DNA of 59,356 nt, counting the filler. It is 5 parts of 5 records of this genome, joined end to end, with 100 filler letters (N's around TTAATTAATTAA, not from the genome) between each part and the next. Parts side by side here need not be neighbours in the genome. Positions count along the whole stretch, not along the records: positions 6,550 to 36,524 come from DRR723986_9067; 4 more parts are not named here. One strand, written 5' to 3'. Shown piece by piece: positions 1-59,356 of the stretch. How positions within the stretch are numbered: position 1 is the stretch's first letter; the number at the start of each line of letters is the position of its first letter. Under the pieces are notes generated by a model. That model saw nothing but the letters and a program-made list of their open reading frames with translations, ran no database searches and was not told the DNA's origin. Made by a program: the position numbers and the translations under genes.

Positions 1-1107
1 TTTCGGATCGGCGAGCCGTTGAATCCAAACCTTTGGAAGGTCCGTCGCCAGTGCGTTGTTGTCGTGTTTTTCAGATCTCGAAATCGCATTCAGATGAGAC
101 AGAACTTGCCGTTCAATATCTTCGGGAGACGTATCCCGTTCAACCGAAACAGCAAAGCTGTCCGAACGGGCAAAACCGCCGCAATGGTCAGTCAGGCTGC
201 CTGTCTGTCGTGCCGGAAAAATGGCTTCGATCCGTTCGTGACCGCCGAGCGTGCACAGGAATTGCGCGAAACGAATCCCAACCCGTGCCAGCAATGTGGT
301 GTGGTCCGATGAAGAGTAAACCTGGTCATGATTGAAGACAGGTTCGAGCAAAGTTCCGAACCTCCGCGCGAGCCGGTCGCCCGTTGGCAGAAGACCAGGT
401 GTTCCGTTGAAATCGATAACGGACGTATCGGCCAATCCTTCGCCCCGTCGCAACCAGGTGACCGGCGCAAGGCCGGGAAAATCAGGCTCAAAATGCTTCA
501 CCTGATGCGGCGCCGGTGCAGCAATGACCTTGCTGTCATAGGCTGCCGCAAGACTTCTCAGGACATCTTCCGGTGAACAGACCTCCTCGAGAATGCGGTG
601 CATGAGCAGGCTCAGGATCACCTCTTGGCCGCCGAAGATCAGCAGCACCTTGAAAGGGGGTTCGGCTTCGCTGTCCCAATGTGCTTTCTGGGCGGACAGG
701 ACAAGTGAAACAGCTCCCTGCTGGTTTTCAGCTTTGATGATTTCAAGTGTTCCGTCCGGCCCGTGCGAGAGGGACTTCACGAGTTCTCCCTCGTCACTGA
801 AGCGATAGCGCATCGCCAGCTCGGGAAAGGCTTCGACCATCGCGTCCACGGCGCGGGCGAGGCGTGCGATATCGGGTGTGCAACCGAGCCGATAGGTCTG
901 GGCGTGTCGCAGCACCTTGTCCGGATCTTGCTGTTGCGCCAGCCAGATCCGTTCCTGATGCTGCGTGACGGTGTGCGGTTGCCGGCCTTTTTCCGGCAAA
1001 CGGCCAGCCGGGACGGCAGGCTGGGTTGACCCGTCCAGGGATTTGAGTTCCGCGTCAAAACGCTCGAACTCGGTTGCTGTCAACAGGCGGTCTAAACCTC
1101 CGGTCAT
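1..1107 (-). CDS. NRPS condensation-domain protein with degenerate catalytic motif (3' end runs off the window)
   Basis: Not in the ORF track. Manual translation from ATG at 1107 (GGGAG just upstream) stays open to position 1: MTGGLDRLL...VTQHQERIWLAQQQDP (C1-like)...LARAVDAMVEAFPELAMRY (C2-like)...EPPFKVLLI...LLMHRILEE (position of HHxxxDG). Confidence 0.72.
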   Translation of the reverse strand, partial: MTGGLDRLLTATEFERFDAELKSLDGSTQPAVPAGRLPEKGRQPHTVTQHQERIWLAQQQDPDKVLRHAQTYRLGCTPDIARLARAVDAMVEAFPELAMRYRFSDEGELVKSLSHGPDGTLEIIKAENQQGAVSLVLSAQKAHWDSEAEPPFKVLLIFGGQEVILSLLMHRILEEVCSPEDVLRSLAAAYDSKVIAAPAPHQVKHFEPDFPGLAPVTWLRRGEGLADTSVIDFNGTPGLLPTGDRLARRFGTLLEPVFNHDQVYSSSDHTTLLARVGIRFAQFLCTLGGHERIEAIFPARQTGSLTDHCGGFARSDSFAVSVERDTSPEDIERQVLSHLNAISRSEKHDNNALATDLPKVWIQRLADPK

Positions 1108-1250
1108 GTCAGTCTCCCGATACTCATGTGTCGTGCTGATTGCTTGCCTTGGGAGCTCGTCCGCAGCCATTCGGGCCGACGACGCGGGGGCTCACTGAGT
1201 AAGCGGATATGAGTTGCATTTGTTAGCAGTCACAGCCAGCGGGAGCAATT

Positions 1251-1275
1251 AAACTTGTATCAAATACTCATGTTT
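1251..1275. promoter_or_regulatory. Candidate RirA/IRO-type iron-responsive operator
   Basis: AAACTTGTATCAAATACTCATGTTT is an imperfect palindrome with TGT-N9-TCA (one mismatch to TGA-N9-TCA), upstream of the C-domain ORF in an iron-uptake cluster. Confidence 0.5.
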
Positions 1276-1410
1276 TTTAAGCCCGGCATCCATCTTGGTG
1301 GGCCGGATATGTTTTCTGGACGGGAGAAGGCAAGACACCCCGGACAAGCACTCGGTGTGCCGCCCGGGCGTGTCCGATGCAGAAAACCGATAGACTGAGC
1401 AGCACCGGTT

Positions 1411-2376
1411 TTACTGCGTCGTCTCGTTCCAGCCTGCGATCGCATCCAGCATGTGTTCCGCGCTTGCAACGCTCGGCGTAATCACCTTGGCGGGATCGAC
1501 GAACAGGATCCGGTTTTCCTTGGCCGGTTTCATGAATTGATCCCAACCGGGAACAATCTTGCTCAGCGAAGCACGGGTTCCGGCCTCATCGCGGCCGCCG
1601 GCCATGTAGCTGTTGAGCAGGACAAGAACATCAGGATCGAGCTTGCCGAATTCCTCCGCACTCAAAGGCATGAGCATCATGGAACCGCCTGCCGGAGAAG
1701 CGCCGCTCGGCGCGCCGACTTCCAGACGGCTGTATCCGAGGTCTTCCAGTGCCTGAACCATCCCGGAGGAATCGCCCACAACATTGAGCTGGTCGGTCAG
1801 AAAGACGGGAAGGTAGGTCCTGCCTGCAGGATCGAAGGGCAGTTTGGCGCGCAGATCTTCCACGCGCTTTTCATAAGCCGCCTTGCGGGCGGCAAAGACA
1901 TCTTCCCGGCCGACGAGAGCTGCGAGGTCTTCCTCGACATCAAAACCGTAGACCTTCGAGCTGCCGACATTCTGCAGATAGACCGGGGCGACAGTGGCCA
2001 GTTGATCGGCTTTGCCGGCATCCAGTTCGCTCGCGACGATCAGATCAGGTTCCAGCACTCTCAGTTTTTCAAGATCGAGCTGCCCGACGGGGCCGAAACC
2101 CTTCGGTTTCGTTTTGCCTTCGCCGAGAACGGTGTCGATGAAGTCGACTGCGATAACGAAACTGCCGTCATCCGCCCGGCCGAAGCTGCCGGTAAGATCG
2201 AGGCCGAGATCCATCAGCGGGATGCCGAGCAACGGCTCGTGCATGACAACGATATGTTCGGGCTGCTCCGGTATCGTGACCTTCCGGCCCGTGTCATCGG
2301 TGACGGTGCGCTCGGCTGCAAGGACCGGACTTGTCGCCAGTAGGGCTGCGATTGCGCAGGAGACGAGAAAACGCAT
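1411..2376 (-). CDS. Iron-siderophore ABC transporter periplasmic binding protein
   Basis: Signal peptide, TVTDDTGRKVTIPEQPEHIVV and LDLEKLRVLEPDLIV motifs of the FhuD/FepB-type fold; last gene of the ABC operon. Confidence 0.9.
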   Translation of the reverse strand: MRFLVSCAIAALLATSPVLAAERTVTDDTGRKVTIPEQPEHIVVMHEPLLGIPLMDLGLDLTGSFGRADDGSFVIAVDFIDTVLGEGKTKPKGFGPVGQLDLEKLRVLEPDLIVASELDAGKADQLATVAPVYLQNVGSSKVYGFDVEEDLAALVGREDVFAARKAAYEKRVEDLRAKLPFDPAGRTYLPVFLTDQLNVVGDSSGMVQALEDLGYSRLEVGAPSGASPAGGSMMLMPLSAEEFGKLDPDVLVLLNSYMAGGRDEAGTRASLSKIVPGWDQFMKPAKENRILFVDPAKVITPSVASAEHMLDAIAGWNETTQ

Positions 2377-2386
2377 GAAGATCCTT

Positions 2387-3454
2387 TCAATGTGACTGGA
2401 GTTTGCGCAGCGCCTGCAGACGCAGCGCGATGATGAAGAGCGGCACGCCGACCATGGTCAGGCTGAGACCGAGAGGCATTGGCAGGGAGCCGCCAAGCCC
2501 GCGTGTCAGTGCATCGGCGATCAGGACGAGGATCCCGCCCATCAAGGCAGACAGGAAAAGCCGCGCCCGGGCGACGGCCGGTGAAAGAAAGCCGGCGATG
2601 TGAGGTGCCAGCACGCCGAGAAAGACCAGGGGGCCAACCGCCGTCACGGCAGCGGAACTCAGCCCAACGGCAGTGAGCAGGATCAACGGGCGGGAACGGC
2701 CAACAGGTTCGCCCAATGCCATCGCCATTTCGCTGCCCAGATCATATGTGGCCATGGCAGGGCCGAGAACGAAGATTGCCGCGAGGCTGAGAACGAACAA
2801 CGGTGTAAAGGCGGCGATGACTGTCCAGTTGGCCTGGAACAGCGAGCCGGCCAGCCACTCGGAAAGGGCGATGGAGGTCTCGGTCGGCAGATACAGGATG
2901 AGAAGCGATCCGAAGGAAGACAGGACAGTCTCGATTGCTATCCCCATCAGGACGATGGAAAGGCCGCTGGATCGCTCACTGCCGACAAGCCACAAAAGCA
3001 GACCGGCAACCGTCAGCCCACCGGCGAGCGCAGCAAGAACCACAAGGCTCTTGGGGGCCGCAGGCAGGAAGACCAGCAGCAACATGATCATCGTCATCGA
3101 CCCCTGGCTGAAGCCGAAAAGTCCCGGGTCAGCCAGCGGGTTCCTGGCAACCGACTGAAGCATTGCCCCGGCGAGTGCGACCGCCCAGCCGACCATGAAC
3201 CCGAGCAGGATGCGCGGCAGACGGACCGTCCAGAGCGCATAATCCTCTGCACCCGGCAAACTTTCACCGGCAAGCGTTCGGAAAAGATCGGTTAGCCCGG
3301 TGTCCGTCAGCCCGAGGCCAGTGGCAAGAGCCGCAAGTGCAAGCGCAGCAGCCACAAGACAGGCTCCGGCAAGCAGATTGCCGGTCCTCATCTGAAGTCC
3401 GCCGGCCAGACGCAGCACCCGTTTGCCGTCGATTGCTCTACCGCCTCTGATCAT
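2387..3454 (-). CDS. FecCD-family iron-siderophore ABC permease
   Basis: RLPRILLG...QSVARNPLADPGLFG and GPLVFLGVLAPH motifs. Likely start ATG 3454 overlaps the upstream stop (ATGA); the track's 3928 start is an over-extension. Confidence 0.9.
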   Translation of the reverse strand: MIRGGRAIDGKRVLRLAGGLQMRTGNLLAGACLVAAALALAALATGLGLTDTGLTDLFRTLAGESLPGAEDYALWTVRLPRILLGFMVGWAVALAGAMLQSVARNPLADPGLFGFSQGSMTMIMLLLVFLPAAPKSLVVLAALAGGLTVAGLLLWLVGSERSSGLSIVLMGIAIETVLSSFGSLLILYLPTETSIALSEWLAGSLFQANWTVIAAFTPLFVLSLAAIFVLGPAMATYDLGSEMAMALGEPVGRSRPLILLTAVGLSSAAVTAVGPLVFLGVLAPHIAGFLSPAVARARLFLSALMGGILVLIADALTRGLGGSLPMPLGLSLTMVGVPLFIIALRLQALRKLQSH

Positions 3455-4464
3455 GAGGCCTCCCGGCTGCCGGGGGAGAGATAGAAGCGTTTGACGATCA
3501 CGATGAATACGATGCCGCCGATCAGATCCGTAACCAGGCCGGTGTTCACGACGTAGGGGTAAAAGGCTTCCCGAGCGATGAGGTCCGCTGCCAGACCGAC
3601 AATCGCTCCCACGATCAGGGAGGCCGGCAGGGCGTGAACAAGATTGTTGCCCATGAAGGGGCGCACGATATGCGGCACGACCAGCCCGACAAAGCCGATC
3701 GGACCGCACACTGCAACCGCGGAGCCGGACCCGAGCACGGCTGCTCCGATGGCAAGACGTGAGACAAGAGGAACGTTGACACCGGTTGAGGCGGCCTTGT
3801 CGGCGCCCAGCAGGATCAGGGTCAGCGGCCGGGCAAACAGCAGCAGGATTGCGACGGAAAGGGCCCCGATCCACCAGAACATGGCAAGGCGATCGATATA
3901 GACGTGGTTGATGTTGCCGGTTACCCAACTCAGGAAATCGGCGCGGCGGGCCGGGTCGGACAACAGCAAGGCGTTGGTCATGCCGGTAAACAGCATGGAA
4001 ACCAGGGCGCCGGACAGGATAAGGGACAATCCGCGCGGGTCGTTCCGGCGACCTGCGAGCCGGGCAATTGCAAGGCTGGAGAGAAAACCGGCAAGTGCTC
4101 CGGCAAGCGCCGCAATGCCCTGCAGCTCGGCGCTGGCGCTGAACAGGAGCGCACTGGCAACCAGAAACAGAGCCGCACCAGAATTGACGCCCAGTGTGGC
4201 CGGGGAGGCCAGGGGATTGCGCACCAGGCTCTGCAGGACGAAGCCGCTGGCCGCTGCAATGCCGCCGGCATAAATAGCAATCAGGGTGCGCGGCAACCGC
4301 TGGAACAGAAGGACCGCGTCTTCGTAACTTTGAGCTTCGAAACGCTGGAGCGCGGCAACCAGGTTCGGCAGATCGGCCGCGTGGAAACCGAAGAACAAAT
4401 GCACCACCAGCACGATGGCAAGCATTGCAAGGATAAGCAGAAGGTGGAGACTACGCCGGTCCAT
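3451..4464 (-). CDS. FecCD-family iron-siderophore ABC permease
   Basis: RLPRTL...QSLVRNPLASPATLG and GPIGFVGLVVPH motifs, multiple TM segments. Confidence 0.92.
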   Translation of the reverse strand: MDRRSLHLLLILAMLAIVLVVHLFFGFHAADLPNLVAALQRFEAQSYEDAVLLFQRLPRTLIAIYAGGIAAASGFVLQSLVRNPLASPATLGVNSGAALFLVASALLFSASAELQGIAALAGALAGFLSSLAIARLAGRRNDPRGLSLILSGALVSMLFTGMTNALLLSDPARRADFLSWVTGNINHVYIDRLAMFWWIGALSVAILLLFARPLTLILLGADKAASTGVNVPLVSRLAIGAAVLGSGSAVAVCGPIGFVGLVVPHIVRPFMGNNLVHALPASLIVGAIVGLAADLIAREAFYPYVVNTGLVTDLIGGIVFIVIVKRFYLSPGSREAS

Positions 4465-5249
4465 CAGGCTACCGATGCGTGCCCAATGCGCTCCGGAAAG
4501 CAGACGAGGCGCCCATCGCGTGGAAAGATCTGTGTCCTGAGGCCGAAGACCTGTCCGATGTTGTCACTGGTGACCGTGTCCGCAACCGGTCCTGCCGTAA
4601 TGCACCGGCCTGACTGCATCAGCACGACCTCGTCGGCGAAGGCGGTGGTCAGGTTCAGGTCGTGCAGAACGGCAATCACCGTCTTGCCGTGGGTTTCGAT
4701 CAGCTCCCTGACAAGTTCGAGAACGGCGAACTGGTATTTCATGTCCAGATGATTGACTGGCTCGTCCATCAGGATGACATCGGTATCCTGTGCCAGAACC
4801 ATTGCGATCCAGGCGCGCTGACGCTGACCACCGGACAGTTTGTTGACGGGAAAACCGGCCCGGTCGCTCAGGCCTACCGTCTCCAGAACCTGTTTGAAGA
4901 GATCACGATCCTGCGCCGACGGACCACCCGTCAGTGAATACCGCGAATAGCCGGCAAGCTCGATCAGCTCGCCAAGTGTCATGTAATCCGGGCAGAAGCA
5001 ATCCTGAGGCAGATAGGCAATCCGGCGGGCAAGAGCTTTCCGGCCGATGCCAGGGAGAGGTGCGCCTTCCAGCAGAATGTCGCCGGCGCTGATCGGCAGG
5101 AAGCCCATGATCGCTTTCAACAGGCTGGACTTGCCGCACCCGTTCGGCCCGACGATCGCCGTAAGCCGGCCTTTGCTGAACCGGACGGAGACATCACTGA
5201 GCACATTCAAGGGTCCGTAAGCCGCGCTTACGTGTGTTGTCTCCAGCAA
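4464..5249 (-). CDS. Iron-siderophore ABC transporter ATP-binding protein (FhuC/FepC type)
   Basis: Walker A GPNGCGKS, signature LSGGQRQRAW, Walker B ILMDEP, H-loop VLHDLN. Probable TTG start at 5249 with AGAGG upstream. Confidence 0.92.
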   Translation of the reverse strand: MLETTHVSAAYGPLNVLSDVSVRFSKGRLTAIVGPNGCGKSSLLKAIMGFLPISAGDILLEGAPLPGIGRKALARRIAYLPQDCFCPDYMTLGELIELAGYSRYSLTGGPSAQDRDLFKQVLETVGLSDRAGFPVNKLSGGQRQRAWIAMVLAQDTDVILMDEPVNHLDMKYQFAVLELVRELIETHGKTVIAVLHDLNLTTAFADEVVLMQSGRCITAGPVADTVTSDNIGQVFGLRTQIFPRDGRLVCFPERIGHASVA

Positions 5250-5361
5250 TTTCGACCTCTTGACCTTCTGCAATGCAGAAGTCTTTATACTATCCGAAAC
5301 GAGCCAGCAAACCCAAAGCCAGCCCTCCAACTCGTTTCCAATCCAATCAAGAGCGGATTTG

Positions 5362-6449
5362 ATGACCCCCTCAAAGAAATTGCATATCGGCATGTCGCTC
5401 GCCCCGACATGGCTCAGCGGCGACGCGTGGCGTCGTGCGGACAGTGGCGTGGAAGGCCTTTACGGCAGTGATTTTTATCTCGACGTCGCACTGCGTGCGG
5501 AGCAGGCCAAACTGGACTTTGCGTTTCTGCCGGACTCGCTGTTTCTGAACACCGGGCTGCTGGCATCCGGCACCGGGTTTGCCAGTCTTGACCCGACATT
5601 GCTGCTGGCCTCGATCGCGCGCGAGACGTCGAGGATCGGGCTCTTGTCGACAGCGTCGACGACCTTCTTTCCACCCTATATCGTCGCCCGGCAGATCCAG
5701 TCGCTGAACTGGCTCAGCAACGGGCGGGCCGGCTGGAACATCGTCACCGCGCTGGACGGCAACGCGAATTTCGGCCTTTCCGAAATGCCGAGCCCGGAGG
5801 AACGCTACGCACGGGCCGCCGAATTTACCGAAGTCGTCCGGCAGCTCTGGGAGAGCTTTCCTTATGAAGCTCTCAAGCTCGACAGGGAAAGCGGGCTTTT
5901 CGCTGATGCGGATCTCGTCAAACCTGTCGACCACGAAGGTTCGTTCTTCAACGTGAAGGGCCCGCTCAACTTGCCGCGCTTCGGCAAGACACGGATACCG
6001 CTTGTGCAGGCTGGGGCTTCTGGTGCAGGCCGTGACTTTGCCTCTTCGGTGGCGGACGCGATCTTCGCCTCGACACCGGACAAGGCTGCAGCCATGGACT
6101 TGCGGGCCGATTTGCGCAAACGGGCCGAACAGCGCGGACGAAAGGGTGACGACATCCGGGTTTTGCCGGGGTTGAGCCTTTACCTGGCGCCGACCAGGGC
6201 GGAGGCGGAGGAGCTCTTTGCCGAAACCAACGCGCGCGTGAGCTGGGACCGGTGCCTGGCAACTGTTCTGGAAATGACCGGGCTCGATCTTTGCGACTGG
6301 CCGGCAAAACGACAGGTGAAAGCCACGGATCTGCCCCCGCCACCGGAAACGGTGCGCAGCCGCACCCATTCGCAACTTCTGCGACGGATGATCGAGCGGG
6401 ACGAACCAGCCGTCGAAGACCTGTTGCGCCGGCCGGAAGTTATCGGCTC
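5362..6449 (+). CDS. NtaA/DmoA/SnaA-family FMN-dependent monooxygenase (truncated at contig end)
   Basis: AEQAKLDFAFLPD, LDPTLLLASIA, GRAGWNIVT, HEGSFFNVKGPLN, VQAGASGAGRDFA motifs. Confidence 0.88.
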
Positions 6450-6549
6450 NNNNNNNNNNNNNNNNNNNNNNNNNNNNNNNNNNNNNNNNNNNNTTAATTA
6501 ATTAANNNNNNNNNNNNNNNNNNNNNNNNNNNNNNNNNNNNNNNNNNNN
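6450..6549. other. Artificial contig spacer
   Basis: N-run, TTAATTAATTAA (stops in all six frames), N-run; the same cassette occurs four times. Confidence 0.97.
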
Positions 6550-8617
6550 CCTCGTTGGAAAGTGTTACCGTGCAATTGCCACCAAGCTCGAAAGTACCGA
6601 TGGCTTGGAAGAGATCCTTGGTTGTGCGTTTTCGCTGATTAATTGATACGGAAACACTCTTAGCCGGGGACGTAACGATAACCTGCGTCCGAGATGAACG
6701 GTTGGAATTCGGTGGCCAGGCCAATCCGACTCGGTAACGCCCCGGTTCCAGCTCTGCCGAAAAGGTTGCTGTCTTTGCGTTGCCAACATTGGCCGAATCA
6801 TTATCGTGGTGGTAACCCAGGTCAACGAACGGGTTGTTGGCGGTGGAGTGCTTCCACTGGCCGGTGAATTCTGCCTGAGAATCGTCTACGACGATGCCAG
6901 GCAGTTTCTTTGAATCGTTGCGATAAACTACGCTCAACTCCAAGACTTGCTTGTCGGCCAGAAGACGCTCACGCAACTCTTTGTAATGGACGTCCTGAAC
7001 GGAAGTGTCCGAGTCAATCGCCATCGCCGCAACAGTAGCTGCGGACTGGCCAAGGATCATGAAGACGGGTTCCATGCGGATTGAACCAAAAGCAATATGG
7101 CTTGAGGAAACGCACACTGGCACCACCAAGTTCTCACACTGCTGCTGTTTCGGCAGAATGCTGCCGAGACTGATCTCATACGGACGAGGTGCCTTGACGC
7201 CGATATCGCCTTCATTTTGCACAAAACCATCAGGTTTGACGTACCGCTGGACGTTGTGGGAATCCAACGTGTACGAGCCCATCCCAATTGATTCGGGGGT
7301 TACCTTTTTGTCCAGGCAATCGTGTTCGGTCATAACATATTGGCCGATGAGCCGACGCGCTTCACGGACGTAGATTTGGTGCGGCCATCCGCCGTTGTCG
7401 ACAAACTCGTCAGCGGCCAATCCCCACTCAGAAATCTTCTCTCTAACGTCTTCAGGAACGCGTGGGTCGTTTGCCATGAAGTAAAGCAGTCCCTTTTGGT
7501 AGTTCTCATGCTCCTGAATGATCTCTTTCCTGCGCTCGTAACTTGCTTCGGGATAATCATAGTTCATCCCGATGTAATCCGTGCTAACCGGGCCGTGATT
7601 ATTGGTGTCCGTTTTGAGGTTCGGAATTGGGTCGTATTTGTTGAACAGTTGCCTCCACCCGGCGTCGAGCACTCGAGCAAGAAGAACGTAACGATCCGCA
7701 TCGTATCCGTCAGGCTTAGGAAGCGGGATCCGATTCTCGGGTGCCTTCGTCATGCACAGTCGGAAGCAATAGGCTTGAATGCGATGGTCTCCCGCGCCGA
7801 ATTCTCCTGGCGGATCGGCACTGACCAATGGAATCAGTCCACTTTCTGGATTGCCCGGTTCAACGTATGGATCGATATCATTCTTGAAGTGGTGCGAGTG
7901 ATGAAGTACACCCACTTGGACTCCGTTCCACTGTTCCCCATAGGTCGAATTGGCTTCACGCCCGACGTGATAGTCACAGCCTGCCGCAGCCAGCAAGTCG
8001 CCTTCGTAGGTTGCATCGACGAAGACCTTCCCCGCAACCGATTCACCCGAGGTCGAGCGAATTGCGACAATTCTGGCTCCCCGCTTCTCGACTCCAGTGT
8101 CTCTGTCTAGCCACCAATTTCGGGACACGGGAATCTTGTACGCAGCAAGCCACTTTTCAAAGATTGTTTCTGCAACGTGTGGTTCAAATACCCAAAGTGT
8201 TGCACCATCGCCATCTTTTCCAGGGGGACTTTGATTGCGATTTCCGAAGTCGCTCTGCTTTTGCCATTTCCAAGCATCAGCTTGCTGGTAGTGCTTCCAA
8301 ACCCGATGGTAAAACTCCCGACTTAGGCCACCGATTGCGTCCTTCTTTCCTGAATCAGTCCAGCCAAGCCCGCCGCTGGTCAATCCTCCAAGATGCTCTT
8401 CTGGGCAGACGATGGTTACCGACTTGCCCATCTTCTTCGCTTGAATTGCGGCAGTAATGGCCGCGGAGGTGCCACCGTAGATAACGATGTCATAGCCTTC
8501 AGGACTCCGGGGTGCATCTTCTTGAGCGAGGCATTCCGACTGGGCAGAACTTATCAAGCACAGGCTCAAGCAAACCGCAGCGAAACGTACTCGTGCGGTC
8601 AAGGATTTTGCAATCAT
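6550..8617 (-). CDS. Secreted FAD-dependent oxidoreductase with C-terminal golvesin/xanthan-lyase-type domain (truncated)
   Basis: Signal peptide, DIVIYGGTSAAITAA, FVDATYEGDLLAAAG, IYVREARR, SHIAFGSIRMEP; C-terminal GIVVDDSQAEFTGQW...GRYRVGLAW. Confidence 0.8.
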
Positions 8618-8656
8618 GACTTTTCAGATTTCAGGGAGGCGGGTTTGCAGCGAGTG

Positions 8657-9580
8657 TTACTTTTTTCGCCGCGCCTTGATAAAGCTACCAAATTCTTTCG
8701 GCCAGGGGGCTTGGAAGCTTGCCATCCGCCGCTGAGTTGGATGGACGATTTCAAGGCTCGCCGCGTGCAAGGCGATCCGTTTGTATGGCCAGACTCGGCT
8801 GCCACCCAAGCTTGAATGCTTGCTGTACCGATTGTCGCCAAGCAGCGGATGGCCAAGTTCGGAGAAGTGTACACGGATCTGATTTCGACGGCCCGTTTCA
8901 AGCCGAACGGATACCACGGTAAAGCCCGGTAGCTTTTCGATCGTTTCGTAGTGCGTGATGGCAAGCTCACCACCTTGCTCGGTTGAATAGCGGTTCAGCC
9001 GATCATCTGTAGCCAGGTTCGATCGGATCGTTCCAGAATCCTTCCCAAGGCCGCCATGTAGAATTGCGACGTACTCCCGCTTGGGCTTTCGCGCCGCAAA
9101 TTCTTCACGCAACGACTCGGCCGCTTCCTCGTGCTTGGCCAGGACCATGACACCGCTAACTTCGCGATCAAGTCTTTGAACCACGATCAGGTTGCGGGCG
9201 GTCTTTCTACGATTCAAATGGCGAAGCAATTGCTGCTGCAGTGAGTTGTTTTCGCCTCGCTTGGTTGGAACACTAAGCATACCGGCAGGTTTGATCACGA
9301 CAACAATATCATCGTCTTCGTGCAAAATTTCGAACTTCGCTGGCTTGCTAAGGACAGGCTCGTTGGTGCGGATCAGGCGCGGAGTCTCGATCTCGACGAA
9401 GTCGCCGACGTTCATTCGAAAGTGAGACGCGGCCACCACACGCCCTTCGCAAGTTACTGCTCCGGCATGGATAAGTGCTTCGGCTTCCTTTTTCTGAATT
9501 CCCATTCTGGCTTGAACGATGGACAGCGCCGTCCTGGCGGGAAAGGGAATCTTCTTGTCGACTACGAAACGGATGCTCAT
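8657..9580 (-). CDS. RluA-family pseudouridine synthase with S4-like N-terminus
   Basis: VIKPAGMLS, VQRLDREVSG (catalytic Asp), LETGRRNQIRVH, GHPLLGD, ALHA. Confidence 0.92.
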   Translation of the reverse strand: MSIRFVVDKKIPFPARTALSIVQARMGIQKKEAEALIHAGAVTCEGRVVAASHFRMNVGDFVEIETPRLIRTNEPVLSKPAKFEILHEDDDIVVVIKPAGMLSVPTKRGENNSLQQQLLRHLNRRKTARNLIVVQRLDREVSGVMVLAKHEEAAESLREEFAARKPKREYVAILHGGLGKDSGTIRSNLATDDRLNRYSTEQGGELAITHYETIEKLPGFTVVSVRLETGRRNQIRVHFSELGHPLLGDNRYSKHSSLGGSRVWPYKRIALHAASLEIVHPTQRRMASFQAPWPKEFGSFIKARRKK

Positions 9581-9725
9581 GGCAGTTGTCTTGGATGCGG
9601 CATTTCTATCATTGCTGATTCTATCGGGCGAATTCTAGCGCGGTTCAAGGCACAGTGTGGCGTCGTTTCGCGTGGTTAAGATCTCCCGCGTAGAACGTCA
9701 ACACTTGTCGGTGTGGTGCAGCTTG

Positions 9726-11819
9726 CTAGCCGCGTTTAGGGCGAGGAACCTTTCGCCCGACGCCTTTTTTCCGTCTGCCCTTTCGCCCCTTGGGTTGCTG
9801 GGAAGGATTGTCTTCATCGGTGACGGTTTCACCCACTTTGTCGCGTAGAGTGTGAATTTTGTCCCGAAGCGATGCAGCTCGCTCGAATTCCATTTCCTCG
9901 GCAGCCTGAAGCATCTCCTTCTCCAGGCTCTCGAGATACTCGTCCGTGACAACTTGCCCACCGCCGTCACCACTGATAACACTGCGAGCGTGCTTGCTTG
10001 CCTTGACGGCTGATTCGATTCCAGCGGAGATGTTTCGTTTTACCGTTTCCGGTGTAATGCCATGCTCGGTGTTGAATTCCTCTTGTAGCTTCCGGCGCCG
10101 AGACGTCTCGTCCATTGCGGCTCGCATTGAATCGGTAATCTTGTCAGCGTACAGGATAACCTTTGAATTCGAATTCCGTGCGGCTCGTCCGATGGTTTGG
10201 ATCAAGGACGTTTCGCTTCGCAGGAATCCTTCTTTGTCGGCGTCCATGATGGCGACCATCGAAACCTCCGGCAAGTCGAGGCCTTCACGAAGGAGGTTGA
10301 CGCCAACCAGACAATCAAATTTCCCTTGACGCAGGTCGTGCAATAGCTCGACGCGTTCGAATGCATCTAGCTCGCTATGAAGCCATCGACACCGAACATT
10401 TTGTTCCGTCAAATAGCCAGATAGGTCTTCTGCCAGTCGCTTGGTGAGAGCCGTTACCAGGATCCGTTCATCTCGATCAGCACGTAGACGCACCTCTTCC
10501 AACAGATGGGCGACCTGACCGCGGGCCGGAATCACTTCAACCTCAGGATCGAGCAGACCCGTTGGACGAATGATCTGTTCAACCACTTCGCCGCCGGTTT
10601 TTTCCAGTTCATAGTCGTTGGGAGTCGCCGAGACGTAAACGGCCTGGTTCGTTTTCTCTTCCCATTCTTCAAACTTCAGCGGTCGGTTATCCAACGCACT
10701 TGGCAAGCGAAAACCGTGAGAAACCAGTGTCTTTTTGCGACTTTGGTCACCCGCGTACATAGCCCGAATCTGTGGAACCGTCACATGGGATTCATCAATG
10801 ATCACCAAGAAATCTTCGGGGAAGAAGTCGTAAAGTGTATCTGGTGTTGCACCGGGGGGCTTACCAGAGAGCGGCCTGGAGTAGTTCTCAACTCCTGGGC
10901 AGTGCCCAACTTCCTGCAACATCTCGAGATCGAATCGCGTGCGAGCGTTCAGTCGCTGAGCCTCGAGGAGTTTGCCTTGTTTTTCGAACTCCTCCAATTG
11001 CTCTTTCAGTTCATCGCGAATCAGCTTGATGGCTCGATCAATGCGATCCTCGGGAGTCACAAAGTGCTTGGCAGGATAGACGAACACTTCCGTCAATCGT
11101 GAAATCACCTCTCCAGTAAGTGGGTTTGTGATCGATATCTGTTCGATCTCATCGCCCCACAATTCGATCCTGTATGAGAACTCCTCGTACGATGGCCAGA
11201 TCTCTAGGACATCTCCTCGCACGCGAAACTTACTGCGTTCAAAGGCTACATCGTTCCGCTGGTATTGGATATCAACCAGTTGCAACAGCACGTCGTCGCG
11301 AGAAATGGTTTCCCCTACCCGCAATGAGACCACCATGCTGCGATAATCTTCAGGGCTACCCAAGCCATAGATGCTTGAGACGCTGGCCACGATCAGTACA
11401 TCCGGTCGACTGACAAGGGCGCTGGTTGCAGCCAGGCGAAGCCGGTCAATCTCCTCGTTGATCGAGGCGTCTTTTTCGATATAAACGTCCCGCTGCGGAA
11501 TGTAAGCTTCGGGCTGGTAGTAATCGTAGTAGCTTACAAAATAGTGTACGGCATTGTTCGGGAAGAACCCCTTGAATTCGCTGTACAATTGTGCTGCCAA
11601 CGTCTTATTGTGGCTCAGCACGAGCGTTGGCCGCTGCACACGCTCGACAACGTTGGCCATCGTGAACGTTTTGCCGGAGCCCGTCACACCCATCAACACT
11701 TGGTGCTTGCTCCCAGCGTTGATTCCATTGACCAGAGCGTCGATCGCCCGCGGTTGGTCTCCTGCCGGAGCAAATTCGCTTACCAGAGTGAATGGATCGC
11801 CAGTTAGTTTCTGACTCAT
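9726..11819 (-). CDS. uvrB: Excinuclease ABC subunit B
   Basis: [20 protein letters not shown] beta-hairpin, [26 protein letters not shown]-terminal UVR coil. Confidence 0.98.
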
Positions 11820-11992
11820 AGGTGAATTCCGGAAAGACTAATTTTCGCGTTGAAGTGTGTCGGTGTAATCGAGAAAAGAGCCGTTCCGGAAGGTTACGCG
11901 GTATCCGCCCGTCTTTAACTCTCGAGATGGCGAATGACGAGATGTGACTGGAACGCGAGGCCACTCGTGATTCGAGCAACGCTATGCCTTGG

Positions 11993-12361
11993 TCAGTCAG
12001 AAGCAACTCTTAACAGTGGGCCGATCTCTGCAATTGTGGCATCACCGACTCCATGGACTTGTCTGAGGTCATCCACTGTTTCAAATGGACCATTCTCGGT
12101 TCGCCATCGCACTATTCTACCAGCCAGCGAAGGTCCGACGGTTGGCAATGCGCAAAGCTGCGACTCGGTTGCGGCATTTAAATCGAGCGACAGCGTTGGC
12201 TTGCGATCCAAGGCTCGTTCAAAACCGCCGGGCGACGAACTGTGCCACTGCGTAGTGGCGCTAATTGCAATCGCGACCGAGATTACGATGAAACACAAAA
12301 TCAAAACACGCAAGCTAGCTCGTTGGGCCAGCTTGCGTGCTGAAGGGTCTTTAGCCACCAT
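11993..12361 (-). CDS. ComEA-family helix-hairpin-helix DNA-binding protein
   Basis: N-terminal TM, LDLNAATESQLCALPTVGPSLAGRIV and GPFETVDDLRQVHGVG. Confidence 0.85.
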   Translation of the reverse strand: MVAKDPSARKLAQRASLRVLILCFIVISVAIAISATTQWHSSSPGGFERALDRKPTLSLDLNAATESQLCALPTVGPSLAGRIVRWRTENGPFETVDDLRQVHGVGDATIAEIGPLLRVASD

Positions 12362-12417
12362 GGGCTACCTGATGTCGATGGGAAAGTTGCGAGGCTCCGG
12401 GCCCACGCGAAGTGCTG

Positions 12418-15400
12418 TTAGGCCACTGCCGCTTTCTTTGCGTTGTTTTCCCGGTTGGTAATCCACAGTAGTACTGGCGAAGCCACGAAGATCGAACTGT
12501 AGGTACCGACCAAGACACCAATCAGGAGAGCGAACGCGAAGGTGTGAATTCCTTCACCACCAAAAATGTACAGCAACAGTACGGTCAGCAGTGTAGTACC
12601 ACTGGTGAGCAACGTACGGCTGAGCGTTTGGTTCACACTTTGATTGATCATCTCCTGCGTTAGCCGCGGACTTCTTCCGCGAACTTCACGGATGCGGTCA
12701 AACACAACAATCGTGTCATTGAGTGAGTAACCAATAATCGTCAAAAAGGCAGCAACTTCTGTCAGGCCGATCTTGAAATCCTCAATCAGCAGGAAGCTGA
12801 GTGGTCCAGAGAGCCAGTGGCACAGAGCGAGGACACCGACAGTAATCAGAACGTCGTGAACCAGCGCGACAACAGCGGCAAGTCCGTAGGCGACTTTTTG
12901 GAATCGGAACCAGATGTAGGCGACGATGAAGATCAGACTAACAAGGATCGCCCCAATGGCTCGCTGTTGCATTTCACCGGCGACGCGTCCGCCGATTGTG
13001 TTAAGCGAAAGCCACTTCGGCTCACCAGTCAACTCGCTTTCAAAGTCGGCGACAATCTTATCCGCCTCAGCTTGCCCGACTGGCAGCTTCACATGCCACT
13101 TCGTGTACGAACTTAGGCTCTTCATCGTCCAAGTCTCGGGCAGCGGCTCTGGGTAGAGTTCAATTGCGGCCTTGTTGATTGGAATGTTTGCACCTTCAGC
13201 CGCGGCTACGATACTGTCCTTGAGCGTCTCGCCACTGATCTTCGCTTCCGCGTCATCACTGCCCGAGAACTCAAGTTCAAATTCAGTAAATACAAGCGGT
13301 GCGGCGCTGATCGATGGATTATCGCCAGTTGCAGCGGCATCGCCGTCGACGTCAACAGCACCACTGGCATCGACTTCCGCAGCAGCATCCGCAGCGGGGG
13401 CGTCACCAGCGGGAGCAGCTTCTGTAGTTTCGTCCTGTGTTTCAGCCTGGTAGGAAATGTAACGAACCTGAGGCTTGAACAAGAAACTACCGGAGTCCTG
13501 TGGCGTGTACTTCACACGATAGGTGACAACGCCGAGCTGATTCTCTTCGAGGCCGCCGAGCAGTTTGGAAGCCAGGACTTGGGGATCGTCAATGCTGGTT
13601 ACAAGCGTGTACACCGTGTTGGCGGGTTCTTGCTCGACCTCAACGAGTGTTGACTCAATCGGCTCTTCGCCTTCACCGGCGACCAGAATGCCTTGTGTAA
13701 TCTCACGCAACTTGTCCGTTTCGACCGGTTCGGTGAGCTGGAATGTAACCGATGCACCTCCGGTGAAGTCAATGTTCAGCAGCCCGGAGCCTCGCATGAA
13801 TACGGCTCCGATGCCGACCACGATCAGAATCATCGAGAAGATGAATGAGAAGCCACGTCCGGACATGAAGTCGATGTCCTTGGCACCTAGGAATGCACTT
13901 TTAAGCAGCCCGACGCCGTCGGACATGGAAAGGCTGACAAGCTTCAGCTTCTCGCAGATTTCAAAAATGATTCGCGAACAGAACGTCGCGGTGAACATAC
14001 TTGTTGCGATACCGATGATCAACGCAACTGCAAAGCCGCGAACTTGGTCGGTACCAATCCAGTACAAAACAACCGCCGCGATCAGCGTTGTCAGGTTCGA
14101 GTCAATAATTGTGGTAAACGCTCGGTCAAAGCCGTTGCGGATCGACATTCGCGGAGCCGAGCCTTTTGCTCGTTCCTCACGTATCCGTTCAAAGATCAGA
14201 ACGTTCGCATCCACCGACATGCCGACCGTCAGAACCAAACCAGCAAGGCCTGGAAGCGTCAGCGGCTGTTTGATGAAGATCATGATGCCGAAGATCAGCA
14301 AGCCGTTGATGATCAGTGCAACAGAAGCAACGATGCCTGCAAACCGGTAATAAACCAGGATGCAAAGGAAGGTTGCAAACACGGCCCAAAGAGACGCTGT
14401 GAACCCCTTTTCGATTGTCGCTGCTCCGAGACCAGCACCAACAACTGTCTTACTTGCAGGCTCAGATTCCAGGGTCGCAGGAAGACGTCCAGCCCGAAGG
14501 ACCGTTACGAGTGAGTCGACTTCTGCTTTGGTAAATCGCCCTTGAATAACACCCGCTGAGCTGATTGGAGAGTTGAGCTCTGGAGCTGAAAGAACTTCGC
14601 CATCCATGATGATCGCCATGCGGCGTTTGAAGACGTCGTCGGACGTATTGATACCGCCGGTCAATCGCATCATCTTCATGCCGCCTTGAGCATTCAGACG
14701 GAAGCCAACTTCCGGTGCACCCGTTGTTTGGTTGAAATCAACACTCGCGCTGGCAAGATCTTCACCTTGCACGACTGCAAAAGGTCGCCCGGCGTACTCA
14801 AACGCCATCAGCGTGTCGATAGCCCGAATGCCAGACTGTTCCATCCACTTCTCGACGGCATAGTCTTCGTCGTTCAGTGGTGGAATTTGGAGGATCTCGC
14901 CCGTGAAGGCATTGCGAATAATGTCGCCACGAATTCCCGTCTTAAGAGGAAAGACGCCGTCGACCATCTTGTCTTCTCGACCAACGCGATACCAACGACC
15001 AACCTCGTTACCTTCGGCGTCGAGCACCTTCTCCTTGGGTGGTTTGGCCTCAGATTGCAAGCGAGCTTGCTGGATGATTTCGTCGTGGTCACGCGTGTTG
15101 GCAACGATACGAAACTCAAGCTGACCGGCCTTCACCAAGGTGTCTTGGATCTGGCTAATAGCCATCTCATCGGTCTCAGGGATGATCAGCTCAATCTGAG
15201 ATTCGCCAAGGGCTCGAATGACAAGGTCACTGGTGCCTGATGGGTTCAACCTGCTGTTCAGAGCGGACGCCAATTCAGCGGGATCAATTTTCTCGCCGTT
15301 GTCGTCAGGAACAATGTTGTAAACAAGGTTTGTTCCACCCTTGATATCGATGCCCTGCTTGAGCTGGAAATCATTCTTGTAGGAGAAAATGAACGCACCA

Positions 15401-15651
15401 ATAATGGCTGCGAGCATCAACCCGACTCGAGTCGAATGCGTTTGCATTCGAACTGCTTTACAGAAGAAGTGGCTGATGATGAACGGCAGGACAAAAATGG
15501 CAAGGATGATGCCAAGGTTTGTGCCGTATGTCGTCCAGTCAAAACCGGTCTGTTCCAGCGTGGCCGCTGCATCGACTGCGCCATCCGGAGCGCCATCTTG
15601 CGCGAGCAACAGAGATGGTGAGAGGAATTCGAAAATCGAATTAACGTCCAT
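12418..15651 (-). CDS. secDF: Fused protein translocase subunit SecDF
   Basis: GIDIKGG, LRAGRLP, GMSVDANVLIFERIREE (SecD); IDFTGG, GYSLNDTIVVFDRIRE, GTYSSIFVASP (SecF). Likely start ATG 15651 after GAAGGG. Confidence 0.95.
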   Translation of the reverse strand: MDVNSIFEFLSPSLLLAQDGAPDGAVDAAATLEQTGFDWTTYGTNLGIILAIFVLPFIISHFFCKAVRMQTHSTRVGLMLAAIIGAFIFSYKNDFQLKQGIDIKGGTNLVYNIVPDDNGEKIDPAELASALNSRLNPSGTSDLVIRALGESQIELIIPETDEMAISQIQDTLVKAGQLEFRIVANTRDHDEIIQQARLQSEAKPPKEKVLDAEGNEVGRWYRVGREDKMVDGVFPLKTGIRGDIIRNAFTGEILQIPPLNDEDYAVEKWMEQSGIRAIDTLMAFEYAGRPFAVVQGEDLASASVDFNQTTGAPEVGFRLNAQGGMKMMRLTGGINTSDDVFKRRMAIIMDGEVLSAPELNSPISSAGVIQGRFTKAEVDSLVTVLRAGRLPATLESEPASKTVVGAGLGAATIEKGFTASLWAVFATFLCILVYYRFAGIVASVALIINGLLIFGIMIFIKQPLTLPGLAGLVLTVGMSVDANVLIFERIREERAKGSAPRMSIRNGFDRAFTTIIDSNLTTLIAAVVLYWIGTDQVRGFAVALIIGIATSMFTATFCSRIIFEICEKLKLVSLSMSDGVGLLKSAFLGAKDIDFMSGRGFSFIFSMILIVVGIGAVFMRGSGLLNIDFTGGASVTFQLTEPVETDKLREITQGILVAGEGEEPIESTLVEVEQEPANTVYTLVTSIDDPQVLASKLLGGLEENQLGVVTYRVKYTPQDSGSFLFKPQVRYISYQAETQDETTEAAPAGDAPAADAAAEVDASGAVDVDGDAAATGDNPSISAAPLVFTEFELEFSGSDDAEAKISGETLKDSIVAAAEGANIPINKAAIELYPEPLPETWTMKSLSSYTKWHVKLPVGQAEADKIVADFESELTGEPKWLSLNTIGGRVAGEMQQRAIGAILVSLIFIVAYIWFRFQKVAYGLAAVVALVHDVLITVGVLALCHWLSGPLSFLLIEDFKIGLTEVAAFLTIIGYSLNDTIVVFDRIREVRGRSPRLTQEMINQSVNQTLSRTLLTSGTTLLTVLLLYIFGGEGIHTFAFALLIGVLVGTYSSIFVASPVLLWITNRENNAKKAAVA

Positions 15652-15701
15652 TGATATCCCTTCGGGAACGCAGGTCGGCCCGCGACGCACGTGTCGCTTA
15701 C

Positions 15702-16190
15702 CTAGGCCTTCTTGTTCTTGTTTTCTTCAGGAACGACCACTTTCGCGATCGCGTCTCGATTAATCGTTAGTTTTGCACCGGATGCGTCATCAATACGAAT
15801 CACAACCGTGTTGTTTTCATTCGTTTGCACTACCGTGCCGTGGATGCCACCGGACGTCACGATTCGTGTGTTCTTCTTAACGTCTGACAGTGCTTTTTGT
15901 AGTTCTTTGTATTGCCGCTGCTGAGGCCGCACGACAATGAACATGAACAAAATGGCACTGAGAAGTATCAGGTTGATTGGGTTGCTGAAAAAGCTGCTGA
16001 AGAAATTGCCCGGTGTTGCTTCGGTCGTCGCCGCCGGATCCCCGTCTGTTGCCCCAGTTGGAGCGGCAGCAGCCGAGTTCGCAGGCGATTCGCCGCCAGC
16101 CTCACCCTGGGCCAGCGCGGACGGTTGCATCGCAATGCATGCGAGCAATATCACCACAATTCTGGCACTCTGTGCGACCTTTTGGAGCAT
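15702..16190 (-). CDS. yajC: Preprotein translocase subunit YajC
   Basis: TM followed by RPQQRQYKE and IVTSGGIHGTV; directly upstream of secDF. Start uncertain (16190 or 16205). Confidence 0.9.
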   Translation of the reverse strand: MLQKVAQSARIVVILLACIAMQPSALAQGEAGGESPANSAAAAPTGATDGDPAATTEATPGNFFSSFFSNPINLILLSAILFMFIVVRPQQRQYKELQKALSDVKKNTRIVTSGGIHGTVVQTNENNTVVIRIDDASGAKLTINRDAIAKVVVPEENKNKKA

Positions 16191-16391
16191 CTTTTTTCCC
16201 AGCAAACCGCTGACGGATCTTCACTATTCTGCCCAATCGACTCAACTTCATGTGAAGCTAGCAATTCTGCCGGTCCACATTTTCCACGCAGTTGAGAGCA
16301 AAGCGAAATGATACGAGTGAGGCCAGAATGCCACAAGACCTACCGGGATGATCCGTGGGCAACGCAGTTCTTAAATCAACACAATCTAGAA

Positions 16392-16461
16392 GTAGTGGGC
16401 AAGGCCACGAGTCCTTTAGAAATCACTCACGGATTCGGGGACTCGTGACCTCGTCCACTAC
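16392..16461. repeat. REP-like imperfect inverted repeat with GTAG ends
   Basis: GTAGTGGGCAAGGCCACGAGTCC (16392-16414) pairs with GGACTCGTGACCTCGTCCACTAC (16439-16461), 20/23 complementary. Confidence 0.65.
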
Positions 16462-16561
16462 GCGGAAGGCGACCCCAGGTAAATAGCTGAGTTGCCCTGG
16501 GGATGGTGATTGGTGGGGTGCACCCACCCTGCGTGTTAGACTGGTGTGATGCTCAGTGGTT

Positions 16562-17380
16562 TTATGACTGAACCATGTTGAGAAGCCGCCCTGGGCTGCC
16601 CATCATGTTGTAGCCGCCATCGATGTGGAGGATCTCGCCAGTGATCCCGTCGCTCATCGGACTCAGCAGGTAAGCGCCACTTTGGCCAACTTCTTCATGG
16701 GTTACGTTTCTACCCAGCGGCGCCATGTGCTCGTAAAGTTTCAACATATCGTCGACGCCTGCTGCTCGCCCAGCAAGAGTTCGCATCGGGCCGGCGCTGA
16801 GTGCGTTGACGCGCACTGCGTGTGGGCCAAGATCGTACGCCAGATAGCGGACCGTGGCTTCAAGGGCCGCCTTGCATATGCCCATGACATTGTAGCCCGG
16901 AACGCACTTTTCACCGCCAAAGTAGGTCATTGCTGCAACGGAAGCGCCAGGAGCAAAAATGCTACGGGCCGCATTGGTAACGGCAATCAAACTGTAGCAG
17001 CTCACATCCATGGCAAGCTTAAAGCCATCGCGGCTCGTTTCGACCGTGTCGCGAGCCAAATCGTTTCGATCTGCGAAAGCGATCGAGTGCAAAAGGAAGT
17101 CGATCTTGCCGAATTCTGTCTCGGCCGTCTTCATCACTTCCGCGATGTTCTCATCATTCTGTACGTCCAATGGCACGAGAAACTTCGCATTTTCGTACTG
17201 ATCGGTCAGTTTGCTAACTCGGCGGCGATTCTTCTTTCGCTCGTCCTCTGGTTTGTCCGGCAAGTGAGTGAAGCCACATTGGCCTCCGTTTTCCAAGATG
17301 AACTTGGAAATCGCCCACGCTATCGAGTTTTCGTTGGCAACGCCTAGGATGAGTCCCTTTTTGCCTTCAAACAATCCCAT
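16562..17380 (-). CDS. fabI: Enoyl-ACP reductase
   Basis: GVANENSIAWAI, LLHSIAFA, YNVMGICKAALE, VNALSAGPMRTLA, HIDGG. Confidence 0.95.
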   Translation of the reverse strand: MGLFEGKKGLILGVANENSIAWAISKFILENGGQCGFTHLPDKPEDERKKNRRRVSKLTDQYENAKFLVPLDVQNDENIAEVMKTAETEFGKIDFLLHSIAFADRNDLARDTVETSRDGFKLAMDVSCYSLIAVTNAARSIFAPGASVAAMTYFGGEKCVPGYNVMGICKAALEATVRYLAYDLGPHAVRVNALSAGPMRTLAGRAAGVDDMLKLYEHMAPLGRNVTHEEVGQSGAYLLSPMSDGITGEILHIDGGYNMMGSPGRLLNMVQS

Positions 17381-17436
17381 CAGTTTCTCTCTCTGTGTTG
17401 CTTCAGATCAAAATCGCGGTCTTACAGGGCCAGCGG

Positions 17437-17712
17437 TTACTGTGCCTGCATTCTTTCGCGGACGTAATCCACTAAGTCTTGAACGGTCTCGTTGTCCACA
17501 ACCGCTTCGTCAACGGAAATCGCAAACTCTTTCTCTAACTCGAGTGCAAGTTCGGCCATTCCGATCGAGTCGACACCAATCAGCACCAAGTCGTCGGTCA
17601 GCTTGGGCGAGCCGCCAAATTTTGAGGCTAACCGGGCCAGAATCTTTTCTTCCAGATCCGGTGCCGTATCCGCGCTCTGGCTGTCGTTTGAATCAGGCAT
17701 TGCGTCATCCAT
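17437..17712 (-). CDS. Acyl carrier protein
   Basis: IGVDSIGMAEL phosphopantetheine-attachment motif, LEKEFAI, TVQDLVDYV; acidic; next to fabI. Confidence 0.85.
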   Translation of the reverse strand: MDDAMPDSNDSQSADTAPDLEEKILARLASKFGGSPKLTDDLVLIGVDSIGMAELALELEKEFAISVDEAVVDNETVQDLVDYVRERMQAQ

Positions 17713-17974
17713 GGCTCGCCACCGGCTAAGAGTCGAGGTTTCTGGTGCGAAGGAGTGCATTCACTTTGCACTCTCAGACCGAGCTTCGCTAGTCCAGCCA
17801 ACTTCAGGTTCTTCGTCCCAGCCAGCGTTTGGTCGTAAGTGTCCGCAGATTCTACGCTGGTGCGGCAAACTTCGCGATACCAGGCATCACCGCTTTCGAC
17901 AAAGGTCGGGGTCACACGCTGGCGCTAGAAGTTCGCATTGGAAGATGAAGGATCAGAGTCAGGTTCAGGCCAAT

Positions 17975-18400
17975 TCAGCATTCTTCACGTAAGCTCGGAC
18001 CGCCAAAATTCGCCTCGTCGTCACTTCCCACCGTCTCGTATTCACTCAGCGCCTCAGCCAGCAGCTTTATCGGAAGGTCGCGACAGTCCTCTGGCGGCAA
18101 AGCATCCTTAGAGCAGCCCAACCCCTGCAGTGAAACTTCCATCGCCTCGGTGGGCGACAAGTTCTCAATATGCTGCATCAGAATGGAAGCGATTCCCTCG
18201 CACGTCGCACAGCCCATCCCGTCAAACCAAGCTTCCTCGATGACACCACGCGCCGAAACGGCAATCTCCAGTTGCAATTCGCACTGCCCATGTTCGCCAC
18301 TGGCACCGCAAGATGGACGATCGCAAGGCCCGCGATGGTAAGGATCTTGAAAGTGGTTTTCGAGAAGTTCGGTAAATTTCACACTACTGGCCTGAGTCAA
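17975..18400 (-). CDS. IscU/SufU/NifU-N-like Fe-S scaffold protein (divergent)
   Basis: LENHFQDPYHRG, EAWFDGMGCATCEGIAS, a C-terminal Cys. Confidence 0.7.
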   Translation of the reverse strand: MTQASSVKFTELLENHFQDPYHRGPCDRPSCGASGEHGQCELQLEIAVSARGVIEEAWFDGMGCATCEGIASILMQHIENLSPTEAMEVSLQGLGCSKDALPPEDCRDLPIKLLAEALSEYETVGSDDEANFGGPSLREEC

Positions 18401-18677
18401 ATGAGCGGAAAATCCAAATCCTGTGGAGCGACTCCAACTTGCTGCAGAGCAACACTACGGCGAGACGCAGTCACCACTGAAGCAGAAATCCCATCTTAGC
18501 CGCCCGATAGTTTAGAATGAAGGCTATCCAGAATCGGCCAGCAATGGACCACGGCGTGGCGCGGCAGCTCGACGAAGCCCCTAGTCACAAGTGCTGCTAT
18601 TGATCGGCCGCCGATGGATCCATTCTAGTCTTTTCCACTGTTCGCCTTTTCCAATTTTTCCCGATCGAGGAAATCAC

Positions 18678-18947
18678 ATGGCCGGAGCGATTGTTGACCC
18701 GGAGCAACTGCGCCAATTTGCAGCCATGCTCAAACGATACACTCAACAAGTGCGTGAGTCGACAACTGGGCTGCAACAAGCACAAGCTCGGCTCGCCGAA
18801 ACCTGGCGTGACCAAGAGCACCGAAAATTCTCCGAAGAATTTGACGAGCAAATCAAGTTGGTTAGCAAGCTGCTCGAATCATCCGAGAAGCACATACCGT
18901 ATCTGCTCAAAAAGGCAGAAATCATAGACGAATACTTGCAGCGGTAA
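18678..18947 (+). CDS. WXG100-family protein (W-x-D variant), 89 aa
   Basis: GAGG RBS then ATG 18678. N-terminal IVDPEQLRQFA, central TWRDQ between two amphipathic helices, C-terminal KAEIIDEY; size and layout of ESAT-6/EsxA-like proteins. Confidence 0.8.
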   Translation: MAGAIVDPEQLRQFAAMLKRYTQQVRESTTGLQQAQARLAETWRDQEHRKFSEEFDEQIKLVSKLLESSEKHIPYLLKKAEIIDEYLQR

Positions 18948-18953
18948 TACTCG

Positions 18954-19550
18954 ATGGAGCACAAAGCAAACGTCACTTCGTTCGAACACTTGGTTGAACT
19001 CCACCGTGGGCTAGCCTCGTATCGCGGCCACATGGCCAAGGAGCTCGATGCACTGCAAGTTGAACTGCGGAGGTTGACGAACTGGATCAGCGTTGACGCG
19101 CGACAGTACTGGTCAGGAGAGCTGACCAAGGCGACACGCTTCATGGTCGAATGCCAAGACGCACTCACTCGCTGCCAGTCATATGTCCGCGAAGACGAAA
19201 AACGCCCTTGTACAGAAGAGAAGAAACGGCTCGCGAAGGCCAAAGAACGACGCAAACTGTGCGAACGGATGGTTCGGTGCGCCGCCGCTGCGGCAACTGC
19301 CTGGGAACGTGAACAAATAAAAAACCATTCCAAGACCCAGCGCTTGGCGGATTTGGTCGAGACCGACTTACAGGTTGCTGCCAACCATCTTCAAGGCCAG
19401 ATCGAACTGCTCGACAAATACACTCGCGTTACCAGCGGCGCCGTCACCGCCGAATCCACGACCGATCCAGTCGTTGAAACTGGCGATGCCGATCTGTCTG
19501 ATCCTGAAGACGCGCCGCAGCCACAGGAGACACCCGATGCGCCGAATTAG
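18954..19550 (+). CDS. Helical/coiled-coil protein, extended WXG100-like, acidic tail
   Basis: Starts 6 nt after the WXG100 gene; all-helical heptad pattern, YWSG near residue 46, several Cys. Confidence 0.65.
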   Translation: MEHKANVTSFEHLVELHRGLASYRGHMAKELDALQVELRRLTNWISVDARQYWSGELTKATRFMVECQDALTRCQSYVREDEKRPCTEEKKRLAKAKERRKLCERMVRCAAAAATAWEREQIKNHSKTQRLADLVETDLQVAANHLQGQIELLDKYTRVTSGAVTAESTTDPVVETGDADLSDPEDAPQPQETPDAPN

Positions 19551-19779
19551 TCACGACCTTCCGGGGGTAACCAGTCGAATCAATCGCCGCACACAGCAGC
19601 TTGTCCTTCAAATGGAAGAGACTCAAGAGCACTGGAAAGACAAGAAGGCTCAAGAATTCATGCAACGCCATATTTCAGACGTAGCCCCTTGCGTCAGCCA
19701 GGTAGTGGCGGCAATGCAGAAGTCATGCGAACTTTTTGAAAACATAGCTAAACAATTGCGTGACCCAGACGCACCGTAA
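19537..19779 (+). CDS. Small WXG100-like helical hairpin protein (W-x-D), 80 aa
   Basis: AGGAGA RBS at 19525-19530 then ATG 19537, overlapping the previous gene's end; central HWKDKKAQEF resembles TWRDQEHRKF of the first gene. Confidence 0.7.
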   Translation: MRRISHDLPGVTSRINRRTQQLVLQMEETQEHWKDKKAQEFMQRHISDVAPCVSQVVAAMQKSCELFENIAKQLRDPDAP

Positions 19780-19816
19780 CGTATCGATCAGTACCGTAAC
19801 GTATCGATCAGTACCG
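19773..19816. repeat. 20-bp tandem duplication (2.2 copies)
   Basis: ACCGTAACGTATCGATCAGT twice plus ACCG; the first copy contains the TAA stop of the 80-aa gene. Confidence 0.9.
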
Positions 19817-19875
19817 CCGATCACACAAAATCAACCTACTCTTCTCTTCACTCATCTCGTCGTAGGTCCGAAGCC

Positions 19876-22800
19876 ATGATCAAGTCATCCGCCAAGCCGA
19901 TCACGCGAAACCGGCTGCATCAACTTGTGCGCGGTTTGAAAAGCCGCAGCAATAGCAGCGCCCGCCAGATGGCCGAAGAGATCGATGTTATTCGGGGGCA
20001 ACAGGAACTTGCGAAAGAGCGGCACAAACGCGCCCAGAGTGAAAAGAAGCAGGAATTTGCACTGCAACGAGACCAGCAACTAACCGCCTGGGACGAAAAA
20101 CTGTGCAGCGGCTGGGACAAGGCTGAAGCGACCGTTTACGCCGAAGTTAAAGGCGCAGCATCGAAGACCGCGACGCTTAACAAGACCGCCAAGAGCAATC
20201 GCAGGATGGTCGAAACCGAGGCGCAGCGGAGAACCGAGGCCGCGACAAAGGAATACGAAGAAGCAGCCAAGAAACCAACCGCAACTGCTGCAAAGCTAAA
20301 GCAACATGCAAGCGGCGGGGGCCGCATGCTCACGGAATCACTAAACACAGCGACTTCGGCACTTCTGCAACGTAGCCTGCCAGTGCCCGATGTTGAACCG
20401 ACTGCCCCACAGAATACAGACGCAACATTTGCCTCTTCCGGAGATGCCCTTCGCGAGCTCAAGCGGATCGTCGACGACGCACAAGCTCAATGCCGAAAAG
20501 TCACCCATCAGCCACTCGCCCGGTTCGTGGAATCCCCTTTGTTCTGGGTGATCGGCATGCTGCTGTTCGGCGCGGTCGCCGCCACACTTGTTGCGACCAA
20601 AATCCAAAGCTTGGTGCCTGGCGTTGCCATCGGCGGGGGCGTTTCAATAGCTTACATCGCAATTGGCCTGATCGCCGGTCGCCCATGGCTGAAGAGAGTC
20701 TCGCGAACGCAGATACCGCTGCTCCACCAAGCGATCGCAGATGGAAAACATGCCGCCAGCAAAGCAAACGAGCTGATCGAAAACGAACGAAGCGAAGCCA
20801 TCGCCAAGTTGGCGGCCGTTCGCGACAAGAAGATCAACCAGGTAACGGACTGGAAGACGCAACGACTTGAGGAGATCGAGACCGACCGCGTTACCTATCT
20901 TCAGCAAGTCGAGGAACAAGTTTCCAAGGCCAAGAGTAAGTGGAGCGTGGACCTGGGCTCGTTCTTGGACAAGACCAACACCAACGGGCGTGCCGAAGAA
21001 AAGAAGGCCAACGATGACGCCAATCAAGATCTTGCGCTCATGGAGCAAGAATTCAAGAACGCTCAACAACGGGCCGAACAAGACATCGTTGCGCTCCAAG
21101 AAGGCGGCGTCAACCGTCTGCGGAGGGCCACGGAAAAAGCGGTGACTATTGCCACCAACTGCCAGCAATTCTATGCAGAACAATTCACTGCATGGTCTGA
21201 GATATCAGAACAGAACTGGCCAGAAGAGCTGCAAACGCCCATCCTGCCACTTGGCAAAATCCCGGTTCGAGCCGTCGATATCGATACCCAGGACAGTGGC
21301 GAATCGGCTCAAGTGGTTGAAACTCCTCTATTGTTCAGCCCGCTCAACGACAAATACTTGACCATTCTTGCGGACCCGAGCGCAAATTCAACAATCGAAC
21401 TGGTTCGCAGCCTTGTCTTGCGCTTCCTGACGCACCTGCCCGCGGGAAAAGCGGAGACTTGCGTGATCGATCAACCCGGACTCGGACGAGATTTTGGTTG
21501 GCTAATGCACCTGGCCGACTATGACCCGGAACTCGTTTCCCACCGCGTCTGGACTCAGGAGCAACACATTGGCCGGCAAACGTCAAACCTTGCCCGCGGT
21601 GCAGAGGATTTCATCCAGCAGGCGTTGCGAAATGAATACCCAGACATTGCCGCCTACAATCAGCATGCCGGAGCCCTCGCCGAGCCATTTCGACTTCTGG
21701 TTTGGTCTAGCTTCCCGGATGGTCTTACGGATCAGTCCTGGAAAGCACTGCAGAGCCTACTCGACACCGGTGCACGATGTGGAGTGGTTCCCATCTTGGT
21801 CGTCGATCCCAACTCACCCTGGCTGTCGACAGTCGACGGGAAGAAAGTCCTTCAAAAGGGGCTGCGGATTCGCTTTGATTCCGAGAGCAATGCGTGGCAG
21901 AGTATTGTTGACGAGGAGGCGATCGCCTTCGAACCAGAAGTCTCTCCATCCGAAAAGCAGTCGCAGGAAATCATTTCTCAGGTTGGGCGACGCGCGCTGC
22001 AGGGCAGTCGCGTGGAAGTTCCACTTTCAAAAATGGTTCCCCAGCAAGATGACTGGTGGCAGGGCGATAGCTCTCGGAGCCTTGAGATTCCCGTCGGTCA
22101 AAGTGGTGTTGGACGCACGCACAGCGTGACCCTCGGCCTCGGAACCGCTCAACACGCGATCATCGCCGGTAAGACTGGCTCGGGTAAATCCAGCCTCCTG
22201 CATGCACTCATTACCAGCGCCCTGGTGAAGTACTCTCCGGACCGGCTGCGGCTCGTCTTGCTCGACTTCAAGAAAGGTGTCGAATTCCAAGTCTACTCCG
22301 AAGCCGAGATCCCGCACGCAGACATCATTGGCATTGAAAGCCAGCGCGAGTTTGGATTGAGCGCGCTGGAGTACATCGACGGCTGCTTGAACCGTCGCGG
22401 TGAAGCATTTCGTCAAGCTGGTGTGCAGGATCTGCCAAGTTGGAATTTGATGCATCCAGATGATCAGAAACCTCGAATGCTATTGGTGATCGATGAATTC
22501 CAAGAGCTATTTGTCGAAGATGACCGCCTAGGCCAGCAAGCAAGTCTGATTCTGGATCGAATCGTTCGCCAAGGTCGTTCGTTTGGTGTTCACGCCGTAC
22601 TAAGTAGTCAGACTCTGTCCGGTTCCTACGCGTTGCCTCGTACCACTCTCGGGCAAATGGCGGTTCGCATTGCACTGCAGTGCGACGCGGCAGATGCAAA
22701 CATCATCTTCACCGACGACAATCCCGCCGCGGCTCGACTGAAGCATCCCGGCCAAGCGGTTTACAACGACGAGGGGGGACGCATCGAAGGCAATCAGCCA

Positions 22801-23778
22801 ATGCAAATCGGCTGGCTGGCTAACGCCGAGCAGAAGCAGTGGCTTGGCGAGATGGAGAACGGCTATCAGAACGGGGACGCCACTACCAACGCGCTGGGAC
22901 GGACAGTCGTCTTCGATGGAAACCGCCCAGCAACTTGGGATGCCGCTAACGCCGACCTGGCAATTGAAAGAAGCAAGGCCGAAGAAAACCCAGATGCGAT
23001 TTGGTGTGTTGCTGGCGAAAGTGTTGCTATCAGCCCTGCGGTATGCTTCCCGCTGACCAACCAGCCCGGACGTAACGTAATGCTCGTTGGTGCCAGCGAC
23101 GCTCAGGCGTCGGCGACGATGACAAGCATTGTGGCAAGCTGGTCACGCCAGAGTGGCGACAAGGCTAATGCAGAGCTGTTCGCCGTACAGGGAGCTCGGC
23201 CCGTTGACCGGCATGCCAACCAGCTACCTAAACTTTGGGAGGGGACGGCTGGAAATGTGAACGTGTTCGATACCAGAACGGCCGCTGATGCGATTACCCA
23301 AGTTCACGAAAAACTAAAATCCCGAATCGATCGGGACTCTGGTGACGAGGCAGAATCCAGCGGCAATGACAGCACGCCCATTCTATTGACACTGCTCCAA
23401 TTGGGACGGCTAAGAGACTTAAGAAGCGAAGACGAGTTCAGTTTCGGCGAGTCGAGTTTAACGCCTGACAAAATGCTGGAAGAGATCTTGCGTGATGGCC
23501 CCGCTCAGGGAATTCACACCGTCCTTTGGTGTGATTCAGCATCCACGCTTGGCAGATGGCTGTCGCGGTCGATGATGCGCGAGATTGAAATTCGCTTACT
23601 GATGCAAATGAGTGCCAATGACTCTACCAATTTGGTGGAATCGGTGACGGCGAATCGGCTGGGCGAGCAACTCATGCTGGCCTATGACGAGGCGTCGGGA
23701 ATCGAACAAAAATTTCGTCCGTTCCGCACCGACGACCTTGGGCAAATCATTGCTTGGGACGCAAAAGACGCAGACTGA
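19876..23778 (+). CDS. Membrane-anchored FtsK/SpoIIIE ATPase, EssC/EccC-like
   Basis: Coiled coils, two TM helices (FWVIGMLLFGAVAATLV; VAIGGGVSIAYIAIGLI), HAIIAGKTGSGKS, LLDFKKGVEF, LLVIDEFQELF, RQGRSFGVH, with degenerate ATPase-like modules on either side. Confidence 0.88.
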   Translation: MIKSSAKPITRNRLHQLVRGLKSRSNSSARQMAEEIDVIRGQQELAKERHKRAQSEKKQEFALQRDQQLTAWDEKLCSGWDKAEATVYAEVKGAASKTATLNKTAKSNRRMVETEAQRRTEAATKEYEEAAKKPTATAAKLKQHASGGGRMLTESLNTATSALLQRSLPVPDVEPTAPQNTDATFASSGDALRELKRIVDDAQAQCRKVTHQPLARFVESPLFWVIGMLLFGAVAATLVATKIQSLVPGVAIGGGVSIAYIAIGLIAGRPWLKRVSRTQIPLLHQAIADGKHAASKANELIENERSEAIAKLAAVRDKKINQVTDWKTQRLEEIETDRVTYLQQVEEQVSKAKSKWSVDLGSFLDKTNTNGRAEEKKANDDANQDLALMEQEFKNAQQRAEQDIVALQEGGVNRLRRATEKAVTIATNCQQFYAEQFTAWSEISEQNWPEELQTPILPLGKIPVRAVDIDTQDSGESAQVVETPLLFSPLNDKYLTILADPSANSTIELVRSLVLRFLTHLPAGKAETCVIDQPGLGRDFGWLMHLADYDPELVSHRVWTQEQHIGRQTSNLARGAEDFIQQALRNEYPDIAAYNQHAGALAEPFRLLVWSSFPDGLTDQSWKALQSLLDTGARCGVVPILVVDPNSPWLSTVDGKKVLQKGLRIRFDSESNAWQSIVDEEAIAFEPEVSPSEKQSQEIISQVGRRALQGSRVEVPLSKMVPQQDDWWQGDSSRSLEIPVGQSGVGRTHSVTLGLGTAQHAIIAGKTGSGKSSLLHALITSALVKYSPDRLRLVLLDFKKGVEFQVYSEAEIPHADIIGIESQREFGLSALEYIDGCLNRRGEAFRQAGVQDLPSWNLMHPDDQKPRMLLVIDEFQELFVEDDRLGQQASLILDRIVRQGRSFGVHAVLSSQTLSGSYALPRTTLGQMAVRIALQCDAADANIIFTDDNPAAARLKHPGQAVYNDEGGRIEGNQPMQIGWLANAEQKQWLGEMENGYQNGDATTNALGRTVVFDGNRPATWDAANADLAIERSKAEENPDAIWCVAGESVAISPAVCFPLTNQPGRNVMLVGASDAQASATMTSIVASWSRQSGDKANAELFAVQGARPVDRHANQLPKLWEGTAGNVNVFDTRTAADAITQVHEKLKSRIDRDSGDEAESSGNDSTPILLTLLQLGRLRDLRSEDEFSFGESSLTPDKMLEEILRDGPAQGIHTVLWCDSASTLGRWLSRSMMREIEIRLLMQMSANDSTNLVESVTANRLGEQLMLAYDEASGIEQKFRPFRTDDLGQIIAWDAKDAD

Positions 23779-23824
23779 GACACATAACGCCGAAGAGGAT
23801 CGAACGAGCGTGTGCAGGAAACCG

Positions 23825-24694
23825 CTAAGCGCTTTGCAGCACACACGCCTTCAACGTGTTGTCTAGTAGCATCGCAATGGTAAGCGGCCCAACACCACCG
23901 GGAACCGGAGTGATGTATTCCGCAACTGGTTCTAAGCCATCGAAATCAACATCGCCGACGAGCCCATCGTCGGTGCGATTGATACCGACGTCGACGACCA
24001 CGGCACCGGGCCGAACCATTTCTGGTGTGATCAGTTTTGCGACGCCGACTGCCGCAACGAGAATGTCGGCCTGCTTAGTGATACTTGCCAGGTCTTTGCT
24101 TTGCGAGTGACAGACGGTCACGGTCGCGTTGGCATACTCTTTTCCAAACCCAATGTCGCGGGCGACCAACATGTTTGCCAGCGGCTTGCCGACAATGTCA
24201 CTGCGTCCCACGATGACAACATGCTTACCGGCCAACGGAATCTTGTACCTGGCAAGTAGCTGAACAACTCCATGCGGCGTACACGGCAAGAATCGCGGCC
24301 GTCCTTGAACGAGCAGACCAACATTTTCGGGCGCGAAAGCATCAACGTCCTTAAGTGGAGCTACTGCATCCAGAATGCGTTGCGTGTCCAACTGCTTCGG
24401 AAGTGGCAGTTGCACCAGAATGCCGTTGACTGTCGCATCAGAGTTGAGCTGATCCAGCAACTCGAGGAGTTGTTCGGTTGTCGAATCGCCAGGCATGCGA
24501 ACGAGTTGACTTGCAATGCCCGCTTTCTCGCAGGCCCGTTCCTTGTTGCGCACGTAAACTTGGCTAGCCGGGTCGTCGCCTACGAGCACGGCAGCCAGTT
24601 TCGGCTGAGGCTTTCCGGCCTCGGTCCAAGACTTCACCCGCTCAGCAATTTCGGTACGAATTTCTTGTGCGATGCGTTTTCCGTCGAGCAACAT
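23825..24694 (-). CDS. folD: Bifunctional methylenetetrahydrofolate dehydrogenase/cyclohydrolase
   Basis: ASQVYVRNK, GILVQLPLP, PCTPHG, GRSDIVGKP, TPVPGGVGPLT. Confidence 0.97.
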   Translation of the reverse strand: MLLDGKRIAQEIRTEIAERVKSWTEAGKPQPKLAAVLVGDDPASQVYVRNKERACEKAGIASQLVRMPGDSTTEQLLELLDQLNSDATVNGILVQLPLPKQLDTQRILDAVAPLKDVDAFAPENVGLLVQGRPRFLPCTPHGVVQLLARYKIPLAGKHVVIVGRSDIVGKPLANMLVARDIGFGKEYANATVTVCHSQSKDLASITKQADILVAAVGVAKLITPEMVRPGAVVVDVGINRTDDGLVGDVDFDGLEPVAEYITPVPGGVGPLTIAMLLDNTLKACVLQSA

Positions 24695-24789
24695 TGTTTC
24701 GCCTAGTCTGAATACGAGCTTTGAGCCATTTCTTGATGCCAGCCTGCCCTGCGGCGACCGGCTATCTCAGCCATGCGCGGCAGCGCACG

Positions 24790-24836
24790 AAAAAAGGCGG
24801 ATCGCAACAAACCGTTGAAAGTTCGTGCAATCCGCC
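24790..24836 (-). terminator. Intrinsic terminator after tRNA-Leu
   Basis: On the minus strand GGCGGATTGCA...TGCGATCCGCC followed by TTTTTT, immediately 3' of the tRNA. Confidence 0.65.
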
Positions 24837-24844
24837 CGCACATG

Positions 24845-24928
24845 TGCCCAGGACTGGAGTTGAACCAGCAAGGGGTTGCCCCCACAACGACCTCAACGTT
24901 GCGCGTCTGCCAATTCCGCCACCTGGGC
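24845..24928 (-). tRNA. tRNA-Leu(GAG)
   Basis: Acceptor stem GCCCAGG/CCTGGGC, D-arm GGCGGAATTGGCAGACGC, anticodon stem CAACG/CGTTG with loop TTGAGGT, long variable arm, T-loop GGTTCAACTCC; CCA not encoded. Confidence 0.95.
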
Positions 24929-25295
24929 GAGTTGCTAAAAAGTTAAATCTTCCGGCCCGGATCGTCAAGACACCCCTGAATTCGTCGGCTGAAAAGTGGC
25001 CAAAGCCCGCTCGTCTTGCGGCAGAAAATGCCGTTTGCTCGGGTCGAACGGATGATTCGCCCCGAAGCCTAGCCCGAGACAGGCTCAGTCAGCGGCCAGA
25101 ATGATCGCCTGGTCGGAAGTATCATTCGCTGTGCAATGCTGCTCGGATGTCGCTTTTCGGAAGTCGCCAGACTGCGGGCCACGCGGTTGGAATTCTCACC
25201 GGCCATTGTGCGATGCCGCCAGTGCAATAAACTCTGACGATCCCAAAGCTGATTTGGGGATGCACGCGAACTTTCGAAAGCATTGGCAGACGTTG

Positions 25296-25784
25296 ATGAC
25301 TGAGGCAAATCCCAAAATTACAAAGATCGCCTTGGGCGGCGACCACGCTGGCTACTCACTCAAAGCCCTGTTGATTGAGAACTTAGTCAAAACTGGTTAC
25401 GAAGTCATCGATTGTGGCCCAGAAGACGAGTGCCCTTGCGACTTTCCAGATTTTGCTGAAAAGGTAGCGGCAGAAGTTCGCTCCCAAAGGGCTCAGCGGG
25501 GAATCATGGTCTGCGGTTCGGGCGTCGGCGTTTGCGTGGCTGCGAACAAGATCCCAGGTATTCGCGCGAGCATTTGCCACGACACCTACTCTGCACGACA
25601 GGGTGTCGAGCATGATGATATGAACGTCCTGTGCATCGGAGCACGGATCATTGGCCAGGAAGTGGCGTTCGAACTCATTCACAGCTTCTTGAATGCGGAC
25701 TACGCTCCTCAGCCACGCCATCAAAAACGTGTCGACAAGATCAACGACATCGAACGACGCGCCAACTCGGGGCAATACGAGTAG
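25296..25784 (+). CDS. rpiB: Ribose-5-phosphate isomerase B
   Basis: IALGGDHAG, VCGSGVG, ANKIPGIRA, HDDMNVLCIGARIIG, RHQKRVDKI. Confidence 0.93.
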   Translation: MTEANPKITKIALGGDHAGYSLKALLIENLVKTGYEVIDCGPEDECPCDFPDFAEKVAAEVRSQRAQRGIMVCGSGVGVCVAANKIPGIRASICHDTYSARQGVEHDDMNVLCIGARIIGQEVAFELIHSFLNADYAPQPRHQKRVDKINDIERRANSGQYE

Positions 25785-25813
25785 TCGGCCCTGGCTTCGT
25801 CTCACAACGTCGA

Positions 25814-28183
25814 TCAAGCGATCAGCCGTCTCGTTGCCCGGCTGAGTAGCAGTGCCGGCAGCAGGACTAGATCTCCCACGATCGCTCCGCTGAGGATCAA
25901 AATCATCAGCAGCGCAAACTTGCTGGTCGGGAGAAATTCGCAGAACAAGAATGGAAACATCGCCGCGGTGCATATCAGCGACGTGTGCAACATTGGCGGC
26001 CCGCAGACGGCCATCGCAGTTCGCACGGCAGCTTCATTAGCTTGATTACACTGCGATTCGCGACGATAGCAGACCACGAAGTGCAGGGTATCGTCCACCG
26101 CAATCCCCAACGCTACACTTGCGGTCAAGATACTCGCAACGTCGAGATGAATCCCGAGCCACCCCATCGCTCCGAATACGATGGCGACGGGCAATGTGTT
26201 AGGCAGCATCAGCATCAATCCACCAAGAATGCTGCGTGTGATCAACATCATGACAGGCGTAATCAGCAGGAACGCCGTCAGAAAACTCACGCCCAGGTCA
26301 CGCAGCAGCGCTGTATGCGCAGTTTCAACAACCGTCCGCATTCCAGTGACCACAAATTCCCCACTTTGCAGGATCTGGCTGCTGGGCTCGGCTGTATCTG
26401 CTCCAGAGTTGCCAAGATCTGCAGCCTCACCTTGGGCGAGAGGCTGATGCCGAAGTGGTGGTTGTGGCGGTGTGTCCGGCTGGCGGCGATCGGAAACTTG
26501 GGACCAACCTGCCCCCGCAACGGCATCTTCAATACTGCGCAAGACTCTCGAATAATTCGAATTCCGCAGGTCGTGCAGACTCAAGCTGAGCTTCCAGGTC
26601 TTTGTCTCGTCGCTGACGTGGATCATCTGCGGCATCGACTCTACGGCCTGACCAACCTTGCGACGATAAACGGACCTCGCCAAAGTGCTTCTAATTCCGG
26701 TCCCTTCCGGCGTGGGCGGAAAGAACAGTGTTGCATCGGTGCATCGACCCACCTCCGAAAGTTCTTTTAGTTGATCACTCAGGGCACCAACCCGCTGGAC
26801 ATCTTCATCGATCCGCCCCGAGGTGGCGACAAGTACATCTAAAGTTGCGATTGGCCCAATCCGTTCAGTCACCCAGTTGAGATCGCGAACCGCCTTGCTT
26901 TCTGGAGAAAACATGTCAGTGAACTCGGTGCTCGTCGTCAGCCGTGGAACGCCAACAATGGCGACAGCAAACAAGAGTACGCCAAGCAGCGAAACGACAC
27001 CTGAGTACTTCGTAACCGCCGATGCGATAAAGTGTATGAGGATGCCTTGGACTTTCCCAACAAACAATCCGCCGCGGACAGACTTGCTAGACTGGCCAAA
27101 CCAGCGGCGGTGGGCAAGCCAGACGGCCGCCGGATAACCTAACAGCAGCAGTCCAGTCGAGAACAAAGCTCCTGCTGCAGCAAGAGTGCCGAACTGACGG
27201 ACTGGGTGCACACTGCTGGCCGCCAGCGAAGCAAAACCGAAAGCGGTCGTAACAGTAGCCAGTACACATGGCTTCCAACCAAGAAGAAACGCTGTTGCCT
27301 CGGGCGAACGATCGACGCCGTCTTCAGGATTCGCGACACGCTCTTCGGCTGCATCCGCATAGTAGTTCGCTAGGTGCACAGCCGCTGAAAGCGTCAGCAT
27401 GAAAACAAGCGTTGGCAACACTACCAACACAGCGCTCATCTCCCCAAGCCACAGAGCGATCAACGCCAATCCAGAAGCTTGCCCCAGGCCGGCGAATACG
27501 AACACGCTGCCTGTCAGGCGAAAACTACCGATGCAGAACCAAGCAACTAAGAGCGCACCGATGCTAGATGGCAGTACATACCGCGCAATCGTATCGCGAC
27601 TACTTTGATCAATCAGTGTGACCTGGTAGGGCTCACCGACCAAGATCTGCTCATTGGCCGATACACCAGTGCTCTCCGATACGACCATTTGTATTCGGTC
27701 GATTACTTCCTTCGTCGGCAAGGCTGATTCGGGGGCAAGCTTGATTGTCAGATAGCCTTCGCCACCGCGACCACAGCCAACGCCCGCCAGCTTCTTGATG
27801 GCTTCAGCGGGAGTTAAAGCCGGATCGTTTGCCCGCAGTGCGTCAACGAGTTCACCGGAACTGACAATCTCGATTGTGTTGTCGTCTACAACGGGATCAC
27901 TTCGAAGGGCAGCAGTGGCAAGCTCCAGCTCGGGCGACTTCGCACTGCATCCTGGCCAAGCGAGCAGCAAGAATTCGTCGCTACCAAAAACCGCACGGAA
28001 CGCGTCGTAGGTCTGAACGGTTGGATCGCTCGATGGAAGCCAATCCCGAACGACTGGCGTCCCAAAGCGTGCCTGCAGTGCGAAGAATACAATCCCAGGA
28101 ACAACTAGCAGAGCGAGGATTGCGCGTACAACGAAGCGTCTTGCTAGAGGTGGGCCGGTAGAATCGTCAATGACCTTGCTCAC
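25814..28183 (-). CDS. MMPL/RND-family transporter
   Basis: Two TM bundles each after a periplasmic loop; TTAFGFASL, GIAVDDTLHF, GDLVLLPALL. Confidence 0.85.
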   Translation of the reverse strand: MSKVIDDSTGPPLARRFVVRAILALLVVPGIVFFALQARFGTPVVRDWLPSSDPTVQTYDAFRAVFGSDEFLLLAWPGCSAKSPELELATAALRSDPVVDDNTIEIVSSGELVDALRANDPALTPAEAIKKLAGVGCGRGGEGYLTIKLAPESALPTKEVIDRIQMVVSESTGVSANEQILVGEPYQVTLIDQSSRDTIARYVLPSSIGALLVAWFCIGSFRLTGSVFVFAGLGQASGLALIALWLGEMSAVLVVLPTLVFMLTLSAAVHLANYYADAAEERVANPEDGVDRSPEATAFLLGWKPCVLATVTTAFGFASLAASSVHPVRQFGTLAAAGALFSTGLLLLGYPAAVWLAHRRWFGQSSKSVRGGLFVGKVQGILIHFIASAVTKYSGVVSLLGVLLFAVAIVGVPRLTTSTEFTDMFSPESKAVRDLNWVTERIGPIATLDVLVATSGRIDEDVQRVGALSDQLKELSEVGRCTDATLFFPPTPEGTGIRSTLARSVYRRKVGQAVESMPQMIHVSDETKTWKLSLSLHDLRNSNYSRVLRSIEDAVAGAGWSQVSDRRQPDTPPQPPLRHQPLAQGEAADLGNSGADTAEPSSQILQSGEFVVTGMRTVVETAHTALLRDLGVSFLTAFLLITPVMMLITRSILGGLMLMLPNTLPVAIVFGAMGWLGIHLDVASILTASVALGIAVDDTLHFVVCYRRESQCNQANEAAVRTAMAVCGPPMLHTSLICTAAMFPFLFCEFLPTSKFALLMILILSGAIVGDLVLLPALLLSRATRRLIA

Positions 28184-28285
28184 TCAAAAAGGATTGACGA
28201 TCAAGTGTGTTAGCGTGCGACCATTGGGCTGTATGTGCCTACGCTTGCACACAAGCGGAAGGCCTATCACCGTAGAACTGCCAGG

Positions 28286-30379
28286 CTATTCGCCGCCGTC
28301 TGCGCTGCTTTTTCCGGGAGTTGGCGGAGCCGCTGCCTTGGGACGAGAAACCTTGGGACCAGCAGGTCGTTCACCACCAGCTTCATCTCCTTCAGCCTGC
28401 TCGCCTTTATCCTTCTCGCCTGAAGTCGCGTCAGCTTCGTCGCCATCCTGTGCAGGCTCCTTCGCAGGTGCTGGTGGCACAGGAGCGTCGCCCGATTCTG
28501 GCTTGGCTACACTTATTGGAGCCGCACCAGTCGCGTCTGAATCCGGTGCTTCCCCTTGCTCGGGAACAGCGTTGTTGCCATCATCGCTGGGTGCGTCTTG
28601 GCGAGAATCAGCTTGAGCGTTCGATGCATCAACAGCATCATCATCAGAAGGCACTGCCTCTTCCAAGTCGCGTTTCGCATCGGTTTCATCACTGGTGTCA
28701 ACAGTGCCACCCTGCATGGACTGTTGTAGATTGACCAGCGCGTTAGACTTGCTGAGCATTTCGTCTAAGAAATTTCTGTTTGGATATTTTGTAGTCCAAG
28801 CCGAAATCACAGACATCATTGCAGGATCTGCAAGGTCACTGTCGTAGGTCTCTCGAAACTTCATGAAGTCGGCCAGAATAAAGTCTTCTGGCAGTTCACT
28901 ATCAAGCAGCCGCCGGTATCGCTCGATCGATTTGAGGACATCATCCCCAGCGTCGTCGTCAACCATGACCGGCGGATACTTATTGAACAGCGCGTTCCAG
29001 TTTTCCCAGGCAATCTCATATTGCTCCAAGGCTTTATCGAGTTCACCTTTTTCAAGCAGTTCATTCGCCTGATACATACTTGTGCGGGCAAGCAATGCTT
29101 CCTCTTCCTGTTCCGCCACGCAGCGGGTCTCCCAATAACCAAAATTGATTTGGTTTCGATAGATTTCAATGTGCGTGATGTGCTCCTTGGCAAAAACCAG
29201 CTCGTCGGCCATCTTCAACGCCTTCACTCGCTTATCAGCGGGCACTTGCTTTGCAACGGCTTTTGGCGGAATAAACAACTTAGACGAAACGGACTCGGCG
29301 AGCATCACTTGCTGGAAGTCGCGTTCGATTTGCTCTGTTTCCCATGCCTCGATTTCTTCTTCAGTCAGTTTCGCCTTCGCATTGTTGACGAATGACTGAT
29401 AAGTCTCACCGCAGAATTCCTCAAACTCTTTCTTGCGTTTCGCGTAGTCTTGATTGGCTTTCTCAAGTTCTTTCAGGTAGATGTCATCACCAAAGGAGGT
29501 CCGAATGAGCCGACTGCCGAAGTCGGTCCAACCTCGCTCGGCACGTTTCCAGCCATTGCGGGCTGCGTCCGTAAAGTAGCCTTCGGTTTGGATGCCTTCG
29601 CAGTACTTCATCAGCCAAGTTGGTCCCATGCGATAGAACATCATCTGGCTTTTCGCGGGACGCATTCCGGCTTCTGCCATGTCATACGCACGCTGGTACC
29701 AAAGCGTCCCTGCAAGCCAGTTGTCGGGCTTTCCGTCTGGACCTAAACCGGCCGCTTGTCGCAGATCCATCGTCGACGATTCGTAGACTTCGTTGTGATA
29801 GTCCTCGTCGTTACGAAACAGTTCGCGGTACTGCTCTTTCTCGTCAGCAACGCCCATTTTGTTGCCAAAGAACCAACCAAGCTCGTACGGCATCTCCGTA
29901 CGCTTCTTGTTGTACTTAGATCCTTGGATCAGGTAGTCGATACCCCGCTTCACCCATTGGTAACGCTGCCGGTAGTCATCAAACTCGCTTGAGACGTTGT
30001 AGGACATGTTGTGCGACTGGAATTCCCACACTTTGACGAAGTGAGGTTGAAGCACGGCGATCTGCTTGAGCGTTGCACTGAACCGGTCCCAGTTCTGCTT
30101 CTTCTTGTAGTCGACGGCCTTTTGCCAAAGGATCGTCGAGGCGACTCCGCGCAGTCCCAGCGTAGCCAAACGCATCGACTCGCTGGCAGGGTCAATCTCG
30201 CCCAAATCCCCCTGGCCAAGGCTGTATTCGGTTCGTATTTGCGCCAGAACACCACCGGGCTGCTGGACATTGCCATCGCTCTTGCGGACCGACGGGTTCC
30301 CCAGGAAATACAGGGGTACCAACAGCAATACAATAGCGCAGATATAGAGCAGGCGTCGTTGTAAAACGTTTACGTTCAT
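28286..30379 (-). CDS. Membrane-anchored helical/TPR-like protein with acidic low-complexity tail
   Basis: N-terminal TM, LQPHFVKVWEFQSHNMSYN, TPR-like C-terminal helices; 4-nt overlap with the ABC permease. Confidence 0.7.
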   Translation of the reverse strand: MNVNVLQRRLLYICAIVLLLVPLYFLGNPSVRKSDGNVQQPGGVLAQIRTEYSLGQGDLGEIDPASESMRLATLGLRGVASTILWQKAVDYKKKQNWDRFSATLKQIAVLQPHFVKVWEFQSHNMSYNVSSEFDDYRQRYQWVKRGIDYLIQGSKYNKKRTEMPYELGWFFGNKMGVADEKEQYRELFRNDEDYHNEVYESSTMDLRQAAGLGPDGKPDNWLAGTLWYQRAYDMAEAGMRPAKSQMMFYRMGPTWLMKYCEGIQTEGYFTDAARNGWKRAERGWTDFGSRLIRTSFGDDIYLKELEKANQDYAKRKKEFEEFCGETYQSFVNNAKAKLTEEEIEAWETEQIERDFQQVMLAESVSSKLFIPPKAVAKQVPADKRVKALKMADELVFAKEHITHIEIYRNQINFGYWETRCVAEQEEEALLARTSMYQANELLEKGELDKALEQYEIAWENWNALFNKYPPVMVDDDAGDDVLKSIERYRRLLDSELPEDFILADFMKFRETYDSDLADPAMMSVISAWTTKYPNRNFLDEMLSKSNALVNLQQSMQGGTVDTSDETDAKRDLEEAVPSDDDAVDASNAQADSRQDAPSDDGNNAVPEQGEAPDSDATGAAPISVAKPESGDAPVPPAPAKEPAQDGDEADATSGEKDKGEQAEGDEAGGERPAGPKVSRPKAAAPPTPGKSSADGGE

Positions 30380-32178
30380 GCTGCCGCGATCTCACGAGTC
30401 TTGAGGAAGAAATAAGCGATCGTGCATGTCAACACAAAATAAGCGAGCGTCATAGTTATATGCCTCGCCAACAATCCACCGAATATATCAAATCCATAGG
30501 CCACGTATTCGGCAGTGTTGAACTGGCCGAAGCTTGGAATGGCCTGGAAGACAGAGTAGAGCGTCCACATCAGTCCTGCGTCGGTAATCTTGATGGCTTT
30601 TTCCAAAGTTGGATTACCAAGGTCAAGTTCAACCATTGCACCAGTCTGCAGCGGAATACGAATGAGCGATTCGATGGGACCTCCACCAGGCGTTTCGCCA
30701 GTTGCAACGCCGAGTGCGATGCTGCCGAAGAATCCGAGCATCAAGCATGTCAGGGTTGCGACCATGGCAACAGGTCCGGACAGGAAGGTACTGAACATGA
30801 CTCCGAGGCAGATGATCAACACCATCTGCATCCACAGGCCTATATAGCCTTTGAACATGTTCCAACCGAACGTACTGTCACCGACTCGCAAATACAAGTC
30901 AGCAGGGGCCATACCAAAGTACTGCGATGGGTCGGTGCACCTGACAACGATCTCAACTTTGCCGTCTTCGACCAAGTTGTCGAAAATGTCGACTTCTTGA
31001 GGTTCACCGTCGATAACACCAGGAAGCTTCCGTGGAACAAATTTCTGGTCGACGGCGAACTCTTTGACAATGAAGCCGATAGGATTTGACTCGGCAGAAC
31101 CGCTCGGGCTACGCAGGAAGAACTCACCTTGGACACCAGTGACGATGTCGCCCTTGAAGGTACGGAATGCCTTCAAGCTCATTTCTAGCATGATCTCGTC
31201 GGGATTCGAGAACTGCCGTTCGCCGATACCCTCAAACGTCCATATGGCGGACATCAACGAGTTGCCCTCGATATATTGCTGGTAATCGTCCTCGTAGCCA
31301 ACGTTCAGTCCAACGCCCTCGTTGCCACTCCGGTCGGTGAATCGCAAGTCGCCGAACTTCGGAATTCGTGCATCAAGCAAGCCTTCAGGTGGACCAACTT
31401 CATAAACAAGTTGCCCGTCGACCATCTCGGCGGTGACTTTGTGGATGTGCCCCTTTTGCTCGTCGGTCGTGCCGACATAAGTCCCATCCTCTTGCTCGCG
31501 AATCGTAAACTCGTGAGAGTGAGTCGCGTCGTAGGATGTCTGTCCGGTCAAGCCAGAACCGGGCTCGATCTCATGCGCGTGTTCAATACCGCGATAGACG
31601 AATACGTAGCTAAGTACCCCCATAACAAGCAGTAGCAACGTGCCTACTGCCGTGAAACCGAGCACTCGTCCGAGCACGATTTCGGTGCAGCGAACGGGCT
31701 TGGTGGTGATCGTCTGGATAGTCTTGGTTTTGATGTCTGTCGGCAAGCTGAAGCAGCTTAGGAAAAGGCCGAGCAGCAATAGCAAGTAGCTCGTACCAGT
31801 CATTACGAAGCTGATATATAACTGAGCGACGTTGTCGGCACCGGGATCAAGGAACCACCCGGCAAAGAGAAGCACGACGATAAAGACGGCCATCACGACC
31901 AGGACGCGTCGTCGAATCGCCTCCTGAAACGCTAACTTGGCAAGTGCGAATGTGCGTCGAAGGGATGTGCCTGGGATGTCGCGTGCGATCAGCTCGTATA
32001 CGACACGGGTCACATTGTAGAACGCTTCACCGGGGCCGTTGCGAGCCATCGAAACCAGGAAGCAAACTACAAAACCGAGCAGGGCGACGACGCAGGCGAC
32101 AACGACGCCTTGCAGCAAGCCGAATTTGTAGATGAGCCACTCGAAGTAGCCCCACATCTGATCTTGTTCGATACGCAT
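30376..32178 (-). CDS. ABC-2-type transporter permease with large extracytoplasmic insertion
   Basis: AFQEAIRRR, LPTDIKTKTIQTITTKPVRCTEIVLGRVLG, C-terminal FFLKTREIAA; His-rich insert. Confidence 0.85.
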   Translation of the reverse strand: MRIEQDQMWGYFEWLIYKFGLLQGVVVACVVALLGFVVCFLVSMARNGPGEAFYNVTRVVYELIARDIPGTSLRRTFALAKLAFQEAIRRRVLVVMAVFIVVLLFAGWFLDPGADNVAQLYISFVMTGTSYLLLLLGLFLSCFSLPTDIKTKTIQTITTKPVRCTEIVLGRVLGFTAVGTLLLLVMGVLSYVFVYRGIEHAHEIEPGSGLTGQTSYDATHSHEFTIREQEDGTYVGTTDEQKGHIHKVTAEMVDGQLVYEVGPPEGLLDARIPKFGDLRFTDRSGNEGVGLNVGYEDDYQQYIEGNSLMSAIWTFEGIGERQFSNPDEIMLEMSLKAFRTFKGDIVTGVQGEFFLRSPSGSAESNPIGFIVKEFAVDQKFVPRKLPGVIDGEPQEVDIFDNLVEDGKVEIVVRCTDPSQYFGMAPADLYLRVGDSTFGWNMFKGYIGLWMQMVLIICLGVMFSTFLSGPVAMVATLTCLMLGFFGSIALGVATGETPGGGPIESLIRIPLQTGAMVELDLGNPTLEKAIKITDAGLMWTLYSVFQAIPSFGQFNTAEYVAYGFDIFGGLLARHITMTLAYFVLTCTIAYFFLKTREIAAA

Positions 32179-32243
32179 GGCAAAGGTTGGGAATTACAAG
32201 TGTGCTGGGTTGGTCGCTGAATACTGCGGAAGGGATACGAGTG

Positions 32244-33161
32244 CTAAGCAGATGGCCTCGCCCCAGGACGGTCGTCATTGACAATGTCCAAGAACAGTTC
32301 TTCCATCGTGGTGGTCGGATTGTCCACCGAAACAACTTCACCGCCATCGTTTTTGATAAGGTCCGCGATGCGTTGCTTCGTCTCGTCGCTCAGCCCCTTC
32401 GCATGCACCTCAGTTACATCCCTTACCTTCAGCAACGATTCGACGCGTCCCATTTCACGCAATTCGCCTTGGTGCAGAATGGCAACTCGATCGCAAACAT
32501 CCTGGACGTCCGCCAATTGGTGTGAACACAACAGGATCGTCTTGCCCTGATCTCGCAAGCGAATAATCAAGTCCTTCATTTCACGGCTACCGATTGGGTC
32601 CATGCCCGTAGTCGGTTCGTCCAGAATCAGCAAATCGGGTTCATTGACCAACGCTTGAGCTAGACCGATTCGTCGCGTCATCCCCTTCGAATACTCGCGA
32701 AGCTGACGCCGACGAGCTTGGTGCAGGCCAACCATGCGAATCAACTCGTCCGCACGTCGCTTTCGTTCATCAGCGGGCATGTCGAAAAGACGAGCATAGA
32801 AGTCCAGCGTCTCTTCTGCATTCAAGAATTTGTAAAGGTAGCTTTCCTCAGGCAGGTAACCAATCCGCTCGTTCTTGGTGACGTCACGAGCGTCCTTGCC
32901 GAACACGAACGCTCGCCCCGAAGTCGGAAACAAGAGCCCTTGGATCAGTTTGATTGTCGTCGACTTCCCAGAACCGTTTGGTCCCAGCAACCCGAAGATC
33001 TCCCCCTTTTTCACATCAATGTCGAGAGCCTTGAGCGCGGCGACCTTCTTTCGGCCCCAAAAGTCACGATATACTTTACCCAGGTTTCGCGTCTCAATGA
33101 CAACGTCGGAGTCGACTTGCTTTTCCGCGTCGTTTTGGGGTTCAGTTGCTGTTGCGCTCAT
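32244..33161 (-). CDS. ABC transporter ATP-binding protein
   Basis: [28 protein letters not shown]. Confidence 0.93.
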
Positions 33162-33588
33162 GATTCGTGCGGAGTCCTAGAGCAGGTGAAATCTTGCTAA
33201 TTCTTTGTCAGTCAAAACCAAAGTGAGCCCACCAAATTATGGCGACTTGGATGGATCTTCGTAGGTGAAAGTCCCACGGGGAATGAACTTCCCTTGGTAG
33301 AGCGTTCCGTGCCGGAAAGGAATCCTTGGGATCGGAGCCCAATGTTGACCTGGACGGCCGTTCACTACGATGAGTCACAGTGGCTACGCTTGGCAAATAG
33401 GTGCGGTTCGCGGAGTGATAGCGTTTTTTCGATTACCTGCCAGATTCCAAGCGCCCGGGCAGTTATTTTTCATTGGGCCTAGTTTTCAAGACCACAACAA
33501 GTCCGCTGGGACCGCTCAAGATGACACCGCAAGGACCGAACAATTCCAGCCTTGCCGCCGCTTGACTCGGTAGCACGCTCCCCTGCAA

Positions 33589-34410
33589 TCAGGCGTCCTT
33601 TGCGGTCGAAGCGCCGGGATGTGCCACGGGATCCGAAGCCGGGCCAGCATAAATGCTGCGACCGCCGTCAACCGGCACACAGACACCGGTAACAAAGGGG
33701 CTGGTGGCAAGGAAAATCGCAGCACTCGCGACATCATCTGCACTTCCCTCACGCTGCAACAAGCACTCGGAGATGATCTTCGCACGATGCTCGTCGGTAA
33801 TATTGTCAGCTAACTTCACCGGCCCCGGCAGAATCGCATTTACCCGAACTCGCGGGTTTCTCACGCCCAGTTCCACGGCCATCGACTGAGTGATCGACTG
33901 CACTGCCGCCTTGCTAGGAAAATAGCTGGCGAAATCACGGTACGGCCGACGCGTTGCCCAATCACCAATGTTGATGATGCAGCCGCCACGATTCTGCCGG
34001 GCCATCTGCAGCCCAAAGTGCTGGCACACCAACGCAGTTCCCCGCGCGTTCACCTCCCAGTAACCATCCCAGTCGTCAATAGTCACTTCCTCCAAAGGCT
34101 TCGGGTCCCAGATCGCTGCACTGTTGATCACACAGTCGACTCGGCCGAAGCGATCCACAATTTCAGGCAACCAGGACGCAACGGTATCCGCGTCTCGCAA
34201 GTCCCCCGAAAGCACCATGTCGCCAAGGGCTTCGTTGGCCGAGGGCGATGAGCTGTGACCGTGCTGAACAATTCGGCAACCAGAAGCCGCAAAGTACTCC
34301 GCGATGCATCTTCCGACACGCTTGCTGGCACTGCCGGTTACGAACACAACCGGCTCCGCGCATCCGAATAACTCTTTCCAACAATCCTCAAAGCTTGATC
34401 CGGGTTTCAT
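33589..34410 (-). CDS. SDR oxidoreductase, pteridine reductase/FolM-like
   Basis: TGSASKRVG, INSAA, IINIGD, YFPSK (YxxxK), VNAILPG, VDGG. Confidence 0.82.
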   Translation of the reverse strand: MKPGSSFEDCWKELFGCAEPVVFVTGSASKRVGRCIAEYFAASGCRIVQHGHSSSPSANEALGDMVLSGDLRDADTVASWLPEIVDRFGRVDCVINSAAIWDPKPLEEVTIDDWDGYWEVNARGTALVCQHFGLQMARQNRGGCIINIGDWATRRPYRDFASYFPSKAAVQSITQSMAVELGVRNPRVRVNAILPGPVKLADNITDEHRAKIISECLLQREGSADDVASAAIFLATSPFVTGVCVPVDGGRSIYAGPASDPVAHPGASTAKDA

Positions 34411-34780
34411 ACACCTGTGCTCCGTCGACGTCGACTACGCTAAACGCCAGTTGAAATGAATGAAGGCTCGTCCGACGCCATACGATAGTCGATTGCATAG
34501 TTCTCTGAAGTCGGCACAAGCTCACCGTAGGCCACACCGCTCTCCGCCGGTCGCTAAGTTCTTCGCAGGAAGCACAACGATCGCTCGCCGTTGGAACGCG
34601 TCCCATGGCTGGCTACTGTCAACAAGTCCTCTCAGCCGAAGGAGGGTTTTCACGCAGTGCCGTATGTGGGAACCTGTCGCAAGTCTAGCTATCGATTCAG
34701 CCGAACCTCAAGCCTTAACTCAACCAACTCAGGCGAAATGCTCGCTTCGGCAATTCTCAGCCTTAAACTCAACTTTCTCC

Positions 34781-35572
34781 ATGACTGAACAACAGCAATC
34801 GCCCGAAGGCGAGTCAGAACATCCTTGGGCCAGCGAGTTTTCGCAGGTTGCTTCGGGCGTTTATCGAGTTTTCGACGTCGAACTGGTTTGGAAAGCGTTT
34901 CAATACGCCATTGACCAACAGCTGTTCGCCAAGAATCCAACAATCATGCTCATGTTCGTCCGGATCGCGGAGGTCTATCCGGAACTGCAGGGCTTCCTTT
35001 CCGGAAAGCTCAACGATGCACCCGAGCCTCAGCGTCAGGCAATCAATCTCTTGCTGAATCCACCACAGGAAATCCGCAATGCTCAGTACCTGCCCCAGGC
35101 GATTAACTCTCCTGGCGAGATGGATTTGTGCTGGGCCGAATTCCTTGTGACCGGCGAAACCGAATCGGTTCAGATGATTCTCGACGTTCTCGACCGCGAC
35201 GACCGAGCTCGGGAGTTTCTTGCGTCGCAGCTCTCTAGCGGCGAACTAGAGCTGTCGGATGAACAGCGGATGACGTTACAGCAAGTCGGTATTGGGATCG
35301 GCAAATTGACCGACGAGATCGGCTGGGAAGTCATGACGCCTGGCGACGTAGATTTGTTCCTGTCACTCGGCATTAAGGACCAGAATCTTGCCTGCCAGAC
35401 AGTCTTCTCCGCCATGAACGACGACTTGAAGCTACACGTCGCATGTAAAGGAGCCGCACTTTGGTCGCTGCGTGCAAACGCGTCAACACATGGGAAAATC
35501 CGATTGTTCTGCGACCAAGCTTCCACACAACCGGGAGGCTTTGGCCGCGGTTTGCTGGTCGCCCCAAGTTAG
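34781..35572 (+). CDS. Hypothetical helical protein
   Basis: Protein-like composition from ATG 34781 (263 aa); the track's upstream extension looks non-coding. Confidence 0.65.
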   Translation: MTEQQQSPEGESEHPWASEFSQVASGVYRVFDVELVWKAFQYAIDQQLFAKNPTIMLMFVRIAEVYPELQGFLSGKLNDAPEPQRQAINLLLNPPQEIRNAQYLPQAINSPGEMDLCWAEFLVTGETESVQMILDVLDRDDRAREFLASQLSSGELELSDEQRMTLQQVGIGIGKLTDEIGWEVMTPGDVDLFLSLGIKDQNLACQTVFSAMNDDLKLHVACKGAALWSLRANASTHGKIRLFCDQASTQPGGFGRGLLVAPS

Positions 35573-36206
35573 TCCTAAGCCCGTAGTGCAGGCAGCCTGC
35601 CTGCAACCTTCTTCCGTGCAATCGTCAGTCAGGTCTTGCTATTGAGGGGTGTGTCGGTGAAATCCCGAGAGGGTCTCTCACCGATGCGCGAAGACACGGA
35701 GAAATCCAAGTCACACCTGGGGGCGACGACTGATCGACGATGCTCGCCGTCTGGGCTGGCAACCGACCAACGCCTCAGATGACGGCCTGCCGTCGAGCCG
35801 ACCACCCACGCGGCCGTACAACCGACGTCATCCTATTCTGGTAGCAGCTTAACACCTCACCGCACTACGCTGCGACTATCGGTTTCTTTCGCGTCAAATC
35901 TCGTGACTACTACCAGCTCGGGTTTCACAAAAAGCGAACGACCACGACTCCTGAGCGACGCAGTATGCGGCCGGAAGAACGCCGTTCTCGAGTAACTCGG
36001 ATCAACTACACACGGAATCACTCAGCTTCGTGATTCATGCATTCCAAAACCCACCGCATCACCACCCCCTAAAAGGACCATTGCCCGCCATCGCAAACAT
36101 GTGCAGAATGCTGGCTTCCTCCTGTTTATCAGACAGGCTGTCCGATAAAACCATGTTGTGCGGCAAAGGCAGTCGCTTGCATCTGCGGTCTGCGTGTGTG
36201 GCTGTT

Positions 36207-36394
36207 CTTCGTGCTCTCTGTGTCCTCTGTGGTTCAGCCGATCGGCGTCAAACCCTGTGGTCGCACGATCCGCACCCATACGCTCGAACGTCCTGCTTCG
36301 CCGATGAGTGCGGATCGTGCGACTAACGTGATTGTCAAGTATTGTCGCTTCGATCGCAACTTTTTTCTCTGCGATTCTCTGCGCCTCTGCGTTT
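36207..36394. repeat. Two short CTCTG-periodic intergenic repeat elements
   Basis: CTTCGTGCTCTCTGTGTCCTCTGTGGTT (36207-36234) and CTCTGCGATTCTCTGCGCCTCTGCGTTT (36367-36394). Confidence 0.55.
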
Positions 36395-36524
36395 CCGTCT
36401 TTGCCGCCCGGGTTCGGCTCTAAACGATGGTTCCCGCCAATCAACGGTGTTTGCCAGGCGTGATTGCCGTGCTCGCCGCGCGTGATTGCCGCACAACATG
36501 GTTTTTACGCTCGGCCCTTCGGGC

Positions 36525-36624
36525 NNNNNNNNNNNNNNNNNNNNNNNNNNNNNNNNNNNNNNNNNNNNTTAATTAATTAANNNNNNNNNNNNNNNNNNNN
36601 NNNNNNNNNNNNNNNNNNNNNNNN
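36525..36624. other. Artificial contig spacer
   Basis: N-run, TTAATTAATTAA, N-run. Confidence 0.97.
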
Positions 36625-36928
36625 CCGCCAGCCGCAGCAGGTTGGCGGCAAAATTCAGCTTCATGCCCGGGAACCATTCCGCCCCGGGCATTTCCCGGTT
36701 GCCAAGTACCCGTTTGGCCGGTGTCTCGCAGACCAGGCCGCAGTAGTCCCAGACTTTCTGCCAGAAGGTGTCCAGTTCGGTAATCGACCACTGGTGCAGG
36801 GCGTGGTAATCATCAAAGGGGCCAAAGCCCTGTTGCTCCAGCCAGGCCTTGAACTGGCCCATGCGGGAACGGGTGAGGGTGTCCTGGTCCGGGGTCCAGA
36901 CAACCGGTGATTGTTCTGTGTTGCTCAT
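36625..36928 (-). CDS. Acetoacetate-CoA ligase, N-terminal fragment
   Basis: VWTP...DYHALHQWSI...FWQKVWDY...MPGAEWFPGMKLNFAANLL; follows the 3-hydroxybutyrate dehydrogenase gene. Confidence 0.85.
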
Positions 36929-36944
36929 CCGTCTCTCCAGAAAA

Positions 36945-37724
36945 TTACTGCATATGCCAGCCGTGGCTGACCACGATCGACTGGCCGGTCAGGGCAGCGG
37001 ACGGGAAGGCTGCCAGATGCACCGCCAGTTCTGATACGTCTTCCAGGGTGGTGAACTTCCCGTCCACGGTGTTCTTGAGCATGACCTTGCTGATCACTTC
37101 TTCTTCGGAAATGCCCAGCTCTTTGGCCTGCTCCGGTATCTGCTTGTCCACCAGCGGTGTCCGTACAAAGCCGGGGCAGATAATGTTGCTGCGCACCCCG
37201 TGCTCCGCACCTTCTTTCGCCACCGCCCGGCACAGGCCCAGCATGCCGTGCTTGGCGGCGACATAGGGTGCCTTCAGAGGGGAGGCTTCCAATGAGTGTA
37301 CAGACCCCATATACAGCATGGTGCCACCACCGCTGGCATACATATGCCTGAGTGCCGCACGAGTCACCAGAAAGGCGCCGTCGAGATGCACGTTCATGAC
37401 CTTGCGCCAGTCCGCATACGCAAGCTTGTGCACCGCATCGATATGCTGAATGCCAGCGTTGGCGATGGCAATGTCCAGCCCACCCCACTGTTTAACCACA
37501 TAATTGACGTTTACGTCAACTGCATCTTCATCAGTCACATCCATTTCAAGGGCGATGGCGGTGCCGCCGGCCTGCTCGATGGCAGTCACAGTATCCTGTG
37601 CTGCCTGAAGCGTTAGGTCAGCCACCGCGACTTTAGCTCCCTCGCGGCCATAAGCCTCGGCAATGGCGCGACCAATGCCGCGGCCAGCACCGGTAATCAG
37701 GGCAATCCGGTTTTCCAGACGCAT
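36945..37724 (-). CDS. bdhA: D-3-hydroxybutyrate dehydrogenase
   Basis: [50 protein letters not shown]; start ATG 37724 after AAGGAG. Confidence 0.92.
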
Positions 37725-37737
37725 TGTTATTTTCTCC

Positions 37738-39102
37738 TTAGTCGTATGCCACACCCGGCAGCCAGGTCGCGATTTCCGGAACCACAAACACGATGGCCAG
37801 AGCGACCAGCTGGATAATGATGAACGGAATAACACCACGATAAATATCGGTGACTTTGATCTCCGGCGGGGCGACACCCTTGATGTAGAACAGTGCGAAC
37901 CCGACCGGCGGTGTCAGAAAAGACGTTTGCAGACACATGGCAAACAGAATGGTGAACCACACCAGATCGAAACCCAGCTGCTGAACGACCGGTGCCACCA
38001 GCGGCAGAATGATCAGGGTGATTTCCACCCAGTCCAGGAAGAATCCCAGCAGGAAAACACCCAGAAGAATGGTGAGAACGACGCCGTAGGGTCCGAAAGG
38101 AAGGCCCAGCAGGGCGTCTTCAATTACCTGATCGCCACCCAGACCGCGCAGCACGACAGAAAATGCGGTCGCACCCAGGAAAATGGCAAAGATGAAAGCC
38201 GCCGTGCGGGTGGTCTGCTGCATGGAGGAGTTAAGCACATTCAGGTTCAGCCGGCCGGACATCAGGGCCAGAAGCAGAGCGCCCAGCGCGCCAACACCGG
38301 AGGCCTCCGTCGGAGTCGCTATGCCAGCAAAGATGGAGCCCAATACACCCAGAATCAATGCGGCCGTTGGCACCACTGCCTTCGCCACATCCCAGACAAT
38401 GGCCCAGCTCACTTTCTCGGTACCCTCTGGCACCGGCGCAATATTCGGTTGCAGCATCGGGCGGATGATGGCGTAAGCCACATACATGGCGCCCAGCATA
38501 AGGCCAGGGAAGAATGCGCCCATGAACAGGTCACCTACGGACGCCTCGGGAACCGCCAGCCGGTCCGCCATCAGAACCAGCATGATGGAGGGCGGAATCA
38601 GAATCCCCAGGGTCCCGGTGGCACACGCCGTACCCACCGCAAAGCCCTTGTCGTACTTGTTCTCCATCATTACCGGCAGGGACAACATACCGAGGAGTAC
38701 CACGGAAGCCCCGATGATACCGGTGGTCGCGGCCAACAGGACGCCGATAACAATAACGGTAACCGCATAGCCGCCGCGAACGGCGCCAAACAGTTTGACC
38801 ATGCTGTTCATCAGTCGCTCGGCAACGCCGGACTGGTCAAGCATGATGCCCATGAAGATAAACATGGGCAGGGCCACAAGGGTTTCACTACTGACCACCT
38901 TCCAGATTCGCTCGGGCACAAGCCCCATGGAAGATTGATAATCGAACCACAGATTGGCTCCAAAATTCTCAACGGCGACAACACCAACAACGGTCCAGAT
39001 AACCGCGGTGCCACCCAATACCCACGCAACCGGATAGCCGGTCATCAGCAATGCCCCGAAGGTGAGGAACATGCCGATTACAAACAGGGTTTCAAGCTCC
39101 AT
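37738..39102 (-). CDS. dctM: TRAP transporter large permease (DctM family)
   Basis: [32 protein letters not shown]. Confidence 0.93.
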
Positions 39103-39740
39103 CAGGACGCATCCTCTTTCTTGTTCTCACCGGATTCGACCCGGATTGGCTTCGGAAAGCCGAAAAGCAAAGCGGTAACTTTCAGCAGACGGGACAGGGC
39201 CGCTATGATCAGAAGGGCAAAAGACAGCGCCAGAATGCCCTTGAGAATCCAGCGGTAAGGGAGGCCCGCCGGTGCCTGGCTGGTCTCGCCCTGCTCCCAG
39301 GAACTCACTGCATAGGGAATCATCTCGTAGACCGCCAATCCCAGAAACGGCAACAAGAGAAACAGCAGGCCAAACAGTTCAATCCAGGCCTGGCCCCTGA
39401 GCGACAGTCGCTCATGGATGACATCCACCCTCACGTGATCATCAGTTACCAGGGTATAGCCCAGCCCCAACAACCAACCAGCGCCGGCCAGGTGCCACTG
39501 GACTTCCTCCAGGGTGACCGAGCCCATACCAAACGCATAGCGGCCCACCACGGCATAAATGATCACGCCGGTGACCACAAACCAGAGCCAGGAAGCACTC
39601 TTGCCTATCGCAGAAATCACACCGTCCAGAACCTGGCTGAACCGGGTGGTCGGAAATTCGGTGTGGTGATGAATAAATTGACCGGCGTCCGACGCCGACG
39701 CGTGCACCTCAGGCGGTGAGCCTTTATCAGACACTGCCAT
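39102..39740 (-). CDS. dctQ: TRAP transporter small permease (DctQ family)
   Basis: EEVQWHL, HVRVDVI, four TM segments. Confidence 0.9.
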   Translation of the reverse strand: MAVSDKGSPPEVHASASDAGQFIHHHTEFPTTRFSQVLDGVISAIGKSASWLWFVVTGVIIYAVVGRYAFGMGSVTLEEVQWHLAGAGWLLGLGYTLVTDDHVRVDVIHERLSLRGQAWIELFGLLFLLLPFLGLAVYEMIPYAVSSWEQGETSQAPAGLPYRWILKGILALSFALLIIAALSRLLKVTALLFGFPKPIRVESGENKKEDAS

Positions 39741-39778
39741 ACAACCGTTCCTCGTTCAGAAAGCCTACGGGTAAACAG

Positions 39779-39800
39779 GGATGGCCCCGCAGGGCCATCC
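39779..39800. other. Perfect 9-bp hairpin between dctP and dctQ
   Basis: GGATGGCCC-CGCA-GGGCCATCC; no U-tract, so probably an mRNA-stabilising stem-loop. Confidence 0.55.
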
Positions 39801-39855
39801 AGACTCGATCAGGGGGCACCGGTCATCGCCCGGCCCCCGCAGTCAGCCCCGGACC

Positions 39856-40908
39856 TTAGAGATCCGCCGGAACGTAGGCGCGGGTATCCCACACCTTGTA
39901 GGTTTCCATAAACGCCTGCTGGCTTTCATAGACGCGTTTGAAGTCAGCATCCTTGGATGCTTCCTCCTTGAGCACCTCCTCGGTCACTTCTTTCAGCTTG
40001 AGCAGGACATCGCGGGGAATCTGGTCGGCCTGAACGCCCTTGTCCTGGAACTCCGCCAGAACCTTGCCGTTCTTGTACTCACCTTCGGCCAGACCACGAG
40101 TAGTGGCTGCAGTGCAGGAGGCTTCAACCAGCGCTTTCTGGGCTTCAGTGGTGCGGTCCCACTCATCCTGGTTGATCAGCATGTACTGTGCGGTGAACTG
40201 CTGATGCCAGCCGGGGAACAGGTTGTACTTGACCACCTGATTGAAGCCCAGGATCTGATCAATGGCAGGCATGGAGAATTCCGTGGCATCAATGGTTCCT
40301 TTCTCCAGTGCCTGATACAGCTCACCACCCGGCATCATGGTGACAGACGCACCCAGCTTCTCGAGAACCTTGCCGCCCAGGCCCGCAAAGCGGATTTTGA
40401 GGCCTTTGTAGTCTTCCAGTGACTCAATCGGCTCGGCATACCAACCCGCCGTTTCGGGCCCGATAATGCCACACAGCTGGGCATGTACCTTGAAGCCTTT
40501 GTTGGCGTAGGTTTCCTGCAACAACTCGTGGCCGCCACCGTAGTAGTACCAACCGATGTAGGCCCAGGGCTTCATTCCGAAAGGCACGGCCGCAAACAGT
40601 GGAATCGCCGGCACCTTGCCCTGGTCGTACCCGATCCAGGTGTAACCAGCGGAGACCTTGCCATCAGAGACAGATTGGAGAATATCGAATGGTGGAACCA
40701 GCTTTCCGGGTTCGTAAACACGAACCTGAATGCTGCCATCAGAAGCCGTGGTCAGGTTATCGGCTACCCAGGCCGCTGGTGAACCCAGGCCAGGCAGGTT
40801 GGTGGCGAAAGCAACCGGCATTTTCCAGCGAAGATCATCGGCGAAGGCAGAACCGGTGGTGAGAGCAATCGCACCGGCAACACCGGTGAGAGCCTTGAGA
40901 AGTTTCAT
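39856..40908 (-). CDS. dctP: TRAP substrate-binding protein (DctP/TakP-like)
   Basis: Signal peptide, LFAAVPFG, GLKIRFAGLG, ALEKGTIDATEFSMP, FPGWHQ; start ATG 40908 after AAGGAG. Confidence 0.92.
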   Translation of the reverse strand: MKLLKALTGVAGAIALTTGSAFADDLRWKMPVAFATNLPGLGSPAAWVADNLTTASDGSIQVRVYEPGKLVPPFDILQSVSDGKVSAGYTWIGYDQGKVPAIPLFAAVPFGMKPWAYIGWYYYGGGHELLQETYANKGFKVHAQLCGIIGPETAGWYAEPIESLEDYKGLKIRFAGLGGKVLEKLGASVTMMPGGELYQALEKGTIDATEFSMPAIDQILGFNQVVKYNLFPGWHQQFTAQYMLINQDEWDRTTEAQKALVEASCTAATTRGLAEGEYKNGKVLAEFQDKGVQADQIPRDVLLKLKEVTEEVLKEEASKDADFKRVYESQQAFMETYKVWDTRAYVPADL

Positions 40909-41067
40909 TGGCAAGTCTCCTTGCTTTGTTGTTGTGTGCGGCCTTTGACGGCCTTATCTGAGTATAGTCAGACAATGCAGGAACAGACGGACAGGGGGTC
41001 TCGCGGGTCCAACGGGTAACGCCAGTCTTGTTGTCTGCATTGTTCTGACGTCCTGCACACGGCTCAA

Positions 41068-41083
41068 AGCACGGGGCATACCA
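41068..41083 (-). promoter_or_regulatory. Sigma54 -24/-12 promoter of the dctP operon
   Basis: Minus strand TGGTATGCCCCGTGCT gives exact GG-N10-GC spacing, about 160 nt upstream of dctP. Confidence 0.75.
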
Positions 41084-41147
41084 GAAAAAATTAGTTATTG
41101 TTTTTCAAAGTGTTAGATAGATTCTTGTGAGGATCAACCGAACAAAC

Positions 41148-41228
41148 CGTCCGGATATAAAGACACATATAGACCTCAGTAGTAGGCAGTTGTCCCGATA
41201 TCCAGACATATGTCCGGATTTCAGGACA
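41148..41228. promoter_or_regulatory. Three TGTC-N10-GACA palindromes, probable enhancer sites
   Basis: CGTCCGGATATAAAGACA (41148-41165), TGTCCCGATATCCAGACA (41191-41208), TGTCCGGATTTCAGGACA (41211-41228). Confidence 0.7.
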
Positions 41229-42648
41229 GCTTGGCCAGTTTTTCATAGAGTACAGAACGGGAAATCCCCAGCAGCCGGGCGGCCTTGGTACGGTTACCGC
41301 GGCAGGTCACCAGGGCCTCTTCAATGGCCTGGGCTTCGGCCTCAGCCACAATGCGGGCCAGCGGCCGCACAGAGCGGGCGGGAACCGGAGAGACCAGACG
41401 CTGGCCAGCACGGGGTAATACTTTGAAGATGGCATCGGCATCCAGCAGGTCACCGTCTTCGCTCATGGTCAGGGCCCGCTCCAGCACGTTGCGCAATTCC
41501 CGGATGTTGCCCGGCCAGTCGTAACTGCCCAGGGCCGCGACGCCGGCATCGGTAATTTCGCCACGCATGTCCTGGCCCTCACAGATTTCACCCAGCAGGG
41601 CTTCACACAGCACGCCCAGATCGGCCAATCGGTCCCGCAGGGGCGGGATATTGATCTCCAGCACATTCAGCCGGTAATAGAGATCTGAACGAAAGCTGCC
41701 CTCGGCAATCATGGCCTCCAGATTGCGACTGGTGGCCGCAATCACCCGCACATCCACTGTCGTTACCTTGTTCGAGCCCAGAGCCTCAATTTCCCCCTCC
41801 TGCAACGCCCGCAACAGCTTGGCCTGCAACGGCAGCGGCATATCCCCCACCTCATCCAGAAACAGCGTGCCCCCGTTGGCCAGTTGGAACTTGCCCTCCC
41901 GGGTACGACGGTCTGCACCGGTGTACGCGCCCGGGGCGACACCGAAGAATTCCGCCTCCAGCAGGTTTTCCGGCACCGCAGCCACGTTCACACCAACAAA
42001 GGGCTTATCTGCCCGGGGCGACACCGCATGGATAGCCTGGGCTAACACCTCTTTGCCGGTGCCGGTTTCCCCCAGCAGCAGTACCGGCATGTCCCGGCCT
42101 GCCGCCAGTCGCGCCCGGCGCTTTACTTCGAGGGCCGCCGGACTGCCACCGACAAAATCGCCCAGACTGTAGCGGGTGCCACGGCTTTTCTTCGCCAGGG
42201 CCTTGCGGGCAGCAGCCAGATCCCGGTGCAGGCGCCGGTATTTGGACACCAGCGGTGTCAGTGGTTGCAGGTCATCGTATAGCACGAAGGCAACAGCACC
42301 GACAATGCCGCCCTGATCGTCGTAATACGGCAACCGAGTGACCACCAGTTGCTGCTCATTGTGCTCCATGATGTCCAGCAACAGGGGTTTGCCGGTTTCA
42401 ATCACCTCTGGCATCCGGGTCTGCGGGATTACCTTCCGCACCGGCTTTCCGATCGCCTGCGAAGGATCCCCGAGCCCCAGCAACTGGGAATAACTGCCGT
42501 TGATCCAGGTAATGTTGGTTTCCCGATCCACTGCAATGGCACCGGCACTGGCCTCCTCAAACATGGGAAACAGGGCTTCGATCAGGTCACGGGTCAGGCC
42601 GCTCTTGTTCTTGTTGGTAAACAACTCGCTCATAGTCCGCGTGCTCAC
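41221..42648 (-). CDS. PAS-domain sigma54-dependent transcriptional activator
   Basis: PAS-like N-terminus, GETGTGKE, GAYTGA, FLDEVGD, RSDLYYRL, WPGNIREL, Fis HTH. Start may be 42633. Confidence 0.93.
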   Translation of the reverse strand: MSTRTMSELFTNKNKSGLTRDLIEALFPMFEEASAGAIAVDRETNITWINGSYSQLLGLGDPSQAIGKPVRKVIPQTRMPEVIETGKPLLLDIMEHNEQQLVVTRLPYYDDQGGIVGAVAFVLYDDLQPLTPLVSKYRRLHRDLAAARKALAKKSRGTRYSLGDFVGGSPAALEVKRRARLAAGRDMPVLLLGETGTGKEVLAQAIHAVSPRADKPFVGVNVAAVPENLLEAEFFGVAPGAYTGADRRTREGKFQLANGGTLFLDEVGDMPLPLQAKLLRALQEGEIEALGSNKVTTVDVRVIAATSRNLEAMIAEGSFRSDLYYRLNVLEINIPPLRDRLADLGVLCEALLGEICEGQDMRGEITDAGVAALGSYDWPGNIRELRNVLERALTMSEDGDLLDADAIFKVLPRAGQRLVSPVPARSVRPLARIVAEAEAQAIEEALVTCRGNRTKAARLLGISRSVLYEKLAKLS

Positions 42649-42665
42649 GGGTGGGGATGGTTTCA

Positions 42666-42765
42666 NNNNNNNNNNNNNNNNNNNNNNNNNNNNNNNNNNN
42701 NNNNNNNNNTTAATTAATTAANNNNNNNNNNNNNNNNNNNNNNNNNNNNNNNNNNNNNNNNNNNN
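42666..42765. other. Artificial contig spacer
   Basis: N-run, TTAATTAATTAA, N-run. Confidence 0.97.
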
Positions 42766-42767
42766 TT

Positions 42768-42784
42768 CGCACCACCATGGTGCA
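42768..42784. promoter_or_regulatory. NtrC-binding site upstream of ntrB
   Basis: CGCACCACCATGGTGCA is one mismatch from TGCACCA-N3-TGGTGCA; a second half-site TGCACCA follows at 42787. Confidence 0.75.
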
Positions 42785-42978
42785 ATTGCACCATGTTGTG
42801 ACCATACTTTGGGCAGCCAAGGGGCAAAATCCGGGCTGCCTGTCGCCAGACCGTTCACTACTGCACCAAGCTACAGCACCGCGTACCGGCTACCGCGCCC
42901 GTTCTGCCCGATCCTTGCCCATTGGCTACCCAATGCCAAAAAACTGGTTCGCTTTTTGCAGCCGCAGGGGTACATCCT

Positions 42979-44103
42979 ATGAGTCGAGAACGGAAGCAAC
43001 GCATGCCATTCCATCCAGTCACCATATCCGGAAGCAGTTACAAGAGTATTCTGGACAGTCTGACAACCGCAGTACTGGTACTTGGCGATGATCTGGCTAT
43101 CCGTTACCTCAACCCCGCCGCCGAGAGCCTGTTTGAAACCAGTATGACCCGAAGCCATGGCCTCCCCTTACAGGAGGTTCTGGTGGATTCCGAGGATGCC
43201 CTGACCACTCTGCATGCCGCAGTGGAGAACGGCCAGTCCTACACCCGCCGGGAAGCTGAATTTGCTTTGATCAGCGGTGCCAGACTGACTGTGGATTACT
43301 CGGTGACTCCCATCAGCCTGGACCCGACCGAATTGCTGATCGAGATCCAGCCCCGAGACCGACTGATGCGTATCAGCCGGGAAGAAGACATCATCTCGCA
43401 ACAGGAGACCACGCGTATCCTGGTGCGGGGCATGGCCCACGAGATCAAGAACCCGCTGGGCGGCATCCGTGGCGCGGCGCAACTGCTGGACCGTGAGCTT
43501 TCAGACGACGACCAGCGTGAGTATACCCGTGTGATTATCGACGAGGCGGACCGTCTACGCAGCCTGGTGGATCGCATGCTCGGCCCGAACAAAGCCCTGA
43601 AGATTGCGCCCACCAATATCCACGAAATTCTGGAGCGGGTCCGTACTCTGATTGAGGCCGAAAGCAAAGGCCGAGTGCGCCTGAGACGCGACTACGACCC
43701 GAGCATCCCGGAATTTCCCGGCGACAAAGAGCAACTGATCCAGGCCTTCCTGAACATCGCCCGCAACGCCATGGAGGCGGCGTTCGAAAACGAAGCCGCA
43801 AGCGGGCGTTCCGCAACGCCCACCATTACCTTTCGCAGCCGGGCCTTGCGACAGTTCACCATCGGCCATCGCCGTCACCGACTGGTGTGCCGGGTCGACA
43901 TTATAGACAACGGCCCGGGCATCCCGCCGGAGCTGTTGCAGAACATCTTTTACCCCATGATCAGTGGTCGGGCCTCGGGCACCGGACTCGGCCTTTCCAT
44001 TACCCAAAGCATCATCGGCCAGCATCGGGGGCTGGTGGAGTGCGAGAGTGAGCCCGGAAGAACTGATTTCATCATCTTCCTGCCTCTGGAGGACAGCAAA
44101 TGA
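42979..44103 (+). CDS. glnL: Nitrogen regulation sensor kinase NtrB
   Basis: PAS, GMAHEIKNPLGGIRGAAQLL, FLNIARNA, DNGPGIP, FYPMISGR, GTGLGL. Start uncertain (42979 or 43003). Confidence 0.95.
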   Translation: MSRERKQRMPFHPVTISGSSYKSILDSLTTAVLVLGDDLAIRYLNPAAESLFETSMTRSHGLPLQEVLVDSEDALTTLHAAVENGQSYTRREAEFALISGARLTVDYSVTPISLDPTELLIEIQPRDRLMRISREEDIISQQETTRILVRGMAHEIKNPLGGIRGAAQLLDRELSDDDQREYTRVIIDEADRLRSLVDRMLGPNKALKIAPTNIHEILERVRTLIEAESKGRVRLRRDYDPSIPEFPGDKEQLIQAFLNIARNAMEAAFENEAASGRSATPTITFRSRALRQFTIGHRRHRLVCRVDIIDNGPGIPPELLQNIFYPMISGRASGTGLGLSITQSIIGQHRGLVECESEPGRTDFIIFLPLEDSK

Positions 44104-45533
44104 GCCAACCGGCAAACGTCTGGATTATCGACGATGACAGAAGTATTCGATGGGTGCTGGAACGCGCCCTGAGCCAGGCTGGCATGCAACCGCGTGTATT
44201 CGACAGCGGCGACAGCATCATGATGCGGCTGGAACACGAGCAACCGGACGCCATCATCAGCGATATCCGGATGCCTGGCGTGGATGGAATCACCCTGCTC
44301 TCCCAGATCGTAGAACTGCATCAGGATGTGCCGGTTATCATCATGACCGCGCACTCGGATCTTGAAAGCGCGGTGACCAGCTACCAGACCGGCGCCTTCG
44401 AATACCTGCCCAAGCCCTTTGATGTGGATGACGCCGTCGCACTGGTAAAGCGGGCCGTTGCCCACAGTCATGAAAAACGTGCGGCCAGCGAACCGCAGGC
44501 CGATGCTATACCACGCAATACCGAAATTATCGGTGAAGCCCCGGCCATGCAGGAGGTCTTCCGGGCCATTGGCCGGCTGTCTCACTCCAACATCACCGTA
44601 TTGATTAATGGGGAAAGCGGCACCGGTAAAGAGCTGGTAGCCCAGGCCCTGCACAATCACAGCCCCAGAGCACGAAACCCGTTCATCGCCCTGAACATGG
44701 CGGCAATTCCGAAAGACCTGATTGAATCCGAATTATTCGGCCACGAAAAAGGCGCCTTCACTGGCGCTGGCGCTGCCCGCCAGGGCCGCTTTGAACAGGC
44801 CAACGGCGGCACCCTGTTTCTCGATGAAATCGGCGACATGCCCGCCGACACTCAGACTCGACTGCTGCGGGTGCTGGCCGATGGCGAGTTTTACCGGGTA
44901 GGCGGCACCACCCCCATCAAAGTGGATGTGCGCATCATCGCCGCAACCCATCAAGACCTGGAAAAACTGGTACAGGCCGGCAACTTCCGGGAAGATCTGT
45001 TCCACCGCCTGAATGTCATTCGCGTGCACCTGCCCAAGCTGGCCGAACGCCGCGAAGACATGCCACGCCTGATGCAGCACTTCCTCAAGCGAGCAGCCAA
45101 AGAGCTGGCAGTAGAACCCAAGATCCTGCGCCCGGACGCCGAGGAATACCTCACCACCCTGCCCTGGCCCGGTAACGTCCGTCAGTTGGAAAACACCTGC
45201 CGCTGGCTGACCGTCATGGCCAGTGGCCGGGAGATCCACATTGATGACCTGCCCCCGGAACTGCTGCATCAAGCGGAAAACGAGCATGCTGCCACCGGTC
45301 TGACCTGGCAGGAAGGCCTGAGGAACTGGGCAGAACAGGAACTGAAGCGCGGCAAGAAAGGCATACTGGATACCGCGGTGCCCGAGTTTGAGAAAATCAT
45401 GATTGAAACTGCGCTGAAGCACACCGGCGGCCGCCGCCGGGATGCCTCCATTCTGCTGGGTTGGGGGCGGAATACGCTGACCCGGAAAATCAATGAGTTG
45501 GGGATGGATCAGCCGGAGGGGGAGGAGGATTAA
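44100..45533 (+). CDS. glnG: Nitrogen regulation response regulator NtrC
   Basis: [45 protein letters not shown]. Confidence 0.97.
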
Positions 45534-45548
45534 GACTCTTCCTTCACC

Positions 45549-48500
45549 TCACTCGGTCACCTCCCGCCAGTAAATGATACGGTCGTGGCCGCGGTAGACG
45601 CCGAAGGTGGCCACCCCTGACGGGTCGCCCAGTGAACCGTCACCGTCATAGTCTCCCTGTAGCCAGACCGGCACCGGAAAACTGACCCTGACGTCCCCCC
45701 GGTTTGGCTCGCCTGGCGCCGCCAGAACAACCTCACTGCCCGTGGCCGAGCCTCCCATATCCATCGTCCCCGAGACCGGCACAACCGAGGTACTGCCCCC
45801 GGAGAGGCCTGACTGATCCAGAGTGACACTACCCGTGTTGTAGCCCCAACAACTGTCCGCCAGATTCCGGGTGAAGCCGGCTGCCGTGTAATGATCAATC
45901 TGGAGCGGCATTGCCAGATTAACGGTTTCCGGGCCGTATACATTCTCCAGTTGCAGCCTGCCGTATCGCAATTCGAAGTTCATAACGGGTGCCAAATTCG
46001 TTGGCAACAGCGGCGCTGTCACGCTGTCTGCATCCTGCAGCTGTGTCAGTTCAATGGCATAGTCCGGTGTAAACGGCGACACCCTCGTCTGTACCGTCTT
46101 GTCATAGGTAATCTCATCCGATGAAGAGAACCGATATTGCAACTGGCCTCGCCCGATCACGGACAGAGTCGGATTGGCGAGACTCGTGCTGACAGGAAAG
46201 GGAGCGCCGTTAGCTTCCAGGGCACTGTTATCGGCTGCACCGGGCGTTCGCACAAGACTGCCTGGCGACAGCCGCTGGAAATCACCCAGGGTATAATTCC
46301 GTGTGACGGCGCCACCCACAGTCAGGGCCTCCACCAACACCGTGGGTTCGGTGCCGATCAACCATTCGAATGGCCGGCCGATATAGGAAAACGCGGTAGA
46401 AATGTCGCAAAAAGCCTCGATCTCACCCGGCTCCGTAATCGTGACGCCAAAACGGTCGGGAACGAAACGCCCCACATGGCTGACCGCGTTACCAATGACA
46501 TCAGCGGTGCCCAGATAACCACCACTGGCCAGTTCAGGAGTAATGCTGATGATGCCCACCTCTGGCCACTGGAACTGACCGCAGGCAGTGCCGCCTGCGG
46601 CCGCGGCGCCGTTGCAACCCTGAGCAAAGTCGCCGAAGGAGCCGGAAAGTGCGGGACTGTCTCCACCCGATGGCGCGACGAGAGAGGCCTCCAGCACTAC
46701 GTCTTCAGAGGGCGTTTCCTGTCCAAAATTTGGCGTCACATTACCGCTGGCATTGATAGACGATACCCGAACCTCGAAATCATCACCGGCCGCTACAAAC
46801 GCATTATCGTCCTGAACCGAGGTCGCTGCCGGATTACCCGGAATCGTCAGTTGGAAGTGATCCGGGCGAGCAACAAATTCTCCATCGCCTACCATCTCCA
46901 GGCCTGCATCATCGCCCGAGCCTTCGTACCGTGCGTTGAGACGGACCCACCCAACATCGGGGTATCGAATACTCACCGTTGCCAAGCCATTGGCATCAAA
47001 GAACAGTGGCTTGGTTCCTGTGACAAAGGAAGGTAACTCGTTGCCATCTTCATCTAATATCACACTCTGACTACCAGAAGACGGGTTGATGTAGGAAGAC
47101 CAAAGTGCAATGTCTTTCGTTTCCTCGTCAAATCCGGGAACACAGCGCTGGGTGCTGTCATCCTTGCGTACCGCCGCGATACTGGCCGTCACAACTGTGT
47201 CCGCAATATGATCCGGCACCGTAATATCGAATCCCGAATCAAAGAACGTCATCTCACATTGATCAGCCGCCAAGGTGCCGGAACCGTTATCACACAGGGT
47301 CTTCGAGAATGCCACCGTCCCCGGGTCTGACGAAGGGACCCCCAAAGTAACGGTGCCTGGCGAGGTAATCGCCAACGAGCGAGTGGTCTCACCATTCATG
47401 ATGAAGGTCTCTCCCCCTGCCCAGCCGGAGGGAGACAAAGTCACTTCCACAGGATCAGGGAAGAAAGCGTTGCAGGCCGGATCGTCGCAGGCGCGAATTC
47501 TCACGGCTTCCGGCTTACAGGTCAGGCCACTGCCACTGTGAATGATCTCGAAGTGATCCACTCGTCGCTGAATTTCGCCCACCTTGTCTGCGCAGGTTTC
47601 CAGACCATCGAGCTCATGAATGTTAGTTGAGCCACCTGTGGAGCCGGTTAGAGATAAAAACAGATTCTCCGGAACATCCGCTTGCTGACCAGTGAGTGTT
47701 ACCGCGATGATTTCCTGATAGTTGGCGCCCGTAGCGGTGATGTCTCTTTCAACCCGGAGGAGAGGGAGAGCACCTCGTGAATCGATGGTTATCCGGTAAC
47801 GATGAGGGGAGTTTTTACCGGTCGCATCGATGCCCGGAGATAAGGATTCGGAGCCTGCGATATACTGATAATTCAAATCTGCAGCGCCGCGCACCGCCAC
47901 AGAGTCAAGAGTTCGTCCAGGCCGACCTCCTTGTCGTCCCTCACTCCTGTTCGAAAAGTTTCCGTACTCATCAATACCAATACCAAGCCAACCTCCGGCG
48001 AATCCGCCGGTTCCATCTGGCTCCTGAGCATAGCCGAGCGAGCCACCATAGCCACCCGCCTGCGGTGTGATTGAGGCATCAGAGAAAACGATCGCGATTC
48101 CATCGGCGCCATTTCCATCGTAGGCGTAGTAGTCGAATTCGATCTGGATCAGGTTATCTGCACCGGGGAACAACCGCTGCAAACTGACCGCTGTCGCCTG
48201 ATTTCTTGCGGCTTCAGTCAGCCTGAGCCTTCCTCCAACAATATCAGGCCTGAAACTCCCCCTGGAGACGGAAGTGGCCCAGTCATCAGCGTTAAGATTC
48301 CCGCCAGAGAAGTCTTCGCTGAAGCAGATTGCCGGCTTAGGATCTTCAACAGTGTAGGTGATTCGCACCCGTCCGGAAGCTCCGTTCCCGCCATTTGCAG
48401 ACAAACAGACGAGAAAGCTACAGGCGGCACCACCTCCACCACCTCCAGGCACACGTCCAGATGCCCCACTGCCTCCGGAACTGCCATTTCCGCCGGCCCC

Positions 48501-49085
48501 ACCTTCAGCTACAACGTTACCGCCCGAGCTCCCTGAGCCGTCGTTTCCCTCAGATCCAGAGCCTGCGGAACCACCACCGCCGCCGCCACCTCCAGAGGCG
48601 TTAGCGCCTCGGCCACCACTGAACACTGTGCCACCAACACTGGAGGCCGAACTTCCACCAGATCCACCTGACGCATTGTTATTGTTTACGCCAGCACCAC
48701 CCTGTGCGAGCAAGGTTGCCGGGCTGCCAAACCAGGAACTGTCGCCATCGGCCGAATTGCTTCCACCGGAACCGACCCGGTAGACAAAAGTCTGGCCAAC
48801 TGAAACCCCAAACGACCGGGAAGCATACGCGCCTCCACCACCGCCACCAGCCTCCACGCCGCCTCCGAAGAGAGGCCGGGAAACCGACCCACCACTACCA
48901 CCACCACCCCAAACCTCAACCGTGATGGATCGAACGTTGGCCGGAACCGTAAAGGAACCATTACCAGGAGAATCGAACTCCACAACCTGTTGAGCCTGGA
49001 GCGATAAGGAGACAAGTGAAAACAGCAACGCCAAAAGCAACAAGCTTTGGGTTTTCATAAACGTCCGTGACATGGTCCGATTCAT
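45549..49085 (-). CDS. mshQ: MshQ-like pilus adhesin (Gly-rich domain, L-type lectin-like domain, MshQ C-terminal region)
   Basis: Signal peptide; C-terminal LRYGRLQLENVYGPE and ATFGVYRGHDRIIYWRE; last gene of the msh operon. Confidence 0.82.
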   Translation of the reverse strand: MNRTMSRTFMKTQSLLLLALLFSLVSLSLQAQQVVEFDSPGNGSFTVPANVRSITVEVWGGGGSGGSVSRPLFGGGVEAGGGGGGAYASRSFGVSVGQTFVYRVGSGGSNSADGDSSWFGSPATLLAQGGAGVNNNNASGGSGGSSASSVGGTVFSGGRGANASGGGGGGGGSAGSGSEGNDGSGSSGGNVVAEGGAGGNGSSGGSGASGRVPGGGGGGAACSFLVCLSANGGNGASGRVRITYTVEDPKPAICFSEDFSGGNLNADDWATSVSRGSFRPDIVGGRLRLTEAARNQATAVSLQRLFPGADNLIQIEFDYYAYDGNGADGIAIVFSDASITPQAGGYGGSLGYAQEPDGTGGFAGGWLGIGIDEYGNFSNRSEGRQGGRPGRTLDSVAVRGAADLNYQYIAGSESLSPGIDATGKNSPHRYRITIDSRGALPLLRVERDITATGANYQEIIAVTLTGQQADVPENLFLSLTGSTGGSTNIHELDGLETCADKVGEIQRRVDHFEIIHSGSGLTCKPEAVRIRACDDPACNAFFPDPVEVTLSPSGWAGGETFIMNGETTRSLAITSPGTVTLGVPSSDPGTVAFSKTLCDNGSGTLAADQCEMTFFDSGFDITVPDHIADTVVTASIAAVRKDDSTQRCVPGFDEETKDIALWSSYINPSSGSQSVILDEDGNELPSFVTGTKPLFFDANGLATVSIRYPDVGWVRLNARYEGSGDDAGLEMVGDGEFVARPDHFQLTIPGNPAATSVQDDNAFVAAGDDFEVRVSSINASGNVTPNFGQETPSEDVVLEASLVAPSGGDSPALSGSFGDFAQGCNGAAAAGGTACGQFQWPEVGIISITPELASGGYLGTADVIGNAVSHVGRFVPDRFGVTITEPGEIEAFCDISTAFSYIGRPFEWLIGTEPTVLVEALTVGGAVTRNYTLGDFQRLSPGSLVRTPGAADNSALEANGAPFPVSTSLANPTLSVIGRGQLQYRFSSSDEITYDKTVQTRVSPFTPDYAIELTQLQDADSVTAPLLPTNLAPVMNFELRYGRLQLENVYGPETVNLAMPLQIDHYTAAGFTRNLADSCWGYNTGSVTLDQSGLSGGSTSVVPVSGTMDMGGSATGSEVVLAAPGEPNRGDVRVSFPVPVWLQGDYDGDGSLGDPSGVATFGVYRGHDRIIYWREVTE

Positions 49086-49492
49086 CGGGTGCGAACCTCC
49101 ACTATCCTTATGGCCTGATCCAGGCCACTGCCACATTGCCCCGTGCTTTTAATTGAAAACACCGTATCGCCTCCGGGGCCTTTGATATCGGCAGCTATCG
49201 AGGCGCAGACTACCGACGCACTGCAGCCGTTCAGGGCCGAAACAGTAAAACTCAATGATGCATTCACCGCACTGCAGCTGCCGCCCTCCAGCACATCCCT
49301 GACCGCCACCTGGGCGCCACTTTCCGCCGCGAAGAACGCCCGCTGGGACTGTATCTGCAGGCTTACCGCCTGCCCGCTACTCTCCTGCAACTGCGCCATG
49401 CCCACTACCAGCAGGGCCAGTACCGTAATAATAAACAGCGCCACCGGGAGACCAGCACCGGTCTCCCGGCCGAGACAAGAATCAGGGCACAT
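49082..49492 (-). CDS. mshP: MSHA biogenesis protein MshP (PilX-like)
   Basis: G/AGLPVALFIITV leader, RAFFAAESG; lies between mshO and mshQ. Confidence 0.8.
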   Translation of the reverse strand: MCPDSCLGRETGAGLPVALFIITVLALLVVGMAQLQESSGQAVSLQIQSQRAFFAAESGAQVAVRDVLEGGSCSAVNASLSFTVSALNGCSASVVCASIAADIKGPGGDTVFSIKSTGQCGSGLDQAIRIVEVRTR

Positions 49493-50252
49493 TGCGGATC
49501 TGCACCTCCTGGCTAACCGTAGTGGTCTCATCACCCTGGGGGTCCTTCAAAGTAAAGGTGAACTGCACGATTGCCGCACGCCGAAAACTGGGTGGCGTGT
49601 ATCGGAACTGGGCCGTGCCGGCAAGATTGGCCGATAGAATCTGAGGCGTCACCGACGGGGGAGTTGGCTGTGTAGTCGATGGGGCATAGCCGCTGTAGCG
49701 GTATAGAAACTGACCGCTCTGGCACAGGCTGACAGGCTGCGCCACCACGAAGAGCCGACGCTGCGGTGACCGTTCCCCAAAACGATGATTCGCGCCAAGG
49801 TTAATCTGAGCTGGAGAAACTAAATTGTCGATGCTGGCGATGGTTGGCGATACGGGTCCCGGACTGGCACTGCCATAGAGTGAATCCGCAGAGGTGCCAT
49901 AACCATAGACCACCGCCCGGGTAGATCCACTGGGGGGCGTATTAGCAAACGGTGCTATGGCGATCGTGTTGCCGCCACCGGGAAGATCGGTGTAGGCCGT
50001 GCCTGCCTCAATTGGCAGCCATTCCAGACAATTGCCCGCAACGCGAATGGATAACGGGAAGGCTTCCCGAAGTTCCCGGCTTATCTGTTCACTGATCACC
50101 ACGCCCTGCAAAGCGCGCTGCTGTCGGGCGCTAACGTCAATCGCACCACGGGTGGAGAGGGCGACGAACTGCACGGAAATGGTCGCCACAATAGCCAAAA
50201 GTGCGATGACAATGACCAGCTCAACCAACGTGAATCCTGCTGCCCTTCGCAT
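49482..50252 (-). CDS. mshO: MSHA minor pilin MshO
   Basis: AG/FTLVELV, SRELREAFPLSIR, C-terminal QEVQIRNVP. Confidence 0.85.
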   Translation of the reverse strand: MRRAAGFTLVELVIVIALLAIVATISVQFVALSTRGAIDVSARQQRALQGVVISEQISRELREAFPLSIRVAGNCLEWLPIEAGTAYTDLPGGGNTIAIAPFANTPPSGSTRAVVYGYGTSADSLYGSASPGPVSPTIASIDNLVSPAQINLGANHRFGERSPQRRLFVVAQPVSLCQSGQFLYRYSGYAPSTTQPTPPSVTPQILSANLAGTAQFRYTPPSFRRAAIVQFTFTLKDPQGDETTTVSQEVQIRNVP

Positions 50253-50740
50253 CAGTAATTCGCTCGGTAGGCGGTGAAGCGGTAGTCATTGGCGGACGGA
50301 TCGGTGATGGTGATATCGATCCGCTTGGCCTCATCGGAGGGCAGCCCTACTTCGGTGCCCGCACAGGTTACAGTGATGGAAACCTGAAAGCCGGGGTATT
50401 GGCTGCCAAGGGAGCCGCCCTGCGCATTGGCAGGCAATGCGTTGTTGATCGCGTTGTAGTCATCCACATCGTTGTAATCCTCACGCTGTGACTCTTCCGT
50501 GTCGATCTTGCAGCCAGTTTTCTTTGGAACGCCCCCAGGCAGGCTCTCGTCATCGTACTTTCGAGACAGCACCTCATCCATGTAGAACTGTGCCAAGGCA
50601 ATTGCCCGGGTCTGGTTGAGCGGATCGGCACTGCGCCCGGCAATCAGGGAGAATGCCCCGACGACACCGGCAATGGCAACACTGATAATAACGATGGCCA
50701 TGACCAGTTCCACCAGTGTAGCTCCACGTTGGACATGCAT
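50252..50740 (-). CDS. mshD: MSHA minor pilin MshD
   Basis: QRG/ATLVELV, SADPL, YNDVDDY, C-terminal AYRANY. Confidence 0.85.
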   Translation of the reverse strand: MHVQRGATLVELVMAIVIISVAIAGVVGAFSLIAGRSADPLNQTRAIALAQFYMDEVLSRKYDDESLPGGVPKKTGCKIDTEESQREDYNDVDDYNAINNALPANAQGGSLGSQYPGFQVSITVTCAGTEVGLPSDEAKRIDITITDPSANDYRFTAYRANY

Positions 50741-51186
50741 CAGCACGGCCCCCGGTAAATCGCCCCAAGTGGGCTCAGGCAAACCCGAAAAGTGGATTCG
50801 CCGGAAAAGGTGAACTGAACGGTATTACCCGAGGTTTCCGGACGGCCAAAATAATCAAAGGTAATGGGAAAGGTGGTTCCGGTGACCGACAGGGAGGTCC
50901 CGCCGCTGTCAATCCGGAAAGGCTCCCTTGAGCCCACGGTAAACAGGAATTCGTTGGCGGTCGATGTCACGTTCAGCGTGTTCTGGGTGGTGTTACCCGC
51001 CAGCGCTGCCTGCTGGGCAAGCAGCGTGGCGGATTCCAGTTGCTGGGTGGCCAGCAAAGGGGAGAAGGCCGAGCTCCTGGCGAACAGGCCAATACCTATG
51101 GCGGAGAGTACTCCAATCAGGATGATGACGGTCACCAGCTCGACTAAAGTGAACCCCGACTCACAACCAGATACTCTCCGTCGCAT
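50740..51186 (-). CDS. mshC: MSHA minor pilin MshC
   Basis: SG/FTLVELV prepilin motif, ITFDYFGRP; gene order. Confidence 0.78.
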   Translation of the reverse strand: MRRRVSGCESGFTLVELVTVIILIGVLSAIGIGLFARSSAFSPLLATQQLESATLLAQQAALAGNTTQNTLNVTSTANEFLFTVGSREPFRIDSGGTSLSVTGTTFPITFDYFGRPETSGNTVQFTFSGESTFRVCLSPLGAIYRGPC

Positions 51187-51271
51187 ATGATCACCGGCAC
51201 CGTCGTGGGCTAACTCAGGACCGCGCTGAAAAGCTGTGAGCCTAGACCACGTCGCCCCAAGTTCTTGCCGT

Positions 51272-51742
51272 TTATTCGCAGGTGTCATCTAATGATGAAA
51301 CCAGCCCCGTCAGTTCTGAATAGCTGAAGCTACAGTTGGGAACAACGGTGGTACCGTCTGACTCCAGAAGAGAAATCGTAACCACGTTGGATGCTTCCGT
51401 TCCAACCTGGAATTCGTCGCTCAGCTGCGCCGCGACATCAACCCCCCCGGTGGTAGCGGTTGGATATCCGTTAGTCGTATCCATATCAACAGCTACACCG
51501 TCGAGATTCACACTAGCAGCCGAATTCCCGTCCGCTACCCATCTTGCATGTGCGATTGAGGCGGCCGAACGAACAGACCCTGCTGCCCCATTAATTGCGG
51601 CCGCCTTCGCGTCAGTACCAAAATCAGCAAACCTTGGCAAAGCAAACGCCGCCAGAATGCCCAGAATCACAATCACCATAACCAGTTCGATCAGGGTGAA
51701 ACCTTTCTCTTTACGTGCTGCGATTGCTGTCATTGAATTCAT
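51272..51742 (-). CDS. mshA: MSHA major pilin MshA
   Basis: KG/FTLIELVMVIVILGILAAFALPRF, NGYP, C-terminal Cys pair; gene order. Confidence 0.8.
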   Translation of the reverse strand: MNSMTAIAARKEKGFTLIELVMVIVILGILAAFALPRFADFGTDAKAAAINGAAGSVRSAASIAHARWVADGNSAASVNLDGVAVDMDTTNGYPTATTGGVDVAAQLSDEFQVGTEASNVVTISLLESDGTTVVPNCSFSYSELTGLVSSLDDTCE

Positions 51743-51781
51743 CCTATTACTCCGTTTATTGCGTGTAGATATCTGCGTTTA

Positions 51782-52318
51782 TCAGTTAATGGTTGTCGTA
51801 ATTTCGCCGTTGGCAGCATTGTAATCGATGGTGCTGCTTTGGCTATCAAGCTGGTAGGTGAAGGTGCATAGGCTGCCTGATCCACTGGCCAGATAATCAA
51901 CACCGGCTCCTGAAGCGGCAACGTCTGGTGCATTTGCCTGCAGTAACGCTTCCCAGACATTGACGCATCGTCCACCTGTCATGGTGACATTGTCTCCGTT
52001 CGCGGGACCAGTATAAGTCTGGCTTCCAGCGGATACCGGCCAACCGTTGGCAGAAATATTAACCGTCTCATCACCAAAGCCTGCCAAGTCTTCGGTGGCG
52101 GTGGTGAAGCCATTTGTCACCCATTGAGCTTTCGCCAGCGCAACGCCAGCGCTCAGCGCCCCAGCAGTCCCCTTGATACTTGACTGATGCGCCTGCTCAG
52201 AAAGCTGAGCAAACCGCGGCAGCGCAAACGCCGCCAGTATGGCCAGGATGGAAATCACCACCACCAGCTCGATCAGGGTGAAGCCCTTTTTCTTCTGTGT
52301 GCTGTTGTACTGCGTCAT
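51782..52318 (-). CDS. mshB: MSHA pilin MshB
   Basis: KG/FTLIELV...ALPRF, AKAQW, NGWP, CVNVWEALL; upstream of mshA. Confidence 0.78.
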   Translation of the reverse strand: MTQYNSTQKKKGFTLIELVVVISILAILAAFALPRFAQLSEQAHQSSIKGTAGALSAGVALAKAQWVTNGFTTATEDLAGFGDETVNISANGWPVSAGSQTYTGPANGDNVTMTGGRCVNVWEALLQANAPDVAASGAGVDYLASGSGSLCTFTYQLDSQSSTIDYNAANGEITTTIN

Positions 52319-52354
52319 TCGTCAGCCTCTTGCCGGTTCAATCGTATTGGCCAT

Positions 52355-52615
52355 TCAGCGCCTGGCGTCCTGCCGGTTCACTGTGGTTTGCAGGAACGGT
52401 ACCGGCCTCAGTGTCAGGCCTGTCAGCCGTTCGTCTTGCTCCCGCCGGTTATTCCTGTTGCGGTCAGCAAATTCGGTTGTCACTCGCCAGGCGATCGGCT
52501 GTTCGGACTTCACGGGTTTGCCTTCGATGGTTATCGGCTGCTTTGGTCTATAAATTAACCAACCACTGGCCATTTCGCCTGTTTCTTTTTGTTGCTGGTT
52601 TGCAAAACACCAGCT
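52355..52615 (-). CDS. C-terminal fragment of an upstream msh-operon gene (MshF position)
   Basis: Frame open to the contig edge; co-oriented directly upstream of mshB. Confidence 0.5.
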   Translation of the reverse strand, partial: SWCFANQQQKETGEMASGWLIYRPKQPITIEGKPVKSEQPIAWRVTTEFADRNRNNRREQDERLTGLTLRPVPFLQTTVNRQDARR

Positions 52616-52715
52616 NNNNNNNNNNNNNNNNNNNNNNNNNNNNNNNNNNNNNNNNNNNNTTAATTAATTAANNNNNNNNNNNNNNNNNNNNNNNNNNNNN
52701 NNNNNNNNNNNNNNN
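52616..52715. other. Artificial contig spacer
   Basis: N-run, TTAATTAATTAA, N-run. Confidence 0.97.
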
Positions 52716-52803
52716 ATTCTTGAGCATGTTGCGGATGAGCCGTCGGTGGAACTCGATGTGCCGTCGAGTTCTACCGAATCTGTGTCGTCGATTGTGTTTC
52801 TTC

Positions 52804-52853
52804 AAAAAAAGAATGCAACACGTGGGGTTTTAACAAACCCCACGCGTGCATTC
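52804..52853 (-). terminator. Intrinsic terminator of the large surface-protein gene
   Basis: GAATGCA-ACACGTGGGGTTT...AAACCCCACGCG-TGCATTC stem with T7 on the minus strand, 6 nt past the stop. Confidence 0.85.
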
Positions 52854-52859
52854 CTTCGA

Positions 52860-55800
52860 TCAAAATACCAAGACAATTGGTACCACTTGCTGTACAGATT
52901 GTCCTGCGGCTTCAGCGTGCAGAACAATGTAATAGGTTCCACTGTTTAACAGTTGCCCGGACGAGTTCTCGCCGTTCCAGTTAAGCAGATACTCGCCAGC
53001 TTTCAGTTGTTCGTTTAACAGAGTCGTTACTTTACGTCCAGTTATATCGCGGACTTCAGCCTTAATCAATGCCGAGCTGTTAAGTCGGAAATTGATGCGG
53101 CTGTCACCTTGCGTTGGGTTCGGCGCCACGTTGAGATTTTCCAGCAGCGACAGTCCCTGAACTCCGCTCGGATTACTTGGCGTCAGGGCCAGGTTCGCGC
53201 GTTTTTGGACTTCGTCGTTTTCATCCAGCCTAATCGTAAGCGTCGCCGTAGATTCACCGCCCTGACCATCGCTGATGGTGTAGGTGTAGGTTTCCATTTG
53301 GCTCTCATACGGCAGGTCGTCTGGCAGTCGCTCAATAAGATTGAGTGAGTACTCCACGGAAGTGCTGTCGTCACTTATCGAAATCTCACCTTCAGTCCGG
53401 TCATCTTCAGAGACGATACGCGTAATTTTGAGCGGGTCAGAATCGATGTCAAGGTCATTGCGCAGTACGTCGATTACTGTCACGGAGCCGGATTCCTCTT
53501 CCGGAAGCGGCAGCGGGCCTGAATCGGAGTCGTCGAGCATCACAGTCGCGTTGTCGTCGCGTGCAATCGGTTTAAGGTTGCGATAAAAGACTGCAACTGC
53601 GTGTTCACCGGCGCCGGCCACATAAACGTACCTGCTATCGCCACTGACTTCAACACCTTTAGCGCCTTTGAGTCCGTCGACGCCATCGCGAGCATCTTTT
53701 TTACGTTCCTCAAAGTCGAGTTCACCGTTGCCCGGTTTGCGTGAGAAGTTGCCGATTGCATTGTCACCTTCGCCGGACACATAGACCTGTAATCCATCGG
53801 GGCCTATGGCAACATCGGCTGAAGCATCCAGCCCGGCGACACCTGGGTCGCGGTCGCTATAGTCTTCCACAAATGTTAACCTGCCGCTTGAATCATTGCG
53901 CGCAAAAACGCTGACGGCGTCATCCTGATTGGCAGCTACATAGACGTGTTTGCCGTCGGCGCTGACTTTAACCGCCACAGCTTTGCTCAGGCCTTTGACG
54001 CCGTTTTTGTTGTCTCTGAGGCGTTCGATAAATGTTAAGGCGCCGCTTGTATCGTGCCGCGCAAACACAGCCAGGGCATTGTCGCCGGTGCCAGCAGCAT
54101 AGACGTGTTTACCATCGGGGCTAACTGCCACATCGGTCACGGAGCGAATCCCATCAACACCGCCAACACCATCTTTGACGCGGCTGCGATACTGCGTCAT
54201 GCCGCTGCTATCGCGTGCCAATACTGCAATGCTGTGTTCGCTGCGTCCGGCCACATAAATGTGAGCGCCGTCAGGGCTGACTGCCAGGCCTGAAGCGCCT
54301 TTAAGTCCATCGGCGCCATTTTTATTGTCACACACGGCATTGATTTGCGTCAGCGCTCCGCTCGTGTCATTGCGTTCAAAGGTCACCAGAGCATTGTTGC
54401 CGAAGGCAGTGGCGTAGAGGTGTTGGCCATCTGGACTCAGAACCAGATCGCTAACGAACTTGAGCTTGGAAACGCCGCCGTGACCGTTGCGTACGCGTTC
54501 GACGTACTCAATTGTGCCGTTTGAGCTAGTGCGATTAAACAGCGCAATTGAGTGGTCTTTGCGCCCAGCGGCATAGAGGTGTTTACCGTCGGGGCTCAGA
54601 GCCGTGTTCTGCACTGACTTCAGGCCTCTGACGCCTGCCTTGTTGTTCTTATGCCGCTCAACAAATTGCAGGTTGCCGGGCAGGCAAGTATTGCCTACAA
54701 CCATGACAACCGCACTTGTTACAACACAGCCATCAACATCTTCAATCGAATAGTTGAAGTTGTCAATGCCGCTAAAATTGGTGTTGCTTGTATAAGTAAC
54801 ATCGTCAACTGAAATTGCGGATGTTCCGTTCGGAGCACTGTCTACGGACAGGAGCGAGAGCGAAGAACCGATATCGTTGTTTAAGACTTCAATAGTTGCG
54901 GGTACACCTGAGTCTACAACCTGAACGTCAACATTTGCAATAACTGTTTTTGGATCAACCACTTTAACAACGGAAGTTGAACAGCCGTCGGCAAAGGTGC
55001 GGTTAAGTGTAACATTTTGTGCTGCACCCTGATTCCATTCAATCACAAGCGTACTGGTACCCTGACCGCTGATGATTGTTCCACCGGCAACAGTCCAGTT
55101 ATCAGTATCACCGACAGCAGCGTTTGGTTGTGCAGTGTAGGTCAGCGGAGTTTCCGGGCAACCACAGGAGGTACCGGAAATACTGACTGCAGCATTGATT
55201 GTTAAGCTCGTACTGCCAACGCCATCGTTATCATACAGTTTCAGCGTATAACTGCCGGCCTGATTGGCACTGCCGGCTGGAATCTCGCTCGCCAGTGTTG
55301 TAGCGGAGGAGGACGCAACCGTCAGATTAACACTTGAATTGTCAGGCAAGGTTAAAGACGCACCGGTTACCTGACCAAGCGAAATTCCTGTCAGGTTCAG
55401 GTTTAGTGAACCAGTTGTAGTTGTTAAACATGCGGGATTGAGACTGTGAATCTCTGGGGCTATGCCATTGCTCCAAATTTCAAGGTTGTTCGTATAACCG
55501 CCAACCAGGACTTCCAGGTCGCCGTCGCCGTCCATATCACCGAGCGCGACACCTCTATTGCCGGAATTGGTTGCTCCAAAGGCGCGTTCTACGAAGGTTC
55601 CATCACCATTGTTAAGTAGCAGTTGGTTGGACGCATCTCTTGGAGCTCCAGTTACGAACATACGCGTGATCACGGCATCCAGGTCACCGTCGCCGTCAAC
55701 ATCACCAAGCGCCACACCGCGTTGGTCGCCGGCGCGTCCAATTTCACTCGTGACAAATGTACCGTCACCGTTGTTTAACCAAACAGCATTTGGGATAGCG

Positions 55801-58454
55801 GTTGAATTGTAATCGTATTGCCCGGACAGAATGGCATCCAGATCGCCATCGTTGTCCAGGTCACCCAAGGCGACTTCCCAGAAACCGCCGTCAGTTTGCT
55901 CCGTTCGTTCAAACGAGCCGTCACCATTGTTCAACCAAATCGAACTTTTATATCCGCTAATCGCATGCGGATGGATGATGTCCAGATCACCATCGTTGTC
56001 CAAATCTCCAACGGCAATGTCCTGACCACCGGCCCCGGAAGGGAGTGCGAGGTATTCGAAGGTGCCGTCATTGTTATTGAGCAGTATCGTATTAGGCGGA
56101 GGAACATCTGTATCTGAATTACCCAGAACAATATCAAGATCGCCGTCAGCATCCATATCACCAAGGTCAATGCCTCGCTGCCCGCCGCTTGGGTGGTTTA
56201 TCGTTGTTGAGACAAATGCCTGGCCATCACCATTGTTGTAGAATATTTCCACAAATGTCGAGAGGCCGCTCGTCACAATGTCCAAGTCTCCGTCGCCGTC
56301 CACATCGCCGACTTCAATGCCGAGTGCGGTGGCCGGAGCTGTGAAACCTTCCGTCAGTGTTCCATCGCCGTTGTTCAGCAGGACTTTGATAGTCTGGTTA
56401 TTTGGCGCTGTAATTACATCCAGATCACCATCGCCGTCCATATCACCGGTGCGAATCAGAAAGGCCGTGGTCAATAATCCAGCGTCACTTTCTACAAAAG
56501 CACCATCGCCGGACTTGGCGCCGGCCAGGAAGGAGTAGACCGAAGCAGTTGCGATTGTAACGCCAAGGTCTGTTTTGACGCCCTTGAGTGTGACGCGAAC
56601 CTGCTCATTCGGCTTAAAGTCAGCCAGCGGTTCGATGATCACACGTGTATCATCGTTTGCATACGTGATCGTCGCGCTGGATGCCATCTCTCCGCTACGC
56701 GAACCGTGTACAATGATATTTGCCAGGTTAACATCTGCATTACTTTGCAGCGTCGAGGTATTCATTTCTTCAGGAAAGGAGATCGTAATGTCGGCATCGC
56801 AGGCAACATTCACGTCGTGAATGGCAGGAGAAAAACATAACTCAACATCATTTGACCAAAGCTCAAGACCGCCTTGCGGAGAGTACAATGCCGAAACAAC
56901 ATCCAGATCGCCATCGCCGTCCATATCACCGACCGCACAAGTACGGTTGTTGTTAAGACCAATTTTGAAAGCCGTGGATGCAAAACTTCCGTTTCCATTA
57001 TTGAGCAAAATGAAGTTGTTTAGAAATGAATCATTGATAAAGATGAGATCAAGGTCATCGTCATTATCAAAATCGCCAAGCTTAATATCCTTCAGTCCAG
57101 GTTGGGGGACCCTGGGGCCCATTACAAAACCAGCACTACCATTATTGAGTAACACTTGCGTACCATTTCCACGGGTAGGATGCGAAACAACTAGGTCAAT
57201 GTCGCCATCACCGTCTACATCACCAACGGCTACCGAAGCTGTTACCGATCCAGAGATCATGGAGCTTGCAAACGTGAAGTCTCCGTTGTTTTTCAATAGG
57301 AGCGAACCATTACTTGAGGCCTGCCCTAAAACAATGTCCATATCATCATCTTTGTCGAAATCAGCGATTTCGATTTCACCGAGCGATGCGGAACCCAGGT
57401 TGAGCGAGGACTCAGCGAAACTGGCGTCTCCATTGTTTCTAAACAGGATGATGTTTGATTGAGAACTTCCAGCGATGATATCAAGGTCACCGTCCTCATC
57501 CAAATCGCCAATTGCCGCCTGGAAAAAACTCGTTGATCCAAGCGATTGTGAACTGAAAGTGCCGTCTCCATTGTTTAACAACAGGACGGGAATGTCTGAA
57601 GTGCTTGCTCTGGGAACTATAACATCTAAATCACCGTCGCCATCCACATCGCCAAGACGATGATTTGCGCCGCGAAGGTTCAATGATTGTTTAAGGGTGA
57701 ACTTGCCGTTTCCGTCATTCAGCAAAGATTCGATTGCAAATGTAGCGCCGTCATCATCCCAGATATGTAGCAGATCAAGATCGCCGTCACCGTCAAGGTC
57801 GCCAGTTTCAATGTACTTAGAATATGTCGCAGTGCGTACCAGGCCACATGCCGTCAGGGTTCCGTCGCCACCACTCACCTCTGCTGTAAACTGATATATT
57901 TTGGGAGGATCGAGCATCTCGCCCGTGCCGCCTTCAAGGTCTTCATTCACAACAACTGTGATAAGCTCGCCAGGCTTAAAATCCTTGCTGGGATTAAATT
58001 TTACGAGCGGGTTGCCACTGAAAATACCACTATTTGATATCAGACCCGACTGCGAACCATAAACACGAATGTTGTTGGAGTTTACAGTCGCGGCATCCAG
58101 GTTAAGATTGAAGTCAATCTCAATATCAGCGTCGCGTGCGGCGGCGGTTGCATTTTCGGCCGGACGCACTTCATCAATTTCCAGGTATCCAAAGGCCTGG
58201 GAATCAACTGCACCGGCTGAAACAGCCCCAAGACTCGCAGCGGCAATCGCCGCCAGTCTGGTTTTGACCCTGATGTTTTTGAATGGGTTGAGGCGTTTCT
58301 TCAAAAATTCAACGCGTTTGTTCAGCATTTGAATCCGGCGGCGTGAACCGGCGTCGGATTCAGTGCGATTCTGCAATCGCGCCAACTGCCGAAGCGCCTT
58401 CTTAAAGCGCTGCAACATTTTAGGTGCTTGCGAAACAGTAGTCCTGGCGTGCAT
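52860..58454 (-). CDS. Large secreted FG-GAP repeat/beta-propeller protein with Ig-like domains and T9SS/FlgD-like C-terminal domain
   Basis: About 14 GDxDGDGDLD repeats in two blocks, about 7 SPDGKHxY repeats, IDVLRNDLDID cadherin-like unit, C-terminal PNPT...DITGRKV...WNG...SGTYYI. Confidence 0.85.
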   Translation of the reverse strand: MHARTTVSQAPKMLQRFKKALRQLARLQNRTESDAGSRRRIQMLNKRVEFLKKRLNPFKNIRVKTRLAAIAAASLGAVSAGAVDSQAFGYLEIDEVRPAENATAAARDADIEIDFNLNLDAATVNSNNIRVYGSQSGLISNSGIFSGNPLVKFNPSKDFKPGELITVVVNEDLEGGTGEMLDPPKIYQFTAEVSGGDGTLTACGLVRTATYSKYIETGDLDGDGDLDLLHIWDDDGATFAIESLLNDGNGKFTLKQSLNLRGANHRLGDVDGDGDLDVIVPRASTSDIPVLLLNNGDGTFSSQSLGSTSFFQAAIGDLDEDGDLDIIAGSSQSNIILFRNNGDASFAESSLNLGSASLGEIEIADFDKDDDMDIVLGQASSNGSLLLKNNGDFTFASSMISGSVTASVAVGDVDGDGDIDLVVSHPTRGNGTQVLLNNGSAGFVMGPRVPQPGLKDIKLGDFDNDDDLDLIFINDSFLNNFILLNNGNGSFASTAFKIGLNNNRTCAVGDMDGDGDLDVVSALYSPQGGLELWSNDVELCFSPAIHDVNVACDADITISFPEEMNTSTLQSNADVNLANIIVHGSRSGEMASSATITYANDDTRVIIEPLADFKPNEQVRVTLKGVKTDLGVTIATASVYSFLAGAKSGDGAFVESDAGLLTTAFLIRTGDMDGDGDLDVITAPNNQTIKVLLNNGDGTLTEGFTAPATALGIEVGDVDGDGDLDIVTSGLSTFVEIFYNNGDGQAFVSTTINHPSGGQRGIDLGDMDADGDLDIVLGNSDTDVPPPNTILLNNNDGTFEYLALPSGAGGQDIAVGDLDNDGDLDIIHPHAISGYKSSIWLNNGDGSFERTEQTDGGFWEVALGDLDNDGDLDAILSGQYDYNSTAIPNAVWLNNGDGTFVTSEIGRAGDQRGVALGDVDGDGDLDAVITRMFVTGAPRDASNQLLLNNGDGTFVERAFGATNSGNRGVALGDMDGDGDLEVLVGGYTNNLEIWSNGIAPEIHSLNPACLTTTTGSLNLNLTGISLGQVTGASLTLPDNSSVNLTVASSSATTLASEIPAGSANQAGSYTLKLYDNDGVGSTSLTINAAVSISGTSCGCPETPLTYTAQPNAAVGDTDNWTVAGGTIISGQGTSTLVIEWNQGAAQNVTLNRTFADGCSTSVVKVVDPKTVIANVDVQVVDSGVPATIEVLNNDIGSSLSLLSVDSAPNGTSAISVDDVTYTSNTNFSGIDNFNYSIEDVDGCVVTSAVVMVVGNTCLPGNLQFVERHKNNKAGVRGLKSVQNTALSPDGKHLYAAGRKDHSIALFNRTSSNGTIEYVERVRNGHGGVSKLKFVSDLVLSPDGQHLYATAFGNNALVTFERNDTSGALTQINAVCDNKNGADGLKGASGLAVSPDGAHIYVAGRSEHSIAVLARDSSGMTQYRSRVKDGVGGVDGIRSVTDVAVSPDGKHVYAAGTGDNALAVFARHDTSGALTFIERLRDNKNGVKGLSKAVAVKVSADGKHVYVAANQDDAVSVFARNDSSGRLTFVEDYSDRDPGVAGLDASADVAIGPDGLQVYVSGEGDNAIGNFSRKPGNGELDFEERKKDARDGVDGLKGAKGVEVSGDSRYVYVAGAGEHAVAVFYRNLKPIARDDNATVMLDDSDSGPLPLPEEESGSVTVIDVLRNDLDIDSDPLKITRIVSEDDRTEGEISISDDSTSVEYSLNLIERLPDDLPYESQMETYTYTISDGQGGESTATLTIRLDENDEVQKRANLALTPSNPSGVQGLSLLENLNVAPNPTQGDSRINFRLNSSALIKAEVRDITGRKVTTLLNEQLKAGEYLLNWNGENSSGQLLNSGTYYIVLHAEAAGQSVQQVVPIVLVF

Positions 58455-58914
58455 GCTACACTCCTGAAAATGATAGAATAGAGCGAGTTAAAGTTGTTGT
58501 GATGCAGTTGCCGCAAGCGACCGCCAAAATGTTAAGTCTGGGCATACCTCTTCCTCCGGTCGCCATGATCGACCGCTGTGCATTTGTTCTTATTCAAGAG
58601 GTAAATGCGATTTGGATATAGCTATCTCTGGGCGATGCCGAAAGTACGCATCACCCTGGTGTGTTCAACACACTGCTTCGCTTTTAGGAACCCGAAATAG
58701 TAGTTATTCCAAAGTCACAATATGACATCCGCATCACATTGTAGAATGTCTTTTAATCACAATTCGAAGATATGGCAGCGAACTGAAAAAACACCTACTG
58801 TATATCTACTGCAGGTCATGAGGCCGCATCTGGCAATGGCTCGTGGCTGATCATGGCGTGGAAGACTGACGGTTGTTGCTTGGATGCTTGCGACCAGGTG
58901 CAGCCCACTCAGAC

Positions 58915-59356
58915 TCAATTGTGCGTAATCTCGGGGCTGGCGACATGCCCGGAATCAATCGAGGACAGGTAGGCCGTTAGATCCGTCGAGCTATCCAGAC
59001 CAATTTTCTTGCGAATCCGGTAGCGGTAACTTTCAATGCTGCGCGGTGCAATCGCAGCAATACGGCAAATGTCTTTGGCTGTCAGTTTAAGGTGCATCAA
59101 GGCACAGATTCGAATATCGTTAACGGTTAACTTGGGATATAACTTCGCAATATTCTCCATGAAGGAAGGATAGAGCAGTTTAAAACCTTCTTCAAACGTT
59201 TGCCAGCTGTAATTGTCCGCCAAGTGAATTTCCAGATTGCGGTTGAGATCCTGCAGAATGGCAGCCGAATGCTCGGCATCACTTGCGCGCGCCTCTTGCA
59301 CCGATTGATTAATCGACTGAAGTAGTTCGTTTTTTTGCGAGATATGCAAAGCCTTG
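58915..59356 (-). CDS. LuxR-type HTH regulator, C-terminal part (5' end outside the window)
   Basis: WQTFEEGF...YPKLTVNDIRICALMHLKLTAKDI...SIESYRYRIRKKIGL, typical of FCB-group sensor-LuxR proteins. Confidence 0.8.
   Translation of the reverse strand, partial: KALHISQKNELLQSINQSVQEARASDAEHSAAILQDLNRNLEIHLADNYSWQTFEEGFKLLYPSFMENIAKLYPKLTVNDIRICALMHLKLTAKDICRIAAIAPRSIESYRYRIRKKIGLDSSTDLTAYLSSIDSGHVASPEITHN

Follow-up and report, generated by a model that had tools for sequence, protein, structure and literature searches.

The window analysed here, a stretch of 59,356 nucleotides joined from five parts, holds on a Pirellulaceae contig four genes, A, B, C and D, that lie in the same orientation (Table 1). 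Gene calls agree with the arrangement given in a preliminary description of this DNA, with a 6-nt gap between A and B, a 14-nt overlap of B and C and a 96-nt gap between C and D, and Pfam matches likewise place the iscU-like gene and folD, which it had named as flanks, on the opposite strand. Both flanks lie outside the module; among the 80 loci that we found with A, the IscU-like gene adjoins A in only 9 and folD is present in none. Strong purifying selection acts on all four genes when they are compared with the closest relative (L001; pS 0.77-0.89, pN 0.02-0.17), so the four genes are not a chance arrangement. A promoter and terminator search at the locus gave nothing convincing, at chance level, and, as first described, no toxin, immunity or mobile-element gene was found beside the module in the window.

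Table 1 Features of the four-gene locus and its flanks, in window coordinates
Feature	Positions	Strand	Description
IscU/SufU-like gene (NifU_N)	17975-18400	-	Flank outside module, divergent; PF01592, E 8e-9
Gene A	18678-18947	+	89 aa, WXG100-family
Gene B	18954-19550	+	198 aa, long two-helix hairpin, proposed LXG/PPE-like carrier
Gene C	19537-19779	+	80 aa from ATG 19537, WXG100-like paralogue of A
20-bp perfect tandem duplication, 2.2 copies	19773-19816	+	TRF; spans C stop codon and C-D spacer
Gene D	19876-23778	+	1300-aa EccC/EssC-like ATPase
Two predicted TM helices of D	20539-20676	+	Hydropathy scan
D middle-domain catalytic motifs	22168-22587	+	Walker A, Walker B, R/Q-G-R
folD	23825-24694	-	Flank outside module, convergent; PF02882 and PF00763

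Judged by sequence, A is a WXG100 protein and C appears to be a divergent WXG100-like paralogue of it. A passes the PF06013 cut-off for this family of ~100-residue helical hairpin proteins (33.2 bits, cut-off 27.3), and a profile of 38 relatives finds HP0062 as its best match in the PDB (3fx7/2gts, E ~1e-9), with EsxA and EsxB at 4e-5 or weaker. The C protein of the window has no PF06013 match and is recognised only by TIGR03930, at E 0.02; PF06013 matches 14 of 27 relatives of C at E <= 0.1 (best 3e-5), and the profiles of A and C match each other with a profile similarity of 67%. The central Trp motif claimed at the outset is present in both proteins, in the form W-x-D seen in HP0062 and not the W-x-G of WXG100 proteins: W43-R44-D45 is invariant in all 38 relatives of A, as are W33 and D35 of the W33-x-D35 motif in all 27 relatives of C. 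A stops three residues past Y86, without a C-terminal tail, and in a by-eye comparison with PMC3935865 it fits the WXG100 C-terminal pattern only partly. A Kyte-Doolittle scan gave no transmembrane (TM) segments in A, B or C.

The preliminary description counted three WXG100-like proteins, which is right for A and C, whereas B is a longer, carrier-like hairpin of ~160 residues that departs from the WXG100 form (a ~100-residue hairpin with a Trp motif at the turn). Of the checks that it had proposed, the HMM searches gave a PF06013 hit for A, none for B or C, and a PF01580 hit for D, and B does fold as a hairpin in an AlphaFold model (pLDDT 88; helices 8-76 and 87-166), one that is longer than WXG100. 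The hairpin is followed by a variable tail, which in the window copy is short, acidic and disordered. Both conserved Trp residues, W44 and W53, belong to the first long helix; the turn (residues 77-86) has no Trp and neither L-x-G nor W-x-G. Searches of Pfam and NCBIfam placed B in no family, and LXG PF04740 did not match. By hhalign, the first helix of B aligns to helix 1 of A at 89%, compared with <=20% for reversed controls, and the likeness is confined to this helix, since the last helix scores 6% against A. Cys74 and Cys86 flank the turn; of 96 relatives, 54 have two turn cysteines, 22 have one and 20 have none, and the pair is enriched over a 1% background. Foldseek with B returned no match at E <= 0.001, and a wide fold search returned generic hairpins only (best Z 10.7, many ties), with no LXG, PPE or EspB chain among the best 50 matches. 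The tail is <=100 aa in 95 of the 98 B matches at loci, some of these matches being duplicates, so there is usually no visible cargo. Of the 35 long relatives of B that were scanned, from 150 listed, 5 carry an Imm33-like domain at the C-terminus and 1 an SsdA deaminase. Prediction of a complex of A, C and B(1-168) gave 0.78 in three runs, compared with 0.00 and 0.00 for controls in which B was replaced and 0.80 for a control in which A was replaced, a pattern that we count neither toward nor against an interaction. We propose B, by analogy, as an LXG/PPE-like carrier, a role favoured by its WXG100-like first helix and variable C-terminus, and the three small proteins may form a trimer analogous to LXG-Lap-Lap. 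Elsewhere, an island-type second copy of the cassette (L123) encodes a B-like protein whose C-terminal domain resembles ParB, which we record as a lead.

D comprises an N-terminal helical region, two TM helices, a second helical region and three RecA-like domains, of which the middle one (735-980) is intact and the other two (~455-710 and 1040-1300) are degenerate; a model of residues 440-1300 (pLDDT 90.7) also has three RecA-like domains. The two TM segments of the original account are found by a Kyte-Doolittle scan at ~222-241 and ~247-267, with a loop of ~6 residues between them. PF01580 matches residues 732-915, and the middle domain carries Walker A (765-772), Walker B (869-874) and an R/Q-G-R motif (898-901), which, as in the FtsK family, would hold the arginine finger. 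All 58 aligned D sequences have exactly one Walker A, in the middle domain, and to judge from the motifs catalysis appears to be confined there. HMM, sequence and fold comparisons all place D with EccC/EssC and apart from FtsK and coupling proteins. TIGR03924 (EccCa) gives 107.8 bits, against a cut-off of 509, and FtsK PRK10263 gives 27.4; the best phmmer match is EccC 4nh0 (5e-28); and Foldseek with the D model gives EccC 6e-30, FtsK 6e-16 and TcpA 3e-12. A grouping with DNA translocases or coupling proteins had been named beforehand as the outcome that would speak against a type VII assignment, and EccC leads both FtsK and TcpA, by 14 to 22 orders of magnitude. The description of D as an EssC/EccC-like ATPase is thus correct as to its nearest relative and needs amending as to its build, since it has three NTPase-like domains, one intact, compared with the four that the available part of 10.1101/2024.01.30.577966 gives for EccC/EssC of Gram-positive systems. 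TIGR03928 matches D only at 724-961, and no FHA domain was matched by Pfam at E <= 1.

Of the 80 loci retrieved with A, almost all come from records labelled as planctomycete, the closest (96%) belonging to an uncultured Pirellulaceae. The synteny looked for elsewhere does exist, as the order A-B-C-D is kept in 32 of these loci and in 25 of the 39 carrier genomes of a phylum sample. In this sample of 301 Planctomycetota genomes, A, B and D occur in an identical set of 39, almost without exception as single copies; common descent, and linkage in 25 of the 39, inflate this co-occurrence. Ten carriers have each of the three genes at a locus of its own, and in 3 more only A and B are adjacent; the single contig of G031 has A at 2.20 Mb, B at 1.82 Mb and C with D at 6.21 Mb. 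We rejected a fixed pairing of A with B and of C with D, since each of the three junctions is split in some genome (A/BCD in G005, A/BC/D in G001, AB/CD in many genomes, A/B/CD in G031). Within the family, D is present in 52 of 81 genomes. Trees of D and RpoB, compared for the 30 of 41 genomes with RpoB loci, have 20 of 27 splits in common (Mantel rho 0.63); conflict in a 19-genome Pirellulaceae-like clade amounts to two splits, one of them strong, and deeper branches conflict more. Given the same carriers, the single copies and the RpoB congruence, the module is co-dependent and mostly vertically inherited; its distribution in the phylum is patchy, and it is neither mobile in this lineage nor accompanied by a toxin here. 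It is not universal across the phylum, and its genes frequently sit at more than one locus. The all-or-none retention of A, B and D after the genes scattered leads us to argue that the proteins act jointly, in some task other than polymorphic toxin delivery.

That EccB, EccD, EssB and EsaA are not recognisable here had been noted from the start, and a genome-wide search in five relatives was also negative, for EccB/EccD (PF05108, TIGR03920; 0/5, Corynebacterium control positive) and for EssB/YukC, EsaA and EsaB/YukD (0/5 each, B. subtilis control positive). LXG PF04740 was found in 0/5 genomes, and Pfam scans of the window gave neither EccE nor MycP.

The module is a member of a class that has been in print since 2012 (PMC3482391, Table 1 note 6; also PMC4978471). 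That class has a YueA-like ATPase with three HerA/FtsK domains, the middle one active, together with solo WXG proteins, and counts planctomycetes among its hosts; the three-domain ATPase with an intact middle domain, the stand-alone WXG proteins and the planctomycete host are common to class and module. The long hairpin B and the second WXG-like gene, both present in the module, go unmentioned in that note. Its authors read the class as apparently mobile, which is a reading and not a defining trait; in Pirellulaceae, however, the module does not behave as a mobile element, because it is single-copy, largely RpoB-congruent and often dispersed. The H. pylori system resembles the module in its diderm host, in its W-R-D motif, with HP0062 the nearest solved structure to A, and in that no accessory type VII secretion (T7SS) genes are named for it, but its clusters adjoin nuclease, DnaK-like or TerY-P genes, none of which recur beside the module. 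Among T7SSa (ESX) proteins, EccC of T. curvata (4NH0) is the best sequence and fold match of D, with a TM hairpin and then tandem RecA-like domains, and both systems have two different WXG100-type genes; the module differs in its three NTPase-like domains rather than four, in the ~220-residue helical region before the TM pair of D, in W-x-D replacing W-x-G, and in that EccB and EccD were not found in five relatives. The LXG-Lap-Lap substrates of T7SSb, a tripartite export signal in the available part of PMC10801868, have in common with the module a long hairpin, a variable C-terminus and two small WXG100-like genes, whereas B has neither an LXG Pfam match nor L-x-G, no toxin or immunity gene lies here, EssB, EsaA and YukD were not found in five relatives, and D has no FHA match. 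An ATPase plus WXG100 is also the universal core of the T7SSc-j variants in the available part of 10.1101/2024.01.30.577966, where the subtypes covered are all Gram-positive, with four NTPase domains and at least five components, and do not include the four-gene diderm form. In keeping with the preliminary description, a literature search whose coverage left out most subscription journals gave no functional or secretion study of this diderm type; the available part of the P. limnophila TraDIS paper (PMC10632474) mentions neither WXG nor type VII, and the V. spinosum supplements (PMC12283558) contain no such terms.

We consider it modestly probable that the locus encodes a minimal, domesticated type VII-like module in which A, B and C leave for the periplasm as one folded bundle, driven by D. 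D would be anchored in the inner membrane by its TM hairpin and oligomerise like EccC, with ATP hydrolysed by the middle RecA domain, in which the motifs are present, and the two degenerate domains, as in EccC, may act as scaffold and substrate dock. A and C would pack on the long B hairpin in the way that two Lap proteins join an LXG domain, and D would move the resulting folded helical rod into the periplasm without a signal peptide. The C-terminus of B would be a cargo slot, occupied by a toxin- or immunity-like domain in some relatives and by a short acidic tail in this lineage; since the slot holds only that tail here, the rod itself would most likely serve a conditionally useful envelope role, and not the killing of neighbours, which is the weakest step of the scheme. 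Export is favoured because D resembles EccC in HMM, sequence and fold comparisons and coexists with a separate true FtsK in 5/5 genomes, and because A and C are WXG100-type and A, B and D occur in the same 39/301 genomes. It is weakened by the absence of the tested T7SSa/b accessory membrane components from five relatives, by the three NTPase-like domains of D compared with four in Gram-positive systems, by the partial fit of A to the WXG100 C-terminal pattern, and by a B that lacks an LXG match, whose Cys pair is not universal (54/96) and whose tails are mostly short. No outer-membrane step for export is evident.

The accessory channel components not found in five relatives would also suit a machine that secretes nothing and works at the cytoplasmic face of the inner membrane, where D would bind and remodel or recycle A-B-C bundles in membrane stress, in scaffolding of the extensive planctomycete inner membrane or in signalling. 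Only ~6 residues of D face outward, next to two long cytoplasmic helical regions; the module is single-copy, vertically inherited and usually without a cargo domain; and B, a long hairpin of a generic type, resembles many membrane-associated coiled coils, though this likeness is non-specific. Such a machine nevertheless seems rather unlikely to us, with both conserved T7SS core parts, WXG100 and the EccC-like ATPase, having been kept, with toxin- and immunity-like C-termini of B relatives that make most sense if B exits the cell, and with a Cys pair enriched at the hairpin tip.

Those SsdA-deaminase and Imm33-like fusions might instead reflect an active conflict system, in which the cassette would supply the export core for toxin or immunity substrates that start with a B-like N-terminus and have their genes in other parts of the genome. 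The island-type cassette L123, the patchy distribution (39/301 and 52/81) and an Atlas cluster of 433 members, 64% of them Imm33-like (score 0.83; a lead only), point the same way, but we regard this as improbable: the B profile finds a single locus in 23 of 24 genomes and in every one of the 39 carriers, PF06013 has one match in each of 5 genomes and LXG none, and no neighbour gene recurs in 20 distant loci. A reading of D as a DNA translocase, coupling protein or HerA/SspH/MADS-type defence ATPase, with the small genes as regulators, is very improbable. D does have an FtsK superfamily motor, and PADLOC matches it to SspH (5e-20) and mad8 (8e-19), in the middle domain only; against this stand the lead of EccC over FtsK and TcpA, the lack of a Pfam match to FtsK gamma/alpha domains, the canonical FtsK found separately in all five genomes, and a window in which no defence or mobile context was found around D.

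The proposal that D exports the A-B-C bundle can be taken further, and we put forward tentatively, as a possibility, that one membrane ATPase and three helical proteins make up a complete Sec- and Tat-independent diderm inner-membrane translocase, that B represents a new LXG/PPE-like carrier family, and that planctomycetes domesticated a former toxin-delivery device, with its cargo slot emptied, for an envelope function. If true, this would be the smallest working type VII machine, and an EccC/EssC ring alone could form a channel. Whether it can, and what the accessory subunits contribute, is an open question in the field; we know of no characterised T7SS that works on the ATPase alone. A natural four-gene version in a phylum that is non-pathogenic and genetically tractable would allow a direct test of an EccC/EssC-only channel, making this locus, whose class has long been in print, a good test case rather than a discovery.

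Several neighbours were considered as further components. In 25 of 80 loci the gene immediately upstream of A is a TPR gene. Of the 81 family genomes, 46 have both TPR and D, 12 have only TPR, 6 have only D and 17 have neither; beside 20 distant cassettes the TPR gene is absent. It is associated with the module but not obligatory, and was rejected as a fifth component. Fatty-acid desaturase, sufS/sufU and M28 peptidase neighbours were also rejected, as lineage-specific synteny. The 20-bp duplication over the C stop codon is missing from the C-D spacer of L001, which has 69 nt compared with 96 nt in the window, and is probably a recent neutral duplication.

The four co-oriented genes A, B, C and D form a cassette that is real and well conserved. 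When re-derived from the window sequence, the ORFs have the lengths and the spacings (6, -14 and 96 nt) given in the preliminary description, and they are flanked by an iscU-like gene and folD on the opposite strand, as it claimed. GC is flat over the cassette region (0.54-0.56). In the closest relative, an uncultured Pirellulaceae contig (L001), the identities are 96% for A, 72% for B, 88% for C and 73% for D, and pN between the two is 0.02-0.17 despite saturated synonymous sites, which shows each of the four to be a genuine gene kept by selection. A perfect 20-bp tandem duplication, absent from this relative, lies across the C stop codon and the spacer between C and D; a tRNA gene lies 1 kb downstream of D, past folD; and a scan of the window's long ORFs found no integrase.

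Coordinates of the cassette and of other features in the window and in relatives' loci
Feature	Location	Coordinates	Strand	Length (aa)
A, WXG100-family protein	window	18678-18947	+	89
B, long two-helix hairpin	window	18954-19550	+	198
C, putative divergent A paralogue	window	19537-19779	+	80
D, EccC/EssC-like ATPase	window	19876-23778	+	1300
20-bp tandem duplication	window	19773-19816
tRNA-Leu(GAG)	window	24844-24928
Two large ORFs	window	28286-32178		697, 600
DUF6701 and prepilin-type genes	window	45549-52318
FG-GAP / beta-propeller / Ig-like protein	window	52860-58454		1864
Lone additional A copy	L003 (G002)	115-381
TPR gene 5' of A (example)	L068	9079-9990
Second, island-type cassette	L123 (G309:C3)	7371-16692
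B with long tail	L128	7055-8077
B in frame with downstream gene	L075	10276-12078

D has two TM helices joined by a loop of ~6 residues, with a helical region on each side of the pair, and residues 440-1300 were modelled (pLDDT 90.7) as three alpha/beta domains. The assignment of D as EccC-like and not a DNA translocase held in every comparison: EccC ranks before FtsK and TcpA both by Foldseek on the model (6e-30, 6e-16 and 3e-12) and by phmmer (5e-28, 2e-10 and 1e-6), and before FtsK by NCBIfam, where every T7SS model scores far under its cut-off. Each of the 58 aligned sequences has exactly one Walker A motif, located in the middle domain, where Walker B is also intact. A separate canonical FtsK is encoded in 5/5 relatives.

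The proposal of three WXG100-like proteins stood for A, probably also for C, and failed for B. A scores above the PF06013 cut-off, and its nearest solved structure, using a 38-relative profile, is Helicobacter pylori HP0062 (E about 1e-9), far before EsxA/EsxB; both carry W-R-D instead of W-x-G. C appears from its sequence to be a divergent paralogue of A: the two profiles match one another, W-x-D is kept in 27/27 relatives and 14 of these match PF06013 at E ≤ 0.1. In genome G002, which also has a full cassette (L008), a lone additional A copy adjoins an M28 peptidase.

B has no family match in Pfam or NCBIfam, and 564 relatives among cluster representatives. Its model has one helix of about 70 residues and one of about 80, then an acidic disordered tail, and fold searches with it returned generic hairpins only. 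Resemblance to A is limited to residues 1-42 of B, which match A helix 1 at 89% (reversed controls, ≤20%); the central and final portions score 1% and 6%. Cysteines flank the turn, with two in 54, one in 22 and none in 20 of 96 relatives, over a background of 1%. The tail varies among relatives and is ≤100 residues in 95 of 98 B hits of planctomycete loci, duplicates included. Of 150 listed relatives, 35 long ones were scanned: five (P0243, P0263, P0206, P0210 and P0249; four above cut-off) have an Imm33-like, immunity-type domain fused where a toxin would be expected, one (P0197) has a C-terminal SsdA-type deaminase domain, and 29 have no family above cut-off. A further lead is an Atlas cluster of 433 members, mostly planctomycete and 64% Imm33-like. 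The B of L128 has a comparably long tail, and in L075 B is in frame with a downstream conserved 395-440-aa gene of no Pfam family, which stands separately after A-B in L041, L046, L061 and L073.

The proposed operon recurs elsewhere. Of 80 loci found via A, some truncated by contig ends, 32 are ABCD, 34 AB, 12 A alone, 1 ABC and 1 ABD, and the A-B-C-D order is retained in 17 of 20 distant regions, among which no fifth gene is recurrent. A D match at orthologue level is present at another locus in 38/40 genomes with a D-less A locus, the exceptions being G019 (no D match) and G009 (FtsK-level match only). B is at one locus in 23/24 genomes, and in G031, assembled as one 10.8-Mb contig, megabases separate A, B and C+D. 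When D, A and B were searched independently in 301 evenly drawn Planctomycetota genomes, each was found in the identical 39, one being the centre genome; since only 3 to 17 candidates were scored per genome, completeness may differ between genomes and kin share traits, 39/301 should be read as a minimum, and the overlap does not represent 39 independent events. This share (13%) does not bear out conservation throughout the phylum. By listed coordinates, the cassette is intact in 25 of these carriers, AB is away from D in 3, all three are apart in 10 and the remaining one is ambiguous. Of the 81 genomes sampled within the family, 52 have D. Trees of D and RpoB from 30 genomes (FastTree) have 20/27 splits in common (Mantel rho 0.63, 0/999 permutations as high), and their conflicts are mostly on deep branches, with one well-supported case, G041, the window's closest relative. 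Descent of the module is mostly vertical. A conserved TPR gene lies directly 5' of A in 25 loci of several Pirellulaceae clades, associated with D and not obligatory. G309 carries an ordinary ABCD cassette (L124) and an island-type one whose genes run in a different order (D, two A-like, B-like, C-like, vWA, DnaJ-TPR), adjoining PLD and sigma54-activator genes; the C-terminal domain of its B-like gene has ParB-like leads under the tool's naming bar.

The cassette is outside both T7SSa and T7SSb: the absence of EccB/EccD and EssB/EsaA noted from the window extends to five relatives, where EccB, EccD, YukC/EssB, EsaA, YukD and LXG were found in 0/5 with working positive controls. D also has one NTPase domain fewer than EccC/EssC. 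In passages of PMC3482391, planctomycetes are among the lineages that combine solo WXG domains with a distinct YueA-like ATPase, which has three HerA/FtsK domains, the middle one alone active, and such sets are termed mobile versions of T7SS. The cassette is a member of this 2012 class and a putative T7SS-like core. Part of PMC4978471 regards WxG plus FtsK as a minimal set for T7SS and mentions HP0062 and HP0066 by name. Gram-positive T7SSc-j, as outlined in part of 10.1101/2024.01.30.577966, have four NTPase domains throughout and are built from more components than the four-gene cassette. No functional study of the diderm WXG plus ATPase class was found in the literature searched. The present analysis adds that A, B and D are retained together or not at all even where they are dispersed, that their range is patchy, and that B can be read as a carrier whose cargo slot varies.

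What is established here is the gene content, the motifs and domain layout of the proteins, the co-retention of the genes and their largely vertical descent; for function we lean, by analogy, towards export. D would oligomerise in the inner membrane, where its middle domain would power export of a folded A-B-C rod; A and C may escort B as Lap proteins do LXG domains (part of PMC10801868), and the B tail would be a cargo slot that is filled in some relatives and almost vacant in the window lineage. The destination would be the periplasm, because no outer-membrane part is evident. Counting against export are the lack of accessory membrane subunits in the five relatives searched, the missing NTPase domain, the absence of a clear C-terminal signal in A and the absence of an LXG motif in B. 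The same proteins could instead form a remodelling machine on the cytoplasmic membrane face, which we hold to be a lesser but appreciable possibility, and a conflict system with substrates encoded in trans seems rather improbable. That D is a DNA or defence ATPase is very improbable; its PADLOC matches are limited to the motor domain.

Elsewhere in the window, a DUF6701 protein is followed by several prepilin-type genes, a set unexpected in a planctomycete that resembles the gene set of an MSHA-type pilus, known mainly from gammaproteobacteria. The two large ORFs have no Pfam or NCBIfam match and lie beside genes for an ABC ATPase and an MMPL protein. The FG-GAP protein has a FlgD-Ig domain at its C-terminus, and its stretch has a lower GC of 0.49-0.52.
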